Shown: positions 1 to 64,000 of the stretch, in pieces
Position numbering within the stretch: position 1 is the stretch's first letter
Layout: each line of letters begins with the position of its first letter
Assembly (NCBI GenBank): GCA_900258555.1
Contig: LT984854.1
Coordinates: 1,905,239 to 1,969,238, forward strand
Direction: 5' to 3'
Source: an uncultured Desulfobacterium sp.
GTDB taxonomy: Bacteria > Desulfobacterota > DSM-4660 > Desulfatiglandales > Desulfatiglandaceae
Length of the DNA stretch: 64,000 bases
Program-made: the position numbers and the translations under genes
The notes under the pieces: model-generated
Told to the model about the DNA's origin: nothing
The model's input: the letters and a program-made list of their open reading frames with translations, nothing else
The model's database searches: none

Positions 1-17
1 CTTTGTCTCATATAGTG

Positions 18-1379
18 TCAATTCAGCCCGTACTTCTTGATCTTCATCCCCAAAGTCTTGCGATTGATCCCTAGGATCTCGGCCGCCATTGTCTTCTTTC
101 CCTGTGTCCTGCGCAGTACAAAACGAATGTATTTCTTTTCCAGTTCTTCAAGGGTTGACGGCTCTTCGGAAAACATCTGAAATTCTCCCTGTCTCTGAGA
201 AATAAAAGATGGCAGATCTCTTGCAGTTATTATATCTGTGTCTTCAAGTATGAGAACCCGCTCCATTGTATGTTCAAGCTCCCTGACATTTCCTGGCCAT
301 GAATATTGCTGTAATATCTCTAGCGCATCCGGTGTTACTTCAGGCACGGGTTTATTAATCTTCTTACAGAAATTTTTTAGAAAATGATCAATTAATAGGG
401 GAATATCATCCTTCCTTTCCCTTAGAGCAGGTATGTGTAAAGGTACAACACTCAGCCTGTAGTAAAGATCCTCTCTGAAGTCCCCGGCCTTTACCGAGTC
501 CTTGAGGCTCTTGTTGGATGCTGAAATGATTCTGATATCAAGCTTGATTTTTTTGAAATCTCCAACCCGCATAAATTCCCGCTCCTGAATTACCCTCAAC
601 AGCTTTGCCTGGATATTCATGCTGAGGTTTCCAACTTCATCAAAGAAGAAGGTTCCGTGATTTGCGAGCTCAAAAAAACCGTGTTTTGTCTGGCCGGCCC
701 CTGTGAATGAGCCCTTTACATGACCGAAAAGCTCACTTTCAAGGAGTGTTTCTACAAGGGAAGAGCAGTCAATTGCAAGGAATTCGTTGTCTTTTCTATT
801 GCTGTATGCATGTATGGCGCGGGCCACAAGCTCTTTGCCTGTGCCGCTTTCGCCCATAATCAGGACGGTGCTGTCAGTGGGAGCGACCTTGAGAATCTTT
901 TCAAATATGGCCTTCATGGGATTACTCTGACCGATAATAAGATTTTCTGAAGAATCAATCTTAAGCCCCATGCGGTCTATCATTGATGTATCGGCAGTGG
1001 CCGGCTGTCTTCCGGTTTTGTTTAATGAGGCCTCCAGATCATCCAGGCGAAAAGGCTTAACAAGATAATCCAGGGCGCCCAGTTTTACACAGTGCACAGC
1101 GGAATCTATGGTCGGGTATCCTGTTATCATTATCACTTCCGTATCAGGATGCCCCATGCGTATCCTCTTAAGGACCTCCATCCCATCCATATCAGGCATC
1201 CTGATATCAAGTAGAACAAGATCAAAGGACTGCTCATTCAGGAAATCCAGTGCCTCCCTCCCATTAGAGGCAAGTCCCGTAGACATACCTCTTTTCTGTA
1301 GCGCGCGGCTGATGCCGTTTCTGACAACCGCTTCATCATCAACAATAAGTACGCGTCTTGTATTCTCTTTATCGCTCAT
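18..1379 (-). CDS. sigma54-dependent response regulator (NtrC/AtoC family)
   Basis: N-terminal receiver (LIVDDE, LLDIRMPDMDG). AAA+ sigma54-activator core (GESGTGKE, GSFTGA, FREDLYYRL). C-terminal Fis-type HTH. Confidence 0.9.
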   Translation of the reverse strand: MSDKENTRRVLIVDDEAVVRNGISRALQKRGMSTGLASNGREALDFLNEQSFDLVLLDIRMPDMDGMEVLKRIRMGHPDTEVIMITGYPTIDSAVHCVKLGALDYLVKPFRLDDLEASLNKTGRQPATADTSMIDRMGLKIDSSENLIIGQSNPMKAIFEKILKVAPTDSTVLIMGESGTGKELVARAIHAYSNRKDNEFLAIDCSSLVETLLESELFGHVKGSFTGAGQTKHGFFELANHGTFFFDEVGNLSMNIQAKLLRVIQEREFMRVGDFKKIKLDIRIISASNKSLKDSVKAGDFREDLYYRLSVVPLHIPALRERKDDIPLLIDHFLKNFCKKINKPVPEVTPDALEILQQYSWPGNVRELEHTMERVLILEDTDIITARDLPSFISQRQGEFQMFSEEPSTLEELEKKYIRFVLRRTQGKKTMAAEILGINRKTLGMKIKKYGLN

Positions 1380-2867
1380 TTATGATTCCATCATAACAGG
1401 AAGAAGGATTTTGAAAGTTGTCCCTTTCCCTTCCACACTTTCCACATCAATGGAGCCATGGTGGGCATCCACTACACCTTTTACAATGGAAAGACCAAGC
1501 CCTGTACCCATAATATCACGGGTCTTAGGGCTCTTTACCCGATAAAACTTTTCAAAGATTTTTGGCAGTTCTTCAGGGGCGATGCCCACCCCTGTATCCT
1601 TTACTTTTATTTCAATGTAATCACCGGCATTCCTCGCCGTGACATTGACATCTCCCCCGTCTGGAGAGTAATTAATGGCATTGCTGATGAGGTTATTAAA
1701 GATTTCTTCCATATTTTTAGGATCGGAGTGAACCGGTTTAAGGTCTTCACAAGAAAAAGTGAGATTGATCCCCTGTTTTTTTGCCCTTGGCTCGAGTAAC
1801 GCAACAGTATCCTCAATGATCTTACGCAGGTCTGTCGGTACAAAATGTCGGACATATTGCCCCGCCTCAATCTTTGCCACATCGAGAAGATCATTAATCA
1901 GTGCAAGCAGTGCGTCAATTTTTTTTACTCCCCTGTTGATAAATTCCGTCTGTTTTTCACCCAAAGGACCGGCCAGGCCCTCAAGGATCACACTGTTTAA
2001 TTGTCTTATTGATACGAGCGGACTGCGAAGCTCATGCGCGACCATATTGACAAAGTCTGATTTCATCTGATCAAGCTGTTTAAATGCACTTATATTCTCA
2101 AGAACGGTTACAGCACCGACAACGCCTGAATCCGGTCCAAACACAGGAGCTGAAATCGCTCTTAAATAATAGTTCCTTGTCTGAATTTCCTGAGAAATAC
2201 ATTCATTATCCGACAGGTCATCATCCAGTATGTTTTTCAGGGTGTTGATCAGGGCCTCGTCCTCGATGAGTTCGTTTGCGGGAAGGGGATTTGAGATCTG
2301 TTGTGTCAAACCCAGCAGCCTCATTATAGCAGGATTTGAAAGGACCACCTCCATGTTTCGGTTGGTCACGATCACGCCATTAGCCATATAATTAATGATG
2401 GTTTTCAACCGGCTTTTTTCAAGATTAAGGTCGTAGAGATTTCGAATATTTTCTTTCTGCAGTTGCCAGGCCTTCTGCTCGAGCCTTCTTTTATCCGCAG
2501 CGCGGTTGATTATCGCAAGAAAATGTTCGATCTGAAACGGTTTTGTTATGAAATCGTATGCCCCCTTTTTCATGCATGCCACTGCCGTGTCAACAGTGCC
2601 GTGTCCGGTAATGATAATTACAGGTACATCCGGATATTTTTCAACCGTGACCTTGAGCACCTCTTCTCCGCCAAGGATGGGCATTTTGAGATCAAGGAGT
2701 AGGATTGATACATTATCTTTTTCAAGGATATCAAGAGCAATCTTGCCGTTTTCCGCTCCAAGGACATCAAACCCTTTGGAGTTCAGCACTCGTGTGCATC
2801 CTTCCCTGATCGCCTTTTCATCATCAGCAACCAGAATCCGAATAATATCTTTCTCATTCATGATCAA
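1380..2867 (-). CDS. hybrid receiver-PAS-histidine kinase
   Basis: REC (ILVADDE, LLDLKMP), PAS-like middle, H-box (VAHELRSPL), N/G boxes (NLISNAINY, DTGVGI, GTGLGLSI). Abuts the downstream regulator start at 1379/1380. Confidence 0.85.
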   Translation of the reverse strand: MIMNEKDIIRILVADDEKAIREGCTRVLNSKGFDVLGAENGKIALDILEKDNVSILLLDLKMPILGGEEVLKVTVEKYPDVPVIIITGHGTVDTAVACMKKGAYDFITKPFQIEHFLAIINRAADKRRLEQKAWQLQKENIRNLYDLNLEKSRLKTIINYMANGVIVTNRNMEVVLSNPAIMRLLGLTQQISNPLPANELIEDEALINTLKNILDDDLSDNECISQEIQTRNYYLRAISAPVFGPDSGVVGAVTVLENISAFKQLDQMKSDFVNMVAHELRSPLVSIRQLNSVILEGLAGPLGEKQTEFINRGVKKIDALLALINDLLDVAKIEAGQYVRHFVPTDLRKIIEDTVALLEPRAKKQGINLTFSCEDLKPVHSDPKNMEEIFNNLISNAINYSPDGGDVNVTARNAGDYIEIKVKDTGVGIAPEELPKIFEKFYRVKSPKTRDIMGTGLGLSIVKGVVDAHHGSIDVESVEGKGTTFKILLPVMMES

Positions 2868-4843
2868 TCCAATCCTATAAATACAGGTTCATCGGTTGAA
2901 AACTCCTGCTCTTTAAATTCAAAGGGCAGTTCTATTGTAAAAACGGTTCCTCCTCCAGGGGGACAGTCAAAGGAAATCTTCCCTCCATGCAGCTTTATAA
3001 TATTTTGAGATATGCTGAGCCCCAGACCGGTGCCTGATCCAACGGGCTTTGTAGTGAAAAAAATCTCAAATATCTTGTCCCTAAGTTCAACCGGAATACC
3101 AGGCCCTGTATCTGAGACCTTTATAACAAAAACAGAATTATCCCGGTTGCATTTTACCTTAATGCCTAAAGTCCCTTTTGATTCCATGGCGTGTGCGGCA
3201 TTTATAAACAGGTTGGTAAAGACCTGTTGCAGTTGCCCCATGTCGCCCAACATTTCGGGCATGCTGGCCTCAATGTCCTTTTCAACTGTTATGTCTTGAA
3301 AAATGGCCTGGTTTATAAGGAGACTAAGACACTTGTTGATAAGGTATTCCAAACTGAAGGAAGAGGTCCTGCCAACAGACTGGCGGCTGAACTCGAGCAG
3401 CTCTGCAACAATTTTCTTGCACCTCAGTGTCTGGTCAATAATTTCCTGAACATCACTAATGCGTTCAGGCTGATTTTTAAGGTCTTCCTTTAGAAGTTCA
3501 GCATAAATAAGCGCTCCGGATAGAGGGTTGTTTATCTCATGGGCTACACCAGCTGCCATTCTCCCTACTGAAGCGATCTTTTCTGACTGCACCAGTTGCA
3601 GATGTGCATCTTCGAGGTCCCTGCGCATCTTGAATATCTCTCGCATGTCAGTGAAAACCCCTACGCTCCCGATCTCTTTTCCATCTATCGTGATAATAGA
3701 GGCAGACAGTGTAACAGGTATCTCTTCACCGTTTTTGGTCTTAACGCTCATAGCTGTCGGATTAAGTCTGCCTACAGGACCATACTCACTGCTTCGCATT
3801 TTCTGCATGTTTTCCTTAGCCACATCCATGTCATAGAAAGTACTCAGATGACCTCTTTTTATAATGTCTTCTGCAGAATGACCCGTCAACCTTTCCATCC
3901 CCTCGTTAAAAATCAAGACATTGCCTTTTGTGTCCACAACGACAATGCCGTCCACAGTGCTTTGAATCACATTTTCAAAAAATTTATTGGATTTCTCTAC
4001 TTCCCTTTCAAGCTTGGCCCTTTCAGTAACATCCCTCGACACCTCCAATATTTGAATAAGCCTTCCGTTGTCATTAAAAATTGGGGCTATAGTTATTACC
4101 TCAAAGCGCGTTTCTCCATATTCGTCCTTAAACTCCCTCAGTGTACTGATGCTTCCCTTATGTTCAAGATCTGATATACTGTCTTCCAGGTGGCATATCC
4201 GGCCTTCCTCCTTACAGGATTTTTCCAGATGATACCTTAACTGATAGCAATGATTGCCGGTAATAACCTTATCACCCAGCTTGAATTCATTTAAAAATGT
4301 CTTATTGACCATATCAACAGTCTTATCCAGGTTGACCACCATGATGCGATATGGAAGTGAGTCCAGGATCATCTGCATCTTTTTTTTGCTATTGAGTTCA
4401 TAGCTCTTCCGTTCTTTTTCAAGTTCGGTCTTTTCCACCTCGGTCTGAAGCAGTTCCCATATTACAGGTGCTGCCACATGGTCCAGGATAGCCACTCCGG
4501 GCGACCTCGAGTTATAAAGCTGATCCCTTATCTTTTCCGAGCCTGTGATCTCGATAAGCATGTTTATATTTTTGAGAGAAAAAAGATCTCTGAAATCGCT
4601 GGTGGTATAAAGCCCTATTTCTCTGGCATAAACAATGCCGGGTGCCTGCTGATTTTCATCAGACACTCCCAGAATTTTCATGTTCATCCTTGCCAGACGA
4701 TAACTGTCAAGGATTTCGAGCAGATTACGGCATGCCTTTCCGCCGCCGACAATAGCAACATTGAGGGGCACACCTGCCTCCCTGCCCCTGATTATCTCAA
4801 GCGCACTGTTAATGTCTGCGCCGTTTAAGCCATCGTTTTTCAT
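2864..4843 (-). CDS. sensor histidine kinase with Rossmann-like N-terminal domain and PAS domains
   Basis: ORF 2864..4888. I prefer the ATG at c4843 (MKNDGLNG), which abuts the stop of the upstream small ORF. N-terminal VAIVGGGKACRNL motif, Cys patch (HCYQLRYHLEKSCKEEGRICH), PAS, H-box (VAHEINNPL), HATPase (DTGPGIP, GTGLGLSI). Confidence 0.8.
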   Translation of the reverse strand: MKNDGLNGADINSALEIIRGREAGVPLNVAIVGGGKACRNLLEILDSYRLARMNMKILGVSDENQQAPGIVYAREIGLYTTSDFRDLFSLKNINMLIEITGSEKIRDQLYNSRSPGVAILDHVAAPVIWELLQTEVEKTELEKERKSYELNSKKKMQMILDSLPYRIMVVNLDKTVDMVNKTFLNEFKLGDKVITGNHCYQLRYHLEKSCKEEGRICHLEDSISDLEHKGSISTLREFKDEYGETRFEVITIAPIFNDNGRLIQILEVSRDVTERAKLEREVEKSNKFFENVIQSTVDGIVVVDTKGNVLIFNEGMERLTGHSAEDIIKRGHLSTFYDMDVAKENMQKMRSSEYGPVGRLNPTAMSVKTKNGEEIPVTLSASIITIDGKEIGSVGVFTDMREIFKMRRDLEDAHLQLVQSEKIASVGRMAAGVAHEINNPLSGALIYAELLKEDLKNQPERISDVQEIIDQTLRCKKIVAELLEFSRQSVGRTSSFSLEYLINKCLSLLINQAIFQDITVEKDIEASMPEMLGDMGQLQQVFTNLFINAAHAMESKGTLGIKVKCNRDNSVFVIKVSDTGPGIPVELRDKIFEIFFTTKPVGSGTGLGLSISQNIIKLHGGKISFDCPPGGGTVFTIELPFEFKEQEFSTDEPVFIGLD

Positions 4844-4844
4844 A

Positions 4845-5141
4845 TCAATTTTTTCCAATACGTTCCGCCACGCGCCGTTCCAGTTCAAGGATTATGGAAT
4901 TCAGGGCAGGGCCCTCTTTTACAGGACCTGAGTTATTCCAACCGGCTGTTAGTGCGGAATCCTTTTTTTCTCTGAATTCATTAAGACTGGAGGCCATTGT
5001 CTCCCAAAGAAATAATTTTTGCAGGATATGCCGTTCCGCTGCAGTCAGATCGTTGTCCGTGTCAAATGATTTTCCGTTTTTAATTGTAAAGAGCATAATC
5101 GCGACAGCAATGAAGGTGTAGATCACAGAATATAATGACAT
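4845..5141 (-). CDS. small hypothetical membrane protein (98 aa)
   Basis: One N-terminal hydrophobic helix (LYSVIYTFIAVAIMLFTI). Its stop lies one nt before the kinase start. No family recognised. Confidence 0.4.
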   Translation of the reverse strand: MSLYSVIYTFIAVAIMLFTIKNGKSFDTDNDLTAAERHILQKLFLWETMASSLNEFREKKDSALTAGWNNSGPVKEGPALNSIILELERRVAERIGKN

Positions 5142-5164
5142 CCCTTTAAAAGGACGTCTGACAA

Positions 5165-5211
5165 TACAAAAAAGCCCGGAAGGTTGTCTGTTCTTCAGAC
5201 AACCTTCCGGG
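5165..5211 (-). terminator. rho-independent terminator after metF
   Basis: Perfect 16-bp stem (cccggaaggttgtctg / cagacaaccttccggg), 5-nt loop, then a U-run on the minus strand (A-run 5167-5173 on plus). Confidence 0.75.
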
Positions 5212-5391
5212 CGAGACTATAGACCGATAAGATCTTTTTTGGCAATTGAAATGTCGGAATACGATGGGTTTACACTGGGCTGGCATTGTCATTCCTCTGT
5301 CAGCTTGCAGCAGATACCACACGCTACGGGCAAGCCTGTTACCGGGGCCGGCTTTTACAGCCGACCCCTCCCACATTCCGTTTTGATGTTT

Positions 5392-6315
5392 TTAGACTAC
5401 GGGCCTTGGAAGGACTCCTGCCATCTTGGCAATTTCGGGCACCCTGTGTTCCCATTCTATGGCCATGAGATGAACGCCTGCCACCCCTTCCATCTCCTTA
5501 AACTCCTGGATCTGTTCCACAGCGATCTTGATGCCTTCCTCAGCAGCCTTCCCCTTTCCGGCACCCTTAACCCGTTCAATCAATTCGTCAGGGACATCCA
5601 TGCCCGGTACTGAGCCTGCCATGTATTTCGCCATACCGACACTCTTCAATGGTGTTACACCAGCCAGGATATAACACTTTTCTGTAAGGCCCATGTCCAC
5701 CGCCCTCTTCATAAACTCCCTGAACCTGTCCATATTGTAGATGCACTGGGTTTGAATAAAATCCGCACCCGCCGCTATCTTTTTTGCAAGCCTAAGCACC
5801 CTCCACTCATAAGGCTCGGCAAAGGGATTGGCGGCAGCGCCGATAAACATCTTTGGTGCCTCATCCAGTTTATTGCCGCTTAAAAAGATGCCCTCGTCAC
5901 GCATCTGCTTTACCATGCCTATCAGCTGTATAGAGTCTATGTCGAATACCGACTTTGCCATAGGGTGATCGCCAAAACTCTGATGGTCACCTGAAAGACA
6001 GAGCATATTCTTGATACCGTGGGTGCTTGCACCCAAGATATCGCTCTGCATGGCGAGCCTGTTACGATCGCGGCATACCATCTGGAAATTGGGCTCAAGC
6101 CCCTCCTGGATCAATATTAAAGAGGCGGCCCAGCTTGACATGCGGACCACTGCGGTTTGATTATCCGTGATGTTTACGGCATCAACATTACCCTTTAAAA
6201 AAGCGGCCTTTTTCCTCACCTCTTCTGCATTGGCTCCCCTGGGAGGACCCAGCTCGCCTGTAAATGCGAAGTGACCGGCGGACAATACCTTTTCCAGATT
6301 GCTTTCTGATTTCAT
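5392..6315 (-). CDS. metF: methylenetetrahydrofolate reductase, acetogen/Wood-Ljungdahl type
   Basis: 307 aa with typical MetF N-terminus (FAFTGELGPPRG..., NITDNQTAVVRMSS). GAGGAAG RBS upstream. Follows metV. Confidence 0.9.
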   Translation of the reverse strand: MKSESNLEKVLSAGHFAFTGELGPPRGANAEEVRKKAAFLKGNVDAVNITDNQTAVVRMSSWAASLILIQEGLEPNFQMVCRDRNRLAMQSDILGASTHGIKNMLCLSGDHQSFGDHPMAKSVFDIDSIQLIGMVKQMRDEGIFLSGNKLDEAPKMFIGAAANPFAEPYEWRVLRLAKKIAAGADFIQTQCIYNMDRFREFMKRAVDMGLTEKCYILAGVTPLKSVGMAKYMAGSVPGMDVPDELIERVKGAGKGKAAEEGIKIAVEQIQEFKEMEGVAGVHLMAIEWEHRVPEIAKMAGVLPRPVV

Positions 6316-6347
6316 TTTAACTTCCTCTCAGATGATAATGGCTGATC

Positions 6348-7028
6348 CTATTTTTCTGCACTATTCTCTGAAGTCTTATACCCCGGCTGGATAACCGTCC
6401 TTGGCTTCTGGTTTTGCCAATCCTGGACAGGGGTAATTTTCAATATGTTGTCAAGCCTGTTCTGTTTTGACAGACGTTCATAAATCATATACCAGGCACA
6501 GGGCTGATCTTTACTGATTTCACAACTGCCTTTGTTGGTTCCTCCGCACGGTCCGTTATAAAGGCCCTTGGCGCACATGGTCACAGGGCAGATGCCTGCG
6601 GTCAGCCCAAGCACGCAACTGCTGCATGATCGACACCTCTCCTCATACCAGCCTACGTCCTGATTGACGCCTATGAAGGTGGTGTCCACACCGGGGAACA
6701 CCGGCTTTTCCGGGTATCTTTCAGCCAGGAACTGGATGCCGGCGCCACAGGCCAGGGACAAAACCGCATCATAATCTCCCACCATTGAATCCAATGCCTC
6801 AAGGTATTCCCGGTCGCACTGCCTCTCAATGGTGATAGCGCCAAGTTCAATTGGGTTATCATCCAGCCTTCTTGCCATATCGAGCTCGGCGTTTAAAACA
6901 GCGACTTCCTTTTCACCTCCAGCAAGGCAAACCGCCACGCAGGTTCCGCAACCCGCAGTAAGAACCTTCTTATAGTCCTTCAGGAAATCTTTTATTTCAT
7001 CAAAGGGTTTTCTTTTGGCAACTATCAT
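6348..7028 (-). CDS. metV: methylene-THF reductase Cys-rich partner subunit
   Basis: 226 aa with Cys-rich motifs (GCGTCVAVC, CRSCSSCVLGLTAGICPVTMCAKGLYNGPCGG). Lies directly upstream of metF. Confidence 0.8.
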   Translation of the reverse strand: MIVAKRKPFDEIKDFLKDYKKVLTAGCGTCVAVCLAGGEKEVAVLNAELDMARRLDDNPIELGAITIERQCDREYLEALDSMVGDYDAVLSLACGAGIQFLAERYPEKPVFPGVDTTFIGVNQDVGWYEERCRSCSSCVLGLTAGICPVTMCAKGLYNGPCGGTNKGSCEISKDQPCAWYMIYERLSKQNRLDNILKITPVQDWQNQKPRTVIQPGYKTSENSAEK

Positions 7029-7075
7029 ACTTCCTCCTGTTGTCGCACTTGGCCACAGATATGCCGCCCTGATTA

Positions 7076-7489
7076 TTAATGTTGCTTCAAAGGATTTGGC
7101 CCGAGCGCCTTGATGTTTTCCGCCATCTCCCGCGCATAGGCTGCAAAGGTTGGGCCTTCACCGGAAGAAAGGTTATACATCCTTACCCTGTCTCCTTCAA
7201 TCCCTATTTCTTCAAGAAGCCTCCTGACGTGATTGACCCTTTCACGCGCCCTCAGGTTTCCTTCATTATAATGGCACGCCCCTTCCAGGCAGCCCACCGC
7301 ATAAACTCCATCCGCGCCCTTCTGGATAGCCCTTAAAAGATGCATCACATCAACCTTTCCTGTGCAAGGCACCCGGATTATCTTAATGTTGGAAGGATAG
7401 TCAAGTCGCATGGAACCTGCCAGGTCCGCGGCAGAGTATCCTCAGAATTCACAGCAAAATGCTATGATTGTCGGTTCAAAATCCGTCAT
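7076..7489 (-). CDS. mvhD: MvhD-like electron-transfer protein, selenoprotein (Sec at codon 16)
   Basis: ORF 7076..7411 extends in frame through TGA c(7442..7444) to ATG c(7487..7489): [32 protein letters not shown]... Its start overlaps the hdrA stop (TGATG). Later motif VGCLEGACHY. Confidence 0.8.
7417..7444 (-). promoter_or_regulatory. UGA(Sec) plus candidate SECIS hairpin of mvhD-1
   Basis: RNA UGA-GGAUACU-CUGCC-GCGGACCU-GGCAG. The 5-6-bp stem starts 7 nt after the UGA, closer than usual for a bacterial SECIS. Confidence 0.4.
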
Positions 7490-10400
7490 CACATACCCCC
7501 TGCCAGCAATGCATCAATTTTGCATGCCAGTTGATCATCTTCATAAAAGCTCAGTTTAATCGTCTGCCTTGGGCATATGCTTGCGCAGCTCCCACACCCG
7601 TGACACAATGCGTCATCAATCTCTATAATCCCCAACTCCGTGTTAAACATCGGGACACCGAAAGGACAGGTACGGACACATGTCAGACATTTTACGCAGT
7701 GTTCTGTATCCACCTTGGCTGTGATCGCCGATAGTTTTATCTCCGGCTTTGCGAGGAATGTCGTAGCCCTTGACGCAGCAGCCTGGGATTGGCTGATTGC
7801 CTCTGAGATAAGCTTGGGCCCATGCGCTGTTCCACACAGAAAGATTCCCTCGCCAGGCATGTCAACAGGCCGCAGCTTTACGTGCGCCTCAATAAAATAG
7901 CCCTCCTGGTTACGGTTTAGCTTCATGATGCCGCTTAGCTCGTCAGTATCCGCCGCCCTCATCCCAGCACTCAATGCCAGGAGGTCAGCTCGGATCGTAA
8001 TATCCCGTTGAAGTATATGATCCTTTACGGATACAAGTATTCCGGCGGCAGATGACTTAACATCCGGAGGCGCATCATTTTCAAATCTGATAAAGATAAC
8101 TCCCCTTTCCCTGGCCTCTTTGTAAAAATCCTCAAGCAATCCATATGTTCTAATATCCCGGTAGAGCACAAAGACCTGGGCGTCCGGATTTTGCCTCTTT
8201 ATATGTAAGGCGTTTTTTACGGCGTTCTGGCAGCATATGCGGGAGCATTCCTGCATCTCATCATTCCTGGACCCCACACACTGGATCATCACAACCGTTT
8301 TGAGGTCTGATGCGCCCTTGTCTTCCAACCTGTCCGCCAGTTCAACCTGGGTGACAACCCTGTCATCCTCGCCATAGAGATATTCTTTCGGGTGATATTC
8401 TGTCGCACCGGTAGCCACAATGATGACACCGTGTTTTATTGTACGCTTTTCTTTCTTCGATCCGATTTCCACATCGGTGGAAAAGTTGCCTTTATACCCA
8501 CCAAAACCAGTGACCCTGGCCTCGGTAATGACCTCCACCTTTTCATGGCCTTTAACCTGGCCGATCAGTTTATCCAGATATGGCCGGATGTCTCCGCCCT
8601 CAATGGTATGGTGCAGACTTCTTGAAAAGCCCCCCAGTTGGGCGTCTTTTTCCACCAGAACAACATCAAATCCCTGCTTTCCCAAGTTCAGCGCGGCGTT
8701 CATGCCTGCAACTCCGCCCCCTATCACCAGGGCCTTTTGTGTTACGGATATCACCTTTTGTGCAAGAGGTTTCAGTGTTCCGGCCCTAGCAACGGCCATT
8801 CTTACCAGGTCCTTGGCTTTTTGAGTGGCCAAATCCGGCGCCTTGGAATGTATCCAGGAGTTCTGGTTCCTGATATTGGCCATTTCGAACAGGTATCTGT
8901 TCAGGCCGCACGCCTCCAATGTTTCCATAAACATCGGTTCATGGGTCTTGGGACTGCATGAGGCGACCACCACACGATTAAGATTATGCTCTTTAATCTT
9001 TTCCTTTATTTTTTCCTGTGTGTCCTGGGAACAGGTAAACAGGTTTGAATCGGTAAATACAACATTTGGAAGTCTCCCAGCGTATTCCTGCACTGAAGGG
9101 ACATCAACAATTCCTCCTATGTTGATGCCGCAGTTACACACAAAGACACCGATCCTTGGTTCCTGATCACTTACATCCTTTTGTTCAGGGATTGTAACGG
9201 TCTTGGTCTCAGTTCCTCTCGCCTCTGAAAGATCAGCTCCTGCAAGACATGCTGCGGCACTGGCCTCTGTAACTGAGCCGGGTATGTCTTTCGGCCCCTG
9301 AAACACCCCGCATGTATATATACCAGGCCTGGATGTCTCAACAGGGGCGAACGGATCGGTTGCAGCAAAATTATAGTTGTTGAGTTCAACATTAAGTCTG
9401 TTTGCAAGCTCCACAGCACTGTCGGGTATTGTTAAACCAACTGACAAGACCACCATGGAAAAGATTTCTTCTTTTCTCTCGCCGCTTTCATCAACATATT
9501 TGACAATAAGGTCACCTGTCTCTGGGACTTCACTTACCGTATGGACACGGGCCTTGACATAACGTACACCTTCTTTGTCCCTCGCCCTGAGGAAATACTT
9601 TTCATAATCTTTGCCAAAGGTCCTCATATCCATGTTAAATATAACAGCGTCAAGATCTCCATGTATATGCTCCTTTGCAATCATCGCCTCTTTTGTGGCA
9701 TACATGCAGCATACGGAAGAGCAATAACCATTGCCGCATCTGTTGATATCCCTTGAGCCCACGCACTGAAGCCATGCAATACTCTTGGGCTCTTCCCTGT
9801 CAAGAGGCCGCATGACGTGACCGAAGTATGGGCCGCCCGCAGAAAGTATCCTTTCAAAGCCCTCACTGGTCACCACGTTGGGGAATTTTCCATAGCCCAG
9901 AAAATCAAGATTTGACGGATCATATCCTTTTGTTCCTGGAGAAAGGATAACAGAGCCCACTGTAACCTTTGTTTCCTCTTCCTTGTCGTCGTACTTGACC
10001 GCCTTTGCAAGACAGGTGTTTTCGCACAGGCCGCATCCGATACAGGCTTCGGTATCAATGGCATAGGCAAGGGGCACAGCCTGGGCATATTCAATATAGG
10101 TAGCCCTTCTGTCATTCATGCCCTTGTTGATCTCGTTGACAGCGGCCACAGGACAACGCCTGGCGCAGTCACCGCATCCGGTGCATTTTACCGGATCAAT
10201 GTAGCGGGGGTGTTTTGTGAGGGTGACGGAAAAATTTCCCGGCTCACCTTCAATGGATTTTACTTCACTGTTTGTTATCAGGTTTATGTTCAGATGCCGG
10301 CCGACCTCGACCAGTTTGGGTGAGATAACTCACATGGTGCAGTCATTGGTCGGAAATGTCTTGTCCAGCCTGGCCATCAGGCCGCCTATGGTAGGAGATT

Positions 10401-10518
10401 TTTCTACCAGATATACGTTGTAATCCGAATTAGCGAGATCCAGTGATGCCTGCATGCCGGCAATGCCGGCGCCGACAACCATTACTGACCCACTTTTATT
10501 TGTTGTAGCTGATCCCAT
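7489..10518 (-). CDS. hdrA: HdrA-like FAD/FeS oxidoreductase, selenoprotein, about 1009 aa
   Basis: ORFs 10330..10524 and 7489..10149 share a frame. Translation across TGA c(10330..10332) is stop-free: [21 protein letters not shown]...[12 protein letters not shown]...[10 protein letters not shown]. Two Rossmann motifs ([18 protein letters not shown]) and several 4Fe-4S Cys motifs. Start set at the ATG after the AGGGGAG RBS. Confidence 0.85.
10297..10332 (-). promoter_or_regulatory. UGA(Sec) plus candidate SECIS hairpin of hdrA-1
   Basis: RNA CUGGUCG-AGGU-CGGCCGG: 7-bp stem with 2 G-U pairs and a GG-containing loop, starting 15 nt after the UGA. The 21-nt core is identical to the one in hdrA-2. 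Confidence 0.6.
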
Positions 10519-10628
10519 TATCACTCCCCTAAATAATTGACGATATTTGATTGATTGATGATTTAAGATTTTTTCTCAGTCCGGGATCTTGCCTGTGTCA
10601 ATCAATGCGCATTCGTCATTCTTCAATC

Positions 10629-11378
10629 TTAAAGCGCTGCAAACACCGGTTTGCTGTCTTCCATGCCAGTGAATGCCACCATGCTTGTCCTTTCCATATC
10701 CGCTAGGAGGTAGGAAATCCGAAGTACATCTACCCCGGTTTTTTTACTTATTTGCCTCACGTTGGTGCAGTCCTGCTTAATAGCAAGATAAATCAAATTC
10801 TTGTGATATTCCCGTTCAAGCATGTCATAGAGAACGGATTCATACTTTTTAACTTCCCACTTCCTGCCGTAGACATCACCTTTGGTGGTGATTTTGACTT
10901 CTTTACCGACCAGCCATCGCAGGGTTTCACCCTCAAGGGTCCTTTCAGCCGCTGAAAGCTGCATATCAAACATCTCTGAATCGAACCTTCCCAGACTCTT
11001 AATGGAATCGTTGACTTCAGTCGCAATCTGTACAAAACGCTGCGCCTCAGCGGATGATACCCAGGCAAAATGGAGTCTTTCTCTGCCGATGCCTGCGATA
11101 TCTAGAAGCTTCTGTGTCAAAAGGAGCTTTTTTTCAGCCTGTACATTACCCTCCAGGTAATGGCAGTCGCCGAAATGTCACCCGCCCACCATGACGCCGT
11201 CACATCCACCTTTGAGAGCCTTGACAATGAAGACCGGGTCAATACGACCGGAACACATCACCCGGATTGTTCTAAGGCTGGATGGGTATTGCAACCTGGA
11301 GACTCCTGCCAGGTCAGCGCCTGCATATGCACACCAGTTGCAAAGAAAAGCAACAATCTTTGGTTCAAAATCTGTCAT
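10629..11378 (-). CDS. mvhD: MvhD-like protein with C-terminal extension, selenoprotein (Sec at codon 67), about 249 aa
   Basis: ORFs 11178..11378 and 10629..11120 are in frame across TGA c(11178..11180): ...DGVMVGG-U-HFGDCHYLEGNVQAEKKLLLTQKLLD... N-terminus MTDFEPKIVAFLCNWCAYAGADLAG. Confidence 0.8.
11144..11180 (-). promoter_or_regulatory. UGA(Sec) plus candidate SECIS hairpin of mvhD-2
   Basis: RNA CAUUACC-UGGAG-GGUAAUG: perfect 7-bp stem with a GG-containing loop, starting 15 nt after the UGA. Confidence 0.6.
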
Positions 11379-11426
11379 ATCTTATTCCTAATCATTATTA
11401 TGTTAACAGATCATACACAACTAAAC

Positions 11427-14400
11427 TCAGGCCACCGCACTTATAGCCGCTTCAATCTGAGCATGCCGGAAATGGAGCATGTCAATAGCTTTTTGCGGAC
11501 AGGATGAAGCGCACAAACCACATCCCTTGCAAGATGCAGGGATATTTTTAGCACGTTTTCCTTTGCCCTCAACTTCCTCCAACACTATAGCGCCGAATGA
11601 ACATATCTCAGCACAAAGACCACATCCGATGCATTTTTCCACATCCACACGTGATGCAAGGGGAGAGACCTGAATAGATGCCTTTGAAAGCACTGTTGCC
11701 GCCCTGCCTGCTGCGGCAAGGGCCTGTTCAATGCTTTCATCAACGGGTTTCGGATAGTGAGCCAGGCCGCACAGGAATATACCATCAGAGGCAAAATCAA
11801 CCGGCCTCAGTTTTGCGTGGGCCTCCATAAAAAATTTCTCTTCGTTCAGAGGAAGCTTATATGATGATGCAAGATGTTCATTCTCAGAGGGTTCAATAGC
11901 GGTCTTGAGGTTGATCATATCAGCCTTTATCAACAAATTCTGTTGAAGTATAGGATCAAACACTTCCACTACAAGACCTTTTGCACCTTCTGTTACCTTT
12001 GGTTTATTTTCCCGTGTATATCGGATAAAGATAACGCCTTTTTCACGGGCCTTTTTATAAAGGATTTCTCTCTCTCCAAAGGTTCTCATATCCCTGTAGA
12101 GAATAAATACGTTGGCCTCGGGTTTATCTTCCTTTATGGAGATTGCCTGCTGAACTGATGATGTGCAGCAGATCCTTGAGCAATATGGCCTTTGATCATC
12201 CCTTGATCCGACACATTGTATAAATACGATATTATCGGCCTTTTTAAGTTTGACCGGGTCTTTTTCGAGTTCATGCCAGAGTGTTACATTTGAATTTTTT
12301 CCATACAGATATTCATCTGTACCTGCGGCCTGGCCGCCTGTGGCGATAATGACCGCACCGTGTTTGACGGTTTTTGTGATATCTTTACTCCTTATTTCTG
12401 TCTCAAAATTGCCGACAAACCCGAAGGCATTAACAACTTCTGCATCCAATATCATGTCAATGCCCGGATGTTTTCTCACCCTGTCGGCCAGTTCGGCAAC
12501 AAACCCTTTGATATCCTCTCCACCCCAAGACCTTGAAAGGTCCTTAGCTGCACCTCCTGGTTCAGATGACTTATCTACAATTGTTACAGGAAAGCCCTGA
12601 TCTGCAAGACTGACGGCAGCCGTCATTCCGGCAACACCAGCTCCTATAACAAGCGCGGATTTGTTGACATCAACGGATAAATCCGGGATGGGCTCCAGCA
12701 GGGCAACGCGGGCAACCGCCATTCGCACCAAATCCTTGGCCTTTTCCGTTGCCTTTTCCTTTTCATCGGAATGACACCAGGTGCATTGGTTCCTGATGTT
12801 AGACATTTCGAACAGATAAGGATTTAGACCTGCATTACGAATGGTCTCCTGGAAAAGGGGCTCGTGTGTCCTCGGCGTACAAGCGGCCACGACAATACGA
12901 TTAAGATTATGTTCCTTGATCACCTCTACCATCTTTTCCTGGGTATCCTGGCTGCATGTAAATAGATTGTCCTCTACGTATACAACATCCGGCAGGTTTT
13001 TGGCATATGCGGCAATTGCAGGGACATCGGCAATACCGCCGATATTGACACCGCAGTTACATACAAAAACGCCCACACGGGGCTTTTGACCCTGAACATC
13101 ATTCTCCTGTGGAAATGCCTTTTCCTTAACCAGAGTTCCCCTGGCAGGTGCCAGACCGACGCCGGCGGAACAAGCCGCAGCACTTGCCTCCATTACAGAC
13201 TGGGGTATGTCTTTGCAGCCCTGGAGCACACCTGCCACATAAATGCCTTTACGAGATGTGGAAACAGGGGACAGACTGCTCGTATTGATAAAGTTATGCT
13301 CGTTAAGCTCAACATCCAGTCTTTTTGCCAAGTCAATGGCCGAGGAGGCCGGTTCCATACCGACAGAAAGAACAACCATATCGAACGTCTCGACTTGAAT
13401 ATTACCATTTTCATCTGCATACCTTAAGGAAACGTCCTTGTTTTCAGGGTCTTCGTCAATTGTATGAATTCTGCAACGGATAAACCTTACTCCCTGCTCC
13501 TTCTTTGCGCGTTCATAATACTTTTCAAAGTCCTTTCCGTGTGTCCGCATGTCCATAAAAAAGATAGCAGTATCCAGGTCATAATCTGCATGTTCTTTGG
13601 AGATAACCGCCTCTTTGATGGCATACATACAGCAGACAGAAGAACAATAAGCATTGTCGCACTGATTGATATCCCGCGATCCAATGCACTGCAGCCAGGC
13701 AATCTTTTTAGGCTCTTTCTTGTCGGATGGCCGCACAAGATGACCCTGGTTCGGGCCTGTTGCGCTCAAGAGGCGTTCATATTCCATGCTGGTGACAACA
13801 TTTGCAAATTTTGTATACTGGTATGTCGCAAAATTATCGGGCTTAAAAGGCTCAAAGCCGGGTGCCAATATCACGGAGCCCACATTGATTGAAATGTCCT
13901 CTGTTTTCTGGGAGTGTGTTTCAAGTGTCACTGCCTTGGCCTTGCAGGCCTTGACGCACTCGTAGCACTCACAACAACCACCGCAATTAAGACAGCGTTC
14001 GGCCTCTTCCTTTGCCGATTTTTCATCTGCTGTGAGGTTGACTTCCGCAAAGCTTTTATGCCTTTTGCCAAGGGACAGGGTCGGCGCCTTTAGGCGGTGT
14101 TTCAGTGGTTCATCATCACGGATTTCAACCCAATTTGTACCCATTGGGGGTTCATCCTGCCATTCTTGAGGTAACTGTTCACCCCGAAGGTATTTTGCAA
14201 TGTACTTGGCGGCCCTTTTACCTCCATCCACCGCCTCTATTACTGTAGCAGGCCCGGTAATAACATCACCACCTGCAAATATTCCAGGCGCATTAGTCTG
14301 CAATGTTTCAGGGTTTACTACGAGGAGTTTCCATTTAGAGACCTCTATACCTGATTGATCACCAATAAAGGCAAGATCCGGCTCCTGCCCTATGGCAGGA

Positions 14401-15857
14401 ATTATATGCTCCGCCTCTATTGTGAATTCGGAACCTTCTATGGGGATCGGTTTGCGCCTACCGCTGGTATCCGGTTCTGTCAAACGGGTTTTGATGCACT
14501 CAATGCCGGTCACCTTTCCATTTTTATTAACAACCCTTACAGGGGCCGCCAGAAAATGGATCTTTACCCCTTCTTTTTCCGCCTCTTCAATTTCCTCAGG
14601 TTCGGCCAGCATCTCTGCTTTAGAGCGGCGGTAAACGATATGAGACTCATCCGCACCCAGTCGAAGGGCTACTCGCGCACCGTCCAGGGCAGAATGGCCG
14701 CCACCAATAATCACGGCCTTTCCCTTGAGTTCTTTCAGGTCTCCAAGATGCACCTCCCGAAGAAAAGATGTAACATCACTGACACCCTTTGACTCATCTC
14801 CCTGAATGTGAAGTCTTAATCCCTTCCATGCGCCGGCTCCTATAAAAACGGCCTTTGCACCGTGTTGCTGCAAGTCCCTGATGGTAAGATCCTTGCCTAT
14901 GGCTGTATTGGTATGGATTTCTATGCCGTATCTTTTAAGGTTATTGATTTCCGCATCCAGCACAGAACGGGGCAGGCGATGTTCGGGAATTCCGTAACGC
15001 ATCATTCCGCCTGCCTCAGGCATCGCCTCATAAACGCTTACCTGATATCCCTCCAACGCAAGAAAATAGGCGGCGGTAAGTCCTGCCGGACCTGAGCCTA
15101 TTATCGCCACCTTTTCATCTTTTTTAATTATTTGTGGTACTGGTATGTCATTAAGGTCCGTATGATCAGCGGCAACCCGTTTAAGTTCTCTTATGGAAAT
15201 CGGCTCGTCTATTTCGAGACGGCGGCAACTCTTTTCGCAGGCATGGGGGCAGACACGGCCAAGGGTGCCGGGAAACGGCAGATCACGCATTATGATTTCA
15301 ATCGCCTCCCGAAATTTTCCCTGTTTCACCATCTGAACGTAGCCCTGGACATTCAGATTGGCCGGACAAGCCATTCTGCATGGCGCCGTGTCCCGTTTGT
15401 CAATAGCGAATGCTCCTGGAATAGCCTGTGCGTAAGGCTTATAGGCCGCCTTTCGCCCAACCAGTTCCATATCATATTCACTGGGCCTGACTACCGGGCA
15501 AACCTCTGCACAGTCCCCACAGGCAGTGCACGCTCCACTGTCTATAAAACGCGGTGCCTTTTGAATAGTTACTTGAAAGTTGCCCTCTTCCCCAGTAATA
15601 TTTTCAACGTTTGAGCAGGTGTGAAGTTGTATATTTGTATGCCGGCCGACCTCGACCAGCTTAGGAGAGATAATTCACATTGCACAGTCGTTTGTGGGAA
15701 AGGTCTTGTCAAGCTGCGACATCACCCCGCCGATGGCCGGAGATTTTTCTACCAGATGTACGAAAAAACCCGAATCAGCAAGATCAAGGGCCGCCTGCAT
15801 TCCGGCAATGCCGCCACCAACAACCATGACAGACCCGGTTGGTTTATCTTGAACCAT
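11427..15857 (-). CDS. hdrA: HdrA-like oxidoreductase with inserted GltD/NfnB-like NAD(P)H module, selenoprotein, about 1476 aa
   Basis: ORFs 15675..15884 and 11427..15470 are in frame across TGA c(15675..15677): [21 protein letters not shown]...CTACGDCAEVCP...MELVGRK. GltD-type motifs: CPANLNVQGY, GRVCPHACEKSCRR, IIGSGPAGLTAAYFLA, IIGGGHSALDGA, IFAGGDV. HdrA motifs then resume. Start at the ATG after the CAGGAGA RBS; c15884 is the alternative. Confidence 0.85.
15642..15677 (-). promoter_or_regulatory. UGA(Sec) plus candidate SECIS hairpin of hdrA-2
   Basis: Same CUGGUCG-AGGU-CGGCCGG hairpin, 15 nt after the UGA. Synonymous differences from hdrA-1 stop exactly where the hairpin begins. Confidence 0.6.
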
Positions 15858-16208
15858 ATGTATTGTCTCCTGCTTGTAAGGCATTTAAATTTTAAGAGGA
15901 ATTATTTTCCGTTATGAGATCGAAATGGCAAAAAACCATTGGATGAAAACACGGGCGGGTAATTTTGACTCACATGAGGCATCTTTCCCCTACATCCTCT
16001 TTTCGGCCGTATTACATGCCATAATAAATACTTGGATGTCAAGGAAAAATATGAAAAGAAGAAGATACAGGAATAAATGACCCATTCCAAGTATGAGTAT
16101 TAAGTCCAATTTTCCCCTTTAATTATCCGAGGAAGTCTATAACTGACTCCCCACTATCTACAGTTACCATGACATGCATAATAATTTACTGATATTATTA
16201 GGCAATAA

Positions 16209-16751
16209 TCACATCATTTTGATTTTCCATTTCAGTACTTCAAGGCAGGTTGAACAAAGGGTTGGTTGCTTGAAGTCAGTATGTTCTATCTTTGTTGAAG
16301 CAAACATTATGCAACGTGGGTTTCTGCAATGGGTCAGACCAAAGGAGTGCCCAAGTTCATGGATTGCAGTCTTTCCAATCCGCGACATAAGTAGATCTGA
16401 GTCCGGCGGCTCGCCATACAATGCAGGATCAAGCCTATAAGTTGAAATCAAAGAACATCTCCCATCCAACTGGGATAAGCCGTACACATATTTTAAAATG
16501 GGTACAAACAGGTCCAAGGCAGTTACTCCCATAAATCCAAGGTTGTGGGGAGGGCATTGTTTTATCATCTGCTTTAAAATCATTTTTGAATCATACTGGA
16601 ATCTTCGATCATCGTAAGCATATCGAGGGGTTTCCATCGGAGGGTAGATTTCACAATTGATCCCACACCGCTCCTCAACACAAGCCATCAATCTGTCAAT
16701 TATATCTGAGGCTATAATGCCGATCGGGCAAATGAAAACACATTTGGACAA
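16209..16751 (-). CDS. amzA: archaemetzincin-type zinc metallopeptidase
   Basis: HELGHSFGLTHCRNPRCIM...CSTC closely matches the archaemetzincin signature HExxHxxGx3Cx4CxM...CxxC. 180 aa. Confidence 0.8.
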   Translation of the reverse strand: MSKCVFICPIGIIASDIIDRLMACVEERCGINCEIYPPMETPRYAYDDRRFQYDSKMILKQMIKQCPPHNLGFMGVTALDLFVPILKYVYGLSQLDGRCSLISTYRLDPALYGEPPDSDLLMSRIGKTAIHELGHSFGLTHCRNPRCIMFASTKIEHTDFKQPTLCSTCLEVLKWKIKMM

Positions 16752-16756
16752 AGGAT

Positions 16757-18106
16757 TTATGCTTCTCCTTTTTTGATTTCATACTTTTCAATCTTGTTAT
16801 AAAGCGTCTGTCGGTCAATATCCAATTTCCGGGCTGCCCGACTGATATTCCAATCACAATCATTCAAGATGTTTAAGATATGCATTTTTTCCATCAGCTT
16901 TAATGAGTCGGGAAATGCCCGAGGTGCAGGTTTCTGATGTGAAAAGGGAAGATCATCGGGCAAAATCTCCTGGCCCCTGCCGATGACCAAGGCCCTTTCA
17001 ATGATATTCTCAAGCTCCCTCACATTACCAGGCCAGTCATAATCCATTAATAAGTTCAGAGCAGACGGGGCAATTTTTGATGTTTCCCGATTCATCTCCA
17101 GGCAATACTTGCGGATAAATGCCTTTACCAGTAAAGGGATGTCTTCTTTTCTTTCTCTTAAAGGAGGGATATGTATAGAAATAACATTCAGGCGATAATA
17201 GAGGTCCTCACGAAAACGATTTTCTCGAATTGCCTTTAAGAGATCCCTATTTGTCGCAGCAATTACCCTTACATCCACCTTGATCGTGGCCTCTCCGCCC
17301 AACCGGGCGAATTCCTTTTGTTGCAAGACCCGTAAAAGATCCACTTGTGTCTTTAGACTGATATCACCGATCTCATCCAGAAAGATGGTGCCCTTATCAG
17401 CCATTTCAAAACGTCCTCGTTTTGCATGATCAGCCCCTGTAAAAGCCCCCTTTTCGTATCCGAACAGCTCGCTTTCCAGGAGGGAATCAGGCAATGCGCC
17501 GCAACTGACTGCAACGAAGGGCATATAACAACGGCTGCTGTTCCCATGAATGGCCTGGGCCACCAGTTCTTTGCCTGTGCCGCTCTCCCCTGTGATAAGC
17601 ACTGTCGAATCTGTAGGCGCCACACGGCCTATCAAATCGAAGATCTCCTGCATAGCGTCACTTTTCCCAATAATTTCATCAAACTGATATTTCTCTTCCA
17701 GCTTTTTTCTCAGCAGCAGGTTCTCCATTACCAATTCTTTATGCTCAACTATCTTTTTGATATGGATTTCTATTTCATCAGGATCAAAGGGTTTTACCAG
17801 ATAATCGAAGGCTCCTTCCTTCATTGCCAGGACAGCAGTATCTACGGTAGCATAGGCTGTCATTATAATGATTTCAGACTCAGGACTTACGGACCTGAGT
17901 TTCATAAGCGCCTCAAGACCATCCATCCCGGGCATTTTTAGGTCGAGAAAAATCACATCAAAGGCCTTTTCAAGGGCCATGGCAACGGCCCTTTCCCCGC
18001 TTGGTGCCACAGCAACAGCATAACCGTCCTCCATTAACCAATCCTTCAGACTTTCCCGCATGGCCGCTTCATCGTCAACAACTAGAATTGAGGGTTTTTG
18101 TGCCAT
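16757..18106 (-). CDS. sigma54-dependent response regulator
   Basis: REC (ILVVDDE, FLDLKMPGMDG), AAA+ core (GESGTGKE, GAFTGA, FREDLYYRL), C-terminal HTH. Confidence 0.9.
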   Translation of the reverse strand: MAQKPSILVVDDEAAMRESLKDWLMEDGYAVAVAPSGERAVAMALEKAFDVIFLDLKMPGMDGLEALMKLRSVSPESEIIIMTAYATVDTAVLAMKEGAFDYLVKPFDPDEIEIHIKKIVEHKELVMENLLLRKKLEEKYQFDEIIGKSDAMQEIFDLIGRVAPTDSTVLITGESGTGKELVAQAIHGNSSRCYMPFVAVSCGALPDSLLESELFGYEKGAFTGADHAKRGRFEMADKGTIFLDEIGDISLKTQVDLLRVLQQKEFARLGGEATIKVDVRVIAATNRDLLKAIRENRFREDLYYRLNVISIHIPPLRERKEDIPLLVKAFIRKYCLEMNRETSKIAPSALNLLMDYDWPGNVRELENIIERALVIGRGQEILPDDLPFSHQKPAPRAFPDSLKLMEKMHILNILNDCDWNISRAARKLDIDRQTLYNKIEKYEIKKGEA

Positions 18107-18131
18107 CAGTTATTCCTCCGCTTCTTCAAAA

Positions 18132-20594
18132 TTATGCTACAGGCAATCTTATCCTAAATGAAGTGCCTTTTCCTATTTCGCTTTCGACGTCAATCGAACC
18201 ATTATGTCTGGTTATTATTCCGAAGACTACAGAAAGACCAAGCCCGACACCCTTTCCTTCCTCCTTGGTTGTAAAAAACGGTTCGAATATGTGTTTGATC
18301 TCTTCATCAGGTATGCCGCACCCTGTATCGGAAATTAGGATTTCAACAAAGCCATTATTCCCCGGATACCCGGCTGATACAGTAATGGTGCCGCCTTTCT
18401 CCATGGCCTCGGAAGCGTTAACTATAAGATTCAAAAGCGCCTGTTGAATCTGTTTGAAATCGCATAGAATTTCAGGTAAATTCGGGGCCATTTCCTTTTT
18501 CACATGCGTATTTTTAATCTCAAGGTCATGGGTGATCAGTAAAAGGGTTCGGTCAATAATTTCGGTAATGCTGTGGGATTTAATATCAACTTTTGAATGA
18601 CGGGCAAAGGCCAGAAGGTTTTTCACAATTTCCCCGCATCTGGTTACTTCCGATTCCATTGTCCCAAGATATCTTTTTACGTCTTCGCTCCTTTCCTGGC
18701 TAAAGAAGAGGCCCCTCTCAACAAGCTTTATCATCAACTTTATATATGTCAAAACCGCAGCCAAGGGATTATTTATTTCATGCGCAATGGTGGCGGATAA
18801 TTTACCTAAAGAAGCAAGCTTCTCCGTCTGAATAACTTGTTCCTGGATGGCCTTTAACTGCTCATAGGCGCGCTTGCTCTTTTCAAACAAGTTTGCATTG
18901 TCTACAGCAACTCCCAATTGATTGCCGACCACAGTCAGAAATTCTACGTGATATGATGAGAATTTGTATTCAGAATGGGTTGATACGCTCATTACACCAA
19001 GTGATTTGCTTTTGGATACGAGCGGGATGTAGACGGTGGATTTGAGGCCTTCTTTTTTAAGAGTTTCAACATAGGGGTCATTTGAATGCAAAAAATCATC
19101 CACAATAATCGTCCTTCCGGTAAGCACAGTCTGTCCCACATGACCATCACCTATCCTTCTGGATCGCATGAAATCCTGTGAAAAGAAATCTTTTGAAAAT
19201 CCCTTATGGGCTGCCAGGTTAAGCTGCTTTTCATCTTCAGCCAGCAGATAGATCCTGACACTGTCCGGCTCCATGATTTCAGGTATCTCCAACATCTTGT
19301 CAATACTGGAGTAAAGGATTTCGTGTAGGTCTAGGCTGGTGCTGACGGCCATTGATATGGCCTTTAGGATCGCAAGCCGGATATTTCGTATCTGGATCTG
19401 CTTCTGTGCCATTTTTCTGGTGGTTATGTCCTTTATAATTATTACATATCCCGTAAGTTGTCCTCCCTCATTAAGGGTGACATTGGAGGTGATCAGTGCC
19501 TCGAATGCCTTGCCGTTATTTCCCATCAGTCTGGTCTCAAATTCCTTGACATAGCCGTCTGTGGTAATGCTTTTTTGTAAGTCATAAAAGGATTTTTTGT
19601 CCTCAAGAAGTTCTGAGGCCGACTTAAGCGCCAAAAGTTCAGTCTTGTTATCGTAACCGAACATCTCAACCCCTGCCTGGTTTATTTCGAGAATCTTGCC
19701 ATTGGAATCCACCAACATGATTGCATCGCTGGAACGTTCAAATATAGTCCTATATTTTTTTTCCGATTCCTGCAACTCTCTCAAGCGTTGGGCCAAAAAC
19801 CCTTCCATCCTGCCTGTAACCCCGCTTAGATCAGCCTGAAGGAGTTTCTTTTTTGTTATGTCAGTAGCTGTTTCAAGGACATAGATAATTTTGCCCTTCT
19901 GGTTTGTTACAGGAGTAGAGCGGACGAGCATGCGGGCGATTGAACCGTCATCCATCACAACATCTTCTTCCTTTGTATGTGATTTTCCATCACGAAATGA
20001 TTTTTCAACAAGGCAGTTGCTGCATTTTTTTTCTCTTTTTTTCCATATGCTAAAGCACGGGGCATCGGAAAAGGATCCGAATCTTTTCTTGAAGAGATCA
20101 TTTGCCATGATGATCTGGTAATTTCTGTTAACCCCCACAACATAGTCGGTGACACTCTGCAGAAGCGCCTGATAACTAGCCTCGGCCTCTCTGTATATTT
20201 CCTCCTCTCTCAGGATTTTTTGATAGGCCTGCACTATCTTGACCAGGAGATGCTCCATTTGCACAGGCTTGCCCAGATAATCAAAGGCCCCCTGTTTAAT
20301 GCCGTTAACGCCGTCCTCTGTTGTTGCATAGCCCGTAAGGAGCAAGACCTCAGTCTTCAGAGATTTCTTCTTCACATAATCGAGGACCTCAAAGCCGTCC
20401 ATACCAGGCATTTTGATGTCCAGAATCAAAACATCAATCTTTTCCCTGTTGAGAATAGAAATACACTCTTCCCCGCTTCCAGCCTGTTGACAAACAATGC
20501 CTCTTTTCTTGAATGCCCTGGCAAGACCTTGACGAAATGGCTCTTCGTCATCAACTAAAAGGAGTCTTAAGTCTTTTAGATTTATTGGCGTCAT
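18132..20594 (-). CDS. hybrid sensor kinase (REC-PAS-PAS-GAF-HisKA-HATPase)
   Basis: ORF 18132..20642. Start moved to the ATG preceded by AAAGGAG (MTPINLKDLRLLLVDDEE). H-box IAHEINNPL. HATPase DTGCGIP, GVGLGLSV. Confidence 0.85.
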   Translation of the reverse strand: MTPINLKDLRLLLVDDEEPFRQGLARAFKKRGIVCQQAGSGEECISILNREKIDVLILDIKMPGMDGFEVLDYVKKKSLKTEVLLLTGYATTEDGVNGIKQGAFDYLGKPVQMEHLLVKIVQAYQKILREEEIYREAEASYQALLQSVTDYVVGVNRNYQIIMANDLFKKRFGSFSDAPCFSIWKKREKKCSNCLVEKSFRDGKSHTKEEDVVMDDGSIARMLVRSTPVTNQKGKIIYVLETATDITKKKLLQADLSGVTGRMEGFLAQRLRELQESEKKYRTIFERSSDAIMLVDSNGKILEINQAGVEMFGYDNKTELLALKSASELLEDKKSFYDLQKSITTDGYVKEFETRLMGNNGKAFEALITSNVTLNEGGQLTGYVIIIKDITTRKMAQKQIQIRNIRLAILKAISMAVSTSLDLHEILYSSIDKMLEIPEIMEPDSVRIYLLAEDEKQLNLAAHKGFSKDFFSQDFMRSRRIGDGHVGQTVLTGRTIIVDDFLHSNDPYVETLKKEGLKSTVYIPLVSKSKSLGVMSVSTHSEYKFSSYHVEFLTVVGNQLGVAVDNANLFEKSKRAYEQLKAIQEQVIQTEKLASLGKLSATIAHEINNPLAAVLTYIKLMIKLVERGLFFSQERSEDVKRYLGTMESEVTRCGEIVKNLLAFARHSKVDIKSHSITEIIDRTLLLITHDLEIKNTHVKKEMAPNLPEILCDFKQIQQALLNLIVNASEAMEKGGTITVSAGYPGNNGFVEILISDTGCGIPDEEIKHIFEPFFTTKEEGKGVGLGLSVVFGIITRHNGSIDVESEIGKGTSFRIRLPVA

Positions 20595-20877
20595 TCTTTC
20601 TCCTTTAAACCGGTGAAGCACTAATTGACTTTCAAAACGCACCCCGAAAATTCCGGATTCTTAACCCACTAATATAAGCCGGATTGATTTTAAAGATTTT
20701 TTGGTTTTTTGCAAGGAAGGTTTCTTATCGAATACCACGAGGCCAGAGAGGGTTGATAACAAGAAACATATTAAAGAGGCAAGCGTGCCGGGGTCAACAA
20801 ATCCGATTAGGTCGCAAACGTGAACCGGCTTTTGATATGGTGCTTTAAGCAGGAACTATAAGACTTGATTCTATTTT

Positions 20878-21804
20878 TTATGTCCTGAGAAATACTTTTG
20901 CGAGTCTCCCCCATTCCAATTGAGGCATGTTTCCGAATATATCATCACCGAAGAAACCCCCGTCTGTTGTCATTGGACCAGCCACTTCTTCAATTTCTCG
21001 ACAAAGCAGATCAACCTGTTTGTCCATGAATGCGCTGCTTTCATTATGTATCATCAGATTTTTCATATCCATACGCAGGCTGTCAGGCCGGACCATCATG
21101 ACCCATCCCTCGGAGTAAGGATTCCTGTTGGCAAGGCACCCATCCTCCCTCAGAGTTGAATTGATTGAGGTGACTATCCCGCTTACGGGTGAGAGCATTC
21201 TAGCAGTGTTTTTTCCACGTGCAATTGAGATATCTCCCCTGCCCTGCCTTATTTCCCTGCCGACCAACGGTGCCTCAATTTTATCAAGCGGGCCAAGCAG
21301 GCGCAGGGCGAAATCATCTATCCCTATCCTTACAGAGGAGCTTTCCTCTATTTTCATCCAGGTATGACCCTGGTGGAAATAATAGCCCTGAGGGATCTTA
21401 AAGCCCTTAACGTCAAGGACATCAACAGGCCTAACCACGGCATGCACTGAGTACTGATCATCAAAGAACTGATCAAAGTCACAACTGCCGCAGCGATATT
21501 CCATGTGGCACAACCGGAATTCTATCCGGCCTTTCATGTGATGGATGCACGGCCTCTTGGATAAAGGCCTGGCCAGAAGCCTCTCCTTCCACGATACGAT
21601 CCTCCCCCTTTTTCCAAAGGGAATAATGCCGGAGCGTTTCAGCGAAATGTTTTCTTCAGCCAGGTTATTCATCACCCTGTCATAACGGCATCTCGGGCAG
21701 TTATAGTCCTCATGGCACAACTTATGATCCACAACACCGGCCTGCATCCATATACAAGGCTGGTATTGCCGTTTAAGACGATTTTCAGAACCGGTTGTTT
21801 GCAT
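20878..21804 (-). CDS. Cys-rich protein with C-terminal GcvH-like (lipoyl/biotinyl-fold) domain
   Basis: Two N-terminal Cys motifs (CIWMQAGVVDHKLCHEDYNCPRCRYD; CIHHMKGRIEFRLCHMEYRCGSCDFDQFF). GcvH-like C-terminus (GHTWMKIE..., SPVSGIVTSIN, NPYSEGW). Confidence 0.75.
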   Translation of the reverse strand: MQTTGSENRLKRQYQPCIWMQAGVVDHKLCHEDYNCPRCRYDRVMNNLAEENISLKRSGIIPFGKRGRIVSWKERLLARPLSKRPCIHHMKGRIEFRLCHMEYRCGSCDFDQFFDDQYSVHAVVRPVDVLDVKGFKIPQGYYFHQGHTWMKIEESSSVRIGIDDFALRLLGPLDKIEAPLVGREIRQGRGDISIARGKNTARMLSPVSGIVTSINSTLREDGCLANRNPYSEGWVMMVRPDSLRMDMKNLMIHNESSAFMDKQVDLLCREIEEVAGPMTTDGGFFGDDIFGNMPQLEWGRLAKVFLRT

Positions 21805-21889
21805 TTTTAAGCCTTACCTCTCTTGGAAGTTGTTAATGTCCCTGAGCTATGAGCAGTTAGCCTTCAACAAAAGATCCTAAAATAAATTA

Positions 21890-22873
21890 TTATGTCCTAA
21901 GAAAGGTCTTAGTAAGATTATTCCAGCCCAAATCGGGGAGGTTCCCATATATATCATTAGTCAAGAAGCCACCGTCAGCGGAAAGGGGCCCGACTTTTTC
22001 CTCTATCATGCCCTCCAATTTGCCGACCTCGCCGTTGATCCACCTAAGCCCTGCGCTATCATCCATAAGCTTCTTTGCAGCCGCCTTTATGTCGGGGCAA
22101 TGGATCATGAAAAGCCACCCTCCGCCATAAGGTTCCTGATTGGCCTGCGCAGGATTTTCCCTTACATCTGCATTTACCTCCATGATTACGCCGTCAACCG
22201 GAGAAAGCACCTCAGCAGAGTTGTCTTTTCGTTTAAGCCCCCAGCCGACCTTGTCTGCATCCAGTTCCTTGCCCATTTTAGGGAGTTCAAAGGCATCCGC
22301 CTTACCCAGTAACTTTAAGGCGAAGTCATCAAGACCGACCCTGACATAGCCGCCGCTTTCAATCCTTACCCAGGTGTGACCGTTATGAAAATAGTAGCCC
22401 ATTGGGATGTCAAATCCCTTTACCTTATGCATTTCATACGGGAGGGTCTTGGTCTTTGCGGTCCATACATCCTCAAAGAACTGATCAAAGTCGCACTTGG
22501 AACATTCAAAGTCATACGCACACGACCTTTTTTCTATCCGGTTTGTCAGGCTGTGCCTGCATACCCTTTCAAGGCCGGATCTTTTTCTCATGGCCTCCTG
22601 CCAGCTCATCTGCTTATTTTCGCTGACCCTCTTATTCATTCCCAGGTCATACTTACACGTAGTGCAATCATAAAAATTGTTACAGTTTTTGAATTCTACA
22701 ACACCTGCCTGCATCCAGATGCACGGATTTGCCGACTTCGCATCCTTATCAGGTCTTACCATCCAGACCTGACCTCCTAGAACAGCGCCGATCTCTGACC
22801 TGGTCCCAAGGTCATGACCACTACCCTTTCTGTAAGATGATCCGTAGCCTATTTGAATTTTATTCTCGTCCAT
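21890..22873 (-). CDS. Cys-rich GcvH-like protein, paralogue of 20878..21804
   Basis: Same architecture (CIWMQAGVVEFKNCNNFYDCTTCKYD; CRHSLTNRIEKRSCAYDFECSKCDFDQFF; GHTWVRIE, SPVDGVIMEVN, EPYGGGW). Start set at the ATG after the AAGGGAGG RBS rather than c22942. Confidence 0.75.
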   Translation of the reverse strand: MDENKIQIGYGSSYRKGSGHDLGTRSEIGAVLGGQVWMVRPDKDAKSANPCIWMQAGVVEFKNCNNFYDCTTCKYDLGMNKRVSENKQMSWQEAMRKRSGLERVCRHSLTNRIEKRSCAYDFECSKCDFDQFFEDVWTAKTKTLPYEMHKVKGFDIPMGYYFHNGHTWVRIESGGYVRVGLDDFALKLLGKADAFELPKMGKELDADKVGWGLKRKDNSAEVLSPVDGVIMEVNADVRENPAQANQEPYGGGWLFMIHCPDIKAAAKKLMDDSAGLRWINGEVGKLEGMIEEKVGPLSADGGFLTNDIYGNLPDLGWNNLTKTFLRT

Positions 22874-23259
22874 TTTATGCCTCCCTTTCATGAGTTGTGC
22901 CGTGTTTTGTTTATGATTATACAAGAGCACAGAACATGCCACCAGAGGAGATTTTTATTGAGCGTATCAATAACAATTTGATATAATTATTTAATTAAGT
23001 TATTTTTACAATGTGGTCAGATTTGCGAAAGGAAAAACATACAGAAGAGATTCAATTAAAATGTAGCGATATTATGCTATAGATATCCCCTTATACCGTT
23101 CTAACCCAAAAATGTACTATTTTTTCAGAATGTTAGAGGCATGCCGTTTTTTTAAACAACATTGTTGTTTAATGCAACACAGCCCGGCAATAAAAAAAGT
23201 GTACTTCTGCCGGCACGTCAGCGTGGTGAGCACAGTTAAATTATGACATTCGCAATCGT

Positions 23260-24297
23260 CTAATTCAGATAGCGTTTCAGCTTCTTCCAGGTCAATTGTC
23301 CCGCGTATCCCGTTGCAGGGAGTCCGTGAGACTTCTGGAACCTGATCAGGGCATAACGGGTCCTGGAACCGTAGTGACCGTCAGCAGGACCTGGATTGAA
23401 GCCCGCCTTTTTAAGGGCATATTGAAGTTTGTAAGTACTGTTGTTTTTATACGATGGCTTTGGCCTCTTTTTAACTTGGGCAGTACATACGACAGGACCA
23501 GGACCAAAGGGAAAATCCGCCAGTTTTTTCACATCAGCCCACATATTGCTGCTTCCAAGCATTGAAACCACCACCTTCCTGGAACCAACCCTGACATGCC
23601 CTACAAAACAGTGACTGGCGGCCCGGGTCCAGCCGGTTTTACCGATAACCTCCCTGGAATCCCGCCACAACATCCTGTTATGGCTTTTTATATATATACG
23701 TCTGCCGCCCAGGCTCTGGAATGAAATTCCCCGGATCTTCAGGGTGTCAATTATAAAGGGATATTTCTGGATCTCTTTCATTACCAAGGCCATGTCATAT
23801 GACGTGGAATACTGGTTGTTCGCCGGCAGTCCGCTTGCCCGAACATAATTGGAATTGGTGCAACCAATGGAGCGTGCCTTTTCATTCATCAGCCTTGCAA
23901 AACCTGCACGTGAGCCGCCGGCCGCATCAGCCAGTGTTTCAGCCGCGTCATTGGCCGAATACATCAGAGAGGCGCGAATCAGATCACGGACATAATAACG
24001 CTCGCCGGGTCGAAGATTGAGTTTTCTGGGCTCTATTGAATTGACAAAATGGGGTATGGTTATGACCTCGGAAAGCGCCAGGCGGTCCATTGCCACCATG
24101 GCGGTGAGAAGTTTGACCGTGCTTGCAGGCGCCCGCTTTAAATTGGGCATCTTGGCGTATAATATTTGGCCGGTATCGCAGTCATAAAGGACTGCGGACC
24201 TGGCAGTAATGCAAGGCATCTGCTGGGCGCAGACAACTGAAGAAAGTGACACCAAAACCACGGAGCAGAACAAAAATGTCAACAGAAATCTCTTCAT
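23260..24297 (-). CDS. D-alanyl-D-alanine carboxypeptidase (S11) with C-terminal peptidoglycan-binding domain
   Basis: Signal peptide. SxxK (ASTVK), SxN (SAND), KTG (GKTGWT). C-terminal PG_binding-like repeat (GPADGHYGSRTRYALIRFQKSHGLPATG). Confidence 0.85.
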   Translation of the reverse strand: MKRFLLTFLFCSVVLVSLSSVVCAQQMPCITARSAVLYDCDTGQILYAKMPNLKRAPASTVKLLTAMVAMDRLALSEVITIPHFVNSIEPRKLNLRPGERYYVRDLIRASLMYSANDAAETLADAAGGSRAGFARLMNEKARSIGCTNSNYVRASGLPANNQYSTSYDMALVMKEIQKYPFIIDTLKIRGISFQSLGGRRIYIKSHNRMLWRDSREVIGKTGWTRAASHCFVGHVRVGSRKVVVSMLGSSNMWADVKKLADFPFGPGPVVCTAQVKKRPKPSYKNNSTYKLQYALKKAGFNPGPADGHYGSRTRYALIRFQKSHGLPATGYAGQLTWKKLKRYLN

Positions 24298-24454
24298 TTT
24301 AAACGACTTAGTGATTAGGATTCAGAAAGTTATTGCTTGGCACTTGCGTCCATAAGATCCCGATTGAAAAGCCATAACATAAAGCCTCCAAGTTTTGCAA
24401 GAGTAAGTGAATTAAAAAATTCCAAGGAAATGCCAAGATGCTTTAGGGGGGTGA

Positions 24455-24485
24455 GGCTGCCCTGCATTTCGGCTGCAGGGCAGCC
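24455..24485. terminator. GC-rich hairpin downstream of the Lon gene
   Basis: 12-bp perfect stem (ggctgccctgca / tgcagggcagcc) with a 7-nt loop. No clear U-run on either strand. Confidence 0.4.
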
Positions 24486-24515
24486 CTTGCTATGGTAAGA
24501 AGGTTGGACGGCGTA

Positions 24516-26795
24516 CTAAGCCGCCTGTGCCATAGCAGAAGAATCGTTTCTCATATTCCGGATAAATTCAAGATCCATTTTGCTCCTTTCAGCCATCCTG
24601 TTTTCGACTTCCGATCTGTTAAGACCCATCAGGATCTTGTAGGCGTTATATTTGGTCTTGCAAAAGTATATATCAAACGGCATTGAGCAGTCTTCTCCCC
24701 TGAATATACGAATGCCTGGGACCTCTTCTTTCTGTATATACTCGAATGCTGTGTTGATCAACAAGGGCTCGATATCGTGCTTGTTCTGCCAGGGTATGCA
24801 TGTGCCTTCCATTTCAAGCACCGGATCCATTATTGACCTTACCTTTTCAGTAACGCCTCCAACAGGAAGGACAATGTCTCCGGTCAGTGAGCCTGTTACC
24901 CCGTATTTTTGATTTACAGGCTGTTTTATGTAGTCGGAGATCAGGGCGATATCCATTGCAACAGAAGCGCTGTCGCCTTCCACCCCGCCATGGGCCTGAA
25001 TATACTCCACATGCATTTCATAGCCCACATATGGGGCTCCGATCTTGTTGAATATTTTCTTTATGGAGGCCCTTACATTTTGGGCCGCTGCCTTTGCAAT
25101 GTCACCGGTCTTTCCAGACGAAGTAACCTTATCAGAGCCCCCTGCATTGACCTGGCCGTGAATCGGCAGGGGTTGGCCATACATCTGGCCGCTCGCCTGA
25201 GAATTAATTACAGCAAGACCAACTACATATCCTATTGAGTCGGTCATGGAGCTTATAAATTTCTTCAGGTCTTTCTTATGTTCGATCAGCTCTCTGCTTA
25301 AGGCCCCTTCAAGACTCAGGTGCTCTTTAAGCGCATGTCTAACATGTTCGGCCTCGACCAGAGGAGAGTTTTCATATATGGCCTCGTACTCGGCCGTTTT
25401 TATAATACCGTTCATAGGTCTTAGAATGCTGCTCAGTTTCCGGTCCGAAGCCCGGCATCTTAGTTCCTTGATAATCTCCAGGATCGCCCCCCTGGAAAAA
25501 TCCCTTGCCTCCAACCTGTAATTTAAGGGCAGGCATCTGCCTAGCAGGAATTCGCTCCTTAACTTTACACCTATATGGCCCTCTTTTTCTACAACTTTAC
25601 CCCACGCTTCCTTAAACTCTTTATCCAAATTTATTATTTCCTGCTTGATATATTGAACAAGTTGTCTGATTGTCTCTTCGCATTCCGGTACCGATGTCTC
25701 CATCTGAATTATCTCACCCTTATCCTCTATCCTGCTCAGAAATGAGCCGTCGCCTTCCTTCTGTAGATATTCCAGGGTGTCGTGATTGCAACAGGCGACT
25801 ATGATGTTGTCGGCCTTAAGTGCATTCTCGGATTTATCCGCTGCGCCGCTCCCGGTTTCTTTTCCGCCTTCAAGAAGGTATTCCTTATTCTGCATGATTT
25901 CCAAAAGCTCTGACATATAGCCGATCTTAATCATTGTCTTTATCTCATCAATGTAGATAATTGGAGATTTTGCATGGACGCCCAGATACGCCCTTTTGTG
26001 AGTAGGGGTGTGGAGGTTTCCGGACTGATATGGGTCATGCCTGAACCCGCCTTTCATGCTCCTAGCATTTGGTTCAGAAACCCTGGCCATCAGACCTTTG
26101 TCTTTTCTGGGGTCATACAAGACATCAGGCATCATATCGTAGAGATGTTTAAGGGAGTTTTGTTTTCCCCCTGCGCTTTCTCTTTGTATCTTTTCCTGTG
26201 CCTTGTGATTGTTTTCCTGCATATACATGAAAATGGCGCCTATACCGCAAAGACCGGTTGCGACAAACGCGGGAGAAAAAAATACGCCGGCAACCGCGCT
26301 TATCCCTGTAAGCCACAAGAGCCACTTTTTTGTCTTGTTTACAGGAATAATCTGATCGGAGAGACTGAATTCATCTACATTGTTTTTTGCCTCTTCCAGT
26401 TCATTATGCAGGTCTGAAAGCACTACATCAACCGTCTCCGGGTCTTCATAGGCAAAACGTATATGATTCTTGTCTTTTCCGGGATAGGCAACAATTGCAT
26501 CTTTTGGCCTGAGATAATCCCCCAATGATTTTTGCAGGACTTCATTAAACATGTTGGCGAGCATGGATTTTCCTGTCCCTGGTTTTCCGACCATAAGAAT
26601 ATGGCCCCTGTTTTGGGCTATCTTTCTTATCGCCTTTTTGGCCTTATCCTGAAATATTACACGCTCTATAGGGTCTTCCGGCACCGTTACGCGGGATGTG
26701 TCCTCGAGTAGTCCCAAACTATTTTTCAGAGACTCAGGATAATCCATCAGCTCTCTTATCCAATTATAATCATTTTCCTTGAAATCATTATTCAT
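24516..26795 (-). CDS. LonB-type (archaeal-type, membrane-anchored) ATP-dependent Lon protease
   Basis: Walker A (GKPGTGKSML), hydrophobic hairpin inserted before Walker B (WLLWLTGISAVAGVFFSPAFVATGLCGIGAIFMYM ... IIYIDEI). S16 protease domain with GDSASVAM and GGVTEK. Confidence 0.85.
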   Translation of the reverse strand: MNNDFKENDYNWIRELMDYPESLKNSLGLLEDTSRVTVPEDPIERVIFQDKAKKAIRKIAQNRGHILMVGKPGTGKSMLANMFNEVLQKSLGDYLRPKDAIVAYPGKDKNHIRFAYEDPETVDVVLSDLHNELEEAKNNVDEFSLSDQIIPVNKTKKWLLWLTGISAVAGVFFSPAFVATGLCGIGAIFMYMQENNHKAQEKIQRESAGGKQNSLKHLYDMMPDVLYDPRKDKGLMARVSEPNARSMKGGFRHDPYQSGNLHTPTHKRAYLGVHAKSPIIYIDEIKTMIKIGYMSELLEIMQNKEYLLEGGKETGSGAADKSENALKADNIIVACCNHDTLEYLQKEGDGSFLSRIEDKGEIIQMETSVPECEETIRQLVQYIKQEIINLDKEFKEAWGKVVEKEGHIGVKLRSEFLLGRCLPLNYRLEARDFSRGAILEIIKELRCRASDRKLSSILRPMNGIIKTAEYEAIYENSPLVEAEHVRHALKEHLSLEGALSRELIEHKKDLKKFISSMTDSIGYVVGLAVINSQASGQMYGQPLPIHGQVNAGGSDKVTSSGKTGDIAKAAAQNVRASIKKIFNKIGAPYVGYEMHVEYIQAHGGVEGDSASVAMDIALISDYIKQPVNQKYGVTGSLTGDIVLPVGGVTEKVRSIMDPVLEMEGTCIPWQNKHDIEPLLINTAFEYIQKEEVPGIRIFRGEDCSMPFDIYFCKTKYNAYKILMGLNRSEVENRMAERSKMDLEFIRNMRNDSSAMAQAA

Positions 26796-27984
26796 TGCTG
26801 TATCCCTTGATAGAATCTAATAAATAGTATTTTCCGGCCTCGGACACCATGGCCATTTTGTTGATCATTGAATACAATTCAGGCAATCTTTCCTTTATTG
26901 GGTCAAGCGCCCTTACATCGTGCAGCACTGATACATTGGTAAACAGCTTTTTTGCGCCAGAATTTGAAGTCGGTACGTAATTAAAGAGGATGCCCAGTTG
27001 TGAATTTTTTAATGATTTCATTACGGCATCTTTTTCGGTCTCACCAATATGATAGGCAGTAAAGATGTCTTTATACAATGACGGCAGCGGGGATTTTGTA
27101 TAGTCTATTTCCAGTTGATCCTTGAATAACAGCCTCAATGGCCTCGCATTTCCCTGTGTGCAAAGGCTCAATGAGTTGTTGAATTTAGGATTTACCTTGA
27201 TGGAATGTTCAAGTAAATGCATATGGTTTATCAAGTTTGCATCATTAATCCAAAATTCCAAATTCCCGTCCACATTGATAACGCAATACCTTGGCCGCCC
27301 TTCAGCAAAAAATTTAATGAGACGGTGTGAATTCTTGGCGTTATAGGAATTGAAATCAAACCCGCTCATCTCAAAGAGTCCTTGAGAGACATTTGCCCGT
27401 TCCAATATGACACCTACATCTTTTTGTAGAAAATTGCCCATATAATTGATCTTTTCTTCAATGTCACCCTTCAGATTCAACAGAGACCTGTTGCCGCCAA
27501 TGTCTTCACATATGCCGACAATATTGGTCAATTTCGTGCGATCCAATCTATTAAGCTGTTTTATCAAAGGATCATAGGCCCTTAAGGAAGCGTGTATCCT
27601 TTGCACATGGGCATTGAGGTCGCTGTCTTTTAAGGTAACGCCGCCCTTGTCACGGGATGCCATAAGGGTAATTGAAGATTTTGTTGCTTCTTTTATAAGA
27701 GGCTTGAATCTGCCAGACAGGATTGATCTGATCCTGTTTCTGGCTTTATCCGAAAATTCTTGTTTATAATATATATCACACCCTACCAAAATCTTTCTAA
27801 CTTCAATCGGATTGGGGTTTAGCAGATACCTGGCAAGATCGGAGATCCAATATTCAGTTACAAAATTGGTCTGGATCTCATTGTCAATAGCACTAAGGTC
27901 AAACTTGGCAGGCCGACCTTTTGAGATTATCCAGATATCGTTATTTCGCAAGAATTGTTGACTCTTTTCAAATGTCATTTCCAT
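26788..27984 (-). CDS. hypothetical protein (398 aa) translationally coupled to the LonB-type protease
   Basis: Long intact ORF overlapping the Lon start by 8 nt. No motif or TM segment recognised. DNA looks AT-richer than its neighbours. Confidence 0.65.
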   Translation of the reverse strand: MEMTFEKSQQFLRNNDIWIISKGRPAKFDLSAIDNEIQTNFVTEYWISDLARYLLNPNPIEVRKILVGCDIYYKQEFSDKARNRIRSILSGRFKPLIKEATKSSITLMASRDKGGVTLKDSDLNAHVQRIHASLRAYDPLIKQLNRLDRTKLTNIVGICEDIGGNRSLLNLKGDIEEKINYMGNFLQKDVGVILERANVSQGLFEMSGFDFNSYNAKNSHRLIKFFAEGRPRYCVINVDGNLEFWINDANLINHMHLLEHSIKVNPKFNNSLSLCTQGNARPLRLLFKDQLEIDYTKSPLPSLYKDIFTAYHIGETEKDAVMKSLKNSQLGILFNYVPTSNSGAKKLFTNVSVLHDVRALDPIKERLPELYSMINKMAMVSEAGKYYLLDSIKGYSNE

Positions 27985-28252
27985 TCACCCGTCTATCGGA
28001 TTAATCATGTCTGTTGTTAAGTGCTTACGCAATTGATGTGCCACAAATCTTCATATGTTCTCATTCCAATTAAAATATAATTTCAACAGGTTATGTGTTG
28101 CTGAAAATTAAAGTCTAAAAATAGGTAATAATATTCCAATATTATTCGGAAATCTTATTACACTTATTGGTAAAAGATTACACAGCATGGCGTTGTGAAA
28201 TTTGTGTCAACTGGCGGGATAAGCGTCAGAGATGATGGGTGAGTTATATGCG

Positions 28253-28278
28253 AAAGGAGGTCACGCCTCCTTTTTTTT
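28253..28278 (+). terminator. intrinsic-terminator-like hairpin with an 8-T run on the plus strand
   Basis: GGAGG-tcacg-CCTCC followed by TTTTTTTT on plus; only a 3-nt TTT follows on minus. Sits just after the minus-strand zinc-ribbon gene stop. Confidence 0.5.
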
Positions 28279-28282
28279 AGCA

Positions 28283-28480
28283 TCAAGGCTTAAGCGCTAC
28301 GGCGTAATAATCTTCTTCAGTCAGCCCTTCAGCACTTTCAGTTCCAAGCAGATAGGGGTTTTGCTCGACAAAAAAACTGCCGCAACGGGGGCATTGTATA
28401 TTTTCATTCATCCAGGGTACCCTGCTGAATCGGTGTCCGCATTGAGCGCACTTGAATTCGCTGTAAAACCGGTCGTTCAT
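28283..28480 (-). CDS. small zinc-ribbon protein (65 aa)
   Basis: CxxC...CxxC (CAQCGH...CPRCGS). ATGA overlap with the upstream GGDEF gene stop. Confidence 0.55.
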   Translation of the reverse strand: MNDRFYSEFKCAQCGHRFSRVPWMNENIQCPRCGSFFVEQNPYLLGTESAEGLTEEDYYAVALKP

Positions 28481-29577
28481 CTCAGCTCTTTTTCAGATAC
28501 TACTCGTGACTTGCCTGCACTTTTTGCAGCATAGAGGGCCTTATCAGCCCGCTCGGTAATCGTTGCGACAGTATCACCTTTTCTAAATGTACTCACACCG
28601 ATACTGATTGTAAACGAGACCTCGAATGAATCGTATCCGGTAGCTACTGCATAACGGGTGTTTGCAATCTCTTTTGTTAGTTTCTTGGCCTTTTTTGAGG
28701 CGTTTCTGAAAGAAGCCCCCTCCATTATGATGGCGAACTCATCTCCGCCCAGCCTTGAAACATGGTCGTCTCTCCTTGTAATCTCCTTACATTTCTGTAT
28801 TAGGGCCAATATCACACGGTCGCCAATTTGGTGGCCGTATGTATCATTTATCTGCTTGAAATTGTCTATGTCAATCAAGAGAAGGGAAAAGGGGGCATTT
28901 GTTATATTGTTCTTTTCCTCAAGGTTCTTGATATACCTGTCAAAGGCCATCCTGTTGTAGACACCGGTAAGACCGTCTGTTTGAGATTCAAGCCTTGCCT
29001 TTTCCAATTCGGTATTCAGGCTTGAGACCTGTCTTGATAACATCTCCATGCGCTGACTGTCGCTCTTCTGCTTATTTTTAACAGCCTCCCTGGCCCTGGC
29101 GACCTCATGCTGCAGGGCGCTCTTAACCTTTTTTATGTCATCCAACAGGGTTATTTTCTCGATCCTCTCACTCTGTTGATAAATTTCCTGGTTAAATACC
29201 TGGTTATCAGTGTCAAGGGTGGCCATTGCCTTTGTCAGCAGATCAATGATGTCTTTTAATTCATTCTCCCTGTCATACAGATATTTCTTCAGCCGTTCAA
29301 TGTATGAAAATATCAGTTTCTTCTGTTTTTCAAAATGGGCAGGCAATTTCTTAGCCTTTTCATCTGATAGGATCTTTTTCGCCAAACGGTCCAATTCATC
29401 CATGAATCCGTCTGCATTAATTTCTCTTAGGTCCAGTGAAAATTCCTTTATAAGGATATTCAAGGCATTGAAGGCTGTTTGAAAAAACTCCAGCCTGTTT
29501 TTGCACTCCTCCAGAGCTCGGCTCAATTCCATTTTCACGGATTCCTTTATTTCCTTTTCATCCACATGAGCAGCCAT
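28477..29577 (-). CDS. diguanylate cyclase (GGDEF) with coiled-coil N-terminus
   Basis: GGDEF domain (DGLTGVYNR, LLLIDIDNFKQINDTYGH, RLGGDEFAII). Start set at the ATG after CAGGAGGG (MAAHVDEKE); the ORF extends to 29661. Confidence 0.85.
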   Translation of the reverse strand: MAAHVDEKEIKESVKMELSRALEECKNRLEFFQTAFNALNILIKEFSLDLREINADGFMDELDRLAKKILSDEKAKKLPAHFEKQKKLIFSYIERLKKYLYDRENELKDIIDLLTKAMATLDTDNQVFNQEIYQQSERIEKITLLDDIKKVKSALQHEVARAREAVKNKQKSDSQRMEMLSRQVSSLNTELEKARLESQTDGLTGVYNRMAFDRYIKNLEEKNNITNAPFSLLLIDIDNFKQINDTYGHQIGDRVILALIQKCKEITRRDDHVSRLGGDEFAIIMEGASFRNASKKAKKLTKEIANTRYAVATGYDSFEVSFTISIGVSTFRKGDTVATITERADKALYAAKSAGKSRVVSEKELR

Positions 29578-29726
29578 AAGACCCTCCTGATTAGGCAAAA
29601 TCGAGATGTATGAATAGGGAGGATAAACATTCTTAAAGCTGACCATAGACGATAGGGTCAAGGCACATCAGTGTCAAGATCAAATATGATTGACTTGGGC
29701 TTCTGATTCTGTTTAATTAAGTAATC

Positions 29727-30395
29727 ATGGAAATAACCTGTGAAATATTCCAGATAGGCGGTGGAGGTTATACGTCTGATGAAGATGCAGCAGTCTATTT
29801 GATCAACTTCAATGGAAGTTGCGCAATTGTAGATGCAGGCTGCGGTCGGGCGCTGGAAAGATTAATGGCCAATATCCGCGCCGCCGGTGTCAGGCCTGAA
29901 CAGATCGAATATCTATTGATTACACACTGTCATTTCGATCACACTGGGGGCGTTAAAGCGTTAAAAGATCGCATTCCGTTTAAGATTGTCTCCCACGAAC
30001 TGGAGGCCTTATTTCTTGAATCAGGAGACAACACTGTAACAGCGGCCAGATGGTACGGGGCGACAATAGAACCTTTTCATATTGATATAAAATTATCCGG
30101 GAAGCGGGAAAAGCTCCAGTTGGGGGAAAGGGTTATAGAGGCGATACATACGCCCGGGCACTCTCCCGGGTCTGTGGTCTATCTGACAGAATCAGAAGGA
30201 CAAAGGGTTCTATTTGGCCAAGACATCCACGGACCGATAAACCCGATCATCTTATCCGACAAGGATGATTATATAAGGTCTCTGAGGCTGTTGATCTCGC
30301 TTGAGGCAGACATTCTATGCGAAGGTCATTTCGGCATCTACAGGGGAAAAAAGAATATAAAGAGGTTTATAGAATCATTTATACCCGGCTTTTAA
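29727..30395 (+). CDS. MBL-fold metallo-hydrolase
   Basis: HxHxDH motif (THCHFDHTGG), a later HTPGHSPGS and a C-terminal EGH. Confidence 0.85.
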   Translation: MEITCEIFQIGGGGYTSDEDAAVYLINFNGSCAIVDAGCGRALERLMANIRAAGVRPEQIEYLLITHCHFDHTGGVKALKDRIPFKIVSHELEALFLESGDNTVTAARWYGATIEPFHIDIKLSGKREKLQLGERVIEAIHTPGHSPGSVVYLTESEGQRVLFGQDIHGPINPIILSDKDDYIRSLRLLISLEADILCEGHFGIYRGKKNIKRFIESFIPGF

Positions 30396-32656
30396 AGTAC
30401 ATCTGTATCCCCTAAGCCCAACAATTGCAACATCAGCACCACACTGGTATCATCATCCTCGTCCCTTGCAACCAATTTAAGGCCCCAACACTGTCTTTGA
30501 TATTGCAGCCAGTATCTGTTTGAGATTCCCTTTTTTATATCAAGATCCTTTTCAAAGGAACTGCCCACTGAAAGCCCATGTGAGATGTAGACATCAAACC
30601 ACAGATCTATACTCTCAGTAATGTCTTTGTCCGGCAGAAATGCCGCAAGAGCGCTGTCTTCATAGAGATATGCCACACTAAGCGGATTTTTATCGTAAAT
30701 GTAATCTACACCAAATCTGTCTTTTCTCGCCCCGGCTCTCTCGACGCTCAACTCCAAGGATAGATCAGTATAGGTAATTTCCTGTTTTTGATGATCCCAT
30801 TTTGACTCTGCAAAAAAATTATACATCCTGTGGGGACTGAGCGTTAATTGGGCAAATAGGGGCTCAAATGGCTCCTCCTCCCTTTCAGGTTCATGTTCGT
30901 TTCTTTCCTCTTCCACATTATATCCCTGGCTCAAGGTCAGTTTGGCCCACTGACTGTATGAGACATTTCCCTTTTGGTCCTCCATACGTGCATCGAAAAA
31001 ATTCTCCAAGGAAAATGTCACCAGATTCTCATCTCCCTCTTCCTCTATGGGCTCAAACCAGGGCCTGGCGTGTTCCCCGGCATTATAACCCCGGTTGCCA
31101 TAGCTCACCGTTGGTCTGATCTTGTGCTGGAACCGCTTTGCCCCCATTATGTCAATATCATAGGTCCGTACAAGGTTTGTAGATAGCTTGACCTCCGCCT
31201 CGTATGACCTCAGGCGCTGATCATCATAATCACTCTGTGCCTCTGAATATCGCTGAGGGTTGAGATAGTAGCGGAAAGACGGCTCAAACTCCACATATCT
31301 GCCCAGCTTAAGAGGCGCGGTAAGCCCTGGCGACAGTAAAACCCTATGCCCCTTCTGACCATCCTTGCGCCACACATAATCGTAGTCCGAGTCAAGATTA
31401 AAAAATAAAGGCAGACCACTGATATTTTCAGGAAGCAGATTGAAGCAGATACCGCCCAGAGGCTGAGCGGTATAGTGCCTTAGCGGACTGCCGGGCAGTT
31501 GATTATAATCAGTGATGGCCTGGAGGCTGTAATCTTCAGCATCACGGCTGAGTCTGACGGCTGAGCGCCTGATGGGAGAACGCTTTTCAGCAAAAGGACG
31601 ACCATATTCATCCACCAAATCAGGTCTTGTCCTGAAACCCGGGCCGGATGTGTCAAATTCATTGAGGTAGTCCTGATCGCTAACATAATCTGCATCCATT
31701 CGCGCAACGATCCCAAGGGGCATGTCCTGATCTGCCCTGCCCCTGAACCAGTAACGGTTGTCGTTGGTCCTCGGAAAAGGGCTTATCTCCACATCGTCCG
31801 GATCATCTAATTCCTTTTCCTCCCTGTCAGACAAAATATCCATTAACAGGGCACCCTTTGATTTATCATCTCCAATAAATCGAAACTCCAGACCCTGCAT
31901 ATATCCGCGTCTGCTGAGATATCGCTGATAAAATGTGGCATCGGTCTGATCCGAGATGGCCCAGAAAAACGGGATTTCCAAATCCAGTCCGTTTCTTGAG
32001 GAATTCCCGATATTGGGAGGCAGAAGCCCGCTCTGACGTTTGACCTTGGCTGGAAAAATAATATAAGGCACATATATAAAAGGAATATTTCTTAAGCGAA
32101 GTGCAGCATGCTTGGCAGAGCCATAACCCTCAATGGTCACCCTGACCTGGTTGCATGTGATGCTCCAGGCAGGATCGGGGCCATCACAGGTGGTCACCTC
32201 GCAGTCTTTGACCAGGTAAGTATCATCATTTAGCTTTTCAATATGGCCGCCTCTTACATAAAAATTGTTTTCTTTCATGAAAAGACAGCCATCTGTAATC
32301 ATTCCGGTCTTGGTGTTGGAATCGAATACAGCGCTCTGACCGGTAAGGACATCCCCCCCTGTCTTTTCAAGACGGACATCTCCCGACAAATTAGCAAGTC
32401 CGGTAGTTGTGTTATAGACAGCCTTTTGCGCGCGAAGGACAAATTCACCCCTTGAAATTACAACATCCCCTTGCGCTTCATAGGTTGTCTCCTTGTCCTT
32501 GTAACTCATCACCCTTGCAGTTATCTTCCATGGTGCATTCTCGTCTGTGGAAAAAGGTATCTTTGGGACCAAATCGCCTGCAAATAAAAAACACGGGCTG
32601 AGAGCCAAGAATGTCAGAATTATCGTTGTCACAGAAATAAACGATTTTTTATGCAC
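30392..32656 (-). CDS. lptD: LPS-assembly outer-membrane protein LptD
   Basis: Signal peptide, OstA-like N-terminal beta-jellyroll, long beta-barrel C-terminus. 754 aa. Confidence 0.85.
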   Translation of the reverse strand: MHKKSFISVTTIILTFLALSPCFLFAGDLVPKIPFSTDENAPWKITARVMSYKDKETTYEAQGDVVISRGEFVLRAQKAVYNTTTGLANLSGDVRLEKTGGDVLTGQSAVFDSNTKTGMITDGCLFMKENNFYVRGGHIEKLNDDTYLVKDCEVTTCDGPDPAWSITCNQVRVTIEGYGSAKHAALRLRNIPFIYVPYIIFPAKVKRQSGLLPPNIGNSSRNGLDLEIPFFWAISDQTDATFYQRYLSRRGYMQGLEFRFIGDDKSKGALLMDILSDREEKELDDPDDVEISPFPRTNDNRYWFRGRADQDMPLGIVARMDADYVSDQDYLNEFDTSGPGFRTRPDLVDEYGRPFAEKRSPIRRSAVRLSRDAEDYSLQAITDYNQLPGSPLRHYTAQPLGGICFNLLPENISGLPLFFNLDSDYDYVWRKDGQKGHRVLLSPGLTAPLKLGRYVEFEPSFRYYLNPQRYSEAQSDYDDQRLRSYEAEVKLSTNLVRTYDIDIMGAKRFQHKIRPTVSYGNRGYNAGEHARPWFEPIEEEGDENLVTFSLENFFDARMEDQKGNVSYSQWAKLTLSQGYNVEEERNEHEPEREEEPFEPLFAQLTLSPHRMYNFFAESKWDHQKQEITYTDLSLELSVERAGARKDRFGVDYIYDKNPLSVAYLYEDSALAAFLPDKDITESIDLWFDVYISHGLSVGSSFEKDLDIKKGISNRYWLQYQRQCWGLKLVARDEDDDTSVVLMLQLLGLGDTDVL

Positions 32657-32693
32657 CTTGCGTTACCTCAAAAGGAATCCGGTTTGCATAGAT

Positions 32694-33992
32694 CTACAAA
32701 TCATCAGATTTGTACTTAGCGGGGTAAAAATAGGTCAATGCCTCTCCCACCGTGAAAAGGGATCCTGTAATCACAATAAGGTCCTCCGGCTCTGCCATAT
32801 TCCTTGCCTTATTAATGGCCTCAGGCAGGCTTCTTATCACCTCGCCGGGGATATCAATACCGACTGCCTTTGTGGCCAGGAACTCTGGATTCGCAGCTCT
32901 GGGATATACAGGCCTTGTATAAATAATGTAATTGGATATAGGAACAATATTTTTAAGTATACCGTCTATGTCCTTGTCTTCCATCACCCCGATAACCAGG
33001 ATAAGGCGATTATATCTAAAACCCGATCTTACAGCCTTTGCAAGGACTCCTATTGCTGCTGGGTTGTGGGCACCGTCAAGTATGATTTTGGGGCTTTCTC
33101 CAACAACCTGAACCCTGCCTGGCCATGAAGCATTGGCGAGGCCTTTTATAATATTTTCTGTTGAAAGAGTTACGCCCTTTTCTTCAAGCCTCTCTATAGC
33201 AGTAAGCGCAACCGCTGCATTACGTGCCTGAAAATAACCGTTGAGTCCCAACCTGAGTTTATTCATTCTGCGCTTGAGACCATAATAGTGGATTCCTTGT
33301 GCTGAGGCCCTGTACCTGGTATCTTTTCCGATCCTCCAGAACGGAGATCCTTTTTTTCTTGCAACAGATTCAAGCGTCTGTATTACAGACGGTTGCGTAA
33401 CACCTGTAACGAGGTCAATGCCCTCCTTTATTATACCGGCCTTTTCGCCTGCAATGGCCCTGAGGGTTTTGCCCAAGTAGATTTGGTGCTCTAATGATAT
33501 GTTTGTAATGACACTGACGAGGGGCGAGATAACATTTGTTGCGTCCAATCGTCCTCCCATGCCCACTTCCATCACAGCAAAATCGGTCTTTTCCCGGGCA
33601 AAATAGCTTAGCGCCATAGCAGTAGTGGCCTCGAAAAATGTCGGCGGCTCATCAGGGATAATAATATCTGCCAATTCATTGATCAGATCAGCTGCACTTT
33701 CAGTGCTAATATATGCGTCATTGATCTTGAACCGTTCCGTAAATCTGACAAGGTGCGGAGAAGAGTATAGCCCGACCTTAAAACCTGCATCGGCCAATAT
33801 AGCCGCGATGAAAGTGGCTACAGAGCCTTTGCCGTTGGTTCCTGCAATGTGGATATATTTTTGCCCATGATGTGGATTTCCAAGTGCCTTTAAGAGATTT
33901 GAGGTCTTTGAAAGCCCGAATTTGATCCCGAATTTTTGCAGATGGTAAAGATATGCTACTGCTTCTTTATAAGATTTTTCCCTTTTCTTCAT
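32694..33992 (-). CDS. folC: bifunctional folylpolyglutamate synthase / dihydrofolate synthase
   Basis: Mur-ligase P-loop (HIAGTNGKGSV) with typical FolC length and layout. Confidence 0.9.
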   Translation of the reverse strand: MKKREKSYKEAVAYLYHLQKFGIKFGLSKTSNLLKALGNPHHGQKYIHIAGTNGKGSVATFIAAILADAGFKVGLYSSPHLVRFTERFKINDAYISTESAADLINELADIIIPDEPPTFFEATTAMALSYFAREKTDFAVMEVGMGGRLDATNVISPLVSVITNISLEHQIYLGKTLRAIAGEKAGIIKEGIDLVTGVTQPSVIQTLESVARKKGSPFWRIGKDTRYRASAQGIHYYGLKRRMNKLRLGLNGYFQARNAAVALTAIERLEEKGVTLSTENIIKGLANASWPGRVQVVGESPKIILDGAHNPAAIGVLAKAVRSGFRYNRLILVIGVMEDKDIDGILKNIVPISNYIIYTRPVYPRAANPEFLATKAVGIDIPGEVIRSLPEAINKARNMAEPEDLIVITGSLFTVGEALTYFYPAKYKSDDL

Positions 33993-34438
33993 TAAGGTGA
34001 TTTTTCCCTTTCAGTGAAATCTTTATTATGGTCACAAGCTACTTAACACGCGGGGTATATTGGGAAACTATGGCGCCTTTGTCAAATCAAAATATTGAAG
34101 GTCTCTTGCTTAAAAAAGTTTAATTGAAAAGACCCTGAATCTGGCTGTAAGATAGTCAAAGACTTGATCAAAAGAATCCTGGTGTCATTAGTACCACGAC
34201 CTATTTGTAAAAGAGGCCCTTTACCTTAGGGGTGGTGATATTAACACCGATCCTATATAACCTGGATCGCATAGCCTGAAGCTTCAGATGGCCACTTAAG
34301 AATTGTTTGAAACATTTTCCTATTGGTACTATAAGAAAGGACAAGATAATCCTTTATGCTCTATTGCCCATGCAATTCAAAATATTAACAACAAATTCAT
34401 TTGGTTACATTTTAATATTGATTTTAAAGGAGGCAGTT

Positions 34439-35887
34439 ATGCGCAGCAACAGAAATATCACCGGTATTACAAACAATCTTCTGTCACGTTTTTTTATCGT
34501 CTCTTTTATCGTCTTAGCCCTTATAGCCGTCGTTTCTAACGCAGTGGCCCAGACAAGCCCTATCCTGCCTGAAGCCCCTGGATCGTTCGCCCAGCTTGCC
34601 AAACAGGTCAGCCCTTCTGTGGTAAACATCAGCGTGGTAAAAATAGTAAAAGGCAGGCAAATGGCCCCAAACATGCCATTTGGACAGGATGACCCCTTCA
34701 GGGATTTTTTTGACCGCTTTTTTGGTGACCAGATGCCGAGAGATTTTAAACAGAAGGGCCTTGGAACCGGTTTCATAATTGACGAAGAGGGCTACATACT
34801 GACGAACAACCACGTGGTTGAGCAGGCGGATGAGATTAAGGTAAGGCTTTCCAATGACAAAGAGTTTAAAGCCACTGTTGTAGGCCTCGACCCAAAGACC
34901 GACCTGGCGTTGATCAAGATCAAGCCAGAAGACGCAAAAATAATTCCACTTCCGCTAGGGAACTCCGACAAACTTGAGGTGGGAGACTGGGTGGTGGCCA
35001 TAGGAAACCCTTTTGGTCTTGGCAACACAGTGACCGCAGGGATTGTGAGCGCAAAGTACAGACATATCGGCTCAGGTCCTTATGACAATTTTATTCAGAC
35101 CGATGCCTCCATAAACCCAGGAAACAGCGGTGGGCCCCTTTTAAATGTATCAGGTGAGGTTGTTGGGATAAACTCCGCAATATTCTCGCAGACCGGCGGC
35201 AGCATCGGCATTGGTTTCGCCATTCCAATCAATATCGCGAAGGACTTGCTGCCACAGCTCAAAAAGGGAAAGGTGGTCAGAGGATGGCTCGGGGTTATGA
35301 TCCAAAACATAAGCCCTGAGCTTGCAGAAAAACTCAATCTGAAAGACGACAAAGGTGCGCTGGTAGGAAATGTAAGTAAAGGTGGCCCGGCCGAAAAAGC
35401 TGGTATAGAAAGGGGTGATGTTATTGTCTCCTTTGATGGTAAAAAGGTATCTAATTCCAGCGAGTTGCCTATTATGGTGGCCTCGACTCCTGTGGGAAAG
35501 AATGTTGAGGTGGAAGTCATACGAAAGGGCAAGAAAAAAACATTTGATATCAAGATTGCTGAGCTTGAAGCGGAACAGGAAGCGAAAGGGCCGAGCGAGG
35601 CGAAGCCAACCCTTGGTTTGACCGTCAGGAAAATCACCCCCGAAATCGCGAGAAATTTTGGCCTCTCCGAGACCACCGGTATAGTGGTTGTTAATGTGGA
35701 AAACGACAGCCCCGCCCAAGAGGCAGGCCTGGAGCAGGGGGACATCATACTGGAGGTTGATCAAACCCCAATTAAGTCCGTCGAACAATTCAAGCAGATA
35801 ATTTCCGAGTACAAGGTGGGAAGCACAATCCTGTTACTGGTCAAGCGTGAAGACGGCACGCTTTATTTGACACTGAAGGTTTGGTGA
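34439..35887 (+). CDS. degP: periplasmic serine endoprotease DegP/DegQ (HtrA family), two PDZ domains
   Basis: Catalytic motifs (TNNHVV, DLALIK, GNSGGPL) plus two PDZ-like regions. Start at the ATG after AAAGGAGG, not at the ORF-track 34307. Confidence 0.9.
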   Translation: MRSNRNITGITNNLLSRFFIVSFIVLALIAVVSNAVAQTSPILPEAPGSFAQLAKQVSPSVVNISVVKIVKGRQMAPNMPFGQDDPFRDFFDRFFGDQMPRDFKQKGLGTGFIIDEEGYILTNNHVVEQADEIKVRLSNDKEFKATVVGLDPKTDLALIKIKPEDAKIIPLPLGNSDKLEVGDWVVAIGNPFGLGNTVTAGIVSAKYRHIGSGPYDNFIQTDASINPGNSGGPLLNVSGEVVGINSAIFSQTGGSIGIGFAIPINIAKDLLPQLKKGKVVRGWLGVMIQNISPELAEKLNLKDDKGALVGNVSKGGPAEKAGIERGDVIVSFDGKKVSNSSELPIMVASTPVGKNVEVEVIRKGKKKTFDIKIAELEAEQEAKGPSEAKPTLGLTVRKITPEIARNFGLSETTGIVVVNVENDSPAQEAGLEQGDIILEVDQTPIKSVEQFKQIISEYKVGSTILLLVKREDGTLYLTLKVW

Positions 35888-35911
35888 TACAACTGTCGCC
35901 GGCATAATAAT

Positions 35912-35950
35912 AGAATCACCCCCCGCTGGGGGGTGATTCTATATTTTTTC
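35912..35950 (+). terminator. rho-independent terminator of degP
   Basis: agaatcacccc / ggggtgattct stem around a ccgctgg loop, then a T-run. Confidence 0.8.
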
Positions 35951-36128
35951 TTGGCCCCGATCATTCCTATAACACCAACCCATCGGCATGAGACTCTCAG
36001 TATAACCTGTTGGAAACCTTGGATAGTCGGAAATAAGGCCTTCATGGTTTGATTCCAAACTTCTAAGGATTAAAAACGAACATGACTTCAGAGTTGCAGA
36101 TTATTTGGCTATGTGTTAATAAAATTGC

Positions 36129-36503
36129 ATGAAAAAAAGCATCCCACTTCATATCCGCTCAAAGATCTGGATTGAGGACAATGAAGGAGAGGTCGTATTC
36201 GGGCTTGGCCGGTTGAAGATCCTCGATGCCATAGAGAGGCTTGGCTCAATCCATGGAGCGGCCAAAGAACTGAAGATGAGCTATCGGGCCATCTGGGGCA
36301 GGATTAAGGCGACAGAAGATCGCCTTAATCGTCAATTGCTGGTGCGGAGTATCGGGGGGGCCACCGGCGGAGGCTCAGAGTTGACCCCTTTTGCCCTGTC
36401 CCTGCTTGAGGGCTTCCGCCGGCTCCAAGGGAGCATAATAGCCCAATCAAATCAGGAGTTCGAGAAGGTTATGTCCTCAATACTTAATCGTACAGAATCC
36501 TGA
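36129..36503 (+). CDS. ModE-N-terminal-like winged-helix regulator (no TOBE domains)
   Basis: 124 aa with GRLKILDAIERLGSIHGAAKELKMSYRAIWGRIK, typical of the ModE/LysR-type HTH. Confidence 0.7.
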   Translation: MKKSIPLHIRSKIWIEDNEGEVVFGLGRLKILDAIERLGSIHGAAKELKMSYRAIWGRIKATEDRLNRQLLVRSIGGATGGGSELTPFALSLLEGFRRLQGSIIAQSNQEFEKVMSSILNRTES

Positions 36504-36533
36504 ACCAAAAACCATCGTGCTTTCCGCTTACCT

Positions 36534-38180
36534 TTGGTAAATTCAATACGTTCATTAGTGCCTATGAACTCGAACTATTTCGATCAAAAGAAAAACGAGT
36601 TTCTCGCCCACATTTACTCCGCCAATTACAGAGATGCAGAAGACTTATATAAGGGGTTAGCCAAAATAACTTTTGATACCCGTGAATTCTCAGAACTTGA
36701 TCAAAAGGCAATCAATCAGTTGCAGCAGGCTGCAAGGAGATTTCGGACGCAATTAGCCAAGGCTTCTCCCGGCGATTTTATGAGTACCTATGAAAAGATA
36801 AGAAAGAGGCTTGCTGGAGCGGTTAGACAAGAGACTAAGAATGTCCGCCTGGTGGAATATGATCAGTGGGCACACAAGATCGGCCTTACCGATGAATTGA
36901 CCCGTATCATGTTTAAGACCATAGCCACACTACAGATGAGTGTGGGGTGCAGTATATCTTGCAGGAGATGCAATGAATGGGCATTGCCTGGACCTAGGAA
37001 ACACTTTTCTTTTGATGCGGTTACAAGACTCATTAGCAAGATATTTTCTTCAGGAAATAAGGAGTTCATTCTCTATTGCGCATCTGATCCGTTGGACTGG
37101 AAATGCGGTGAAAAGGATATTGTAGATATTATCAGATTCATGGCACAAAATGGCTATAAACCCAGATATGGACTTTTAACAAAAATCCCCCGGGGCTCTT
37201 ACGACGTTGTAAGGAGGCTCCTGGCCCTCGGCGCCGACATCGGATTCAGTATTACTGACAAGAATCGTTTGCGAGCTGAGAGGATCAAAAATGAGACTGG
37301 CGCGAAGATTGAGGTTCAACATGATTTTGATGATCTTTTGATTGCCGCTGGTCTTGACGAAAACTTTACCAGCATAAAGTCTTCCATAACAGACAGCTAC
37401 GGTACAGAAATCACTCCTGAGGGGGCATTTTTTATTTTGCCGACCTTTACTAGCGCGTTATATCCCACAGGCCAATGCAGGCTTTCCGTGACGCAGGATC
37501 TAAAATTTTTTCTCAAAAAAAAGACAGGAAGAGATGCCCTTCCGGTACAATATTTTAAACCTCTTGAGGTAGTAGACCTTGACGGAAATGAGTTTATCCT
37601 TGATGATCTCATGAATGCACAGGTCGCCAATATCCTACTTGATAACGGCTCAGATCTATTGACGCCTCCAGGCATGATGAACCTTCGCGAATATTTTAAG
37701 ACATACGAACATGAAGCGACGATGCGCAGAAAAGGGCTGCTCCCGGTCATCGCAAAAGGCTTTATTAAAGATATTCTGCTTGATGAAGAACACAAAGAAG
37801 TCTCAACGCGGGAACGCTATCGCCATTTCAGACGGATGGTTTATGATTATTCCAGGACATGCCGGATTTCTGATGTTCAATCACTTAAAATAAATGCCTT
37901 TTCATTTTTTCTGAAATCCATCTCAAAATATTTGAAGAACCATCCTGCTGAAGCAGAGATTGTCAGATTTTTAAGAAGGGAGGACAGACAAAGGGCCACC
38001 ATTGGGTATAAAGAACTAGAGAGTCTCAGCGGTCCATTTGATGAACTGATAAGGAATCGAGAAACAGAGATATTTGAATTGTTCCAGCTTTTGATGTTCA
38101 AATTGATGGAAGACCCTGATAATGAACAAATCCGTAGGCTTATAATGGATTATCCTGCCGATGCTTCTGATATCCTTTAA
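36534..38180 (+). CDS. radical-SAM-like protein of unknown function (548 aa)
   Basis: Single CX3CX2C (VGCSISCRRC) followed by a GGEPL-like ASDPLDW. Long unassigned N- and C-terminal regions. Start is uncertain (TTG 36534 or ATG 36564; no clear RBS). Confidence 0.6.
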   Translation: MVNSIRSLVPMNSNYFDQKKNEFLAHIYSANYRDAEDLYKGLAKITFDTREFSELDQKAINQLQQAARRFRTQLAKASPGDFMSTYEKIRKRLAGAVRQETKNVRLVEYDQWAHKIGLTDELTRIMFKTIATLQMSVGCSISCRRCNEWALPGPRKHFSFDAVTRLISKIFSSGNKEFILYCASDPLDWKCGEKDIVDIIRFMAQNGYKPRYGLLTKIPRGSYDVVRRLLALGADIGFSITDKNRLRAERIKNETGAKIEVQHDFDDLLIAAGLDENFTSIKSSITDSYGTEITPEGAFFILPTFTSALYPTGQCRLSVTQDLKFFLKKKTGRDALPVQYFKPLEVVDLDGNEFILDDLMNAQVANILLDNGSDLLTPPGMMNLREYFKTYEHEATMRRKGLLPVIAKGFIKDILLDEEHKEVSTRERYRHFRRMVYDYSRTCRISDVQSLKINAFSFFLKSISKYLKNHPAEAEIVRFLRREDRQRATIGYKELESLSGPFDELIRNRETEIFELFQLLMFKLMEDPDNEQIRRLIMDYPADASDIL

Positions 38181-38194
38181 TAAACAATAGGCAC

Positions 38195-38231
38195 AAAAAA
38201 AAACCGGCCGCGCACATGGCGGCCGGTTTTT
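38195..38231. terminator. bidirectional rho-independent terminator
   Basis: A-run, ccggccgc / gcggccgg stem with a 7-nt loop, then a T-run. Confidence 0.8.
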
Positions 38232-38374
38232 AGGAGGAAAGAGTAAAGAAATTTGACGTGACGTTTATTTGAATTTGCAAGATATCTGCCAAAACAGTTG
38301 CTCTGATAGAAATTTATCCAACATTTTGATTTTACATAGTATTTTTCGGTCAGGCTTAAAATCAGCATCTTAAA

Positions 38375-38416
38375 AAGTCTTCTTATGGTACAATAAATTG
38401 TACCATAAGAAGACTT
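38375..38416 (-). terminator. perfect 20+20-bp palindrome, probable terminator of the minus-strand two-component operon
   Basis: aagtcttcttatggtacaat-aa-attgtaccataagaagactt. On the minus strand it is followed by TTTTAAG. Confidence 0.55.
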
Positions 38417-38482
38417 CTGAAATCGGATCGAATTTAATTTATTTAAATAATTAATAAATTTTAAAGTACAATATTTTGGCCC

Positions 38483-39841
38483 CTAGAACGTAATATTGTA
38501 CTTCCTCATCTTGTGTTGCATCAGGCTCTTTGTAATACCCAGAGCTCGCGCAGCATGTGACTGGACATTATTCGCGCGAACCAGGGCATTTCTGATCAGC
38601 CTCTCCTCGATTTGTTCAAGGGCCTTTGGTAAGGAAACATTGGCAGGTATCAGCCTGTCAACATCCAGTTCGGTCTCTGATGGGCAAATCTCCCTGGGAA
38701 GGTCTTCAAGTGTAATTTCACCACCCGAGCACAGGACAACGGCCCTTTCTATCACGTTTTCGAGTTCCCTTACATTACCAGGCCACGAATAGCTGTAAAA
38801 GGCCTTCCAGACATCAGGGTTCAATTGAATTTTTTTATCATCTCCAGTGTATTTATCCAGAAAGTGCTTGACCAGCAAGGCAATATCATCAGTGCGTTCC
38901 TTGAGGGAGGGCACATCGATATTGATCACATTCAATCTATAAAAAAGGTCTTCCCGGAACAGATTGTTTGCAATATCCTCTTTTAGGTTCCGATTGGATG
39001 CAGATATTATACGGACATCCACCTTGATTGTCCTTGTCCCGCCCACCCTCTCGAATTCCATTTCCTGAAGCACCCTCAAGAGCTTCACCTGAAGGGCCGG
39101 GGTCATTTCACCCACCTCATCCAGAAAAAGTGTGCCGCCGTCTGCGAGCTCAAAGCGTCCTTTCTTCATGGTTACAGCCCCTGTAAAGGCGCCCCTTTCA
39201 TGGCCGAACAGCTCACTTTCCAAAAGTGTTTCAGTTAAGGCACCGCAGTTAATTGAGACAAATGGCAGGTCCTTCCTCTGGCCCGTGTAGTGGATCGCCT
39301 TGGCAATCAACTCCTTACCTGTGCCAGAGGGACCGGAGACCAGAACCGATGCCTTGGACTGCGCAACCTTGTCAATAATGTCATAGATTTTAAGCATCGC
39401 CTTGCTCTTGCCAATGATATTGCCATGCCTGAAGCGATCTTTAAGGGCCGCGTTCAACAGCCTGTTTTCTTTGATAAGCCGGTAGTTTTCCAAGGACTTT
39501 TTTACGGTGAGCTTAAGCTGTTCATTCTGGAAAGGTTTGGTTATATAATCATAGGCATGCTTTTTCATTGCCTCGACCGCAGTCTCTATGGTGCCATAGG
39601 CGGTCATTATAATTACGGGTACCTCAGGCTTTATCTTCTTGCACGCCTCCAAGAGCTCCATCCCCGTCATCCCTGGCATCTTCATGTCCGCAACAACCAG
39701 ATCAAGGTCAGAATTGCGGACAATGCCAAGCGCATCCGTGGCGCTTGAGCAGGTGACCACCTCAAAACCTTCCGGGCTGAGCAAGGCCTCAAGTACCACA
39801 AGATAATTCTTTTCATCGTCAACTATAAGGATGGTCTCCAT
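38483..39841 (-). CDS. sigma54-dependent response regulator
   Basis: REC ([19 protein letters not shown]), AAA+ core ([23 protein letters not shown]), HTH. Confidence 0.9.
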
Positions 39842-39849
39842 TTAAGCCG

Positions 39850-41289
39850 TTATCTCTCCTTTGGAAGTTTGATGATAACCTTTGTCCCGGCGCCCTGTTC
39901 ACTTTCCAGCGATATTGCGCCATTGTGTGCCTCAACAATATTCCTTACAATGGGCAGCCCAAGACCGCTGCCCTTATCCTTTGTGCTGTAAAACGGGTTG
40001 AAGACCTTGCTCATCGTCTCATTGCTTATCCCACATCCCATATCTTCGATGGACAGAAAATAGTAATGCCTGTCATCATCCAGTCTAATACTTATCGTAC
40101 CGCCACCATTCATAGACTGAACCGCATTTATGAATATGTTAAGAAAGGCCCTGTAAAGGAGATGAGGGTCAGCCTCAAGTCTGATAGATCTGCCGCTGAT
40201 GGTATTATTCACAGAGATGCCGTGCTTGTCCAACTCTGGTTGGAGGAACTCCAGATTCTTGGCTATAATCTCATCCAAATAACACTCCTGAATATCCGGC
40301 CTTTGGGGTCGGGCGAAATCCAAAAATTCAGTAACAATATTGTTAAGACGGCTTGATGCCTCTATAATCAGACCTGAGAGCTTCTTTTGATTCGCATCTG
40401 AGCCGGGCAAGTCCCCTAGGAGTTCTGCTGTGCTTCTGATAATGCCCAGGGGATTTCTGATCTCATGGGATACGCCCGCTATCATCTGGCCCAGGGCCGC
40501 CAGCCGTTCAGACTGGTTCAACTGTGCCTCCAAAGACATCTGCTCCTTGGTCCTCTGTTCGATAATCCGCTCTGCCTTGCGTACAATCAAAAGCAGGGCA
40601 ACAAATATCAATCCCATTATCAGGGTGGAAAGCCCGAATATCAGATATTGGAGCTTGATCACCGATTGATATTCCTCGGTCAGGTCCTGGGTGATCTCAA
40701 ACACGCCAAGGACATCTCCCTTTCTACCGGTAAAGGGGTCCATTCCCCTGAAGGGGATATAAGTCTTGAGTTTCTTTGCTGCGCCCAGCCTCTCAATCCC
40801 AAACGCCCACAGGTAGCCTCCCCCTGATATAAGCCCTGATGAGTGCTCCCCTTTCACCGCCTTTTTATAGCCTATGTTTTCAGTCACCTTTTTTTCAATC
40901 TGCTTTGGATCAGTGCTGTATGCAACCAGCCCTTGCTCGATATCATATATATTGACCTCGTCAATCTTGAAACTGTGGATGGTATTTCTTACGATCTGAT
41001 CCAGCCATTTTTGCTGCTCCTCCTGTCTCAGGCTGATCTTACCGAACCTGCTCGCAACCGGTATGACGAAGTTCTGAAATACCTGGTGGCTAAGATTGTC
41101 GCCCAGCATGATTGCATAGTTTTCATAACTCATCATCAAGATGTCCTTTGCATTCTGGGAAGTAACCACTGAGAAGGGGAAGCTGAAGATTATGAGGACA
41201 ATAAGGCTGGTATATGCAAAAAACTTTACCAGCCTAAAACGGCTCTCTTCTGTGTTTGCGTTTCTCTGATTCAATTGCATATATTCCAA
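39850..41289 (-). CDS. membrane sensor histidine kinase
   Basis: Two TM segments flanking a periplasmic-like region. H-box VSHEIRNPL. HATPase DMGCGI, GSGLGLPI. Confidence 0.85.
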   Translation of the reverse strand: MEYMQLNQRNANTEESRFRLVKFFAYTSLIVLIIFSFPFSVVTSQNAKDILMMSYENYAIMLGDNLSHQVFQNFVIPVASRFGKISLRQEEQQKWLDQIVRNTIHSFKIDEVNIYDIEQGLVAYSTDPKQIEKKVTENIGYKKAVKGEHSSGLISGGGYLWAFGIERLGAAKKLKTYIPFRGMDPFTGRKGDVLGVFEITQDLTEEYQSVIKLQYLIFGLSTLIMGLIFVALLLIVRKAERIIEQRTKEQMSLEAQLNQSERLAALGQMIAGVSHEIRNPLGIIRSTAELLGDLPGSDANQKKLSGLIIEASSRLNNIVTEFLDFARPQRPDIQECYLDEIIAKNLEFLQPELDKHGISVNNTISGRSIRLEADPHLLYRAFLNIFINAVQSMNGGGTISIRLDDDRHYYFLSIEDMGCGISNETMSKVFNPFYSTKDKGSGLGLPIVRNIVEAHNGAISLESEQGAGTKVIIKLPKER

Positions 41290-41364
41290 CGGTCCAGAAA
41301 TATTGACATTTAAAAAGTTTCAGTATTCTATTATTAAAATTATGAATGGGTCAACCAGTTTGGC

Positions 41365-42669
41365 ATGAAAAAACAGATTAGATCAATAGACGCAACAGGG
41401 CTTCCTTTCATGCTTTATGCGGATATGAAAGGTCGAATTTACGAACACCCCTATTTTCGCATGGCGGCCATGTGGGGGAAGGAGCCGACTCTATTGCAAG
41501 ATGGCGACCTTATCCCATTATCTGAATTTGCAAAACTCTTCTATTTTCCCGGATGCCCCGCCGTCGGCATTGACCCTGAAACAGGCCAGCAGAAGACCGT
41601 TAATGAGATAGACATAGATGGCGTTACAACCAAGTGCCATGCAGTGGCGGCCTTTCTGGAGCCGGGCATTGTTCGCACCCATCTTCCGGCTGTTGATTAT
41701 CGCCAAAAGTCCTACACGCTCCCGATGTGGGCCTATACGGCAGTAGGATTTAAAAATGACGGCTTTGTGGCCGCAGGTTTCAGGATAGAGGACAACCCAA
41801 GGTGGCATCCATCAAATTATGATGACAGAAAACTTGTCCGGGCCATTGGGAGATACAAGGGCAAATTTAATGAAAATCGCCTTGTAGATCATCTGGTCAA
41901 TTGTGCAACAGTCAACCACTGCTTTGCGGCAAAGAATCTCTTTCTGAAAAGATGGGAAGCCCCAATGCCGGTCAGCAGAAGATGCAATGCCTCATGCCTG
42001 GGATGCCTGTCCCTCCAACCCAAGGGTTCCTGCGAGGCTTCACACCATAGGATAACCTTCAGGCCAACGATAGAAGAGCTGACTGAAGTCGGGGTCAGCC
42101 ACCTCATTTCTTCCCCTCAGGCAATCATAAGTTTTGGCCAGGGCTGCGAAGGAGAACCACTTACCGAGTATGGGCTCATTTCCGGTGCAATCAGTAAAAT
42201 CAGGGCCAGGACTAAAAAGGGAACAATTAATCTTAACACAAACGGCAGTTTTCCGGACCGGGTCCAGATGATTATCGAAAGCGGTCTTGACTCTATCAGG
42301 ATAAGCCTGAATAGTGCAAGGCCCGCTCTATACTGTGCCTATTATCGGCCGAATAAATACGATTTTGAAGATGTAGTGGAAAGCCTGACCATATCAAGGA
42401 AAATGGGTGTATATACAATGATCAATTACCTCATCTTTCCAGGGATAACGGATAGTGACGAGGAGATAACCGCCATGATCGAATTGATAGGGAAGACCGG
42501 GGTAAACTTTCTGCATCTAAAAAATCTCTGCATTGATCCGCAGCTCTATATCGAAAAAATGCCTGCAGAAAAGGCCAAATGCGTCGGGATAAAAAAGATG
42601 ATTGACATCTTAAAAGGGCAATTTCCAGATCTGGAACTGGGCTATTTCAACCAGCCGGTGAGAGAATAG
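41365..42669 (+). CDS. radical SAM protein with about 200-aa N-terminal domain of unknown function
   Basis: CX3CX2C (RRCNASCLGC), GEPL-like (CEGEPLTEY), TIM-barrel-type remainder. Confidence 0.8.
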   Translation: MKKQIRSIDATGLPFMLYADMKGRIYEHPYFRMAAMWGKEPTLLQDGDLIPLSEFAKLFYFPGCPAVGIDPETGQQKTVNEIDIDGVTTKCHAVAAFLEPGIVRTHLPAVDYRQKSYTLPMWAYTAVGFKNDGFVAAGFRIEDNPRWHPSNYDDRKLVRAIGRYKGKFNENRLVDHLVNCATVNHCFAAKNLFLKRWEAPMPVSRRCNASCLGCLSLQPKGSCEASHHRITFRPTIEELTEVGVSHLISSPQAIISFGQGCEGEPLTEYGLISGAISKIRARTKKGTINLNTNGSFPDRVQMIIESGLDSIRISLNSARPALYCAYYRPNKYDFEDVVESLTISRKMGVYTMINYLIFPGITDSDEEITAMIELIGKTGVNFLHLKNLCIDPQLYIEKMPAEKAKCVGIKKMIDILKGQFPDLELGYFNQPVRE

Positions 42670-42679
42670 TAATAAACAA

Positions 42680-43846
42680 TCACAAATCCGTAACTACGCG
42701 CGGCACCAGATTCTTATGACACTGGCTTAAAAAATACTCATCTGTCATGCCCGCTATAAAATCTCGGACAATCCCTGCAGGGGGAGTCTGATCTCTGTAT
42801 TCGTAAGACATCCCGTCCAGAAACCCCATGTAAATGTCAGATTCTTCATTTCCGTTCTCGATGTCTTTAATATATTTTTCAAACAACAGTTCAAACATCA
42901 GTCTGATCTTGTAATTCTGTTCTTTTACCTTGTAGTTTTTGTATATATTGGTTTCATTAAATTTTTTTAAATCTTTCAAGGCGTCTCCCACCCTGGCGCT
43001 GAAACATACGTAATCTTTTTCAAGGCTGTTGCTGATCAGATCCTCCACAAGGTTGTATACAATGGTGCCGTTGGTCTCACCAAGCACCTCTTTGCAACCG
43101 GCGGGTATATCTTCCCTCTTTATCAGACCCAGCCTGATCGCATCTTCAATATCCCGTCCGACATAACTTATGGTGTCGGCCATCCTGACTGTACAACCTT
43201 CAAGGGTCATAGGTCTAAGATCAACATCAGGAGAGACGGCCTTGAGGAGGATTTCACCATCAAGCTTATCGAAATCCTTGTCTCTATGGGGTCTCAGGGC
43301 CTGGGAATGGATCTCGCCATCGTGTGTCAGTATGCCGTCCAGCACCTGCAATGTCAGATTCCATCCCCTACCCTTGCGCTCGATCTCCTGCAGGAATCTG
43401 ACACTTTGAATATTATGGAGAAATTTTCCAATGCCTCTATCCTCGCATAGGGACGAAAGTATCTGCTCACCGTCGTGCCCGAAGGGCGTATGCCCGATAT
43501 CATGCCCAAGGGCTATGGCCTCTATGAGATCCTCATTTAGACTGAGGAGCCTTCCGACTGTCCTTGCAATCTTGGATACCAGCTGCACATGCAGGACCCT
43601 GTGGGTAATATGGTCATTCCTTATCAGATAAAAGACCTGGGTCTTGTCAATATATCGGGAATAGGCAAGGGAATGTAGTATACGGTCGGTGTCAACTGAG
43701 AACTCCTGTCTATGTCCCCTTAAAATCTCATCCTCTTCCCTTCTTCTTACGGCGTGACAGCTGAGGGTGGCTGCAGGAGAAAATCTTGATTTTTCAGCAT
43801 CGTCCAGTAGTATTCTCAGATCAAGCAACGATTGTTTGTTCTTCAC
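42680..43846 (-). CDS. dgt: dGTPase-like HD-domain triphosphohydrolase
   Basis: HD motifs (HRVLHVQLV, GHDIGHTPFGHDGE) and a C-terminal DFIAGMTDEY. Confidence 0.85.
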   Translation of the reverse strand: MKNKQSLLDLRILLDDAEKSRFSPAATLSCHAVRRREEDEILRGHRQEFSVDTDRILHSLAYSRYIDKTQVFYLIRNDHITHRVLHVQLVSKIARTVGRLLSLNEDLIEAIALGHDIGHTPFGHDGEQILSSLCEDRGIGKFLHNIQSVRFLQEIERKGRGWNLTLQVLDGILTHDGEIHSQALRPHRDKDFDKLDGEILLKAVSPDVDLRPMTLEGCTVRMADTISYVGRDIEDAIRLGLIKREDIPAGCKEVLGETNGTIVYNLVEDLISNSLEKDYVCFSARVGDALKDLKKFNETNIYKNYKVKEQNYKIRLMFELLFEKYIKDIENGNEESDIYMGFLDGMSYEYRDQTPPAGIVRDFIAGMTDEYFLSQCHKNLVPRVVTDL

Positions 43847-44237
43847 GGGAAAGCGTCCTCCTAGAATTTCAAACCATTAATCAGACTTTTTTCTTGCAAA
43901 ATATAAGCAGGGGTGCTAATTAATTTAGGTTTTTATTTTTTAAGTCTCCTTCAACTACCTGTATTGCGTAGGGATGAGAACTAACATTTTTTATTGGATT
44001 CAAGGCAAAACGGACGTTCTTAATCCATCACTATATATCAGGGTATAGTAATATTCGCAAGGAGGCGAGTAGAATCTTGAGGCGGCCTGCTGCCTCAGGT
44101 ATAGATGTTTCACCAAATCACACGTTCAGGCATTTTGCCCGGTGCCCTGCTTAAGCCCCAGGGTGCAAGACGACCTGAACGGAGGAAAAACCGAGGCTTA
44201 AGGCCGTTCACGGTCTTAAAAAAATTAGGAGGTTTTA

Positions 44238-45089
44238 ATGTCAGTTATCAAAATGAAGCAGCTTTTGGAGGCAGGTTTTCACTTCGGACACAGAACCAGG
44301 AGATGGAATCCCAAAATGAAGCCATATATCTTCGGCTCACGCAACGGGATACACATCATTGACCTTCAAAAAACAGTCAAACTATTTGAAACGGCATACA
44401 AGTTCATAGTTAAGCTTGTCTCTGAAGGCTATTCCGTCCTTTTTGTAGGGACAAAGAGACAGAGCCGAGATGCTGTAACCGAGGAAAGCGAACGCTGCGG
44501 CATGTTTTACGTCACCAATCGCTGGCTGGGCGGCACCCTTACCAATTTCCAGACCATTCAAAAAAGCATCGGCAGGCTCAAGGAATTGGACGGAATGAAG
44601 ACAGACGGCTCCATCAACCGCTATAAGAAAAAAGAAATCATGAAAATGGATAAGGAGTTGGTGAAACTTGAGAAGAACCTTGGCGGTATCAAGAATATGG
44701 ATGAGTTACCGGGGGCGATATTTGTTGTGGACCCAAAGAGGGATAAGATCGCAGTCAAAGAGGCTAGGAGGTTGAAAATACCTGTTATTGCAATAGCAGA
44801 CTCCAACTGTGATCCAGATGAAATTGACTTTATAATACCAGGAAATGATGATGCCATTCGATCTATCAGGCTGGTCTGTGCCAAGATAGCGGACGCCTGT
44901 ATTGATGGCCACAATATATCAGAGGAAAGGCTCAGGGCAGAGAGCGAACTTGAGAAAAAGCAGGAAGATGCAACACTGGTCGCATCCGCCGCTGAGGAAA
45001 AAGAAGGAGGACCGGAGATCATTATCCTGCCTAAGAAAGGTGGCGCCGAGGAAGGTTATGAAACGGTTCAGGATGAACTTGACGACTAG
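44238..45089 (+). CDS. rpsB: 30S ribosomal protein S2
   Basis: [22 protein letters not shown]...; AGGAGG RBS. Confidence 0.95.
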
Positions 45090-45161
45090 GCGTCTTAAAT
45101 AAATCTAATGCCATATAACGATTGAAAGCTATCAATCGCAGAAACACAAGGGAGAGTCAAA

Positions 45162-45764
45162 TTGGAAATTTCTGCTTCATTAATAAAAGAGTTAAGGGAA
45201 AAGACAGGCGTCGGCATAATGGACTGCAAAGAGGCACTTAAGGAATCAGATGGCGACATAAACAAGGCCATTGATTACCTGAGGAAAAAAGGAATAGCCA
45301 CCGCCAAGAAACGTGGAGGGAGGACGACCTCGCAGGGCCAGGTGCAGGCCTATATTCATGCGGGTGGAAAGATAGGTGTCCTTCTTGAGGTAAACTGCGA
45401 AACGGACTTTTCAGCAAAGACAGATGATTTCACCAATTTCACCAAAGATATTGCTATGCAGATAGCGGCCACAAGCCCGATTTCTATTGACAGAGAAAGT
45501 GTGCCGGAAGATGTCCTGGCCAGAGAAAAGGATATCTATGCAACGCAGGTGAGGGAATCCGGGAAGCCTGAAAAAATCATAGACAAGATTGTAGAGGGAA
45601 AACTCAAAAAATTCTTTTCAGAAGTCTGTTTACTGGAACAGCCTTTTGTAAAAAATCCGGACATCACGGTGCAGGATGTATTAAACGAAATTATCGCCAA
45701 AACCGGCGAGAATATAATAATCAGACGTTTTGTCCGTTACCAATTGGGAGACTCCGGTGAATGA
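45162..45764 (+). CDS. tsf: elongation factor Ts (short form)
   Basis: SLIKELREKTGVGIMDCKEALKESDGD. TTG start after AAGGGAGAG. Confidence 0.95.
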   Translation: MEISASLIKELREKTGVGIMDCKEALKESDGDINKAIDYLRKKGIATAKKRGGRTTSQGQVQAYIHAGGKIGVLLEVNCETDFSAKTDDFTNFTKDIAMQIAATSPISIDRESVPEDVLAREKDIYATQVRESGKPEKIIDKIVEGKLKKFFSEVCLLEQPFVKNPDITVQDVLNEIIAKTGENIIIRRFVRYQLGDSGE

Positions 45765-46482
45765 TATCCGGCCCATTTATAAGCGGGTATTGCTTAAGCT
45801 GAGCGGTGAGGCCCTGGCCGGGAAACAGTCTTTTGGCATAGACCCCACTGTCCTTCAGAAACTGGCTTCAGAAATTCTAATGTTACACCGGCTGGGTGTA
45901 GAAATCGGGATTGTAGTCGGCGGAGGCAATATCTTCCGGGGGCTCAAATCAGACAAATTCGGTGTAGGACGTGTTGCAGGCGACCATATGGGGATGCTTG
46001 CAACCGTCATTAATTCCATAGCCCTTGGCGAGGCGCTTAAAAGGGTGGGAATTGACTCCAGGGTTATGACCGGTCTCGACATCAACAAGGTTGCAGAGCC
46101 CTATATCAGGGAAAAGGCCATAACACACCTGTCAAATAGTCGCATCATCATATTCGGGGCCGGCACAGGAAACCCGTTTTTTACTACCGACACCGCTGCC
46201 ACGCTGAGGGCATTGGAAGTAGATGCCCAGGTCCTGATGAAGGCCACAAACGTAGACGGTGTTTATGATGCAGACCCCAGGATCACGCCTTCTGCCAGGC
46301 CTTTTTCCACCCTGACCTACACGGAGGTTCTGGAAAAGGGCCTGAAGGTAATGGACTTGACTGCTGTTTCCCTGGCCATGGACGAGCAGTTGCCTATCAT
46401 CGTTTTTAATATGGCGATGCCTGGCAATATCCTCAAGGCAGTTTCAGGGGAAAAGGTGGGGACACTAATCACAGGAGAATAG
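45757..46482 (+). CDS. pyrH: UMP kinase
   Basis: KRVLLKLSGEAL, VVGGGNIFRG, GTGNPFFTTD. GTG 45757 overlaps the tsf stop and is preferred over the ORF-track 45730. Confidence 0.9.
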   Translation: MNDIRPIYKRVLLKLSGEALAGKQSFGIDPTVLQKLASEILMLHRLGVEIGIVVGGGNIFRGLKSDKFGVGRVAGDHMGMLATVINSIALGEALKRVGIDSRVMTGLDINKVAEPYIREKAITHLSNSRIIIFGAGTGNPFFTTDTAATLRALEVDAQVLMKATNVDGVYDADPRITPSARPFSTLTYTEVLEKGLKVMDLTAVSLAMDEQLPIIVFNMAMPGNILKAVSGEKVGTLITGE

Positions 46483-46484
46483 CA

Positions 46485-47042
46485 ATGAAGGACGAGATTC
46501 TTGCCGAACTTAAAGATAAGATGACAAAATCCATTGCAGCCCTGCAAAAGGAATTTAACAGGATAAGGACCGGCCGGGCCTCTACCGCCCTTATTGAAGG
46601 CGTAAGGGTGGATTGCTATGACACCCAGATGCCGATAGACCAGGTGGCTTCAATCTCTGTGCCGGAAAGCCGTCTGATTGTCATCCAGCCGTGGGATGTC
46701 TCTATTATCGGCAGTATCGAAAAGGCGATTTTAAAATCAGAACTGGGGTTGACCCCGATGAATGACGGAAAAATCGTCAGGATATCCATTCCGCCGCTGA
46801 CTGAGGCCAGACGCAAGGAGCTTGCAAAACTTGCAAGAAAGGTCGCAGAGGAAAACAAAATCGTCATACGTGGTCACCGCAGAGAGGCCAATGAAATGTT
46901 CAAGGAATTAAAGGCGGAAAAAGAGATATCCGAAGATGATATGCACAAGGCCCAAAATGAGGTGCAAAAGATTACAGACGATTTCATCAAAAAGGTGGAC
47001 GAGATAACCGCTGAAAAGGAAAAAGAGATTATAGAATTTTAG
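46485..47042 (+). CDS. frr: ribosome recycling factor
   Basis: 185 aa with RTGRASTALIEGVRVDCYD. Confidence 0.95.
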   Translation: MKDEILAELKDKMTKSIAALQKEFNRIRTGRASTALIEGVRVDCYDTQMPIDQVASISVPESRLIVIQPWDVSIIGSIEKAILKSELGLTPMNDGKIVRISIPPLTEARRKELAKLARKVAEENKIVIRGHRREANEMFKELKAEKEISEDDMHKAQNEVQKITDDFIKKVDEITAEKEKEIIEF

Positions 47043-47118
47043 TCACATCCCTTGGAGGTTTTCCGATCAAAAAGCCTGACAACCATTCACCGAGAAATCT
47101 GCATATGCCAGCTTACAT

Positions 47119-47835
47119 ATGACATCAATTGATCCAGCCAATCTACCAAAACACATTGCCATTATCATGGACGGTAATGGCAGGTGGGCAAAAAAAAGGC
47201 TCTTAAACCGCATCGAGGGTCACAAGAAGGGGACGGATGCGGTCAGAAATATCGTTAGGGCAAGTCGCGAGATCGGCATTGAATATCTTACCCTATATGC
47301 CTTTTCTGAAGAAAATTGGAAAAGGCCTAAGAGCGAGGTATCTGCACTTATGACCCTCTTAAAGGAATTTCTAATAAGCGAATTTTCCGAGATGCAGGAG
47401 AACGGGATAAGGCTCAATGCCATCGGAAGGACGGAAAAACTCCCTGAAGCAGTAAGAAAAACCCTATCCGAAACCATCACCAAGACCTCTTCCAACCGTG
47501 ATATGGTCCTCACACTGGCACTCAGCTACGGCGGCAGGCAGGAAATCGCAGATTCCGTAAAAAGAATAGCATTCCTGATTGAAAAGGGGGACATAAGTGT
47601 CAATGAAGTAACCGAAGACCTGATATCAGGATGTCTCTACACTGCGCAAATCCCTGACCCCGACCTTCTTATAAGGACAAGCGGCGAATACCGGATAAGC
47701 AATTTCCTCCTCTGGCAGATCGCATATACGGAACTCTATATCACCCCTACATTATGGCCGGACTTCGGCAAAGACGAATACCTGGCAGCCATCGCCGACT
47801 TTCAGGGACGGGAAAGAAGATTTGGGGGGACATGA
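47119..47835 (+). CDS. uppS: undecaprenyl diphosphate synthase
   Basis: HIAIIMDGNGRWA, LTLYAFSEENWKRP, ISNFLLWQIAYTELY. Confidence 0.95.
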   Translation: MTSIDPANLPKHIAIIMDGNGRWAKKRLLNRIEGHKKGTDAVRNIVRASREIGIEYLTLYAFSEENWKRPKSEVSALMTLLKEFLISEFSEMQENGIRLNAIGRTEKLPEAVRKTLSETITKTSSNRDMVLTLALSYGGRQEIADSVKRIAFLIEKGDISVNEVTEDLISGCLYTAQIPDPDLLIRTSGEYRISNFLLWQIAYTELYITPTLWPDFGKDEYLAAIADFQGRERRFGGT

Positions 47836-47842
47836 GGCCAAT

Positions 47843-48652
47843 ATGCATTTAAAGAGATGGCTTACGGGAATAATCGCCCTTCCCATTCTGATATGTATTA
47901 TAGGACCGATATGCCCCAGATGGTTATTTTATGTGGTCCTTTTTGCTGCAGCCATAGTAAGCCTCATGGAATATTACAACATAACCTCTCCGGATTTGCC
48001 TAAGGCTGTGAGGTTTTCTTCCTATATTCTGTCCCTGGGCTTGTTTCTTGCGGTCCACCAGAGGCAGGTTTTACTTGAACAGGTTGTTGTACTGCTGTTC
48101 GTATTCGTTCCCATGATATATTTTATGTTCACGCGTCCCACAACCTCCGAACAATCTACTGCGGATTTGGGTAAGGCTGCAATCGGGCCTATCTATACAG
48201 CGATCCCTCTTTCTATGATTTTGCACATTGATCGCTATTATCCTGATACAGGCTATGGTTGGATCTTTTTCCTCCTTGTAGTCATTTTTGCAAACGACAC
48301 CGGTGCCCTTTATTGCGGAAAATTCTTTGGAAAACATAAGCTTTATCTGGCAATAAGTCCCAATAAGACCTGGGAGGGTGCGATTGGAGGCGCAGCATGT
48401 AGTCTTATAGCGGCCACGTGGTTTTTGCGTATAACAGGTTTTCAAATAATCAATTGGAAAATCATCGCACTGGTGGTGGTCCTGTCTATTACAGGCCAGA
48501 TCGGAGATCTTGTGGAGTCCATGCTAAAGAGAAACCATGGTATCAAGGATTCCGGCAGCCTACTACCCGGTCACGGTGGCATGCTTGATAGGATAGATGG
48601 CCTTTTGTTTGCAATCCCCGTGCTTTTTGCGTATATACAATTTAGTGTCTGA
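47843..48652 (+). CDS. cdsA: phosphatidate cytidylyltransferase
   Basis: Multi-TM protein with the CDS signature SMLKRNHGIKDSGSLLPGHGGMLDRIDG. ATG after GAGG; the ORF-track start 47822 is a TTG. Confidence 0.9.
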   Translation: MHLKRWLTGIIALPILICIIGPICPRWLFYVVLFAAAIVSLMEYYNITSPDLPKAVRFSSYILSLGLFLAVHQRQVLLEQVVVLLFVFVPMIYFMFTRPTTSEQSTADLGKAAIGPIYTAIPLSMILHIDRYYPDTGYGWIFFLLVVIFANDTGALYCGKFFGKHKLYLAISPNKTWEGAIGGAACSLIAATWFLRITGFQIINWKIIALVVVLSITGQIGDLVESMLKRNHGIKDSGSLLPGHGGMLDRIDGLLFAIPVLFAYIQFSV

Positions 48653-48788
48653 GCAAGAAGGATTTTCAGACACAATGTTGAATTTTTAGTTCTGAATTTT
48701 TAATTGAATACATGAGAGACAAAAGTAGTCACTTGAACTTCTTTAAGTATTTTAACTTCTTTAACCTTTGCAACTACTTCAACCTGCA

Positions 48789-49949
48789 ATGAAAAACATC
48801 GCGGTCTTAGGCTCCACAGGCTCCATTGGCGTTAATGCCCTTAAGGTGATCAGGGCCAACCCGGAGAAATATAGCTGTATAGCGCTTGCTGCAGGATCGA
48901 ATATTGAATTGCTTGCAAGACAGATAGCAGAATTTCATCCGGCGGCAGTCTCTGTGTTTGATGAAGAGCTAGCCCGCGGGCTGAAAAATATATTGTCTGA
49001 TGGCGCAATACCGGATTTGTTCTTCGGGACAGAGGGTCTTATAAACGTCTCCACCTTAAGCGAGGTGGATACGGTCATATCTGCCATTACAGGGGCATCG
49101 GGTCTTCTGCCTACCTATGAGGCGATAAAGGCCGGCAAGGAAATCGCCCTTGCCAACAAGGAGACCATGGTTGCCGCAGGGGGCATAATCATGGCCGAGG
49201 CGAAAAAAAATGGGGTAAAAGTCCTTCCGGTTGACAGCGAACACAGCGCGATCTTACAGTCACTGCAAGGGCACCATGCAGAAGACGTCAGACGTGTTGT
49301 CCTGACTGCATCAGGTGGGCCTTTCAGGGATCTAAATCTTGAAGAAATGGAAAATGTGACGGCTCTTGACGCCCTTAATCACCCCAACTGGAACATGGGG
49401 AAAAAGGTGACCATTGACTCTGCCACCCTGATGAACAAGGGACTTGAAGCCATTGAAGCCAAGTGGTTTTTTAATCTCGACATGGGCAGGATCAGCATAT
49501 TGATTCACCCCCAGAGCATCGTGCATTCCATGGTTGAATACAAAGACGGCTCCATCATTGCGCAACTGGCTGTTCCTGATATGATGATCCCTATTTCATA
49601 TGCACTTTCATATCCCCGTCACCTGAAAAACACCCTCCCCCCCCTTGAGCTTGACAAGGTTGGAGGGCTGACGTTTAAGAAGCCTGATCTAAAAAGATTC
49701 AGGTGCCTTGGTCTTGCCCTGGAGGCTGCAGAAATAGGCGGCACCATGCCTGCCGTATTAAACGGGGCTAATGAAATCGCGGTTGAGGCTTTTTTATCCG
49801 GAAAAATAAGGTTTCTCGATATCCCTGTCCTGATCGAAAAGACAATGGAGGTCCATCACTTCCATCAATCAGACAGCATAGAAACAGTCCTTGAGGCAGA
49901 CAGATGGGCCAGGAAAAAGGCCAGTGAGGTTTTAAGCAAATGGATATGA
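48789..49949 (+). CDS. dxr: 1-deoxy-D-xylulose 5-phosphate reductoisomerase
   Basis: MKNIAVLGSTGSIG, LANKETMV, PVDSEHSA. Confidence 0.95.
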   Translation: MKNIAVLGSTGSIGVNALKVIRANPEKYSCIALAAGSNIELLARQIAEFHPAAVSVFDEELARGLKNILSDGAIPDLFFGTEGLINVSTLSEVDTVISAITGASGLLPTYEAIKAGKEIALANKETMVAAGGIIMAEAKKNGVKVLPVDSEHSAILQSLQGHHAEDVRRVVLTASGGPFRDLNLEEMENVTALDALNHPNWNMGKKVTIDSATLMNKGLEAIEAKWFFNLDMGRISILIHPQSIVHSMVEYKDGSIIAQLAVPDMMIPISYALSYPRHLKNTLPPLELDKVGGLTFKKPDLKRFRCLGLALEAAEIGGTMPAVLNGANEIAVEAFLSGKIRFLDIPVLIEKTMEVHHFHQSDSIETVLEADRWARKKASEVLSKWI

Positions 49950-51052
49950 TTCTAAACACCATTCATCTTGTTCAATATTACGTGCTACCCTTTGTGGTTG
50001 TCCTTGGGATAATGATATTTTTTCATGAACTCGGGCACTTTCTTGTTGCAAAATATTTCGGCATTAAGGTGCTCAAATTTGCCTTGGGCTTTGGCCCGCC
50101 AGTGGTTAGCAAGACAATCGGCGAGACAGAATACTCGATCAGATACATACCCCTTGGCGGGTTTGTAAAAATGCTGGGAGAAGACATAGAAGATCCGGAC
50201 TCCCCGCCCGAGCCCCGCACACCGGAAGAAGACGCAAGGGCATTTGACAAGCAGCACCCAATAAAGAGGATGGCCGTTGTAGTGGCCGGACCTGCCTTTA
50301 ATATCGTATTATCGCTGTTGATGTTCTGCGGCATATACATCATCTCCGGCAAAGATGTTATACTGCCTGAGATAGGACAGGTGACAGATGATTCCCCTGC
50401 GCAGCGGGCCGGCTTTATTAAAGGTGATCTCGTCGCCTCCATCAACGGTGTAGAGATCCGGAGCTGGACAGAGCTGAAGGACTGCGTAAAAGATAAGACA
50501 GGGATGCCCCTTTCCTTTGTAGTCAAAAGAGACGGCAAGTTCCTGGAACTGACCGTTACCCCGGAAGAGACCATTATTAAAAACGAATTCGGAGAGGATA
50601 TTAAATCATCTCTTATCGGGATTGTCGCCTCCAACAACCAGGGCAAGATTGAACTTTCGCCTCTGGATGCAATAAAAGAGGGTTTCAGTGAGACTTACAG
50701 GTGGATAGAGATGACGATCCTGGTGGTCGTAAAACTGTTCCAGGGTGTGGTGTCAATCAAGACCCTGGGCGGCCCCATCCTGATAGGACAGATGACAGGA
50801 GAGCTCGCACAGCAAAATCTGAGCTATCTGCTTCCCTTCATGGCGGTGATAAGCATCAATCTGGGAATATTGAATCTATTTCCCATCCCGATCCTTGACG
50901 GCGGGCTGATCGTTTTTCTCTTACTGGAACTGGCAATCGGAAGGCCATTAAGCATCAAAAAGCGTGAACTTGCCCAGAAGGTCGGTCTGTTTCTCTTGAT
51001 TCTGTTAATGGTTGTTGTCTTCTACAACGATATATCCAGGCTGATTAGATAA
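49940..51052 (+). CDS. rseP: RIP zinc metalloprotease RseP
   Basis: HELGHFLVAK, PDZ region, NLFPIPILDGG. Confidence 0.9.
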   Translation: MDMILNTIHLVQYYVLPFVVVLGIMIFFHELGHFLVAKYFGIKVLKFALGFGPPVVSKTIGETEYSIRYIPLGGFVKMLGEDIEDPDSPPEPRTPEEDARAFDKQHPIKRMAVVVAGPAFNIVLSLLMFCGIYIISGKDVILPEIGQVTDDSPAQRAGFIKGDLVASINGVEIRSWTELKDCVKDKTGMPLSFVVKRDGKFLELTVTPEETIIKNEFGEDIKSSLIGIVASNNQGKIELSPLDAIKEGFSETYRWIEMTILVVVKLFQGVVSIKTLGGPILIGQMTGELAQQNLSYLLPFMAVISINLGILNLFPIPILDGGLIVFLLLELAIGRPLSIKKRELAQKVGLFLLILLMVVVFYNDISRLIR

Positions 51053-51158
51053 ACAGTGACATAATGGCATCGATAATTCAAGGATTCAATGGGTAATAAG
51101 AAAAAACACTTTTCCTTTAATTTCAAAATTAAACATTAACAGTTCAAAATTCTTCCCG

Positions 51159-51830
51159 ATGCTTCTTGCCATTAACACGTCCACTCAGCAGTTCGGCCTG
51201 GCCTTTATAAATGAGGACGGCACAGTCTCCGCAGAATATTTAATGCCCAGGGAAAAAGGCCATTTCGGCGCCTTCATGCCGGCACTTGATTTCTTGCTGA
51301 AAAAATTAAAGGTCAGTATCCATGATATTCAGGCAATTTGTGTAGCTATAGGACCCGGCAGTTTTACCGGGCTTAGGGTGGGAATCGCCGCTGCAAAGGG
51401 ACTGTGCCACGCCCTTTCCATCCCCGTCATAGGCGTTTCAAGCCTGGAGGCCATGGCGTCGCAGATCCCATGTCCTGAACTCACTGTAACACCGGTTATC
51501 TATTCAAGGAAAGATGAATTTTTTCTTGCTCAGTTCCATATCGAAGAAGGCCGGGGATTAATAAGAATCATGGATGATGCAGCAGTAAGGCACAGAGATC
51601 TGGCCTCGGCCTTTGGCCGACCCTCTGTGTTTATAGGAAATGACTTTACGAGCCAGGCCTCAGTGATAAAAAACAGCCTTGGCACATTAGCGCGCCTGGC
51701 CCCGGCCCATTTCTGGAACCTTAAGGCGTCTGCTGTGGGAGCCCTGGGACTGATCCGTTTTATTGCAGGCGATTTTGATGTGTTAGAAGCACTGGAGCCA
51801 ATATACCATCGGCCGGCTGATATAAGGTGA
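51159..51830 (+). CDS. tsaB: tRNA t6A biosynthesis protein TsaB
   Basis: LAINTST..., GPGSFTGLRVGIAAAKGL. Confidence 0.85.
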   Translation: MLLAINTSTQQFGLAFINEDGTVSAEYLMPREKGHFGAFMPALDFLLKKLKVSIHDIQAICVAIGPGSFTGLRVGIAAAKGLCHALSIPVIGVSSLEAMASQIPCPELTVTPVIYSRKDEFFLAQFHIEEGRGLIRIMDDAAVRHRDLASAFGRPSVFIGNDFTSQASVIKNSLGTLARLAPAHFWNLKASAVGALGLIRFIAGDFDVLEALEPIYHRPADIR

Positions 51831-51872
51831 ATGGTGCACGGTTTATGGTACACGGTATATGGTTTTTGGTTC
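51831..51872. repeat. imperfect 14-nt tandem repeat (about 3 units)
   Basis: atggtgcacggttt / atggtacacggtat / atggtttttggttc, between the convergent tsaB and kinase remnant. Confidence 0.4.
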
Positions 51873-51877
51873 AATGT

Positions 51878-54380
51878 TTAGTGTTCAGGGTTAAAAGTTC
51901 CCTCTTCATACTTTTTATCATCAAGCACCTCTCTTACTGTATTTGCCAGTTTCCTCAAATCCAGGGGTTTCATTATAAATGATTTGATTCCAAGCTGTTC
52001 GGCCTTTGTTTCGTCCATCAGTTCACTGTATCCCGTACAGATAATAATTTTCATATCCGGCCTGATTCTGGTGATCTCCTGTGCCAGCATATCACCGGTC
52101 ATTTTCGGCATGCTGGTATCGGTGATAACCAGATCGAAGTCATGGGGCGAGGTCCTGAAAATTTCCAGGGCCTGCTCCGGGTCTGTCCTACCCTCAACCC
52201 TGTATCCCAGCCGTTCCAGCATGCCGGTAGAGATCCTGACAAGCGTCTTCTCATCATCTACAAAAATTATACTCTCTGTTCCCTTCGGGACATCTCCTAT
52301 TTTTTCGGCTCCATGCCTCGGTGTTTCCTCTACAGCGGGAAACCAGATATGAAATGTAGAGCCTTTTCCAGGCTCGGTTTCAACACTTATCAACCCCTCG
52401 TGCTCCTTCACGATCCCGTGTACAACGGCAAGACCCATACCTGTGCCTTTTCCGATCTCCTTTGTGGTAAAGTATGGGTCAAAGATTCGCTCGATTGTCT
52501 CAGCATTCATCCCTGTACCGGTATCACTTACCGTAAGTCTGACGTATTTTCCAGGCTGCAACTTACCTGATTGGCGTTCAATATCTACATTTTTAATGTC
52601 CCTTTCAGGGATGGTTGAAATCCCTCGCCTTTAGGCGAAGAAAAGTTAATACATGTCGCTATGCGACGTTATCAACTGGGTGCCCATACCAAAACAGACC
52701 TCAAAGTCCACCAAATCTGGCTTCACAAATATCTGAAGCGCGGAATGGCTGGTGCGGTGGCGATACGGACTCGTGATGTTTTGCACGGACGAAATGATCC
52801 AGCAATATTTTCAAAAGCAAGAAGGGGAGCCGATTCCTGATGATAGTCGATTTGAAATCGACCCCTCATAAAACCCCTCGACTTATAGTCGAGGGTGGTT
52901 TAGTTGTGACCTCCAGCACACCACCTCGGCTCCTCATGGCATCCCTTGCGTTTGTGCATAGATTAATTATTACCTGGTTCAATTGCGTTGAGTCGGCAAG
53001 GATTGTGTAGATGTTTGTCTCAATGTTCTGGCGGAGTTCGATGGATGTTGGGATGGAGGCACGAATAAGCCTAAGGGAATCAGAAAATATCTTGTCCGGT
53101 TTTATGGCTATCCTCTTTACCTGACCGATCCTGCTGAAGCTGAGCAGTTGCTTGACCACATCCCTTCCGCGAATACTCGCCCTTTCAATCTCCTTTAGGT
53201 AATCTCTGGTTTGATTCAAACCAGGGCTATCCAGAATTGCCATCTCCGTGTTTCCCAGGATGATCGCAAGAATATTGTTGAATTCATGGGCAATGCCCCC
53301 TGCAAGTGTGCCTATTGCCTGCATCTTGTATGCCTGGCGCAACTCGCCTTCAAGCCTGGCCCTTCGCCCCTCGGAGTCGAGCCTTTCCAATTCCGATGCG
53401 GCCCGCACTCCGACAATTTTAAGCATGTTCTCGACTGCTCTGGTGTTTGTCAGGGGCCGCCTTCCAATAGCTGCAATTATCCCGATAGGCTTTCCCGTAT
53501 GTGCCAGGAGTGGTACACCTACGTAGCTTTCCGCCTGCAATTCCTTAAGTATCTGATCTTTGGGGAAGGATTGCCTCGCACCGGACGGAAAGCAACAGAC
53601 CTCTTTGCCGACGACATCGCCGCACGCGGTATCTTTAAGGGCGTACAGCATATTATCCTTAAATCTGCCGTCGCAATACATCGCTACATTTTTGGCGTAT
53701 ACTCCCTCTGCGTCGAGGCGGTAAATACTGACAAAGTCCATACTGAGATTAGAGGCCAAGTAAGGCGCAATGGATTCGAAAAACTCTCCGCCGGTGCCTG
53801 TCACGCTTCTTTGAGCCATAAATGTAAGGACATTCTCCATCTGCCTGCGTTCGGATATATCACGGACGAGCGCCATATTAGCGGCTCTTCCTTCATACTC
53901 GATAATACTGGCGGATACCTCAATATCCTTAACGGAGCCGTCTTTGCATAGTATCCTTCCCTCGTAAACCGCAGGAGGATTTTCTCCAGCAAGACGGGCC
54001 TTATGTCTCTGAGAAACGAACTCTTTATAATCGTCGGGAATAACGTCTGTGAAAGATCTTCCCATTATGTCATCAGCAGAAAAGCCTGTAATCTGACACC
54101 ATGAAGGATTGACAAACTTAAACACCTCGTCTTGTACTATGACAACACCATCATAGGCGCGCTCTACAAGCTCTGCATATTTTACCTCTGACTTTTTAAG
54201 ACCCTCCTCTTCGATTTGGTTCACCCGAAGATCATGTATAGCATCCTTGATATCGTTATGAGAAAGACCGTTAAGGTCCATTCGGCCCATCTCACCCGCC
54301 TTTTTCTCAGCCATCGTGTGCAGTCCCTGCCTGCTTCTGTAGTCTCCAGGGCCGGAATTTGAGTTTTTCTTAGCAGTCAT
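51878..54380 (-). pseudogene. hybrid PAS-GAF-HisKA-HATPase-REC histidine kinase interrupted inside the ATPase domain
   Basis: ORF 52866..54380 ends just after the N-box (NLCTNARDAM..GGVLEVTTK). ORF 51878..52561 resumes with ...QPGKYVRLTVSDTGTGM, a G2 box and a REC domain. About 307 bp of foreign sequence lies between them. Confidence 0.75.
52592..52901 (+). mobile_element. IS200/IS605-derived non-autonomous miniature element (internally deleted tnpA, subterminal hairpins)
   Basis: Plus-strand remnant MRRYQLGAHTKTDLKVHQIWLHKYLKRGMAGAVAIRTRDVL resembles the IS200 TnpA N-terminus. A frame-shifted DEMIQQYFQKQEGE resembles its C-terminus. The HUH core is missing. Hairpins at 52607-52625, 52625-52638, 52653-52669, 52846-52862 and 52875-52895. 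Ends are ambiguous by up to 3 nt within a T-run. Confidence 0.65.
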
Positions 54381-54859
54381 TCTCAGTCTCCTTCATCTAT
54401 CTGAGTTCATCCTAGCTATTTCCTCAAAAACACTAATTGCCCAATGCAGATATTCCTCTGCCCTTCAACTAATTATAATGCCTGATTACTTTGCTCATAA
54501 ATGGAAAGAGTCTCACGATTAATATGCCCGGAATAGCAGGCATTATAGACCAGACGAATTTTATTTTCACTAAAAAAACAAAGGGCAAAAGACTGAAGTC
54601 AGCAGGATGAATGATAAATTCAAATAGCAGCAATCTGCTTCTCAATTCCTTCTTTATTCCTCCACAATCATCCTTCATCTTGACTGACATATTTGGTTGA
54701 TATAGTGTTTGCCTCATGAAAAAAATAACCCTAATTGGACTCATTCACCCCAAGACTGCTGAAACGTGGTCGAATTACTATTACTTCCTGGTTATTAAGG
54801 GAGATAAGGCACAGGTTAAAAGCGGAATCACCTGGACCAGAATGCCAAGGTAACTGAAA

Positions 54860-56086
54860 ATGGAATCAAATCAGCCACGCTCTGTTGTAGCCCTTGCAGT
54901 AATAGCAGCAGCACTTGGTTTCTTTGTTGACGCATACGACCTGTTGCTCTACAGCATCGTCCGCAACCAGAGCCTTGCCGGGATTGGTCTCACGGACAGC
55001 ATGATACTTGATGTCGGGATAGACCTTTTAAATGCCCAGTTGGTGGGGATGCTTGCAGGAGGGGTCGCCTGGGGCGTATTAGGTGATATCTACGGCCGCA
55101 GATCAGTCCTGTTCGGCTCAATAACTTTGTACTCCATAGCAACATTTGTTAACGGCTATGCACAAGACGTTACAATATATGCCGCTTGCCGTTTTACAGC
55201 AGGATTCGGCCTGGCAGGGGAGCTGGGCGCAGGCGTAACCCTGGTATCCGAGCTGATGTCCAAGGAAAACCGTGGATACGGCACCATGATAGTAGCCGCT
55301 GTAGGGGTTCTAGGTGTTGTCACTGCATCGCTTATAGGCGACATCTTTCCCTGGCGTACCGCATATTTCATAGGAGGCGTGCTTGGCTTTATGCTGCTTT
55401 TACTCCGCCTCGGTGTGCGGGAATCAACATTGTTTAACAGTGTCAAGAACAGGCCTGTCTCACGAGGCAATTTCCCGGCATTATTCACCAGTGCCGCCAG
55501 GCTTAAAAAATACGCCTGTCTGATCCTGGTAGCCATGCCAATCTGGTATGTAATAGGAATACTGATAACGTTCTCCCCGGAGATAGGAGGATATCTGGGT
55601 CTTAACAACCCTCCGAAGGCTGGTACTGCAATAATGCTCTATTATCTCGCCCTGACCCTGGGAGATCTGACCAACGGATTTCTCAGCCAGAGATATAAAA
55701 GCCGAAAGAAAATAATAGCTGTGTTCATGGCCCTTACGGTCCTCTTCTGCGCATGCTACTTCACCATTGGGGGAAAAGGGCTAATAGTATTCTACAGCAT
55801 ATGTTTTCTGGTCGGATGGTCCAGCGGTTACTGGGCAGTCTTTGTGACAGTATCAGCAGAACAATTCGGCACCAATCTCAGGGCCACTGTGGCAGTTACG
55901 GCGCCTAATTTCGTCAGGGGCCTTACGACTATTCTTACCATTGCCTTCAAGACCCTGAAGTCCCACATGGGCGCTGTGCCGGGCGCAATCGTTATAGGCG
56001 CAGTCACAATCCTCTTTGCATTCCTTTCCTTAAAACTTCTCGAAGAGACTTACGGTAAGGATCTGGACTATATTGAAGATATATAG
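54860..56086 (+). CDS. MFS transporter
   Basis: About 12 predicted TM helices and an MFS loop motif (GDIYGRRSVL). Confidence 0.85.
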   Translation: MESNQPRSVVALAVIAAALGFFVDAYDLLLYSIVRNQSLAGIGLTDSMILDVGIDLLNAQLVGMLAGGVAWGVLGDIYGRRSVLFGSITLYSIATFVNGYAQDVTIYAACRFTAGFGLAGELGAGVTLVSELMSKENRGYGTMIVAAVGVLGVVTASLIGDIFPWRTAYFIGGVLGFMLLLLRLGVRESTLFNSVKNRPVSRGNFPALFTSAARLKKYACLILVAMPIWYVIGILITFSPEIGGYLGLNNPPKAGTAIMLYYLALTLGDLTNGFLSQRYKSRKKIIAVFMALTVLFCACYFTIGGKGLIVFYSICFLVGWSSGYWAVFVTVSAEQFGTNLRATVAVTAPNFVRGLTTILTIAFKTLKSHMGAVPGAIVIGAVTILFAFLSLKLLEETYGKDLDYIEDI

Positions 56087-56119
56087 CCATTAGTTAAAAA
56101 TCACTTGAACCGTTGAATT

Positions 56120-56824
56120 CTAGACCCCTTGAACCCTTCTTCCTCTTAGTATATTGCCTGCCTTGGGGCCGCAGTTGAACAGCATGTCAAAGGCGGATAG
56201 ATTTGGTAAAAACTCCCCCCACAACTGGGGATATATTACAGGCCTGGGACTATAGAACTTCAGGCCGATTCCCTCTTTTTGAAACAATCGAGAATCAAGA
56301 TATTTTTTTGCCCCTGTCTGAGCCAGAAAATCATTTGCCCCAATCCGTTTTGCAACTTCTACTGATAGCCTCGGCTCCTTTGTTTCAATGCCAAGTCCAG
56401 ACAGCAGGACAAGCCTGGAGGACACCGCCATATGTTCCATCAGGTACCTGATTATCTTTACATTAAGATCTATCAGCCTTTCACTGGGCTCAAAAAAAAT
56501 ACCTTGCAGAAAATTGACATGATCCTCAAAATAGGGGGCATTTTTATATGCAGTCTTCAGTGCTTTAAGACATTTCTCGGCCCAGCGGCCTTCGTTGCAG
56601 ATCCTTACATCACATATCCGTTGAAGACCGAGGCCCCTTTTCCAAACAGGGATAATAATCCAGAGCACCCCCTGGTCATTTTTGAAACGGTTCCTTGTAA
56701 GCCAGGTTGAACCGAGCGGGAATTGAACAGTATCCATCAGCACGAGGATATCTGAATGAAAGGCCTTTTCGAAGAAACCGCCGAAGGGTGAAAAATAAGG
56801 CTGATATGTAGATATGACCGTCAC
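56120..56824 (-). CDS. WbqC-family protein
   Basis: N-terminus ISTYQPYFSPFGGFFEK...DTVQF is typical of WbqC-like proteins. Confidence 0.7.
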   Translation of the reverse strand: MTVISTYQPYFSPFGGFFEKAFHSDILVLMDTVQFPLGSTWLTRNRFKNDQGVLWIIIPVWKRGLGLQRICDVRICNEGRWAEKCLKALKTAYKNAPYFEDHVNFLQGIFFEPSERLIDLNVKIIRYLMEHMAVSSRLVLLSGLGIETKEPRLSVEVAKRIGANDFLAQTGAKKYLDSRLFQKEGIGLKFYSPRPVIYPQLWGEFLPNLSAFDMLFNCGPKAGNILRGRRVQGV

Positions 56825-57135
56825 TGTTTAAACGATCGGCCGGCCTTGGCCTCTACACTCGTAATTTTGCCCGTAATCGCCCCTGACATGCCTTTTCGAT
56901 AATCAAACTTAGCCTGAATGCTGATACGATCAGAGTCTTGCTGGAGAGCATGAAAACACCTTGAAAGAAGGCCGAGCAATTGATCCCAGTCGCCCTCAAC
57001 TACGGTCCCCATTGGATTTGCACGATAATCCAAGCCGCTTTCGTCTACAACCGTCAGAGCCTTGGCTATATACCGGCTAAGGCTTGGGCCTTTATCCAGG
57101 GGGATAATGGAAAATTCCATCAGTGTCATCGCCAT
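56821..57135 (-). CDS. MTH1187/YkoF-like thiamine-binding-fold protein
   Basis: 104 aa with EFSIIPLDKG.SLSRYIA....ESGLDY..NPMGT.VEGDWD. ATGA-type overlap with the WbqC gene. Confidence 0.7.
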   Translation of the reverse strand: MAMTLMEFSIIPLDKGPSLSRYIAKALTVVDESGLDYRANPMGTVVEGDWDQLLGLLSRCFHALQQDSDRISIQAKFDYRKGMSGAITGKITSVEAKAGRSFKQ

Positions 57136-57247
57136 TTCTCCTCAATCGTCTTGTATCTGTCATTGAACAGATGGGTAACGCCTGATTGAATTTCGGCAGG
57201 CGCCCCCCATCTCTTAGACGGAAAATGCGGCATTGAGCTTATATTCC

Positions 57248-57493
57248 TTACTCAGTTCTCCACACCCTGACACCATTTCCGTCGTGGTCAATCAATGTTT
57301 TGAATTTTTTGCCCGTTTTTTCGCCATAATAGCGGGCGGCAGGGCCGACCTTGCGCTTCAGACTAAAAAGGGATTCCCCTTTCTCAGCTTGAAGTAAAAC
57401 AGAATCACCTACATCCATTTCAGGCCAGGGGTATTTGTGTTTGGAATGCACTGCAGGAATTTCAACTTTCTTTTCAATCTTACCAACTTTCAT
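57248..57493 (-). CDS. hypothetical protein (81 aa)
   Basis: Intact ORF with no recognisable motif. Confidence 0.4.
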   Translation of the reverse strand: MKVGKIEKKVEIPAVHSKHKYPWPEMDVGDSVLLQAEKGESLFSLKRKVGPAARYYGEKTGKKFKTLIDHDGNGVRVWRTE

Positions 57494-57770
57494 AACATCT
57501 CCTCTGAATAAAATTATGTAGATTAATAAAGTCTTTTTCGTGTTTTAAGAATTGTCTGCCAGATATTGACTGAAAAATCAAGAGGATTTATTACTGTTTC
57601 GATTTTGGTCGTTTAGAAGAGGTTTAATATAAATATTTTCAAATGTAGAAGAAAGAATTTTGCATTTTCCTTGCCGTAATAAAAAGGCTGAATTTTTGTT
57701 ACTGCTGAAATATTGTTAAAAGGCTTATTTAATTTTTTTACAGCACCCTATTGACATAATCGGGTTAGGA

Positions 57771-57866
57771 TGGCGGAGAGGGTGGGATTCGAACCCACGT
57801 GCCCCGCTATTAACGGGACAAGTCGATTTCGAGTCGACCCCGTTACGACCACTTCGGTACCTCTCC
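57771..57866 (-). tRNA. tRNA-Ser (anticodon CGA), class II with long variable arm, CCA encoded
   Basis: GGAGAGG acceptor pairs with CCTCTCC. Anticodon stem GTCGA/TCGAC with loop CTCGAAA. T-arm GTGGG-TTCGAAT-CCCAC. Discriminator G plus CCA. Confidence 0.9.
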
Positions 57867-58343
57867 GCAATCTGTTAATATGGCATCTCTCCTGCGGCCA
57901 CGAAAGAAGTCCTGCATTAGCGCCCTGCATTCGTCTTCCATTACCCCTGAAATCACCTCTATCTTATGATTAAGCCGTGAGTCAGAGGCCATGTTAAAAA
58001 CTGACCCGCCAGCGCCTGCCTTTGAATCAGTGGCGCCAAAGACCAGTCTGGTTATCCTGGCGTTAATGGAGGCTGCCATACACATCAGGCATGGTTCAAT
58101 GGTTACCACAAGCACCGTGCCGGGCATCCGATAATTTTTTAATATAGAACCAGCGCACCTCAAGGCCAGTATCTCGGCGTGGCCGCTGGGGTCGTTGAGG
58201 GCTATGGGACGGTTGTGGGCCATGGCCAGGATTCTGCCGCTAAGGTCGGCCAAGACAGCGCCTACAGGAACCTCTCCCTCCAAAAGCCCCTTTTTTGCCT
58301 CATCTATGGCCAGCCGCATCAGATGATCAAATTCATGTCCCAT
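57843..58343 (-). CDS. tadA: tRNA adenosine(34) deaminase
   Basis: HAEILALR and PCLMCMAA deaminase motifs. The last 7 codons plus the stop overlap the tRNA-Ser 5' end. Confidence 0.9.
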   Translation of the reverse strand: MGHEFDHLMRLAIDEAKKGLLEGEVPVGAVLADLSGRILAMAHNRPIALNDPSGHAEILALRCAGSILKNYRMPGTVLVVTIEPCLMCMAASINARITRLVFGATDSKAGAGGSVFNMASDSRLNHKIEVISGVMEDECRALMQDFFRGRRRDAILTDCGEVPKWS

Positions 58344-58626
58344 ATAATCAGTTGTCTGCTAAGGATCTGAAGCAAGGCACAAAAGCCCCTTGTTCTTTCG
58401 TGACCTTAATCCTTTTCTGACTTTTACCACACCATTTTTTTCTCCGTCAACCGGATTGTTCTACAATGATACAAAAGGCCTGACAGAAGTAAATCTTATC
58501 TGTCGCACTTTTATTGCTTTGTAAAACATATTGGTTTAAAAGACTTATATCTTTGTGGTTATAAAAATCTTGGTTCAGGATTCTTAATTCCGGCTTCCGG
58601 CCTCTTTTGTTTAATAGGTACGACTC

Positions 58627-58947
58627 ATGACCCAACATGATGAATTTGTCAGCGATTATCACATCAAAAGGGAAAAGGAAAATGCCCGCAGGCTTCGACG
58701 TACCAACTGGTGGAACAGCAGGCTTGAAAAGGGTGTCTGCTATTATTGCAATGCCAAGGTCGGCAGGGATCAACTGACCATGGATCACCTTCTCCCAATA
58801 AGCCGTGGCGGAAAGAGCAAAAAGGGCAATGTGGTTGCCGCATGCAAGGAATGCAACAACAAGAAAAAATACTTGTTGCCTGTGGAATGGGATGAGTATC
58901 TCAGGGGGCTTGCAAATATTCACGGGGATAGACCGAATTCAGCCTGA
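58627..58947 (+). CDS. small HNH endonuclease
   Basis: CYYCN...DHLLPISRGG...NVVAACKECNNKK. Preferred over the antisense ORF 58447..58923. Confidence 0.8.
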   Translation: MTQHDEFVSDYHIKREKENARRLRRTNWWNSRLEKGVCYYCNAKVGRDQLTMDHLLPISRGGKSKKGNVVAACKECNNKKKYLLPVEWDEYLRGLANIHGDRPNSA

Positions 58948-58966
58948 CAACCCAACACTGATGGTC

Positions 58967-59105
58967 TTGTAAAAAGTCAGAAATCACCTTTTTACTCGGT
59001 TTTAAGTTTTAGGTGTTATGTTTTAAGAGGTTAAAATAATAAGACAATTTAAACATATACCTTAACACTTAAAATCTAAAACCTGATGAATTCGACTTTT
59101 TACAA
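58967..59105. repeat. long imperfect palindrome with 12-bp perfect terminal inverted repeats
   Basis: ttgtaaaaagtc (58967-58978) and gactttttacaa (59094-59105). Inner arms ggttttaagttttaggtgtta / taacacttaaaatctaaaacc are partly complementary. Confidence 0.4.
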
Positions 59106-59110
59106 ATTCA

Positions 59111-59941
59111 TCAACACTTACCATCAACAATTAATTCCACTCTTGTCCCAACCAGCCGCGCTGATTCAACCCCTATCCCGTCGCATGCCCTGCCACGGTT
59201 GACGGCGATTTCAAGATGGTCTGAGCTGCCGATCAGGGATATCAATTCCCCCTCTTTCGCCTCAGAATAACTGCCCTTAACACCATTGATGGTTGCATCT
59301 CCCACCCTTATCAGCAGGCTTCCCCGGGTAAAAAATTTTTCAACATCCTTTTTAGGTATACTGGTCAGCAGATTTCCGAAATGATCCACCCGGATTATAC
59401 TGCCTCGCAGAATATCACCTTCTTGCTCGCAAATCGGCAGGTCTAACCTTACCGGATCTGTGATCGTTTGCCCCATTTCGAGGGGACTGACACCCCGGCT
59501 GACATGTGCCGCCACAGGGGCGAATATGTCTCTTCCATGGAAGGTTCGGCTGATGCTGGAAAGAAAATATGATTCATTAGTGAGATGCATTAGTTTCACC
59601 ACCTTATCTGCAAAAATAACGGGCCAGAATAGGCCATTATCAGGGCCGATCAAAAAGTGACTCCCGGTAATAACCATGATAGGTCGTCGTTCACCGCCTA
59701 CCCCTGGATCCACTACCCCAAGGTGAATGGTGCCTTCAGGGAAAAACCTATAGGCATCAAAAAGGATGGATGAGGCCTGGCCGATGTCTCCTGCGCTTAC
59801 ATGGTGTGTGATATCAATGATGCGGGCTTCAGGATTTATTGAGAGGATAACCCCCTTCATTATTCCCACATAAGGGTCGCTCAGGCCGAAATCGGTTGTT
59901 AATGTTATGATGCCTGAAGGGTTCATTTTGGATAGTAGCAA
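59111..59941 (-). CDS. SAM hydroxide adenosyltransferase / SAM hydrolase family (DUF62)
   Basis: IITLTTDFGLSDPYVGIMKGV...DITH and the later FHGRDIFAP motif. Confidence 0.85.
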   Translation of the reverse strand: MLLSKMNPSGIITLTTDFGLSDPYVGIMKGVILSINPEARIIDITHHVSAGDIGQASSILFDAYRFFPEGTIHLGVVDPGVGGERRPIMVITGSHFLIGPDNGLFWPVIFADKVVKLMHLTNESYFLSSISRTFHGRDIFAPVAAHVSRGVSPLEMGQTITDPVRLDLPICEQEGDILRGSIIRVDHFGNLLTSIPKKDVEKFFTRGSLLIRVGDATINGVKGSYSEAKEGELISLIGSSDHLEIAVNRGRACDGIGVESARLVGTRVELIVDGKC

Positions 59942-59978
59942 GTTAAAAAAGTTAAAGAGTCAAAGGGTTGAAAGGCGG

Positions 59979-60815
59979 TTATTGCCACAGTGTCAATGGA
60001 GACGCCTTATAGCCCTTGGGAATTTTCATTGTCTCCGCTGACACAGTGGCCCTGTTAATGCTGCGCAGGCTGGCGCTGCTGTTATTTTTGCCTGATAACT
60101 CCTGATATTCAATGGGGATACGTCCCATGACGTCAGGTCCGGAAAGGCTGGGAAGTGTAATGCCCAGTTGGCTTGTCAAACCCCTGCTTTTTGCGGCAAG
60201 ACGTTCATACAGGCTGAAAAGTCCGCGAATGGTGGCGGAATCTTTTTCCGTAATTTTCATATCGGCCGGATTAGCCAGACTGATATCTGCCATGTGCTTT
60301 TTTCCTTGCACGACCTTAATCTTTTGGCAATTGATGCCTGACACCTTAATAGTGCCTGCAGGTGCCAATCTAATCGGCGCTTGAGGTTCAGCCGCCTTTG
60401 CTATCTTATCAAGTGGTACATTTTCTCCCAGAATCTCCTGCCATTTTTCGCGCTGTTCCGGTGAAAGATCTGCTACCTGTTCGCCCACCACCCGTAAGAT
60501 GGGCTGTATATTCTCGATCTGTTGGTTGATACGGGAAACCCCCCGCTCATCCACTGTCATCAGTGTGCGTTTTACATGGTCAATAACCACCACATGGTCC
60601 TGTTTCTTGCGGTATAGGAGATCAAGGTTCTTGTCGCCGCCCGCTGCCTTTACCATTATCTGTTCATCTTTGATTGCTACGGTCTGGGTTACACCATCTG
60701 AACCCTTAGCCCGCTTGACCAGATATTCCAGCGTGCAATCAGCGTAAGCGATTGCCTGATAAGAAAACACGGCGCAGATTGTGAAGCAAAGGCCGATGTG
60801 ACGAATCCTTTTCAT
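59979..60815 (-). CDS. hypothetical secreted protein
   Basis: Signal-peptide-like start MKRIRHIGLCFTICAVFSYQAIAYA. No family recognised. The ORF track extends to 60878. Confidence 0.55.
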   Translation of the reverse strand: MKRIRHIGLCFTICAVFSYQAIAYADCTLEYLVKRAKGSDGVTQTVAIKDEQIMVKAAGGDKNLDLLYRKKQDHVVVIDHVKRTLMTVDERGVSRINQQIENIQPILRVVGEQVADLSPEQREKWQEILGENVPLDKIAKAAEPQAPIRLAPAGTIKVSGINCQKIKVVQGKKHMADISLANPADMKITEKDSATIRGLFSLYERLAAKSRGLTSQLGITLPSLSGPDVMGRIPIEYQELSGKNNSSASLRSINRATVSAETMKIPKGYKASPLTLWQ

Positions 60816-61185
60816 TTTAAAATGTGTCTCCCTGCTCAAATTGCCTTTTAAAATCCATGAATGTCTGTTTGAGGGCATCCACGGCAGAAGAAGGTGATAA
60901 AACCGGATGGTAGTACTTTTAAATGGTCAACTTAAAAACATTTATTTATAAATCTATAGATAGTTTGGACCGGATTGTAAAGGATTTTTGAGATTGCCTG
61001 TCTAAAGATGTTCAGACATATTCAGGACTTGATTTGTATCAGTTCATTTGCTATAGGCATTCATAACGAGATTTCAGCTTTTATTTATTTTATATTGATT
61101 AAGATTCGATCCTTCAACTTCAGTCTCCGGCCTTCAGCCTGCATGCCTTAGTAGTTACAGGCATTCTTAACAGGGTTGTTTTTGC

Positions 61186-62544
61186 ATGAAACAATTTTTG
61201 TCAAAGAACCTCACCCCTCCCAGGATCTTCATCCTGAGTTTTGCCGTTGTTATCTTCGCAGGGGCTACGCTTTTGTGGTTGCCGTTTTCTGCCTCTAACC
61301 GCACAATAAGTTTCATTGACGCCCTGTTTACATCCACCTCTGCGGTATGTGTCACGGGGCTTTCGGTCCTTGACCTGAGCAAACAACTATCAATTTCGGG
61401 CCAGGTCGTCACACTTTTTCTGTTTCAGATCGGAGGGCTTGGGATTATCAGCTTTTCGGTCCTCCTTTTTGAGATAATGGGAAGACAGGTTTCCTTCAGG
61501 GAAAGGGATATTGTCCAATCCACTTTTTTGGCCAGCCCAAGCAGTGATTTCGGCCTGATACTCAAATGGGTATTTTTGCTGAGTTTTACAATAGAATTTT
61601 TTGGCGCAGTACTTTTGTTTATCAGATTTTCTTTTGATTTTCCATTGTTAAAGGCATTATATTATGCAATATATCACTCTGTGTCGGCCTTCAACAACTG
61701 CGGGTATTCTCTTTTCTCCAACAGCCTTGTTGACTATCAGGGAGACCTGATCACCAATGCAACAATAATGGTATTAATCGTGCTTGGAGGGTTGGGCTTT
61801 GTTGTTCAGCGAGAGATTATTCTGAAATTAAGGGGGCGGATTAAGCGCCTGTCGCTGCACACAAAGATAGTGCTGATCACAACTGCAATCCTTATTGTTT
61901 CAGGTGCCGTTTTTTTCTACGTCTTTGAAAGCGAAAACTGCCTTAGTGGAATTTCCACAATGGATACTATCCTGGTCTCACTGTTTCAGTCCATCACACC
62001 TCGAACATGCGGCTTCAACACAGTGGACATCGGTGCACTGACAAATGCCACTATCCTTCTGATGCTGGTGCTTATGTTTATCGGCGCGTCTCCGGGCTCA
62101 ACCGGCGGGGGGATAAAAACCACAAGTTTCGCTCTTTCTTTTATAATGATTATAAACCGTTTCAAGGGCAGAGAAGATGTCGTTAATGTCTTCAACAGGA
62201 GTATCCCACAGGAAATTATCACAAGGACATTATCCATTATATTCGCCTCTTGCATTTCCGTTTTTATAATCACGGCTGTTGTATTACTTGCAGGCGAGGC
62301 AGATCATGCTCCTTTACAAAACCGTCATCTCTTTATTGAATATCTTTTTGAAACGGTCTCCGCTTTCGGTACGGTCGGGCTTTCAATGGGAGTGTCTTCT
62401 TCCCTTAATGATATACAAAAACTGGCGATCATGATTATGATGTTTGCAGGCCGGGTCGGGCCTCTTACATTGGCATTTTCCCTTTCTTTTAGTAAGAAAG
62501 GCAGGGAACTGGTATATGCAGAAGAAACAGTAATGGTCGGATAG
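61186..62544 (+). CDS. ktrB: TrkH/KtrB-family potassium transporter membrane subunit
   Basis: Multi-TM protein with repeated selectivity-filter-like motifs (CVTGLS, NNCGYS, PRTCGFN, FGTVGLSMG). Confidence 0.9.
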   Translation: MKQFLSKNLTPPRIFILSFAVVIFAGATLLWLPFSASNRTISFIDALFTSTSAVCVTGLSVLDLSKQLSISGQVVTLFLFQIGGLGIISFSVLLFEIMGRQVSFRERDIVQSTFLASPSSDFGLILKWVFLLSFTIEFFGAVLLFIRFSFDFPLLKALYYAIYHSVSAFNNCGYSLFSNSLVDYQGDLITNATIMVLIVLGGLGFVVQREIILKLRGRIKRLSLHTKIVLITTAILIVSGAVFFYVFESENCLSGISTMDTILVSLFQSITPRTCGFNTVDIGALTNATILLMLVLMFIGASPGSTGGGIKTTSFALSFIMIINRFKGREDVVNVFNRSIPQEIITRTLSIIFASCISVFIITAVVLLAGEADHAPLQNRHLFIEYLFETVSAFGTVGLSMGVSSSLNDIQKLAIMIMMFAGRVGPLTLAFSLSFSKKGRELVYAEETVMVG

Positions 62545-62694
62545 GAGGCTGTCCGAGAATGCACTTCCCCCCAAACTCTTTGTTATGCCCGAAAAAATTA
62601 TCCTCAACATATCAATCATATGCCTGCGGTAATTTTTTCAGGCATGCCTCGATTTTGGAAAAAATTGCTATTCTCGAACAGCCTCCTGGGGAGG
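62544..62694 (+). promoter_or_regulatory. structured ktrB-ktrA spacer with long-range inverted repeat competing with the ktrA RBS
   Basis: ggaggctgtccgagaat (62544-62560) pairs with attctcgaacagcctcc (62670-62686), 16 of 17 positions. CCTCC 62682-62686 can alternatively pair with the RBS GGAGG 62690-62694. Inner hairpin atgcctg/caggcat at 62620-62645. Confidence 0.4.
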
Positions 62695-62704
62695 TTTAAT
62701 ACAC

Positions 62705-63352
62705 ATGAAACGGGCAATAGTAATCGGCCTGGGCATATTCGGATTCAATGTTGTCAAGGAGCTTTATAACAGCGGCCTTGAGGTTATCGCAATAGACAAG
62801 AGGAAAGAGGCGGTCCAACAGGCCAGGGATGTTTCCTCCAAGGCAATTCTGGCCGATGGAACCGATAAAGAGCTTATGAACGCCATCGGGCTGAGGGAGG
62901 ATGACACCGTCATTATATCATTCGGTGAGGATCTTGCCGCCAGCACCCTGATCACCCTGCATTTAAGACAGTTGAAGGTTAAAAGGATCATCGTAAAGGT
63001 GCCTGATGAAGAACACAAATTGATCCTGGAGAAGGTCGGTGCAACTGATGTTGTTATACCTGAAAAGGAGATAGCCAACAAGGTAGTAAAGAGTCTAATC
63101 TCACCAAATGTGCTCGACTTCATTCCCCTGGCGGACGGCTACATGATATGCGAAATAGCTCCGCCTGACGCCTTTATCGGAAAAAACTTCACCGACCTGC
63201 AGCTCAGAGGCAAGTATCACGTTGACGTAATAGCCATAAGGGATGTCCTGACCGACAAGATATTGATGCTGCCAAAGGCCACCTTTGTAATAAAAGACAG
63301 TGATGTCCTGGTGGTTATCGGAAAAGAAAAGGACATTGACAAGATAAAATAG
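62705..63352 (+). CDS. ktrA: KtrA/TrkA-type RCK-domain potassium uptake regulatory subunit
   Basis: Rossmann motif IGLGIFG. 215 aa with RCK_N plus RCK_C layout. Confidence 0.9.
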   Translation: MKRAIVIGLGIFGFNVVKELYNSGLEVIAIDKRKEAVQQARDVSSKAILADGTDKELMNAIGLREDDTVIISFGEDLAASTLITLHLRQLKVKRIIVKVPDEEHKLILEKVGATDVVIPEKEIANKVVKSLISPNVLDFIPLADGYMICEIAPPDAFIGKNFTDLQLRGKYHVDVIAIRDVLTDKILMLPKATFVIKDSDVLVVIGKEKDIDKIK

Positions 63353-63431
63353 GCATCATTGTCACTTTATAAGCTTCACTGTCCGGATTCAGCACCGTAA
63401 GGAATCAGTATCTTTGCTATGATCCTGCCAG

Positions 63432-63932
63432 TCATACCACTCTTTTAAACTTACCTTTAACCGCCCCGCATATGGGGCATCTTTCAGGGGCTGATTCCTC
63501 ACTGATATATCCGCAGACCTGGCAGACATGGTATTCAACCTCACGATCGCCAAGGATGGCGTTCATGGCCTTCTTGTAAAGCTCGGCGTGCCCGGTTTCA
63601 ACATCTCTTGAATGTGAGAACGCCTTTAAGGCCGCCTCTGCCCCCTCCTCGGTCGCCTCTTTTATCAGACTTGGATATTCATCGGTATTGGCCTTTATCT
63701 CATTTTCAAAAGCCGCTTCAAGATTCTCCTCTGTTGAGCCTATCTTTCCCCTCATCAGCCTCAAATATCTCTGGGCATGAACTGATTCAGCCTCAGATAC
63801 CGCTCTGAACAGACGGGCAATCTGAGGAAAGCTGTCGCTTTCCGCCTTTTGAGCGAAAGCTGCGTTTCTGACAGAGGCCTTTGACTCAGCGGCGAATGCA
63901 TACGCCAGATTCTTGTCTGTCTTTGTAGTCAT
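63432..63932 (-). CDS. rbr: rubrerythrin
   Basis: Di-iron helices (AAESKA, EAESVHAQRY, ETGHAELY) and a C-terminal rubredoxin CQVCGY...CPICGA. Confidence 0.9.
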   Translation of the reverse strand: MTTKTDKNLAYAFAAESKASVRNAAFAQKAESDSFPQIARLFRAVSEAESVHAQRYLRLMRGKIGSTEENLEAAFENEIKANTDEYPSLIKEATEEGAEAALKAFSHSRDVETGHAELYKKAMNAILGDREVEYHVCQVCGYISEESAPERCPICGAVKGKFKRVV

Positions 63933-64000
63933 ATCTTCTCCTCCTAGAAAGGATTACCAGGATATGAAACAATCCTGTTAATCCTGTCTGATTTGTTTTC

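Follow-up and report, generated by a model that had tools for sequence, protein, structure and literature searches.

A six-gene hdrL-mvhD-hdrA-mvhD-metV-metF operon with four apparent selenocysteine UGA codons in a Desulfobacterium-like sulfate reducer

A six-gene operon of a Desulfobacterium-like sulfate reducer, in the order hdrL-mvhD(long)-hdrA-mvhD(short)-metV-metF, lies on the minus strand of a 64-kb stretch of DNA (the window) from an NCBI record labelled 'uncultured Desulfobacterium sp.'. In the open-reading-frame track, the first four genes appear as seven fragments, and in each gene a single in-frame TGA codon separates the pieces: c15675-15884 and c11427-15470 for hdrL, c11178-11378 and c10629-11120 for the long mvhD, c10330-10524 and c7489-10149 for hdrA2, and c7076-7411 for the short mvhD, whose 5′ piece of 16 codons (c7445-7489) was not called. 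At all four TGAs, the reading frame is open on both sides and is the same frame. The coordinates and joins given in a preliminary description of this DNA were reproduced, and the peptides reported there across the junctions, including AFCCEF*GYSAADLAG, matched exactly on re-translation, with the family motifs restored; its labels MvhD-1 and MvhD-2 run opposite to the gene order. The expectation that gene callers would fragment the operon is borne out by the NCBI annotation of the exact locus (SPD75714-SPD75721), which is split and contains a 1347-aa HdrA, 66-aa and 163-aa 'conserved hypothetical' proteins and a 111-aa VhuD. The main use of the result is the correction of annotation.

Each of the joined genes includes one putative Sec codon: the HdrL-type hdrA gene (11427..15884, 1485 codons, identified by its open frame and Pfam), the long mvhD (10629..11378, 249 codons, Pfam FlpD at 3e-50), hdrA2 (7489..10518, 1009 codons, a fused HdrA-HdrA′) and the short mvhD (7076..7489, 137 codons, Pfam FlpD at 2e-48). 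Pfam places the products in the HdrA-type flavoprotein and FlpD/MvhD families, and the short MvhD also matches MvhD/VhuD entries in the PDB at 5e-39 to 5e-35. They are followed by metV (6348..7028), encoding the 226-aa small FeS subunit of a MetVF-type methylene-THF reductase (PF12225, 1e-35), and metF (5392..6315), encoding a 307-aa methylenetetrahydrofolate reductase (PF02219, 3e-39, with matches to MTHFR structures in the PDB). All six genes are on the minus strand, with intergenic gaps in operon order of 48, 110, -1, 47 and 32 nt, and the ATG of the short mvhD overlaps the stop codon of hdrA2 (UGAUG). A hairpin resembling an intrinsic terminator (5174..5212, minus strand; a 17-bp stem followed by UUUUUU), located 179 nt downstream of metF, probably marks the 3′ end of the operon.

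The four UGA codons, all on the minus strand, are at codon 70 of HdrL (15675..15677) in the CxxU motif FPTNDC-A-M-U, codon 67 of the long MvhD (11178..11180) in GG-U-HFGDCHY, codon 63 of HdrA2 (10330..10332) in FPTNDC-T-M-U, and codon 16 of the short MvhD (7442..7444) in the CxxU motif C-E-F-U. Alignment with Cys-type HdrA and MvhD homologues placed all of them at Cys columns. The HdrA column, which had been assigned to a Cys of the family motif, corresponds to Cys197 of the HdrA in PDB 5ODC (chain A) and is Sec in 9SFI_A; Sec197 is named in the M. maripaludis HdrA (PMC13518236). Both MvhD columns are Sec in 9SFI_K (VhuD), where, as elsewhere in the deposited 9SFI sequence, Sec is written as 'X', and are Cys in Cys-type homologues. 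As had been proposed, each MvhD TGA also stands opposite a Cys codon in the other paralogue, with TGT in the long and TGA in the short gene at column 16, and TGA in the long and TGC in the short gene at column 67. Judged from sequence comparison, the four UGAs are almost certainly genuine selenocysteine codons at which gene callers have split the genes.

The possibility that the TGAs are true stops, in pseudogenes or through sequencing or assembly errors in Cys-type genes, is consistent with the way gene callers and the public annotation read them, and selA, selB, selD and tRNA-Sec genes were not found within the 64-kb window. Against this, an identical four-TGA operon with MetVF is present in at least eight other, independently assembled Desulfobacterales genomes (L003-L007, L009, L011, L012), where the TGAs are at the same columns and protein identity before and after them is 60-90%, and three further loci (L008, L010, L060) hold a partial or frameshifted version. 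The Logan assembly of SRR7473847, which is independent, also has these TGAs. In 80 related genome loci, the three Cys/Sec columns hold 116 TGA, 319 TGT or TGC and 3 other sense codons, and the observation that the breaks are always TGA extends to this wider set, in which neither TAA nor TAG occurs at any of the 435 Cys-column sites. By column, TGA and TGY together account for 140 of 141 sites in HdrA (51 and 89, with 1 other), 146 of 149 at MvhD column 16 (26 and 120, with 2 other) and all 149 at MvhD column 67 (39 and 110). Stopping at these codons would moreover truncate HdrA within its FAD-binding fold and deprive MvhD of Cys residues near its cluster. Conservation of the TGAs effectively refutes the true-stop reading, which we consider extremely improbable.

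A second alternative is that the UGAs are read through without selenocysteine, by reassignment of TGA to Trp or Gly, by a near-cognate tRNA or by a Cys-charged tRNA(Sec), giving Cys or Trp. JGI gene calls do give W for homologous TGAs (P0001-P0003, P0014), although these calls, on short contigs of ~1 kb, most plausibly arose as an artefact of the translation table used. TGA is the ordinary stop of 16 of the 43 Pfam-supported genes in the window, hdrL and hdrA2 among them, which rules out a global reassignment. Except for the three other sense codons, homologues without TGA have Cys, the solved archaeal proteins have Sec, and a hairpin of SECIS type is conserved downstream of each site, leaving read-through of this kind very unlikely. 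Under selenium scarcity, the Sec pathway may occasionally insert Cys instead, which would still need the same machinery.

Just 3′ of each UGA, the mRNA is predicted to fold into a SECIS hairpin of the bacterial type whose apical loop contains G. The published bacterial model specifies a 3-9 nt loop with G in its first two positions, a spacing of 16-37 nt and an MFE no higher than -7.5 kcal/mol (PMC13188914). In hdrL, the hairpin GCUGGUCG-AGGU-CGGCCGGC (15641..15660, minus strand; 8-bp stem, -14.0 kcal/mol) places its loop 22 nt after the UGA, as does CUGGUCG-AGGU-CGGCCGG in hdrA2 (10297..10314, minus strand; 7-bp stem, -10.2 kcal/mol). The long mvhD structure (11132..11175, minus strand; 60-nt MFE -17.6 kcal/mol) carries the upper hairpin CAUUACCU-GGA-GGGUAAUG (c11144-11162) atop a lower stem, with its loop 23 nt after the UGA. 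In the short mvhD (7393..7443, minus strand; 60-nt MFE -17.1 kcal/mol), the upper hairpin GGACCU-GGC-AGGUUC (c7413-7427), with its loop at 20 nt, sits inside a longer stem; alone it reaches -5.6 kcal/mol, short of the -7.5 threshold. All four hairpins therefore fit the consensus when this lower stem is counted, and three of the four sites pass a strict test for a contiguous consensus-type hairpin at -7.5 kcal/mol or lower, the fourth passing with its lower stem. The presence of a hairpin after each UGA was thus upheld, and the 7-15 nt distance first given for it was not: conserved upper stems begin 14-15 nt after the UGA, apical loops lie at 20-23 nt, and the weaker lower stems in both mvhD genes begin at 1-2 nt.

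In the genes of the window, the same strict test is passed after 4% of sense codons drawn at random and after 8.6% of Cys codons, and hairpins occur after the four UGAs more often than expected by chance. The hdrL hairpin nucleotides are near-invariant in Sec-type homologues while the flanking codons vary, and the long mvhD hairpin is kept in 37 Sec-type sequences with synonymous variation suppressed. Hairpin codons show an entropy of 0-0.76 bits in Sec-type genes compared to 0.94-2.5 bits for the same amino acids in Cys-type genes, and folding is more stable in Sec-type sequences (P = 1e-6, 0.014 and 1.5e-9), both contrasts being inflated because the two sets differ in phylogenetic breadth; the codons flanking the hairpins, the sole internal control, are equally variable in both groups. 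A second class of HdrA paralogues carries a hairpin of different sequence in the same place (GGAUGUC-GGUC-GACAUCC). Base pairs in the stems hardly vary within a class, which leaves little classical covariation, and support at the RNA level comes from suppressed synonymous change and these alternative hairpins, which indicate conservation beyond the demands of the protein sequence. Single-sequence folding z-scores are modest (-2.2, -2.2, -0.8 and -2.1), and a search of Rfam returned no matching family for the hairpins. By the standard bacterial mechanism, SelB-GTP carrying Sec-tRNA(Sec) would bind each hairpin and, when the UGA reaches the A site of the ribosome, supply Sec there in competition with release factor 2, which it would outdo, and selenium would be incorporated at all four codons.

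Both HdrA proteins are tandem HdrA-HdrA′ fusions. The first half of HdrL has the TrxR-like flavin domain of HdrA without the archaeal N-terminal FeS domain, and an NfnB/GltD-like NAD(P)H module (4YLF_B, 1e-92; 5JCA_L, 2e-91, among NfnB/NfnI structures) is placed within its inserted-ferredoxin domain; the second HdrA-like half has the N-terminal-type FeS domain and a C-terminal ferredoxin. In HdrA2, the first half has the Sec codon at the Cys197 column and the inserted ferredoxin domain, and the second has the N-terminal FeS domain and C-terminal ferredoxin without Cys197. The Sec residue would thus be kept by the first half only and the N-terminal FeS domain by the second only, with Sec as the second residue of CxxU beside the bifurcating FAD, at the archaeal Cys/Sec197 position. 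Residue 197 has been reported either to coordinate the partner HdrA's N-terminal [4Fe-4S] cluster or to be part of a redox-active (selenenyl)sulfide. Each MvhD adaptor would have Sec at one conserved Cys position near its [2Fe-2S] cluster. The long MvhD comprises an FlpD/MvhD domain (residues 8-130) and a winged-helix-like C-terminal extension of ~120 aa, for which weak wHTH matches were found in 9 of 15 homologues.

Given this domain content and gene order, the products, with MetVF and the NfnB-like module, are most likely the subunits of a methylene-THF reductase that has no HdrBC and works by flavin-based electron bifurcation or confurcation. In the Wood-Ljungdahl pathway, it would connect CH2=/CH3-THF with NAD(P)(H) and ferredoxin; we infer both the composition and the reaction of this complex. 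We put the probability of the joint reading, a six-gene operon with four SECIS-directed Sec-UGA codons encoding such an enzyme, at about 0.9. The Sec codons could be real and the six genes still not one unit, the Hdr/Mvh proteins serving another acceptor, for instance DsrC or a disulfide, beside metVF. The operon lacks the hdrB and hdrC of the characterised Moorella complex, three loci (L013, L014, L025) have the hdrA-mvhD-hdrA-mvhD block without MetVF, 110 nt separate the long mvhD from hdrA2, and the D. autotrophicum HRM2 paper (PMC2702500) ties HdrL paralogues to further partners, DsrABC and Fdh among them. However, the six-gene order is kept in Desulfobacterales and Syntrophobacterales-like genomes (L003-L012, L018, L021, L060), the genes are closely spaced, with one stop codon overlapping the next start and a single strong terminator-like hairpin after metF, similar clusters occur in Chloroflexi and Syntrophoarchaeum, and Moorella MetFV is known to form a physical association with HdrA and MvhD (PMC5861303). 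Separate units are thus unlikely.

HdrA and MvhD were described at the outset as known selenoprotein families, and precedents in HRM2, Moorella, S. fumaroxidans and M. maripaludis agree; HdrA and FrhD are among the selenoproteins that PMC1794560 gives for Moorella and S. fumaroxidans. The accompanying claim of an unusually dense recoding cluster was overstated, since the four-TGA operon recurs in the genomes above and four-selenoprotein-gene operons around hdrA and frhD/mvhD are known (PMC1794560, PMC13188914). Such proteins and operons have been described in Deltaproteobacteria since 2006-2009, and the present case is correct but ordinary because Sec recoding is well known in both families. 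The earlier deltaproteobacterial operons share hdrA, frhD/mvhD and fused hdrA-hdrA genes with this one but include hydrogenase (FrhA/G) and GlpC, in contrast to the two HdrA, two MvhD and terminal MetVF here. The M. maripaludis HdrA/VhuD (PDB 9SFI/9T1S, PMC13518236; HdrA E = 6e-120) has Sec at the identical three columns (HdrA CxxU, MvhD CxxU and MvhD 'G-U'). It differs in its archaeal-type SECIS in the 3′-UTR rather than within the ORF, in both VhuD Sec residues lying in one protein rather than one per MvhD paralogue, and in its 650-aa, homodimer-forming HdrA, which works with HdrBC and hydrogenase rather than as an HdrBC-less fusion.

HRM2, of the same Desulfobacteraceae lineage type, has selABCD and Sec in hdrA1, hdrA2, hdrL1, hdrL3 and mvhD1, 2, 3 and 5, with an mvhD after each hdrA/hdrL gene and HdrL described as an HdrA/glutamate-synthase-like fusion with an NADH site; the available text of that report (PMC2702500), compared by description only, describes no four-Sec hdrL-mvhD-hdrA-mvhD-metVF unit. 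The Moorella thermoacetica MetFV-HdrABC-MvhD complex (Mock et al. 2014, as cited in PMC5861303, PMC6085437 and PMC9012536) shares MetF, MetV and MvhD, a double HdrA fusion in which Cys197 and the N-terminal domain complement each other, and the Wood-Ljungdahl role proposed here. It differs in having HdrB/HdrC, one HdrA-MvhD module rather than two, and no NfnB-like NAD(P)H module such as that inside HdrL, and the order of HdrA halves here is the reverse of that given for the ANME and Moorella fusions. In Geobacter metallireducens, according to the available text of a preprint (bioRxiv 10.64898/2026.04.10.717634), BamE, a fused HdrA dimer, has the redox-active pair Cys59-x-x-Cys62, Cys-Cys rather than the Cys-Sec predicted here, and BamDEF has other catalytic partners (tungsten BamB, HydBC-like BamGHI and HdrBC-like BamD). 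BamF is an MvhD-type adaptor with Sec19 near its [2Fe-2S] cluster and is >100 aa longer, with a winged helix that parallels the long MvhD, although here the CxxU-column Sec codon is in the short MvhD and not the extended one.

Seven ORF-track fragments on the minus strand (c15675-15884, c11427-15470, c11178-11378, c10629-11120, c10330-10524, c7489-10149 and c7076-7411), followed by two intact ORFs (c6348-7028 and c5392-6315), make up the hdrL-mvhD-hdrA2-mvhD-metV-metF operon. Reading through the in-frame TGA codons at c15675-15677, c11178-11180, c10330-10332 and c7442-7444 joined the fragments as the preliminary description had proposed, giving uninterrupted frames of 1485 (hdrL), 249 (long mvhD), 1009 (hdrA2) and 137 codons (short mvhD), the last with an uncalled 5′ piece of 16 codons (c7445-7489); the peptides quoted in that description match the joined translations exactly. 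Each joined gene has an ATG start with a Shine-Dalgarno-like sequence before it, and the genes are tightly packed, with intergenic gaps of 48, 110, 47 and 32 nt and a UGAUG overlap between the hdrA2 stop and the short mvhD start. A terminator with a 17-bp stem lies 179 nt past metF. The 76-aa ORF at c5146-5376 overlaps this strong terminator hairpin (c5174-5212), lacks a Pfam match and is unlikely to be a gene. On both sides of the operon lie genes for sigma-54-type response regulators and for PAS/GAF histidine kinases (c18-4888 and c16757-20642). Because such activators suggested one, a sigma-54 promoter was sought upstream of hdrL, with no convincing TGGCAC-N5-TTGC site found and matches at chance level, as were the sigma-70-like matches in the same region.

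Pfam identified the hdrL and hdrA2 products as HdrA-type flavoproteins (Pyr_redox_2, FAD/NAD-binding and 4Fe-4S domains), and the last two genes as MetV (PF12225) and MTHFR (PF02219). The defining HdrA domains, a TrxR-like FAD domain with FPTxDC-x-x-C/U, an inserted ferredoxin domain and a C-terminal ferredoxin domain, are all present and are divided between two fused halves. In HdrA2, the first half matched archaeal HdrA structures over residues 144-567 (phmmer, 6e-120), while the alignment of the second half begins at residue 3 (5e-123). On this domain content, both HdrL and HdrA2 are fused HdrA-HdrA′ "self-heterodimers". HdrL carries an additional Fer4_20 and Pyr_redox_2 segment (residues about 166-555) within its inserted-ferredoxin domain, an NfnB/GltD-like NAD(P)H module (NfnB 4YLF_B, 1e-92; GltD 2VDC_G, 3e-61). 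Because of this insertion, the 1485-aa protein was assigned to the "HdrL" type of D. autotrophicum HRM2, for which the genome report (PMC2702500) describes the same HdrA and GltD-like fusion, a likeness of domain content and description only.

Both MvhD proteins match the full FlpD/MvhD profile (PF02662; 3e-50 for the long and 2e-48 for the short form) and retain all columns of the conserved Cys set (CxxC, C, GC, CHY), with one Sec in each paralogue. The long MvhD (249 aa) has a winged-helix-like C-terminal extension of ~120 aa (c10629-11000), which parallels BamF, an MvhD adaptor that exceeds the usual length by more than 100 aa and contains a wHTH (bioRxiv 10.64898/2026.04.10.717634). The extension is conserved, with weak MarR_2, HTH_24 and HTH_5 matches in 9 of 15 homologues, and genes for winged-helix MvhDs lie between two hdrA genes in loci from Desulfobacterota, Chloroflexi, Bathyarchaeia, Asgard and Thermoplasmata (homologues in L003-L074 of the related loci).

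Alignment with Cys-containing homologues, a check proposed in the preliminary description, placed all four TGAs at Cys/Sec columns, one in HdrA and two (columns 16 and 67) in MvhD. In the M. maripaludis Hdr-Vhu-Fwd structure 9SFI, the residue of the HdrA chain that aligns with the HdrA TGA column is a non-standard "X" (…FPTDDCAM-X-ILAPK…), identified as Sec197 (PMC13518236), and both MvhD columns likewise align with an "X" of the VhuD chain (…CYQ-X-GYGAADLAG… and …VAG-X-KPNEC…). The Cys-type structures 5ODC, 8RVU and 7BKB have Cys at the Sec columns, including Cys197 of 5ODC_A. The three columns were also mapped by tblastn over 80 loci, obtained from one genome-contig scan with the long-MvhD alignment (best match 73%), yielding 116 TGA, 319 TGY and 3 other sense codons. 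TAA and TAG, which had been remarked to be absent from the four breaks, were never found at these columns. TGA, TGT and TGC accounted for 51, 46 and 43 of 141 sites at the HdrA column, 26, 60 and 60 of 149 at MvhD column 16, and 39, 48 and 62 of 149 at MvhD column 67. Reassignment of TGA throughout the genome would also let the four frames be read through; TGA is the terminator of 16 of the 43 Pfam-supported window genes, hdrL and hdrA2 among them, and there is no global reassignment.

The hairpins that had been noted downstream of the UGAs were of the bacterial SECIS type in all four 60-nt segments folded. The bSECIS consensus specifies a 3-9 nt loop with G in the first two loop positions, a 4-16 bp stem, a spacing of 16-37 nt and an MFE of -7.5 kcal/mol or lower (PMC13188914). 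The hairpins are GCUGGUCG-AGGU-CGGCCGGC in hdrL (8-bp stem, loop 22 nt from the UGA, 60-nt MFE -14.0 kcal/mol), CAUUACCU-GGA-GGGUAAUG in long mvhD (8 bp, 23 nt, -17.6 kcal/mol), CUGGUCG-AGGU-CGGCCGG in hdrA2 (7 bp, 22 nt, -13.2 kcal/mol) and GGACCU-GGC-AGGUUC in short mvhD (6 bp, 20 nt, -17.1 kcal/mol). All four satisfy the consensus, the short-mvhD hairpin only with its lower stem; the upper stems alone fold at -14.0, -8.1, -10.2 and -5.6 kcal/mol, respectively. Under a strict contiguous-hairpin model, the chance rate in window genes was 4% for random sense codons and 8.6% for Cys codons. Rfam at the gathering threshold did not find a SECIS family in the window, and a permissive scan of c5000-16200 gave two sub-threshold chance matches and nothing else.

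Stems hardly vary within a class, and conservation of the hairpins was therefore assessed by entropy at synonymous sites and by contrasts between Sec- and Cys-type sequences rather than by classical covariation. Hairpin nucleotides were almost invariant among Sec-type sequences (50 HdrA, 26 MvhD-16 and 37 MvhD-67), while neighbouring wobble positions varied freely. Hairpin codons had an entropy of 0-0.76 bits in Sec-type and 0.94-2.5 bits in Cys-type sequences encoding the same residues, flanking codons were similar in the two groups, and the Sec-type segments folded more stably than the Cys-type ones. A second HdrA paralogue class has a different hairpin, GGAUGUC-GGUC-GACAUCC, a few nt further downstream. 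Judged from these contrasts, the putative RNA element is conserved beyond the requirements of the protein sequence.

The exact order HdrA[TGA]-MvhD[TGY,TGA]-HdrA[TGA]-MvhD[TGA,TGY]-MetV-MetF, with MvhD codons given for columns 16 and 67, recurred in eight further Desulfobacterales/Desulfococcaceae genomes of the 80-locus scan (L003-L007, L009, L011 and L012), and three other loci (L008, L010 and L060) hold partial or frameshifted copies. Two Syntrophobacterales-like loci (L018 and L021) retain two of the four TGAs, and the archaeal homologues (Bathyarchaeia, Asgard and Thermoplasmata) are all-Cys with the sole exception of the Asgard locus L050. We put the probability that the four TGAs are Sec codons at roughly 0.9, this assignment being supported by five independent lines, namely the structures, the Sec/Cys alternation, the synteny, the SECIS-like hairpins and the lack of reassignment.

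Several loci depart from this arrangement. In L050 (Promethearchaeota archaeon DZ3M.289, about 2224-3772), HdrA[TGA] followed by MvhD[TGA,TGA] adjoins an all-Cys hdrA-mvhD-hdrA-mvhD block, and no bacterial-type hairpin lies downstream of its TGAs. In L013, L014 and L025, the second MvhD is [TGC,TGA], with Sec at column 67 instead of 16, and MetVF is absent after the block, which suggests that this double Hdr/Mvh module also works with partners other than MetVF. A paralogous type from other Desulfobacterales (L064, L068-L073, L076 and L079) reads HdrA[TGA]-MvhD[TGY,TGA]-HdrA[TGA]-MvhD-wH[TGA,TGY] with up to four TGAs, has a gene for an NfnB/GltD-like module next, and carries the alternative GGAUGUC-type hairpin in HdrA.

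The window itself encodes no selA, selB or selD by Pfam on essentially all ORFs of at least 150 aa, and no tRNA-Sec was found in it with ARAGORN and Rfam, tRNA-Ser(CGA) being the only RNA gene found, or on 82 related loci with ARAGORN. The related D. autotrophicum HRM2 has selA, selB, selC and selD with at least 31 selenoproteins (PMC2702500). Sec is not discussed in the papers examined on the naphthalene-degrading culture N47. A scan for stop-joined ORF pairs, with Pfam, gave no further split selenoprotein candidates in the window; 36126-36503 and 36534-38180 were rejected as one split gene and are two separate genes.

Experiments have verified HdrA (CxxU) and MvhD/FrhD/VhuD (CxxU, with as many as two Sec) as selenoprotein families (PMC9312934, PMC13188914), and Moorella HdrA and FrhD are listed as selenoproteins (PMC1794560), in agreement with the preliminary description, which had called both families already known. 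Its impression of an unusually dense recoding cluster was overstated: the operon occurs commonly in Desulfobacterales MAGs, and a 2006 report on Deltaproteobacteria already had multiple genes for Sec-HdrA and Sec-FrhD, hdrA-hdrA fusions and four-selenoprotein operons (PMC1794560). Sec-containing HdrA, HdrL and MvhD were described for a Desulfobacterium in 2009 (PMC2702500). An explicit account of the four-Sec hdrL-mvhD-hdrA-mvhD-metVF unit, or of the conserved complementary arrangement of its two MvhDs, [C,U] and [U,C] (residues at columns 16 and 67), was not found in the literature, and each extends known biology only modestly. The case adds a well-conserved bacterial example of Sec at HdrA Cys197 and at both VhuD positions beside MetVF, and leaves existing knowledge on selenoproteins or recoding unchanged.

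By the established bacterial mechanism, SelB-GTP with Sec-tRNA(Sec) would bind the apical loop when the ribosome meets the UGA 20-23 nt upstream, and Sec insertion would compete with RF2. From the literature, the HdrA Sec would be the second member of the CxxU pair beside the bifurcating FAD. The archaeal Cys197 is a ligand of the partner subunit's N-terminal [4Fe-4S] cluster (PMC9012536). Here one fused half lacks the N-terminal domain and the other lacks Cys197, a complementary pattern consistent with the same contact being made within one polypeptide. In the structures of M. maripaludis (PMC13518236) and BamE (bioRxiv 10.64898/2026.04.10.717634), the Cys-x-x-Sec/Cys pair forms a (selenenyl)sulfide, which may relay electrons. 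The MvhD CxxC/U residue, which is Sec19 in BamF (same preprint), would lie near the [2Fe-2S] cluster. Fused HdrA pairs of the same kind have been described for ANME and Moorella (PMC9012536) and for BamE (bioRxiv 10.64898/2026.04.10.717634), although the ANME fusion as described has the opposite order of halves.

Co-localisation of metF, metV, mvhD and hdrA matches the Moorella MetFV-HdrABC-MvhD arrangement (PMC5861303), but HdrBC is absent here: Pfam showed neither a CCG-domain gene nor an HdrC-like one, within the operon or in window ORFs of at least 150 aa. The operon is therefore classed as functionally analogous only, not as a Moorella-type complex. Domain content and gene order, with MetVF, two HdrAA′-MvhD modules and an NfnB-like NAD(P)H site, point to a methylene-THF reductase that would bifurcate or confurcate electrons and would probably serve that step of the Wood-Ljungdahl pathway. 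N47 is reported to oxidise acetyl-CoA through a complete Wood-Ljungdahl pathway (PMC12137691); should the organism be N47, confurcating methyl-THF oxidation would be a sensible step. We offer only tentatively, as a doubtful proposal, a joint reading in which the operon would encode an uncharacterised HdrBC-less enzyme with two Se-dependent HdrA-HdrA′/MvhD modules wired to MetVF, one with an in-polypeptide NfnB-type flavin and hence with two bifurcation-type flavin modules in series; in which methyl-THF oxidation/methylene-THF reduction in complete-oxidising sulfate reducers would be a confurcating/bifurcating step strictly needing selenium; and in which the strictly conserved, complementary [C,U] of the extended winged-helix MvhD and [U,C] of the short MvhD would mark two differently tuned selenol relays.

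The practical value lies in annotation. The public records of this locus (SPD75714.1-SPD75721.1, on a 2.63-Mb contig) are fragmented, as had been expected of standard gene callers, into a 1347-aa HdrA-family protein, "conserved hypothetical" proteins of 66 and 163 aa and a 111-aa VhuD, and MetV also carries the label "conserved hypothetical". The genome is present in the Logan assembly of SRR7473847 as well. JGI calls of four homologues of the protein at c10629-11378 (P0001-P0003 and P0014, on ~1 kb contigs) have W at the Sec column (…GWHFGDCHY…), most likely an artefact of reading TGA with a Mycoplasma-type code, by which selenoproteins are concealed; in P0014 a further W, at "KAGWDG", stands opposite a Cys of the window protein. 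Many metagenomic gene calls likewise truncate or split the four proteins or mistranslate UGA as Trp, and as a result of truncated and split records databases lack key redox residues and FAD-binding N-termini. The enzyme will be under-detected in metabolic reconstructions and in proteome searches, such as those of the N47 culture.

Elsewhere in the window, two sizeable ORFs have no Pfam match, 36534-38180 on the plus strand (548 aa) and c26788-27984 (398 aa), the latter adjoining a 759-aa protein (c24516-26795) with Lon_C and Mg-chelatase-like ATPase domains. The adjacent c20878-21804 (308 aa) and c21890-22942 (350 aa) products each have an N-terminal region of 140-180 aa, without a Pfam match, ahead of a glycine-cleavage H-protein (lipoyl) domain.

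Follow-up and report, generated by a model that had tools for sequence, protein, structure and literature searches.

In a predicted operon of a Desulfobacterales bacterium, hdrL(Sec)-mvhD2(Sec67)-hdrA(Sec)-mvhD1(Sec16)-metV-metF, two MvhD paralogues carry selenocysteine (Sec) in two different conserved Cys columns of the same [2Fe-2S] protein. Sec would serve as an accessory relay residue in MvhD-1 and as a cluster ligand in MvhD-2, and the two Sec sites appear to have been inherited separately, in two old MvhD subfamilies that stand side by side in the operon. Taken jointly, the operon make-up, Sec decoding, the electron route and the two inherited Sec sites very probably give the best explanation overall. 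MvhD/VhuD is already listed as a selenoprotein family with two Sec positions, and the arrangement is not a new kind of system; both columns are the long-known Sec positions of archaeal VhuD (PMC4989117).

The operon and its likely product

The following features were located in the window, the whole 64-kb stretch analysed, which belongs to a 2.6-Mb source contig.

11427..15884, minus strand: HdrL, an HdrA into which a GltD-like NAD(P)H/FAD module is inserted (Pfam, NCBIfam)
15677..15675, minus strand: putative Sec UGA of HdrL, motif TNDC-A-M-U
15642..15659, minus strand: SECIS of HdrL, as CUGGUCGAGGUCGGCCGG
11378..10629, minus strand: MvhD-2, a long MvhD (249 aa, 'G-U-H-x-G-D-C-H-Y' type)
11144..11162, minus strand: site-2 SECIS hairpin CAUUACCUGGAGGGUAAUG, 18 nt past the UGA, coding for H-Y-L-E-G-N
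7489..10518, minus strand: HdrA-type flavoprotein, putative Sec UGA at 10332..10330, motif TNDC-T-M-U
10297..10314, minus strand: SECIS of HdrA, CUGGUCGAGGUCGGCCGG
7489..7076, minus strand: MvhD-1, a short MvhD (137 aa, 'GCLEGxCH' type)
7413..7429, minus strand: site-1 SECIS apical hairpin GCGGACCUGGCAGGUUC, stem GGACCU/AGGUUC, loop GGC
6348..7028, minus strand: MetV-like gene (DUF5981; Pfam)
5392..6315, minus strand: MetF (MTHFR; Pfam)

Judged from the sequence, the operon holds four Sec genes: hdrL, mvhD2, hdrA and mvhD1. Public gene sets mis-call all four as fragments, with HdrL lacking its N-terminal ~140 residues, MvhD-1 its first 26, and MvhD-2 split in two pieces. The true start of HdrL is 15884 or 15857, and ORF lists give only a 1347-aa tail. 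HdrA matches the NCBIfam models HdrA2 and HdrA with scores under the equivalog cut-offs, and its Sec lies in a C-x-x-U redox pair. The MvhD-1 ATG shares bases with the HdrA stop in a TGATG overlap. The initial annotation placed the MvhD pair correctly, from the MvhD-1 stop to the MvhD-2 start (7076-11378), and the protein strings it quoted are exact minus-strand translations.

In the gene order, hdrL is followed by mvhD2 and hdrA by mvhD1; the position of mvhD directly downstream of an hdrA-type gene is likewise found in 80 loci. MetV and MetF form a methylene-tetrahydrofolate reductase module downstream of MvhD-1 (5392..7028), and among the 80 species loci essentially every one that reaches far enough has the MvhD-1/MetV/MetF synteny. 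Apart from hdrL, hdrA, metV and metF, the neighbours are regulators; the vhuAGU [NiFeSe] hydrogenase genes and the bam genes (bamBCDEGHI) are absent from the operon. No sigma-54 promoter was found upstream of hdrL in 15885-16208, and window-wide matches were at chance level.

The product would most likely be a methylene-/methyl-tetrahydrofolate oxidoreductase of the Wood-Ljungdahl pathway that is linked to NAD(P)H and bifurcates or confurcates electrons by way of flavin. With no HdrBC genes adjoining the operon, the MetVF synteny and the literature serve as the basis for this proposed reaction and for the direction in which electrons would flow. The proposed pairing of each MvhD with HdrA or HdrL follows gene order only. 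[quoted passage not shown] Desulfobacterium autotrophicum HRM2, compared by its published description, is a member of the same taxonomic order, and its HdrL (GltD-HdrA fusion) and HdrA are of the types seen here, with an mvhD after each. Four mvhD, hdrA1/2 and hdrL1/3 of that strain are annotated as Sec-containing, with the Sec-bearing MvhD column not stated in the paper or its supplements (PMC2702500).

Decoding of the in-frame UGA codons

The UGA of MvhD-1 lies in frame at 7444..7442 (codon 16, motif C13-E-F-U16), and the second motif of this paralogue reads VGCLEGACHY, with Cys at column 67. In MvhD-2, the in-frame UGA at 11180..11178 is codon 67 (translation MTDFEPKIVAFLCNWCAYAGADLAG...VGG*HFGDCHY), and Cys16, His68 and Asp71 are all retained. 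On comparative evidence, both are real Sec codons, since the hairpins downstream are synonymously invariant only in the presence of UGA and the site-2 hairpin contains a compensatory pair. As conservation indicates, all four in-frame UGAs of the operon would be translated as selenocysteine via a SelB-type SECIS inside the coding sequence.

The site-1 hairpin, whose fold was computed, begins 17 nt past the UGA and codes for A-A-D-L-A-G-S. Its nucleotides are identical in 80 distinct sequences. Third-codon entropy is 0 throughout codons +5 to +9 and 1.0-1.9 bits on either side, and modest covariation is seen in a lower stem. As a control, the ADLAG codons vary by 0.3-1.9 bits in MvhD-2 copies having Cys16, and in a Cys form of MvhD-1 (L073) the hairpin is destroyed. 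At site 2, third positions are invariant at codons +6, +7, +8, +10 and +11 in 17 sequences, and the same codons are variable in the control set of 80 MvhD-1 copies having Cys67. The site-2 stem covaries among 116 metagenomic Sec genes (UAC...GGU in ~60, UUC...GGA in ~50), which from the sequences is a compensatory exchange. In HdrA the SECIS nucleotides never change among 70 Sec forms but differ among 8 Cys forms, and the same SECIS in HdrL is conserved too. Most upstream hdrA copies keep the UGA, the NDC[AS]M-UGA motif of HdrL is kept at other loci, and the distance from UGA to hairpin is 17-22 nt across the Sec genes of the operon, in keeping with a bacterial SECIS, a stem-loop with a G-rich apical loop about 16-37 nt past the UGA.

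That the organism has the Sec machinery is an assumption based on its lineage, because the 64-kb window holds no selA, selB, selC or selD gene and no tRNA-Sec; ARAGORN reported tRNA-Ser(CGA) as its sole tRNA. Rfam, searched with 5-17 kb at E<=10, gave chance matches alone and no SECIS family.

Gene callers give MvhD-2 as products of 66 and 163 aa and MvhD-1 as one of 111 aa, and some JGI calls put Trp at the site-2 UGA (P0121, P0134), as would be expected if the UGAs were true stops in split genes or pseudogenes, or were reassigned to another amino acid. This is most improbable. The frame and high similarity run on past every UGA, which always stands where Cys is invariant and is followed by a conserved SECIS hairpin, and TGA closes 17 of the 47 long ORFs in the window, hdrA among them. 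With TGA a normal stop and the hairpins conserved together with UGA, the pseudogene, split-gene and reassignment readings were rejected. Nor can the UGAs be due to chance, because the same codons occur in orthologues of other species, at site 1 of the MvhD-1-type gene in 78 of 79 species and at site 2 in 17/17 scorable MvhD-2-type copies, together with the invariant hairpins.

Columns 16 and 67 in relation to the [2Fe-2S] cluster

Both paralogues belong to PF02662 (MvhD/VhuD/FlpD), as supported over the whole domain by the profile and by solved members. The PF02662 match is on record for the 111-aa called product of MvhD-1, and a FlpD Pfam match was found in the tail product of MvhD-2. In phmmer searches of the PDB, MvhD-1 gave E-values of 5e-39 to 5e-35 over residues 1-136, with the VhuD of M. 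maripaludis (9sfi_K) as its top match, and MvhD-2 gave, among others, 9e-46 (5odc_D) over residues 1-131. The VhuD equivalog model NF045873, with a cut-off of 215 bits, was not reached by the MvhD-1 fragment (132.8 bits) or by the MvhD-2-type protein P0128 (135 bits).

The two paralogues and four solved MvhD/VhuD chains align without gaps, and HMMER alignments were also made. Five Cys positions, arranged as C-x-x-C, a single C and C-x4-C, are complete in both (C13, C/U16, C42, C/U67, C72). The two UGA columns are distinct, and every all-Cys homologue has Cys in both; homologues with Cys at the Sec columns include P0045, P0009, P0003, P0128, P0137 and L073. The central claim of the initial annotation, that the two Sec codons fall in distinct conserved Cys columns of MvhD, thus holds in the gap-free alignment with solved chains; the UGAs neither share a column nor miss a conserved Cys.

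It had left open whether Sec replaces a cluster ligand or a neighbouring residue, and there seems to be one of each. Cys16 of MvhD has been named, together with HdrA Cys202/Cys205, as a further conserved Cys on the way from the cluster to FAD (PMC13580544), and column 16 is replaced by Ser or other residues in 14 of 133 representatives. Column 16 is this accessory Cys, next to the cluster and not one of its ligands. An explicit list of MvhD ligands is absent from PMC6019823, PMC5861303, PMC13518236 and PMC12350162. Column 67 is assigned as one of the four ligands by elimination, because Cys16 is known as accessory, and by its invariance in 160/160 representatives. The other columns are similarly conserved (C13 in 128/130, C42 in 159/160, C72 in 160/160). 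Each MvhD would accordingly be expected, by comparison with its relatives, to bind one [2Fe-2S] cluster through columns 13, 42, 67 and 72.

If the methanogen structures are a guide, electrons would pass from MvhD to the FAD of its HdrA partner via column 16 and the HdrA C-x-x-C/U pair. Sec16 could make the relay more nucleophilic, with a lower pKa and selenenylsulfide chemistry, and Sec67 could provide the cluster with a selenolate ligand that changes its potential or lability. His68 and Asp71 of MvhD contact an unidentified ligand held by HdrA Cys202/Cys205 (PMC13580544). That selenium was placed to suit these settings, on the MvhD-1 relay facing the HdrA C-x-x-U and as an MvhD-2 cluster ligand next to His68/Asp71, is a tentative idea. 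Were the choice of site adaptive, electrons would leave the cluster by two routes that differ in mechanism, and selenolate-ligated [2Fe-2S] clusters would be widespread among anaerobic bacteria. If the assignment of the columns holds, the operon offers a clean, widely conserved case of selenium at a ligand versus an adjacent relay thiol in one [2Fe-2S] cluster type, both positions lying beside HdrA-type bifurcating flavoproteins with their own Cys-Sec pair.

The best PDB matches of MvhD-2 are the MvhD proteins of Methanothermococcus thermolithotrophicus, Methanothermobacter marburgensis and Methanospirillum hungatei (5odc, 9sw2, 7bkb; ~E 1e-45), with which it shares the CNWC...GCHxGDCHY motifs, His68, Asp71 and the accessory Cys16 (PMC13580544). 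The methanogen proteins, however, are all-Cys, measure ~140 aa without a C-terminal extension, and have the HdrABC of methanogenesis as partner. The extension of MvhD-2 comprises ~115 aa and is winged-helix-like in relatives, where HTH matches are weak or borderline: P0193 scores 25.2 bits with HTH_5 (cut-off 22) and 25.8 bits with MarR_2 (cut-off 27), and PF12802/PF01022 are precomputed for relatives. The extension of MvhD-2 itself had no significant HTH match in Pfam. A long form is also described for BamF, a bacterial MvhD-type adaptor of the Geobacter metallireducens class II benzoyl-CoA reductase; this selenoprotein exceeds classical MvhD by more than 100 aa and includes a winged helix-turn-helix (bioRxiv 10.64898/2026.04.10.717634). 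Compared by description, BamF likewise adjoins a Sec-containing HdrA-like subunit, but its Sec19, described in the same preprint as the equivalent of accessory Cys16, is at site 1, whereas MvhD-2 has Cys16 and Sec at site 2.

Distribution and origin of the two Sec sites

The Sec pattern is not special to one operon but is inherited across dozens of sulfate-reducer genomes, and the tandem mvhD2/mvhD1 arrangement is common to 16 species loci. The initial annotation had regarded Sec as gained independently in each copy. Separate acquisition is plausible as two old events in two deeply diverged subfamilies, a view backed by the all-Cys outgroups of the MvhD-2 clade (90% bootstrap); as events of this operon it does not stand, each state being shared by dozens of species. 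Nor is the reciprocal placement exclusive, since the family shows all four states (CC, UC, CU and UU). The species-locus scan used two patterns, one of which, GCLEGxCH, demands Cys67, so that the scan could overlook some site-2 Sec in the MvhD-1 type. A dedicated pattern scan filled this gap: in metagenomes, over 115 MvhDs of the LEG type have Sec at site 2, and two genes (L175, L133) have Sec at both sites.

These double-Sec genes carry bacterial-type in-frame SECIS and bear on the possibility that the single-Sec forms are remnants of a VhuD-like ancestor with Sec at columns 16 and 67, each lineage having reverted a different one of the two sites to Cys. Methanococcus VhuD (M. maripaludis, PDB 9sfi/9t1s chain K; M. 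voltae, M. jannaschii) has the same PF02662 fold with the five Cys/Sec columns, and its gene adjoins a Sec-containing hdrA with C-x-x-U, as here. In 9sfi_K, X stands at chain residues 14 and 65, which are columns 16 and 67, 51 codons apart (PMC4989117). VhuD is the top match of MvhD-1 in both PDB and NCBIfam, Sec-to-Cys reversals clearly happen (L073; P0128, nested within a Sec clade), and it has been proposed that hdrA/frhD operons passed horizontally between archaea and Deltaproteobacteria (PMC13188914). Such an ancestor is nevertheless unlikely. The closest outgroups of the MvhD-2 Sec clade (P0137, P0140, P0142, P0193, P0201, P0224, P0228) all have Cys at both sites (90% and 74% bootstrap). 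VhuD itself is split in the neighbour-joining bootstrap between methanogen MvhD (52%) and the MvhD-1 group (40%), and no special kinship of MvhD-1 with VhuD is therefore claimed. Both Sec residues of VhuD lie in one polypeptide served by one archaeal 3'-UTR SECIS, whereas each paralogue here has one Sec and its own in-frame SECIS; because archaeal Sec uses a 3'-UTR element, the bacterial in-frame SECIS must have arisen anew at each site in any scenario. VhuD, moreover, belongs to a [NiFeSe] hydrogenase-Hdr complex, and no hydrogenase genes adjoin the operon here.

Separate inheritance of the two sites leaves the question of what set the Sec column. It is conceivable, though rather doubtful, that the position was decided by the capacity to host a SECIS and by neutral turnover between Sec and Cys as the selenium supply varied, rather than by functional tuning of the HdrA-MvhD pairs. 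Site-2 Sec forms nearly always read [YF]-L-E/D-G-N, the hairpin codons, where MvhD-1 has Y-N-E-G-N; site-1 Sec forms read A-A-D-L-A-G-S, where MvhD-2 has G-A-D-L-A-G-V. The occurrence of all four states would fit such turnover, as would a Cys HdrA beside a Sec MvhD-1 in 7 loci. Capable and non-capable contexts, however, differ by one or two amino acids, so that codability would be a weak barrier. The states are also extremely stable within each clade, as the counts of 78/79 and 17/17 species at 63-87% identity show, and this clade-wide stability points to selection for Sec at the particular site. Among the bacteria in which Sec could be probed at each position, Desulfonema magnum and Desulfopila aestuarii, from the retrieved loci, and Desulfobacterium, from the literature, are cultivable.

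Two Sec columns in one operon

The initial annotation placed Sec at reciprocal Cys motifs of two MvhD paralogues, and the motif strings it quoted match the minus-strand translation exactly. MvhD-1, a short MvhD of the GCLEGxCH type, reads AFCCEF-UGA-GYSAADLAG ... VGCLEGACHY, with the UGA at 7444..7442 (codon 16). MvhD-2, a long MvhD of the G-U-H-x-G-D-C-H-Y type, reads AFLCNWCAYAGADLAG ... VGG-UGA-HFGDCHY, with the UGA at 11180..11178 (codon 67). Residues 1-100 are gap-free in the HMMER alignments to solved chains and in the MAFFT alignment. Column 16 (site 1) is the second Cys of CNWC and column 67 (site 2) the first Cys of GCHxGDCHY, which upholds the assignment of the two Sec codons to two different conserved Cys columns. 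In the solved VhuD of Methanococcus maripaludis (9sfi_K), both columns show the non-standard residue X, in agreement with the two positions, about 50 codons apart, long known to carry Sec in VhuD (PMC4989117); the family has been listed as CxxU with 2 Sec (PMC13188914). His68 and Asp71 are retained in MvhD-2 and are Leu68 and Ala71 in MvhD-1. MvhD-2 also carries an extra Cys at residue 59 (window 11202-11204), in GGCDGV versus GADGV in the family; the L001 orthologue shares it (EGCDGV), and other relatives have Ser or Ala.

Sec-containing bacterial MvhDs, both Sec positions and Sec-containing HdrA/HdrL are already known. No paper was found that states which column carries Sec in the bacterial paralogues, nor any published description of a conserved UC and CU tandem (letters give the Cys/Sec state at site 1, then site 2). 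The annotated observation is thus confirmed, and its interpretation is partly supported.

Both genes lie in a single minus-strand operon, in the order hdrL, mvhD-2, hdrA, mvhD-1, metV-like and metF. With the in-frame UGAs of hdrA and hdrL, it holds four Sec codons.

Features of the operon (window coordinates)
15884/15857..11427, minus strand: hdrL, an HdrA with an inserted GltD-like NAD(P)H/FAD module
15677..15675, minus strand: in-frame UGA of hdrL, motif TNDCAM-U, absent from ORF lists
11378..10629, minus strand: mvhD-2, 249 aa
10518..7489, minus strand: hdrA
10332..10330, minus strand: in-frame UGA of hdrA, motif TNDCTM-U
7489..7076, minus strand: mvhD-1, 137 aa
7028..6348, minus strand: metV-like
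6315..5392, minus strand: metF

The hdrA stop, TGA, overlaps the mvhD-1 ATG as TGATG (window 7487-7491), which suggests translational coupling and means that this terminal UGA must not be decoded as Sec. TGA also ends 17 of the 47 long ORFs of the window as an ordinary stop. HdrL exceeds its listed 1347-aa ORF by about 140 codons upstream (window 15471-15884, minus strand), its start being likely 15857 (ATG after AGGAGA) or 15884. On either side of the operon (window 18-4888 and 16757-20642) are sigma-54-type response regulators and PAS histidine kinases; no sigma-54 promoter consensus occurs in the 324 nt ahead of hdrL. The 64-kb window holds neither Sec machinery genes nor tRNA-Sec, its sole tRNA being a 96-nt tRNA-Ser(CGA) at 57771-57866.

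SECIS hairpins and distribution of the Sec states

A hairpin with a G-rich apical loop follows each UGA by 17-22 nt. At site 1, the stretch GCGGACCUGGCAGGUUC is invariant in 80 distinct MvhD-1-type sequences, and third-codon entropy is 0 bits at codons +5 to +9 versus 1.0-1.9 bits in the flanks. Pairing in the apical helix holds in 99.6% of cells, and a lower helix contains one covarying pair. At site 2, CAUUACCUGGARGGUAAU is constant in 17 sequences apart from the loop position. As reciprocal controls, the ADLAG codons of MvhD-2 copies, which have Cys16, vary by 0.3-1.9 bits, and the stretch after Cys67 in MvhD-1 copies by 0.9-2.0 bits. The hairpin is lost in L073, the sole Cys16 orthologue. 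Among 116 metagenomic site-2 Sec genes, a compensatory stem change pairs Tyr74 UAC with Gly77 GGU in about 60, as against Phe74 UUC with GGA in about 50. The HdrA/HdrL Sec site behaves alike: all 70 Sec forms carry CUGGUCGAGGUCGGCCGG unchanged, and the 8 Cys forms vary there.

In the protein database, the nearest MvhD-1 homologues (85-93% identity) are almost all products of about 114 aa starting at Met27, as expected of a gene caller that stops at UGA16, and MvhD-2 homologues are C-terminal fragments of 163-165 aa. All four Sec proteins are fragmented in the gene sets examined. Some JGI calls (P0121 and P0134) show Trp at column 67 (VSGWHIGDCHY), a mis-translated UGA. P0001, an ENA metagenome protein with 82% identity to MvhD-1, has Arg at column 16 (FCCDY-R-GYSAADLAG), for which the codon CGA is a single transition from UGA; a sequencing error, a variant or a pseudogene may account for it.

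A species scan with one genome per species and two patterns, one of which needed Cys at site 2, yielded 80 loci that belong to the MvhD-1 subfamily (63-87% identity), most of them in Desulfobacterales. UGA stands at site 1 in 78 of 79 scorable MvhD-1-type copies; the long MvhD-2-type copies upstream have it at site 2 in all 17 scorable cases. In 16 species loci the full order hdrL(U)-mvhD2(U67)-hdrA(U)-mvhD1(U16)-metVF recurs as a tandem, and mvhD1-metV-metF synteny is essentially universal among the species loci. The Sec sites of the presumed HdrA-MvhD pair are not strictly coupled, as seven loci (L054, L059, L060, L062, L065, L071 and L079) combine an upstream HdrA-type protein with Cys in C-x-x-C/U and a Sec16 MvhD-1-type protein. 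L073 is all-Cys. Many non-tandem species (e.g. L027-L031, L037, L039 and L044) have a second, divergent MetF-like gene (32-38% identity, around position 4300-4700), followed by a single HdrL-like gene directly before MvhD-1-MetV-MetF.

Because one species-scan pattern had required Cys at site 2, metagenomes were searched for G-UGA-[LM]-E-G-x-C...G-N. At least 120 stretches were found, and all those listed are real LEG-type MvhDs (short forms with [LM]-E-G after column 67) with UGA at site 2; at least 115 (among loci L083-L202) have Cys at site 1. An all-Cys paralogue of GCP[IL]GNCHH type often lies at a distance of about 5 kb from such genes. Two among the metagenome matches listed, L133:3065-3472 and L175:657-1049, have UGA at both sites and look like bacterial-type double-Sec MvhDs. 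Both have an in-frame hairpin after site 1; the one after site 2 is in frame in L175 and degenerate-looking in L133. To our knowledge, double-Sec MvhD had been described in archaeal VhuD only. The family thus contains all four states (CC, UC, CU and UU), and site choice is not exclusive to one subfamily.

Cluster ligand and accessory residue

In the M. marburgensis supercomplex, MvhD Cys16 and HdrA Cys202/Cys205 are 'conserved additional cysteine residues', and the HdrA Cys pair holds an unidentified ligand beside MvhD His68 and Asp71 (PMC13580544). In BamF of class II benzoyl-CoA reductase, the cluster-adjacent Cys is Sec19 (bioRxiv 10.64898/2026.04.10.717634). Conservation was assessed in 160 representatives at 50% clustering plus the retrieved loci. 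Cys or Sec occupies column 13 in 128/130, column 42 in 159/160 and columns 67 and 72 in 160/160 each; column 16 is Ser, Thr, Ala, Gly or Leu in 14/133. The annotation had left the choice between a ligand and a neighbouring residue. Together with the naming of Cys16 as an additional Cys, column conservation indicates that site 1 of MvhD-1 is a dispensable accessory redox residue, the neighbour, and that site 2 of MvhD-2 is, by elimination, probably one of the four cluster ligands.

If the methanogen Mvh/Vhu/Elp-Hdr complexes and Moorella's MetFV-HdrABC-MvhD complex are a guide, single electrons would pass through the [2Fe-2S] cluster of each MvhD and reach the bifurcating FAD in its HdrA-type partner. 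The electrons have to cross a gap of 22-28 Å, for which the current candidate carriers are the accessory Cys16 and the HdrA Cys/Sec pair (PMC13580544; bioRxiv 10.64898/2026.04.10.717634). Both HdrA-type proteins of the operon have C-x-x-U. Selenium would sit on a relay residue in MvhD-1 and on a cluster ligand beside His68 and Asp71 in MvhD-2.

Origin and choice of the Sec sites

A neighbour-joining tree was built from residues 27-135 of 160 sequences with 200-300 bootstraps. Two Cys forms join the MvhD-2 Sec clade at 90% support, P0137 and, nested inside that clade, P0128; together they fall within an otherwise all-Cys long-form group (74%). On this placement, Sec67 is better explained as a gain inside the long-form lineage with occasional later reversal. 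Genes of the MvhD-1 type with Sec16 are intermixed with the Cys forms P0003, P0009, P0045 and L073; the Sec16 genes have one identical SECIS in common, which favours a single origin of Sec16 with several losses. Archaeal VhuD is split in its placement, joining methanogen MvhD at 52% and the MvhD-1 group at 40%. Of the independent Cys-to-Sec swap proposed initially, separate origins of the two bacterial sites are plausible from these groupings, and both may instead descend from a double-Sec ancestor.

Within its clade each state is almost fully conserved, an argument for selection acting at each Sec site. The choice of site may reflect functional tuning, as the annotation suggested. It may also reflect SECIS codability plus Sec/Cys turnover, since site-2 Sec forms need [YF]-L-E/D-G-N and MvhD-1 has Y-N-E-G-N.

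Follow-up and report, generated by a model that had tools for sequence, protein, structure and literature searches.

The gene hdrL, on the minus strand of the 64-kb window (the whole stretch of DNA analysed), encodes one large protein in which a GltD/NfnB-type NAD(P)H-flavoprotein module is embedded in a fused pair of HdrA-like units, and it shares a cluster with the genes for a MetFV-type methylene-THF reductase. We propose, at a probability of roughly 0.55, that HdrL would serve as NADP(H) port in a methylene-/methyl-THF oxidoreductase that is built on HdrA and probably coupled to ferredoxin. The choice of electron partner by MetFV-type methylene-THF reductases matters for Wood-Ljungdahl energetics, both in acetogens and, in the reverse direction, in sulfate reducers and syntrophic acetate oxidisers. 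The four-gene unit described here, with its predicted built-in NADP(H) port and HdrA bifurcation core, is a concrete candidate for purification, and the predicted cofactor chain of HdrL is open to mutation.

Results

hdrL is one gene with a selenocysteine codon

The first-pass annotation read this locus as a joined gene of about 1476-1485 aa in three parts (HdrA, a GltD/NfnB-type module, then HdrA again), and translation and domain searches bear this out. The sole interruption of the frame is one TGA at codon 70, and all motifs quoted previously were located in the translation. The true start is probably the second ATG, at 15857, which gives a protein of 1476 aa and which on inspection has AGGAG 9 nt to its 5′ side. 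The identical protein is annotated by NCBI at 1347 aa, from Met139 onward (SPD75721.1), and is therefore truncated at the TGA.

11427..15884 (-): hdrL, single CDS of 1485 codons plus stop, with one Sec codon (translation)
15675..15677 (-): in-frame TGA read as selenocysteine, aa 70 of hdrL (translation and homologues)
15641..15660 (-): SECIS-like hairpin GCUGGUCGAGGUCGGCCGGC, starting 15 nt 3′ of the UGA (-16.8 kcal/mol, z = -2.5)
hdrL aa 19-29: FAD Rossmann motif
hdrL aa 62-75: NDCAM-U-IISPK
hdrL aa 119-130: CTACGDCAEVCP
hdrL aa 167-174: APCRMACP
hdrL aa 209-222: GRVCPHACEKSCRR
hdrL aa 258-269: KVAIIGSGPAGL
hdrL aa 390-404: AVIIGGGHSALDGAR
hdrL aa 534-541: GIFAGGDV
hdrL aa 730-754: WLQCIGSRD...CSSVCCMY
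hdrL aa 1077-1087: second Rossmann motif, ALVIGAGVAGM
hdrL aa 1418-1463: C-terminal 2x[4Fe-4S]

Ten of the 120 best homologues are full length with Cys at the TGA position, and the annotated start of the other 110 is an internal Met a short way 3′ of it. The paralogue hdrA-1 has a TGA at the codon homologous to Sec70, and the same hairpin lies 3′ of the TGA in both genes. Because of the Cys homologues, the paralogue TGA and the common hairpin, we conclude that the TGA of hdrL is a Sec/Cys site and not a gene boundary. This is the arrangement of a bacterial selenoprotein, an in-frame UGA at a position where homologues have Cys, followed by a hairpin; the hairpin is weak, suggestive evidence because it overlaps conserved coding sequence. 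The 64-kb window holds no sel genes and no tRNA-Sec. When the paralogue is aligned to M. wolfeii HdrA (5odc_A), the chain residue equals the query residue + 134, so that U63 of the paralogue corresponds to Cys197. By alignment, Sec70 of HdrL is homologous to this residue of the solved methanogen enzyme, the role of which is given in PMC9012536.

That hdrL is an artefact, either two adjacent genes (for a 69-aa fragment and a 1347-aa protein) or a stop-disrupted pseudogene, is extremely improbable: although the public annotation begins the protein at the internal Met past the TGA, the 69 upstream codons encode an indispensable FAD Rossmann fold that is 62% identical to the paralogue, the Cys-type full-length homologues are collinear across the site, the paralogue, too, has TGA at this codon, both mvhD genes have one at a Cys position, and SECIS-like hairpins are present in hdrL, the paralogue and the long mvhD. 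Since most database entries of the HdrL family (110 of the 120 best hits) begin only past the selenocysteine codon, domain-based surveys miss its N-terminal FAD domain.

Two HdrA units are fused in HdrL

15387..15857 (-): HdrA unit A, first part, with FAD Rossmann fold, Sec motif and inserted-ferredoxin Cys motif 1 (C119, C122, C125, C129)
14160..15386 (-): NfnB/GltD-like module core, aa 167-575 (Pfam, PDB sequence matches, fold matches)
13977..14159 (-): linker (aa 576-593), then the displaced 'N-terminal' NfnB segment (aa 594-636), which ends in C631-x2-C634
13080..13976 (-): HdrA unit A resumed, with ferredoxin Cys motif 2, the rest of the thioredoxin-reductase-like domain and the motif CxGSRDx6CSSVCC
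11430..13079 (-): HdrA unit B, made up of the 'N-terminal' FeS domain of HdrA, a second FAD domain and, at the C-terminus, the 2x[4Fe-4S] ferredoxin domain
7489..10518 (-): hdrA-1, tandem HdrA lacking the insert, 1009 codons, with its Sec TGA at 10330-10332

The first part of unit A is 62% identical to aa 9-164 of the paralogue and aligns to 5odc_A from residue 170 onward, and the resumed part is 50% identical to the paralogue from aa 155 onward. Ferredoxin Cys motif 2 reads C637-x2-C640-x2-C643-x3-C647 and includes a further cysteine, C638, that is invariant among homologues. The second FAD domain, in unit B, has neither an equivalent of Cys197 nor an inserted ferredoxin. Matches of the paralogue to 5odc place its aa 452-624 on residues 2-174 and its aa 857-1004 on residues 500-649. 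As previously claimed, the paralogue repeats the tandem HdrA scaffold but lacks the insert, and the Pfam domains of the module are absent from it. The canonical domain set of M. wolfeii HdrA (four domains plus Cys197) is complete in HdrL but split over two units, unit A holding Cys197 (as Sec) and the inserted ferredoxin, and unit B the N-terminal and C-terminal domains. On these alignments, the product is a 'heterodimer' in one chain, made of two fused HdrA-like units that are each a flavoprotein.

The insert is a circularly permuted NfnB/GltD-type module

Alignment of HdrL with the paralogue places the module between the two cysteine motifs of the inserted-ferredoxin domain of unit A. The insert had been given as about 400 aa at roughly 14180-15392; its extent must be revised to ~470 aa (aa 167-636, 13977-15386). 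Its identity as a GltD/NfnB-type module held up in the domain search, which found Pfam Fer4_20 (PF14691, aa 166-243) and Pyr_redox_2 (aa 258-555). Among PDB sequences the insert matches the solved NfnABC/StnC large subunits (E 3e-131 to 1e-116), NfnB/NfnI-L (5e-96 and 1e-93) and GltD (4e-62). Structure prediction points the same way, as an AlphaFold2 model (pTM 0.80; pLDDT mostly 85-97 over aa 161-670) superposes on the NfnABC/StnC, NfnB/NfnI-L and GltD structures, with a TMt of 0.78-0.81 and an rmsd of 2.5-3.0 Å for NfnB/NfnI-L. The core contains [4Fe-4S] cysteines C169, C173, C212, C216 and C220, an FAD Rossmann fold (aa 258-269), an NAD(P)H Rossmann fold (aa 390-404) and a YRRS motif (aa 418-421). 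The make-up of an NfnB/GltD small subunit is thereby present: a Fer4_20 domain for two [4Fe-4S] clusters, FAD and NADPH Rossmann folds, and seven conserved Cys. The cysteines named here and below as cluster ligands are invariant across the 120 homologues and in a sub-alignment. The YRR(S/T) motif is common to the module, NfnB, NfnI-L and StnC, and would favour NADPH over NADH. Among the scanned ORFs of the 64-kb window, none encodes an NfnA-like (FAD/[2Fe-2S]) or GltB partner.

The segments of the module are not in the collinear order of NfnB and GltD, the '...RCLxC' segment being C-terminal of the core. HdrL aa 594-634 align to residues 5-45 of NfnI-L (conditional E 3e-7), and the model has a pLDDT of 83-96 in the region of this displaced segment. 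When the segment was put in front of the core, the Pfam Fer4_20 score rose from 80.9 to 100.2 bits and profile coverage grew from 30-109 to 2-109, whereas an unrelated 47-aa segment put in front as a control gave 67.7 bits; likewise, TIGR01316 went from 364.7 bits (profile 37-449) to 384.2 bits (4-449). In its native order, the module matches PRK12771 at 502.7 bits (profile 42-534), and its superposition on NfnABC/StnC has about 100 more aligned columns than that on NfnB. We conclude from these comparisons that the module is circularly permuted relative to NfnB/GltD; its segment order is that of the NADP(H) arm in NfnABC/StnABC large subunits.

hdrL lies in a conserved cluster with metV and metF

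Six genes (hdrL-mvhD-hdrA-mvhD-metV-metF) are tightly packed on one strand, with a terminator past metF. Besides hdrL and hdrA-1, the unit comprises:

10629..11378 (-): mvhD, long form, 249 aa, in-frame TGA at 11178-11180, C-terminal extension of about 115 aa
7076..7489 (-): mvhD, short form, 137 aa, TGA at 7442-7444
6348..7028 (-): metV (PF12225, E 1.3e-35)
5392..6315 (-): metF, acetogen/MetFV type (PF02219, E 2.7e-39)
5174..5212 (-): intrinsic-terminator-like hairpin, 17 bp stem then T run, closing the unit

A hairpin follows the TGA of the long mvhD (z = -2.25), the TGA of the short mvhD occupies a Cys position of the long form, and the start of the short mvhD shares one base with the stop of hdrA-1. 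The MetF protein scores 82.6 bits against TIGR00676 (cut-off 293.7), far under the cut-offs of NAD(P)H-type MetF models, and judged by these scores it is not of the NAD(P)H-binding type.

The mvhD gene directly 3′ of hdrL here is found there in 65 of 80 related loci as well, and metV and metF follow hdrL-mvhD in 27 of the 57 loci with enough sequence. Loci of the form hdrL-mvhD-metV-metF span Desulfobacterota, Bacillota, Aminicenantes, Nitrospinaceae and others, and no hdrB or hdrC turned up in the four-gene clusters inspected in other genomes. The proposed link of hdrL to methylene-THF reductase is thus supported both by the one-strand six-gene unit that runs to a strong terminator and by the synteny in 27 of 57 loci of other genomes, and a survey of how common the fusion is, suggested in the first-pass annotation, finds it widespread in many phyla. 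Roughly one HdrL locus in two has other neighbours, for example a CCG-domain protein with FdhAB, and dsr genes beside hdrL are also among the alternatives (PMC2702500). The module is therefore general-purpose, with methylene-THF reductase as one client of several. Bacteria also have single-unit forms, of about 1130 aa.

Discussion

Proposed electron path and alternatives

We predicted a cofactor chain from the alignments and the solved M. wolfeii HdrA. Electrons would pass between NADP(H), the module FAD and two NfnB-type [4Fe-4S] clusters, one with C631, C634, C169 and C220 as proposed ligands and the other with C173, C212, C216 and one further ligand, and onward to HdrA. Two ferredoxin-type clusters (C119, C122, C125, C129 and C637, C640, C643, C647) would come next, then the HdrA N-terminal domain, whose cluster would have Sec70 among its ligands, and then the HdrA FAD. 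HdrL, MvhD ([2Fe-2S]) and MetV/MetF would form a cytoplasmic complex without HdrBC, to which the second, insert-less tandem HdrA and the second MvhD may be added in this organism. Such a complex would join NADP(H) to the methylene-/methyl-THF couple, with ferredoxin most likely coupled as third partner at the HdrA flavin (2 NADPH + CH2-THF + Fd(ox) <-> 2 NADP+ + CH3-THF + Fd(red)); for a sulfate reducer that oxidises its substrate completely, the methyl-THF-oxidising (confurcating) direction would be expected. What the analysis establishes is the structure of the gene, the identity of its domains, the order of the wiring in the sequence, the Sec/Cys site and the synteny; the ligation of the clusters, the preference for NADPH, the composition of the complex, bifurcation and direction are what we infer. 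Input of NADH/NADPH through such a module has been proposed by earlier authors (PMC2702500, PMC9012536).

Could HdrL instead be a linear, non-bifurcating NAD(P)H:methylene-THF oxidoreductase, a single FeS/flavin wire to MetF with no ferredoxin and no energy coupling? What can be read from the protein is just a continuous cofactor chain between the NAD(P)H site and MvhD/MetVF, and MetFV-RnfC2 of A. woodii is an NADH-dependent, non-bifurcating precedent (PMC8515935). However, for a simple wire it would be excessive to retain both HdrA-type FAD domains, a cluster with a Sec ligand and the ferredoxin domain at the C-terminus, and in the oxidative direction, the one that complete oxidisers use, electron transfer from methyl-THF (-200 mV) to NAD(P)+ (-320 mV) would be endergonic without a coupled exergonic reaction (values from PMC6295475); we consider a wire unlikely.

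We rate it as very unlikely that the NfnB-like FAD itself bifurcates as in NfnAB, which would make HdrL a protein with two serial bifurcation sites or an Nfn-like transhydrogenase head on an HdrA body. The module is 39-41% identical to NfnB/NfnI-L, whose FAD bifurcates, and the possibility was raised for ANME-1 fusions by Chadwick et al. (PMC9012536). Nevertheless, in sequence, segment order and fold the module is nearest not to NfnB but to NfnABC/StnC large subunits and PRK12771-type proteins, and none of the scanned ORFs of the window encodes an NfnA-like partner (FAD plus [2Fe-2S]). The GltD-like module of NfnABC/StnABC-type complexes is regarded as an NADP(H) site, not as a bifurcating centre.

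A role chiefly in the reduction of sulfite/DsrC or another acceptor, which was the original proposal for D. autotrophicum, the adjacency of metVF here being regulatory or incidental, appears very unlikely. HdrL1 of D. autotrophicum adjoins dsrABC (PMC2702500), S. fumaroxidans produces HdrABC/HdrL on sulfate only (PMC5947623), and 30 of the 57 assessable loci have no metVF downstream. Against this, the six genes lie close together and share a single terminator, the direct order hdrL-mvhD-metV-metF is repeated across phyla, and no CCG/HdrB-type, HdrC or Dsr gene was found among the scanned ORFs of the 64-kb window, although HdrB/HdrC may be encoded elsewhere in the genome.

Within the preferred reading, HdrL as a ferredoxin-coupled NADP(H) port, the position of the module deserves comment. 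By homology, it would lie at the tip of the arm through which electrons reach ferredoxin in methanogens and not at the mid-potential donor port; the inserted ferredoxin is this arm in M. wolfeii HdrA (PMC9012536). If port roles are conserved, a module on the low-potential exit arm does not fit a simple scheme with NAD(P)H as the bifurcated mid-potential donor. No ferredoxin-docking site is identifiable from the sequence. We raise, as a tentative idea that we hold to be rather unlikely, that HdrL-MvhD-MetVF without HdrBC might be a distinct, widespread type of methylene-THF reductase, in which the permuted NADP(H) cassette takes the place of free ferredoxin on the outer end of the Sec-ligated low-potential arm of HdrA, port roles differ from those of methanogen Hdr, and the insert-less HdrA is in this lineage the second, ferredoxin-facing half. 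If so, the complex would be the missing energy-coupling device for endergonic methyl-THF oxidation in complete-oxidising sulfate reducers and syntrophic acetate oxidisers.

Comparison with known systems

The novelty implied for the fusion does not stand: the HdrL type has been on record since 2009, when it was reported from Desulfobacterium autotrophicum as a "heterodisulfide reductase/glutamate synthase fusion" (PMC2702500), and a 2022 account of ANME-1 HdrA covers the insertion again (PMC9012536). The name HdrL is used for Syntrophobacter fumaroxidans (PMC5947623) and for Desulfurivibrio dismutans (PMC12142623) as well. Like HdrL of the literature, the window protein is large and HdrA-like, with an added NAD(P)H/FAD module, a selenocysteine and mvhD next to it; possible tandem hdrL/hdrA and an origin in complete-oxidising Desulfobacteraceae are likewise shared. 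Since it combines an HdrA-type FAD domain with CxGSRDx(6-8)CSxxCC and a GltD/NfnB-type NAD(P)H-FAD module in one polypeptide, the window protein is of the HdrL type, as assigned by the architecture described in PMC2702500. The D. autotrophicum protein was called unique to that organism in 2009 (PMC2702500), but homologues are in fact widespread.

ANME-1 HdrA9/10/11 carry an NfnB-like insertion of about 500 aa in the inserted ferredoxin domain, as here, and NADPH and a link to MetF are discussed for them (PMC9012536). As described, however, these are single-unit HdrAs, whereas the window protein is bacterial, a fused two-unit HdrA, and has metVF in the same operon. MetFV-HdrABC-MvhD of Moorella thermoacetica, as outlined in PMC5861303 and PMC8515935, shares MetF, MetV, MvhD and HdrA with the window, where their genes also lie in one cluster. 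By that outline, the Moorella HdrA carries an NAD(P)H site and two FAD, and bifurcation with an unknown second acceptor was proposed (Mock et al. 2014). The Moorella complex has HdrB and HdrC, of which the window cluster has neither, and its donor is given there as NADH, whereas the motif in the window protein predicts NADPH.

The best sequence and fold matches of the module are NfnA/StnC large subunits (PDB 9bov, 9n5u, 8oh5) and PRK12771/PRK12814/YgfK-type GltD-like proteins. Both groups have the same segment order (flavoprotein core, '...F-x-EV...RCLxC', further Cys motif), but their module is joined to a formate-dehydrogenase-like or other domain and has NuoE/F-like partners, whereas here it is embedded in HdrA. 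NfnB/NfnI-L (PDB 4ylf_B, 5jca_L; 39-41% identity) and GltD have, as here, two [4Fe-4S], FAD and an NADPH domain, but the order is permuted in HdrL and no NfnA or GltB partner accompanies it. Because the HdrL type is already published, our finding confirms and refines what was known and is not a discovery. In the HdrL literature we found no description of the permutation, the wiring or the metVF link, and what is added here is the permutation, the equivalence of Sec to Cys197, the placement of the module on the ferredoxin arm and the conserved hdrL-mvhD-metV-metF cluster without hdrBC.

Reading frame and domain content of hdrL

The gene hdrL is the first of a six-gene unit with the following minus-strand order:

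11427..15884, minus strand: hdrL, a giant HdrA with an NfnB/GltD-type insert
10629..11378, minus strand: mvhD (long)
7489..10518, minus strand: hdrA-1, the insert-less paralogue
7076..7489, minus strand: mvhD (short), whose start overlaps the hdrA-1 stop
6348..7028, minus strand: metV
5392..6315, minus strand: metF
5212..5174: terminator with a 17-bp stem

Translation of 11427..15884 (minus strand) gave a single frame of 1485 codons with a TGA at 15675-15677 as its sole interruption. The ATG at 15857, preceded by AGGAG 9 nt upstream, is the more likely start and would give a product of 1476 aa. We rejected the reading of this region as two separate genes; full-length homologues of the Cys type are collinear across the TGA site.

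Besides HdrA-type FAD and ferredoxin signatures, a Pfam search of HdrL detected a complete Pyr_redox_2 domain (aa 258-555) preceded by Fer4_20 (PF14691, aa 166-243). Both domains confirm the GltD/NfnB-type module that the first-pass annotation had placed in the insert; each motif it had described for hdrL was located where expected in the translation, and the paralogue it had called insert-less (7489..10518) lacked Fer4_20. The observation is correct, and the interpretation attached to it, of NAD(P)H wired into a bifurcating or confurcating HdrA unit in front of methylene-THF reductase, is reasonable. Searched alone, the insert matched the large subunits of solved NfnABC/StnABC structures (E-values of 3.5e-131 for 9bov_A, 4e-126 for 9n5u_A and 1e-116 for 8oh5_C), NfnI-L (5jca_L, 5.5e-96), NfnB (4ylf_B, 1.3e-93) and GltD (E 4e-62). 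By BLASTP, HdrL aa 16-171 correspond to aa 9-164 of the hdrA-1 product (62% identity) and HdrL aa 627-1484 to its aa 155-1004 (50% identity), and the extra segment of HdrL is therefore approximately aa 167-636 (window 13977-15386). The insert is thus present as claimed, but its length of ∼470 aa is somewhat above the initial estimate of about 400 aa. We consider this anatomy of hdrL virtually certain.

Alignment of the hdrA-1 product to M. wolfeii HdrA (5odc_A)
hdrA-1 aa 36-368: 5odc_A residues 170-501, FAD domain with inserted ferredoxin
hdrA-1 aa 452-624: 5odc_A residues 2-174, N-terminal domain and start of the second FAD domain
hdrA-1 aa 857-1004: 5odc_A residues 500-649, C-terminal ferredoxin

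These blocks indicate that HdrL and HdrA-1 are each a fused pair of HdrA units. The Cys197 equivalent (as Sec) and the inserted ferredoxin are found in unit A alone, and the N-terminal and C-terminal domains in unit B alone.

Circular permutation of the inserted module

With HMMER, residues 49-473 of NfnI-L aligned to HdrL aa 166-569, and a separate alignment (conditional E 3e-7) matched NfnI-L residues 5-45 to HdrL aa 594-634 (LKHRLKAPTLSLGKRHKSFAEVNLTADEKSAKEEAERCLNC), so the opening segment of NfnB/GltD sits behind the flavoprotein core in HdrL. This displaced segment (aa 594-636) follows a core module (aa 167-575) and a linker (aa 576-593) and carries the two cysteines with which the first cluster motif begins. 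We compared the native order with a de-permuted sequence, in which HdrL aa 590-636 were placed before aa 167-580, and with a control carrying an unrelated 47 aa in front.

Profile matches of the native, de-permuted and control sequences
Pfam Fer4_20, bits: native 80.9; de-permuted 100.2; control 67.7
Pfam Fer4_20, profile coverage: native 30-109; de-permuted 2-109; control 26-109
TIGR01316, bits: native 364.7; de-permuted 384.2
TIGR01316, profile coverage: native 37-449; de-permuted 4-449
TIGR01318, bits: native 292.1; de-permuted 313.6

In contrast, the PRK12771, PRK12814 and YgfK models and the NfnABC/StnC structures fit the native order of HdrL better. PRK12771 scored 502.7 bits against it over profile positions 42-534, and the HdrL model shared ∼500-530 aligned columns with NfnABC/StnC compared to ∼430 with NfnB. 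An AlphaFold2 model of HdrL aa 71-760 reached a pTM of 0.80; at pLDDT values of 83-96, both the linker and the displaced segment are predicted to be ordered.

From the alignments, the first NfnB-type cluster motif is probably assembled from C631-x2-C634 and C169-x3-C173, and the second would comprise C212, C216 and C220. The split halves of the HdrA ferredoxin domain would supply C119/C122/C125/C129 and C637-x2-C640-x2-C643-x3-C647. All of these cysteines, and an additional one, C638, are invariant in the 120 best homologues. A single-unit relative (database protein P0121) has the same junction, reading RCLNC-GV-CSECMACVQAC.

Predicted selenocysteine codons

Ten of the 120 best homologues (P0001-P0120), with full lengths of 1471-1513 aa, carry FPTNDC(S/A)M-C-I(L/M)SP at the TGA site, and the hdrL TGA is, as judged from this comparison, a selenocysteine codon. 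In the remaining 110 the gene call begins at an internal Met shortly past the site, and the NCBI entry of the identical protein, SPD75721.1, is annotated as 1347 aa. With their starts placed beyond the Sec codon, these 110 entries lack the N-terminal FAD Rossmann fold; cutting of HdrL-family entries at this codon looks like a systematic annotation error.

A TGA is also found at the homologous codon of hdrA-1 and in frame in both mvhD genes (7442-7444 and 11178-11180, minus strand), each where the other mvhD copy has Cys (AFCCEF-U-GY versus AFLCNW-C-AY, and VGG-U-HFGDCHY versus AVG-C-LEGACHY). This brings the putative selenoproteins of the six-gene unit to four. An identical hairpin lies 3′ of the hdrL and hdrA-1 TGAs (z = -2.5 for hdrL), and the TGA of the long mvhD is likewise followed by a hairpin (z = -2.25); because they overlap conserved codons, we treat these hairpins simply as supportive of Sec. 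In the 5odc_A alignment the chain residue equals the hdrA-1 query residue plus 134, and Sec therefore corresponds to Cys197 of M. wolfeii HdrA, the residue with which one HdrA protomer helps to ligate the [4Fe-4S] cluster of its partner's N-terminal domain (PMC9012536).

Predicted nucleotide preference of the module

The second Rossmann fold of the module ends HIVYRRSKAEM, and alignments showed that the YRR(S/T) motif is common to HdrL, NfnB, NfnI-L and StnC. In this family the arginines of the motif bind the 2′-phosphate of NADPH, and HdrL would thus probably favour NADPH. In one HdrL paralogue, P0112 (related locus L004, 8593-21397), beta-2 of the nucleotide-binding fold ends in HMVDPFS where HdrL of the window has IVYRRSK; its gene neighbours encode a CCG-domain protein, a tandem HdrA and FdhBA. 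The substitution suggests that the P0112 clade has a different NADPH specificity or has lost it.

Gene neighborhood in the window and in related loci

The window contains the following surrounding features:

16209-22942, minus strand, upstream of hdrL: genes for an archaemetzincin-like protein, a sigma-54 response regulator, a PAS/GAF histidine kinase and two GcvH-like proteins
44238-51052, plus strand: a housekeeping block by Pfam domains (rpsB, tsf, pyrH, uppS, cdsA, dxr, rseP-like)
57771-57866, minus strand: tRNA-Ser(CGA)

The housekeeping block identifies the window as chromosomal. Both GcvH-like proteins (308 and 350 aa) are rich in Cys in the N-terminal half, and neither shows an obvious lipoyl-lysine motif. 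Upstream of hdrL (15885-16208) we found no match to TGGCAC-N5-TTGCW with up to two mismatches, and sigma-54 motif matches over the whole window were at the number expected by chance; the promoter search thus does not link the adjacent sigma-54 regulator to the operon. In other genomes the histidine kinase, sigma-54 response regulator, archaemetzincin-like and GcvH-like genes also accompany hdrL, in several orders and orientations. An Rfam scan of the whole window returned the one tRNA and no known RNA element near the operon.

Among 80 related loci, mvhD was directly 3′ of hdrL in 65. Where at least 2.8 kb of downstream sequence was available (57 loci), metV-metF came right after mvhD in 24 and were separated from it by an additional hdrA-mvhD pair or a spacer in 3 more. 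The six-gene layout of the window recurs in L009 (Desulfococcaceae HSG8) and L052, and other HdrL loci instead carry a CCG-domain protein with FdhAB. A distant MetF-like gene, absent from the window, lies directly 5′ of hdrL in 22 of the 80 loci (8810-9664 in L028, for example); it has <45% identity to the window MetF (33-35% in the examined loci) and is often additional to a downstream metV-metF.

No Pfam family matched the ∼115 aa by which the long MvhD is extended at its C-terminus (window 10629-10976, minus strand). In five of the examined loci (L006, L008, L009, L013 and L052) tblastn matches reached this extension, and all five have a second hdrA downstream.

Two hdrL-mvhD-metV-metF clusters (191-6884, minus strand, and 8810-16290, plus strand) diverge from each other on L028, a groundwater Deltaproteobacteria contig. 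An insert-bearing HdrL of L028 lies directly 5′ of orthologues of the window short mvhD, metV and metF (82%, 74% and 79% identity), and the C-terminal half of its scaffold is 72% identical to window hdrA-1 versus 47% to window hdrL. Since this scaffold is nearer to the insert-less hdrA-1, the cassette would have been gained or lost within one lineage, which suggests at least one gain or loss of the insert.

Distribution of the fusion

In a profile-free search of HdrL aa 100-760 against 1.84 billion cluster representatives, ∼52 clusters (50% identity) among the best 150 matches spanned both junctions. They included proteins of ∼1470-1530 aa (the tandem HdrL form), ∼1110-1140 aa (one canonical HdrA plus the insert) and a third group of ∼800-920 aa. 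Many other representatives, of ∼1070-1320 aa (P0150, P0161, P0170, P0178, P0185, P0198 and others), matched only HdrL aa 101-680, a stretch that takes in ferredoxin motif 1, insert and linker and leaves out the resumed HdrA part; these may represent another architecture built on the same cassette.

A scan of GTDB species genomes with two search patterns, only one of them insert-specific, gave 595 confirmed candidates. All but one of the best 80 cover query aa 1/2-661. The fusion, whose spread within Desulfobacterota the first-pass annotation had raised, occurs among these 80 in many Desulfobacterota and also in SAR324, Nitrospinaceae, Aminicenantes, Acidobacteriota, Zixibacteria, Anaerolineae, Bacillota (with Symbiobacterium thermophilum), Bathyarchaeota and Hodarchaeota. 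Cys-type versions are present in cultured Desulfotomaculum-group species, Pelotomaculum and Sporotomaculum.

Proposed role in methylene-THF metabolism

The window MetF scored 82.6 bits against a cut-off of 293.7 for NAD(P)H-type MetF models; being far below such cut-offs and accompanied by MetV, it is of the MetFV type, which requires a separate electron-input subunit (PMC8515935). Among the scanned ORFs of the 64-kb window there were no CCG/HdrB, HdrC, NfnA or Dsr genes. What the sequence firmly supports is a continuous series of predicted cofactor-binding motifs that starts at an NAD(P)H/FAD site and reaches the HdrA core by way of four [4Fe-4S] sites, together with the clustering of this gene with those of MvhD and MetVF.

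In M. wolfeii HdrA, the inserted ferredoxin domain is the low-potential electron exit to ferredoxin, via the Cys197-ligated cluster (PMC9012536). The HdrL module is inserted in this domain and so would sit where ferredoxin would dock. Conserved port roles would put NADP(H) at the low-potential outlet; with changed roles, NADPH might act as the bifurcated donor, in line with the proposal of the first-pass annotation. The reaction would be 2 NADPH + CH2-THF + Fd(ox) <-> 2 NADP+ + CH3-THF + Fd(red), and on thermodynamic grounds this ferredoxin-coupled reaction would be the most sensible reading for a complete oxidiser. We assign a probability of roughly 0.55 to the proposal as a whole, that of HdrL as the NADP(H) port of an HdrA-based methylene-THF oxidoreductase that may be coupled to ferredoxin. 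Taken by itself, the link between NAD(P)H and methylene-THF reductase is fairly probable, and ferredoxin-coupled bifurcation is a tentative proposal with somewhat less than even odds.

Comparison with known systems

hdrL belongs to a known family, widespread in distribution and biochemically uncharacterised; our literature search found no published biochemistry of any HdrL. Strittmatter et al. described HdrL of D. autotrophicum as selenocysteine-containing, followed by mvhD and a possible NADH entry point, and thought it unique to that organism (PMC2702500). HdrL has since been named in S. fumaroxidans proteomics (PMC5947623) and in Desulfurivibrio (PMC12142623). For ANME-1, Chadwick et al. 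(2022, PMC9012536) described HdrA9-11, whose inserted ferredoxin domain is interrupted by an NfnB-like stretch of 500 aa, and discussed NADPH and MetF. The Moorella MetFV-HdrABC-MvhD complex has an NADH site on HdrA with two FAD (PMC5861303, PMC8515935); homology searches seeded with the single-unit form and with Bacillota HdrL gave many Desulfotomaculum-group proteins and no Moorella entry among the best 120. To these systems our comparisons would add the circular permutation with its exact splice, the probable equivalence of Sec and Cys197, the frequency of the HdrBC-less hdrL-mvhD-metVF cluster, an apparent gain or loss of the cassette within one lineage, and the seemingly systematic cutting of database entries at the Sec codon.

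Follow-up and report, generated by a model that had tools for sequence, protein, structure and literature searches.

The stretch of DNA analyzed here, referred to as the window (64,000 nucleotides in full), carries two adjacent genes whose products join a duplicated four-cysteine module to a domain resembling glycine cleavage system protein H (GcvH). The two genes, termed B and A, and their parts are listed below.

21890..22873, minus strand: gene B, an ORF of 327 aa with a Pfam GCV_H match and about 1200 homologs
22739..22873, minus strand: B-specific N-terminal extension, GYGSSYRKGSG...IGAVLGGQVWMV.PDK, strongly conserved among B orthologs
22415..22732, minus strand: duplicated Cys4 module of B (Cys 51, 64, 70, 73 and 105, 118, 124, 127)
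22058..22393, minus strand: GcvH-like domain of B, with Asp217 at the lipoyl column (codon 22223-22225)
20878..21804, minus strand: gene A, an ORF of 308 aa with a Pfam GCV_H match and 1294 homologs
21409..21771, minus strand: duplicated Cys4 module of A (Cys 17, 30, 36, 39 and 86, 99, 105, 108)
21022..21381, minus strand: GcvH-like domain of A, with Lys198 at the lipoyl column (codon 21211-21213)

An earlier note, made from the sequence alone, had described these genes as tandem paralogs, and this is borne out by two minus-strand ORFs whose products are 41% identical over 297 residues (BLASTP E 7e-89). In the operon, B comes first and is separated from A by 85 nt. The start of B can be placed at an ATG on the basis of a ribosome-binding site, AAAGGGAGG, and of homolog lengths of 327-332 aa. 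From N to C terminus, B consists of its conserved N-terminal extension, the duplicated Cys4 module, the GcvH-like domain, and a C-terminal helical extension, while A comprises the last three of these parts in the same order, and the C-terminal extension is conserved in both. Wherever a related locus has both genes on the contig, A lies downstream of B. Furthermore, exactly two module matches were obtained in 79 of 85 sources, with the pair broken by a contig end in most of the others, and no module copies beyond the A/B pair were found in the window or in 84 related loci. The tandem arrangement in the related loci examined, together with the divergence of the hairpins of A and B, fits an obligate pair.

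The Cys-rich regions also proved to be much as they had first been described, namely two copies per protein of a C-x(10-12)-C-x5-C-x2-C motif, except that the spacing can now be given as exactly C-x12-C-x5-C-x2-C in both copies of A and both copies of B. That the two repeats represent an internal duplication is shown by an ungapped BLASTP alignment (E 6e-9), which brings all four Cys residues into register; all eight Cys columns are conserved at 94-100% among 242 sequences. Overall, the features that the earlier note had described from the sequence are real and lie far beyond chance.

Pfam and NCBIfam searches with A, B, and the isolated module gave no significant match for the Cys module. Similarly, a PDB fold search with the isolated module returned no match (best E 6.7), and a PDB sequence profile search with the module returned nothing at E<=10. 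CHY and other zinc fingers show only faint, sub-threshold similarity to the module (E 0.05-0.9), and the zf-CHY comparison itself (E 0.07-0.9, 10-14 bits) stays below its 31.3 cut-off. One JGI annotation reads 'CHY-type Zn-finger'. Neither A nor B nor the isolated module has a Fer4-family Pfam match, and the ferredoxin motif CxxCxxCxxxCP is not present. The AlphaFold model of the A module has a pLDDT of 89.7 and places the last two Cys residues of each repeat where a long helix begins. The module is thus an uncurated domain, and its confidently predicted fold matches nothing solved. It is a putative metal-binding module, for either Zn or Fe-S. A hidden Markov model of the module retrieves 588 cluster representatives.

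The GcvH fold that had been proposed for the second domain is supported by Pfam GCV_H matches (PF01597) in both proteins (E 5e-21 for A and 7e-22 for B) and by the AlphaFold model of A, which matches the solved H-protein 1onl in Foldseek at E 3e-12 with a TM-score of 0.90 normalized to the target. Foldseek superpositions of this model with 1onl and 3ab9 give TM-scores of 0.90-0.92, again normalized to the target, and an rmsd of 1.5-1.8 Å. The lipoyl column was set by ungapped HMMER alignments to the solved GcvH structures 1onl and 3ift, which place Lys198 of A and Asp217 of B there, in agreement with the residues assigned earlier by eye. What did not survive is the further proposal that one paralog keeps a functional lipoyl-Lys. 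Among the 121 sequences of the A group, including the window copy, Lys occupies this column in 12, with S35, E28, A15, K12, N6, and G6 as the commonest residues, and the two nearest relatives of A (84% and 82% identical) carry Gln. Lys is found in none of 121 B orthologs and in one of 37 distant proteins with a module and a GcvH-like domain. The lipoyl-Lys has therefore been lost, and Lys198 of A is a freely varying residue at the tip of a hairpin. Arg196 of A, two residues before the lipoyl column, is invariant, and the hairpin of B, W-G-L-K-R-K-[ED]-N, is highly conserved.

Additional features found upstream of B concern the control of the gene pair.

22926..22941, minus strand: predicted sigma-54 (-24/-12) promoter, TGGCATGTTCTGTGCT, which starts 68 nt ahead of the ATG of B
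23163..23179, no strand assigned: a palindrome, TGTTGCATTAAACAACA, that is a candidate enhancer (UAS) and precedes the promoter by 238 nt
23142-23161: degenerate second UAS copy

The window sequence fits the -24/-12 promoter pattern (GG-N10-GC, TGGCAC-N5-TTGCW) and lies at a suitable distance from B. This is the sole strong sigma-54 site near the B-A operon in the window, and no well-scoring sigma-54 promoter was found there before the Hdr/MetFV cluster or the kinase operon. Of 74 related loci, 72 have a near-consensus site, TGGCA[CT]-N5-TTGCT, that precedes B by 70-105 nt; its mean score is 13.7, compared with 9.7 when the opposite strand of these regions is scored. An 8-mer enrichment upstream of the promoter gave no motif, after which a half-site palindrome search revealed the enhancer sites. 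In 71 upstream regions, 17-bp palindromes of the form TGTNG-N7-CNACA are confined to positions of about -118/-127, -208/-218, and -229/-239 relative to the promoter, within the range of roughly 100-250 nt expected of upstream activator sites. Of these regions, 47 have a proximal palindrome and 64 a distal one. One palindrome was shared among 13 sequences, whereas any one palindrome was shared by at most four in shuffled controls. In the window itself, a single perfect palindrome and a degenerate one are present, and the proximal enhancer site is missing. Another perfect match, at 7041-7057, has a GC-rich center, is probably due to chance, and was set aside.

On the other side of the gene pair lies an operon for a two-component system and a protease.

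18132..20642, minus strand: cytoplasmic hybrid histidine kinase, REC-PAS-PAS-GAF-HisKA-HATPase
16757..18106, minus strand: NtrC-type sigma-54 enhancer-binding response regulator, REC-AAA+-HTH_8, the proposed activator of the B-A promoter
16209..16751, minus strand: archaemetzincin (peptidase M54), the last gene of the kinase/activator operon

One PAS domain of the kinase bears a Cys pattern common to orthologous kinases, and the archaemetzincin (150.9 bits against a cut-off of 145) keeps its HELGHSFGLTH motif intact and also has a Cys4 site. In the gap between A and the kinase gene, an intrinsic terminator search gave only a weak hairpin. In 34 of 50 species-level loci, A is followed by the archaemetzincin gene and an orthologous activator gene (52-55% identity), in 24 of them within 300 nt. 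The protease gene co-occurs with the activator and a module-GcvH gene in closely and distantly related loci alike, and the synteny of kinase, activator, and protease extends over large evolutionary distances. In about one third of loci with enough flanking sequence the operon is not nearby, and the cognate activator is thus assigned by adjacency only. Also, Desulfobacteria carry 50-70 activators per genome (PMC12316311), which means that some of this adjacency will arise by chance.

The same components recur around more distant relatives. In four loci with a distant, single-copy module-GcvH gene (L169, L170, L171, and L172), that gene is directly preceded by a strong sigma-54 site, and the locus has no other such site. 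The gene order in L170 is kinase, archaemetzincin, activator, promoter, and module-GcvH gene, and in L172 the module-GcvH gene is convergent with genes for the archaemetzincin, activator, and kinase. The module is also found in response regulators of the form REC-(TPR)-module, which have a basic helical tail after the module, and in a kinase of the form TPR-module-HisKA-HATPase. Of 59 loci with REC-module genes, 49 show a sigma-54 promoter, TGGCAAGAAAATTGCA, that precedes the gene by about 70 nt, and in 26 of 38 the gene immediately before it codes for an activator; these genes, too, adjoin kinase/activator pairs. The associated kinases carry either Cys/His-bearing PAS domains or, in 12 of 26 loci, N-termini resembling [FeFe]-hydrogenase together with ferredoxin. 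One REC-module protein has an added 2x[4Fe-4S] ferredoxin domain. These features hint at a redox signal, as do the frequent oxidoreductase neighbors described below. The idea that REC-module genes generally head NuoE/NuoF-type operons was rejected when a NuoE-like gene was found to follow in only three of 33 loci.

A second theme in the gene context is electron transfer. The Hdr cluster of the window consists of MetF, MetV, MvhD, and HdrA genes plus an NfnB/HdrA fusion, situated 5-15 kb from the gene pair, and no HdrB/C-type (CCG) match was found in this neighborhood. A radical-SAM ORF elsewhere in the window (41365-42669) is unrelated. Of 41 loci with long flanks, 18 contain HdrA-like or NfnB-HdrA-like genes, as does the window, and HdrA, NfnB, MvhD, MetFV, Rnf, or NuoEF-like genes are frequent neighbors in general. 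Distant relatives lie beside NfnB-like and formate-dehydrogenase-like genes, Rnf genes, or NuoE/NuoF-like genes. The suggestion in the earlier note of a sigma-54 and Hdr neighborhood holds in part: the link to sigma-54 is stronger than had been supposed, with a promoter, enhancer sites, and an adjacent activator, but the Hdr genes are not of the sHdr type.

These observations can be accommodated by a model in which a two-component system of the cytoplasm, probably one that senses redox state, has A and B as its dedicated sigma-54 targets and as its partners, an interpretation that is favored tentatively and that has a little less than an even chance of being right. The B-A pair would form a two-gene operon read from the predicted sigma-54 promoter. 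The adjacent NtrC-type regulator (16757-18106), phosphorylated by the Cys-bearing PAS kinase (18132-20642), would be the protein most likely to turn this promoter on. The products, as cytoplasmic paralogs, probably assemble into a heteromer in which the duplicated Cys4 module would behave like a signaling domain and the GcvH-fold domain, free of lipoylation, might serve as a scaffold for protein interactions. A and B might then sense or relay the redox or metal status of the cytoplasm and, by analogy with the action of ZraP on ZraSR or of PspA on PspF, could feed back on the kinase or activator. The co-conserved archaemetzincin may control the two proteins by proteolysis. A broader and bolder version of this model appears rather unlikely. 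It would make the module an undescribed metal-cluster (probably Fe-S) sensory domain of sigma-54 two-component systems in several phyla of anaerobes (Desulfobacterota, Dehalococcoidia, and Planctomycetota), operating in a four-part circuit with a kinase, an activator, and an archaemetzincin. In such a circuit, the Cys-module proteins would signal the redox or H2 status of the cytoplasm, exert feedback on the kinase or activator, and be controlled proteolytically, with the de-lipoylated GcvH fold as a docking domain.

Several other explanations need to be weighed against this model. The frequent Hdr, Nfn, and MetFV neighbors could instead indicate a direct role in electron transfer. The module would bind Fe-S through its eight invariant Cys residues, and the GcvH-like domain would dock onto nearby flavin-based bifurcating enzymes (the NfnB-HdrA fusion, HdrA, MvhD, and MetFV), making A and B electron-transfer or adaptor subunits that act as redox partners or assembly factors, with sigma-54 serving only to time their production. 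The Hdr-related genes in 18 of 41 loci and in the window, the oxidoreductase genes beside the distant relatives, and the ferredoxin domain fused in one REC-module protein all agree with this possibility. However, fusion of the module to receiver and kinase domains is typical of signaling proteins rather than of electron carriers, fewer than half of the loci have the Hdr neighborhood, and NuoE-like genes only rarely follow REC-module genes. Moreover, the module has neither a ferredoxin-type motif nor a Fer4 match, and the Hdr cluster of the window has no upstream sigma-54 promoter. This role is judged unlikely. The earlier idea of a lipoylated carrier, in which A would be a GcvH/LbpA-like protein with a swinging lipoamide arm and B its degenerate partner in the service of an Hdr-type system, draws on the Lys of A in the source genome, the GcvH fold, and the Hdr-type genes 5-15 kb away. 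It is by far the least credible explanation. The poor conservation of Lys at this column across A, B, and distant relatives largely refutes it and led to its rejection, because a column without a conserved Lys does not support an LbpA-like role; for an LbpA, the Lys has to be strictly conserved and an sHdr cluster has to be present (PMC6067878). A and B also miss the NCBIfam cut-offs for GcvH (69.7-78.5 bits against 115.85 for TIGR00527 and 117 for NF002270). The window ORFs scanned gave no match to the lipoate ligase family PF03099 and none of the LipA-type, GcvT, or GcvP kinds, and the Hdr genes are of the HdrA/MvhD/MetFV type without HdrB/C.

A different kind of regulator is conceivable if the module is a structural Zn module that contacts nucleic acid, RNA polymerase or sigma-54, or the activator, in which case B, A, and the REC-module proteins would be outputs that modulate transcription. 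Proteins of the REC-(TPR)-module form have no other candidate for an output domain than the module, which is followed by the basic helical tail, and an output that binds nucleic acid or RNA polymerase could be as plausible there as a sensory function. The faint CHY/zinc-finger similarity, the JGI annotation, and the predicted position of the last two Cys residues of each repeat at the start of a long helix are all consistent with a zinc finger. Yet no zinc-finger family or solved fold is matched significantly, the module is also found ahead of a HisKA kinase core, which would be unusual for a DNA-binding output, and no role with nucleic acids is known for the GcvH-like partner domain. Zinc-finger regulators are viewed as quite improbable.

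There are practical consequences to these findings. Genes of this type are labeled 'glycine cleavage system protein H' in about 450 species-level genomes and more than a thousand metagenomic clusters. This label is misleading because A/B-type proteins, given the variability of their lipoyl column, would be unable to carry lipoate, and the error has consequences when the metabolism of sulfate reducers using the Wood-Ljungdahl and glycine pathways is reconstructed. The Cys module adds a new, uncurated domain that recurs in response regulators and a kinase. Also, with a promoter, enhancer palindrome, activator, kinase, and protease defined, the locus offers a testable regulatory unit and thereby a route to a cytoplasmic signal, whether redox, H2, or a metal, that might be sensed through one of the many sigma-54 activators of these abundant anaerobes.

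The earlier note knew of no characterized function for this architecture, and none was found for it in the literature, whose full-text coverage excluded most subscription-journal papers; the curated families of Pfam and NCBIfam likewise gave none for the Cys module. Certain known systems nevertheless share individual features with A and B. The C-terminal domains share with GcvH (PF01597, TIGR00527) the fold and the motifs HxW, G.DDFA, LP..G, SP.sG..., N, and PY..GW. Unlike GcvH, A and B lack the conserved lipoyl-Lys and have the invariant Arg two residues before that column, score about 70-78 bits against equivalog cut-offs of 116-117, are longer by approximately 130-150 residues at the N-terminus, where the Cys module lies, and by approximately 55 at the C-terminus, lack gcvT and gcvP neighbors as far as the window ORFs scanned show, and are predicted to be under sigma-54 control. 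GcvH-L of Streptococcus and Staphylococcus is a GcvH-like paralog outside glycine cleavage that is lipoylated and ADP-ribosylated and is encoded in a macrodomain/sirtuin operon. Its structure (PDB 5a35) is matched at E 1.6e-5, but neither the Lys nor the macrodomain/sirtuin partners are present for A and B.

LbpA proteins have a strictly conserved lipoyl-Lys, and hdr-lbpA clusters include LplA-like ligases and two radical-SAM proteins, with the sHdr cluster itself arranged as hdrC1B1A-hyp-hdrC2B2 (PMC6067878). A and B resemble LbpA in having a single GcvH-like domain, conserved cysteines in the protein, and some Hdr-related neighbors. They differ in that the Lys is unconserved, the cysteines sit in a separate N-terminal domain, and no LplA-like ligase or HdrB/C was seen among the window ORFs scanned. 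The carrier role for an Hdr system that the earlier note had suggested by analogy with LbpA is thus matched neither by a conserved Lys nor, among the window ORFs scanned, by an sHdr cluster or by adjacent ligase and radical-SAM maturation genes.

An organizational parallel is offered by the ZraP/ZraSR and PspA/PspF systems of E. coli, in which the kinase and/or sigma-54 activator adjoins a sigma-54-driven operon and a small accessory protein is the main target. The window likewise has a kinase and activator beside a sigma-54-driven operon with accessory products. A and B are related to ZraP and PspA neither in sequence nor in fold, however, and are cytoplasmic and Cys-rich; their feedback is a hypothesis, and an archaemetzincin protease belongs to the conserved gene set. 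The orp operons of Desulfovibrio vulgaris provide an example from a sulfate reducer. OrpR is a sigma-54 activator that is linked to redox sensing through an Fe-S cluster and controls adjacent operons of poorly understood proteins, which are different from A and B and for which the abstract reports neither the module nor a GcvH-like domain (PMC8359166). Sensing by OrpR takes place in the activator itself, whereas the window activator is a response regulator predicted to be controlled by phosphorylation.

Genes A and B encode tandem paralogues that can be aligned over their full lengths (41% identity, E 7e-89).

21890-22873, minus strand: gene B, an ORF of 327 aa counted from the ATG
20878-21804, minus strand: gene A, an ORF of 308 aa, head to tail with B and starting 85 nt downstream of it

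The ATG chosen for B has a good ribosome-binding site and agrees with homologue lengths of 327-332 aa. The pattern C-x12-C-x5-C-x2-C occurs twice in the N-terminal half of each protein, and the two copies are homologous to one another (E 6e-9); this 2xCys4 unit is called the module below. Each C-terminal half matches Pfam GCV_H (E about 1e-21), with scores well below the NCBIfam GcvH cut-offs. In HMMER alignments to solved H-proteins, which run without gaps across the lipoyl hairpin, Lys198 of A and Asp217 of B occupy the lipoyl-lysine column. Because the ORFs, their paralogy, the GCV_H match, the Lys/Asp difference, and the Cys repeats were all verified, the sequence observation of the earlier note is confirmed throughout. 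B also has a strongly conserved N-terminal extension of 45 residues that is absent from A (22739-22873, minus strand; GYGSSYRKGSG ... IGAVLGGQVWMV.PDK).

More than 1200 homologues of each paralogue are present in the metagenome protein collection, and relatives are encoded in about 448 species-level genomes, the best 80 of which are all Desulfobacterales, Desulfobacteraceae, Desulfatiglandales, or unclassified Thermodesulfobacteriota/'Deltaproteobacteria' MAGs. When the window proteins were aligned with 120 homologues of each paralogue, each of the eight Cys residues was 94-100% conserved, and Arg at position -2 from the lipoyl column was invariant in both groups. The column itself holds S (35), E (28), A (15), K (12), N (6), G (6), and rarer residues in the A group, and E (51), D (43), N (15), G (7), and rarer residues, never K, in the B group. 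The two nearest relatives of A (84% and 82% identity) carry Gln there, and the 12 Lys-bearing sequences are spread over the similarity ranking rather than grouped. Lys is found in just one of 37 representatives of distant module+GcvH proteins (clusters at 50% identity).

The earlier note had suggested a carrier resembling LbpA. LbpA proteins are defined by a Lys that is strictly conserved and by their place in hdr-lbpA clusters, which include ligases dedicated to them (PMC6067878). None of these traits is present for A and B, whose Hdr-type neighbours are instead MetF, MetV, MvhD, HdrA, and an NfnB/HdrA fusion. The window ORFs that were scanned include no lipoate ligase, GcvT, or GcvP. Given the unconserved Lys, the missed GcvH cut-offs, and this context, a lipoate-carrier role is judged highly improbable, and Lys198 would be incidental. 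The public annotation of the homologues as 'glycine cleavage system protein H' is therefore misleading.

The earlier note placed a sigma-54 gene module nearby; the window has the following sigma-54-related features.

22926-22941: predicted sigma-54 promoter of B (TGGCATGTTCTGTGCT), upstream of B
23163-23179: candidate enhancer palindrome, perfect, with a degenerate neighbour
18132-20642, same strand as A and past it: histidine kinase
16757-18106, same strand as A: NtrC-type sigma-54 activator
16209-16751, same strand as A: archaemetzincin (M54), HExxHxxGxxH motif intact

A near-consensus TGGCA[CT]-N5-TTGCT lies 70-105 nt 5' of B in 72 of 74 related loci, with a mean promoter score of 13.7 versus 9.7 for the opposite strand. 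In 71 regions, 17-bp palindromes (TGTNG-N7-CNACA) occur 5' of the promoter only at about -118/-127, -208/-218, and -229/-239, the proximal one in 47 regions and the distal in 64. The kinase/activator/archaemetzincin operon lies beyond A in 34 of the 50 species-level loci with sufficient flank; it is convergent with A in all 34, and less than 300 nt away in 24. One locus (L001, 9122-14182) lacks this operon and has B-A flanked by SpoIIE/PP2C phosphatase and PspA/PspC genes. The window kinase (minus strand) carries a PAS domain with C-x11-C-x2-C at residues about 190-215. The pattern is conserved as KCH-x10-C-x6/7-CP in orthologous kinases (L035, L046, L052-L079) and may mark a site that senses metal or redox state; the PAS domain of the Desulfobacterales kinases shows a conserved Cys/His pattern.

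Distant single-copy module+GcvH genes, whose module is only about 28% identical to that of A, extend this picture. In L169, L170, L171, and L172, the only strong sigma-54 site per locus is directly 5' of the module+GcvH gene. The order in L170 is kinase, M54, activator, promoter, module+GcvH gene; in L172 the module+GcvH gene is convergent with M54, activator, and kinase. The predicted sigma-54/kinase/activator logic of B-A thus holds at great evolutionary distance. Other conserved N-terminal additions occur in distant module+GcvH proteins (P0316, P0319, P0323, P0336, P0337; P0298, P0334, P0338, P0390; P0272): a Cys-containing MKCPFLEE..V.YC, IDQPFDYEEV..GP.YV, or a second whole module.

A profile of the module found 588 proteins at E<=1e-3 among 1.84 billion cluster representatives. 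Architectures in the best 150 of these were as follows.

62 of 150: module + GcvH-like domain
34 of 150: short or stand-alone module, fragments possibly among them
8 of 150: receiver domain N-terminal to the module, often with TPR
1 of 150: TPR-module-HisKA-HATPase kinase

Since it is fused to receiver and kinase domains, the module behaves like a signalling domain. The receiver-module family is large, includes Dehalococcoidia and Planctomycetota members, and has one variant with an extra 2x[4Fe-4S] ferredoxin domain. Its genes are directly 3' of kinase/activator pairs. The predicted sigma-54 promoter TGGCAAGAAAATTGCA is present about 70 nt 5' of them in 49 of 59 metagenome loci, and an activator gene is the immediate 5' neighbour in 26 of 38. 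Kinases with [FeFe]-hydrogenase large-subunit-like and ferredoxin N-termini are upstream in 12 of 26 receiver-module loci.

L085, 2557-4497: hydrogenase-like kinase
L170, 1741-3771: hydrogenase-like kinase, in a module+GcvH locus

These are candidate H2/redox sensors feeding sigma-54 activators. Just 5' of kinase/activator/receiver-module clusters on two Dehalococcoidia-type contigs (L085, 1442-2557; L087, 1128-2291) are short sigma-54-like genes (371-387 aa) in which only Sigma54_DBD was detected.

An AlphaFold model of A (122-sequence alignment) has a mean pLDDT of 82. Superposition of its C-terminal domain on H-proteins gives TM-scores of 0.85-0.92, normalised to target; about 55 further residues, conserved and helical, extend the protein beyond this domain. 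The isolated module was modelled at pLDDT 89.7 and pTM 0.76 (86-sequence alignment, distant relatives included). A PDB fold search with this model gave no match (best E 6.7), a profile search of PDB sequences nothing, and Pfam and NCBIfam hold no model for it, only zinc-finger noise below threshold. The earlier note knew of no characterised function, and no description of family or module was found in the full-text literature searched, whose incomplete coverage makes an earlier description possible. The module appears to be a domain new to science.

The 64-kb window contains three histidine-kinase/sigma-54-activator gene sets (18-4888, 16757-20642, 38483-41289), which fits the very high activator counts in Desulfobacteria (PMC12316311). 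A second near-consensus sigma-54 promoter (TGGCACATCAATTGCG, 28028-28043, minus strand) is 5' of a 398-aa ORF (26788-27984) with no Pfam or NCBIfam match, after which comes a 759-aa AAA+/Lon_C protein (24516-26795). Another sigma-54-like site (TGGCAGATATCTTGCA, 38276-38291, minus strand), just 3' of the activator gene 38483-39841, has no convincing minus-strand ORF behind it. On the plus strand (36129-38180), a 124-aa ORF in which a LysR-type HTH is the sole domain match precedes a 548-aa ORF with no Pfam match and faint radical-SAM (PoyD-like) similarity.

Sequence and synteny firmly support B-A as a predicted sigma-54-dependent operon whose products combine a GcvH fold that is not lipoylated with a hitherto undescribed 2xCys4 domain, and as part of a conserved gene set that also encodes a cytoplasmic kinase, a sigma-54 activator, and an archaemetzincin. 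What the proteins do can be stated only tentatively. The module might bind metal, and an A/B heteromer might sense or relay redox or metal status and feed back on the two-component system, perhaps under control of the protease; taken jointly, these steps form our favoured reading, at somewhat below even likelihood. The main rival casts A and B as Fe-S adaptors or electron-transfer partners of neighbouring bifurcating enzymes, with the sigma-54 system only timing their synthesis. A minus-strand cluster (5392-15470) encodes MetF, MetV (DUF5981), MvhD, an 886-aa HdrA-like protein, a 163-aa MvhD-like ORF, and a 1347-aa NfnB/GltD + HdrA-like fusion, with no HdrB/C-type gene seen; comparable HdrA/NfnB/MvhD/MetFV genes are near B-A in 18 of 41 related loci, and other redox neighbours include Rnf, NuoEF-like, and NfnB-like plus formate-dehydrogenase-like genes. 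We consider this rival unlikely, and a zinc-finger output touching nucleic acid or RNA polymerase slightly less likely still.

ZraP and PspA exert feedback on their own circuits, and the proposed A/B feedback would resemble theirs. Sigma-54 two-component circuits and GcvH-fold proteins are both of already known kinds; the novelty added here would be the module.
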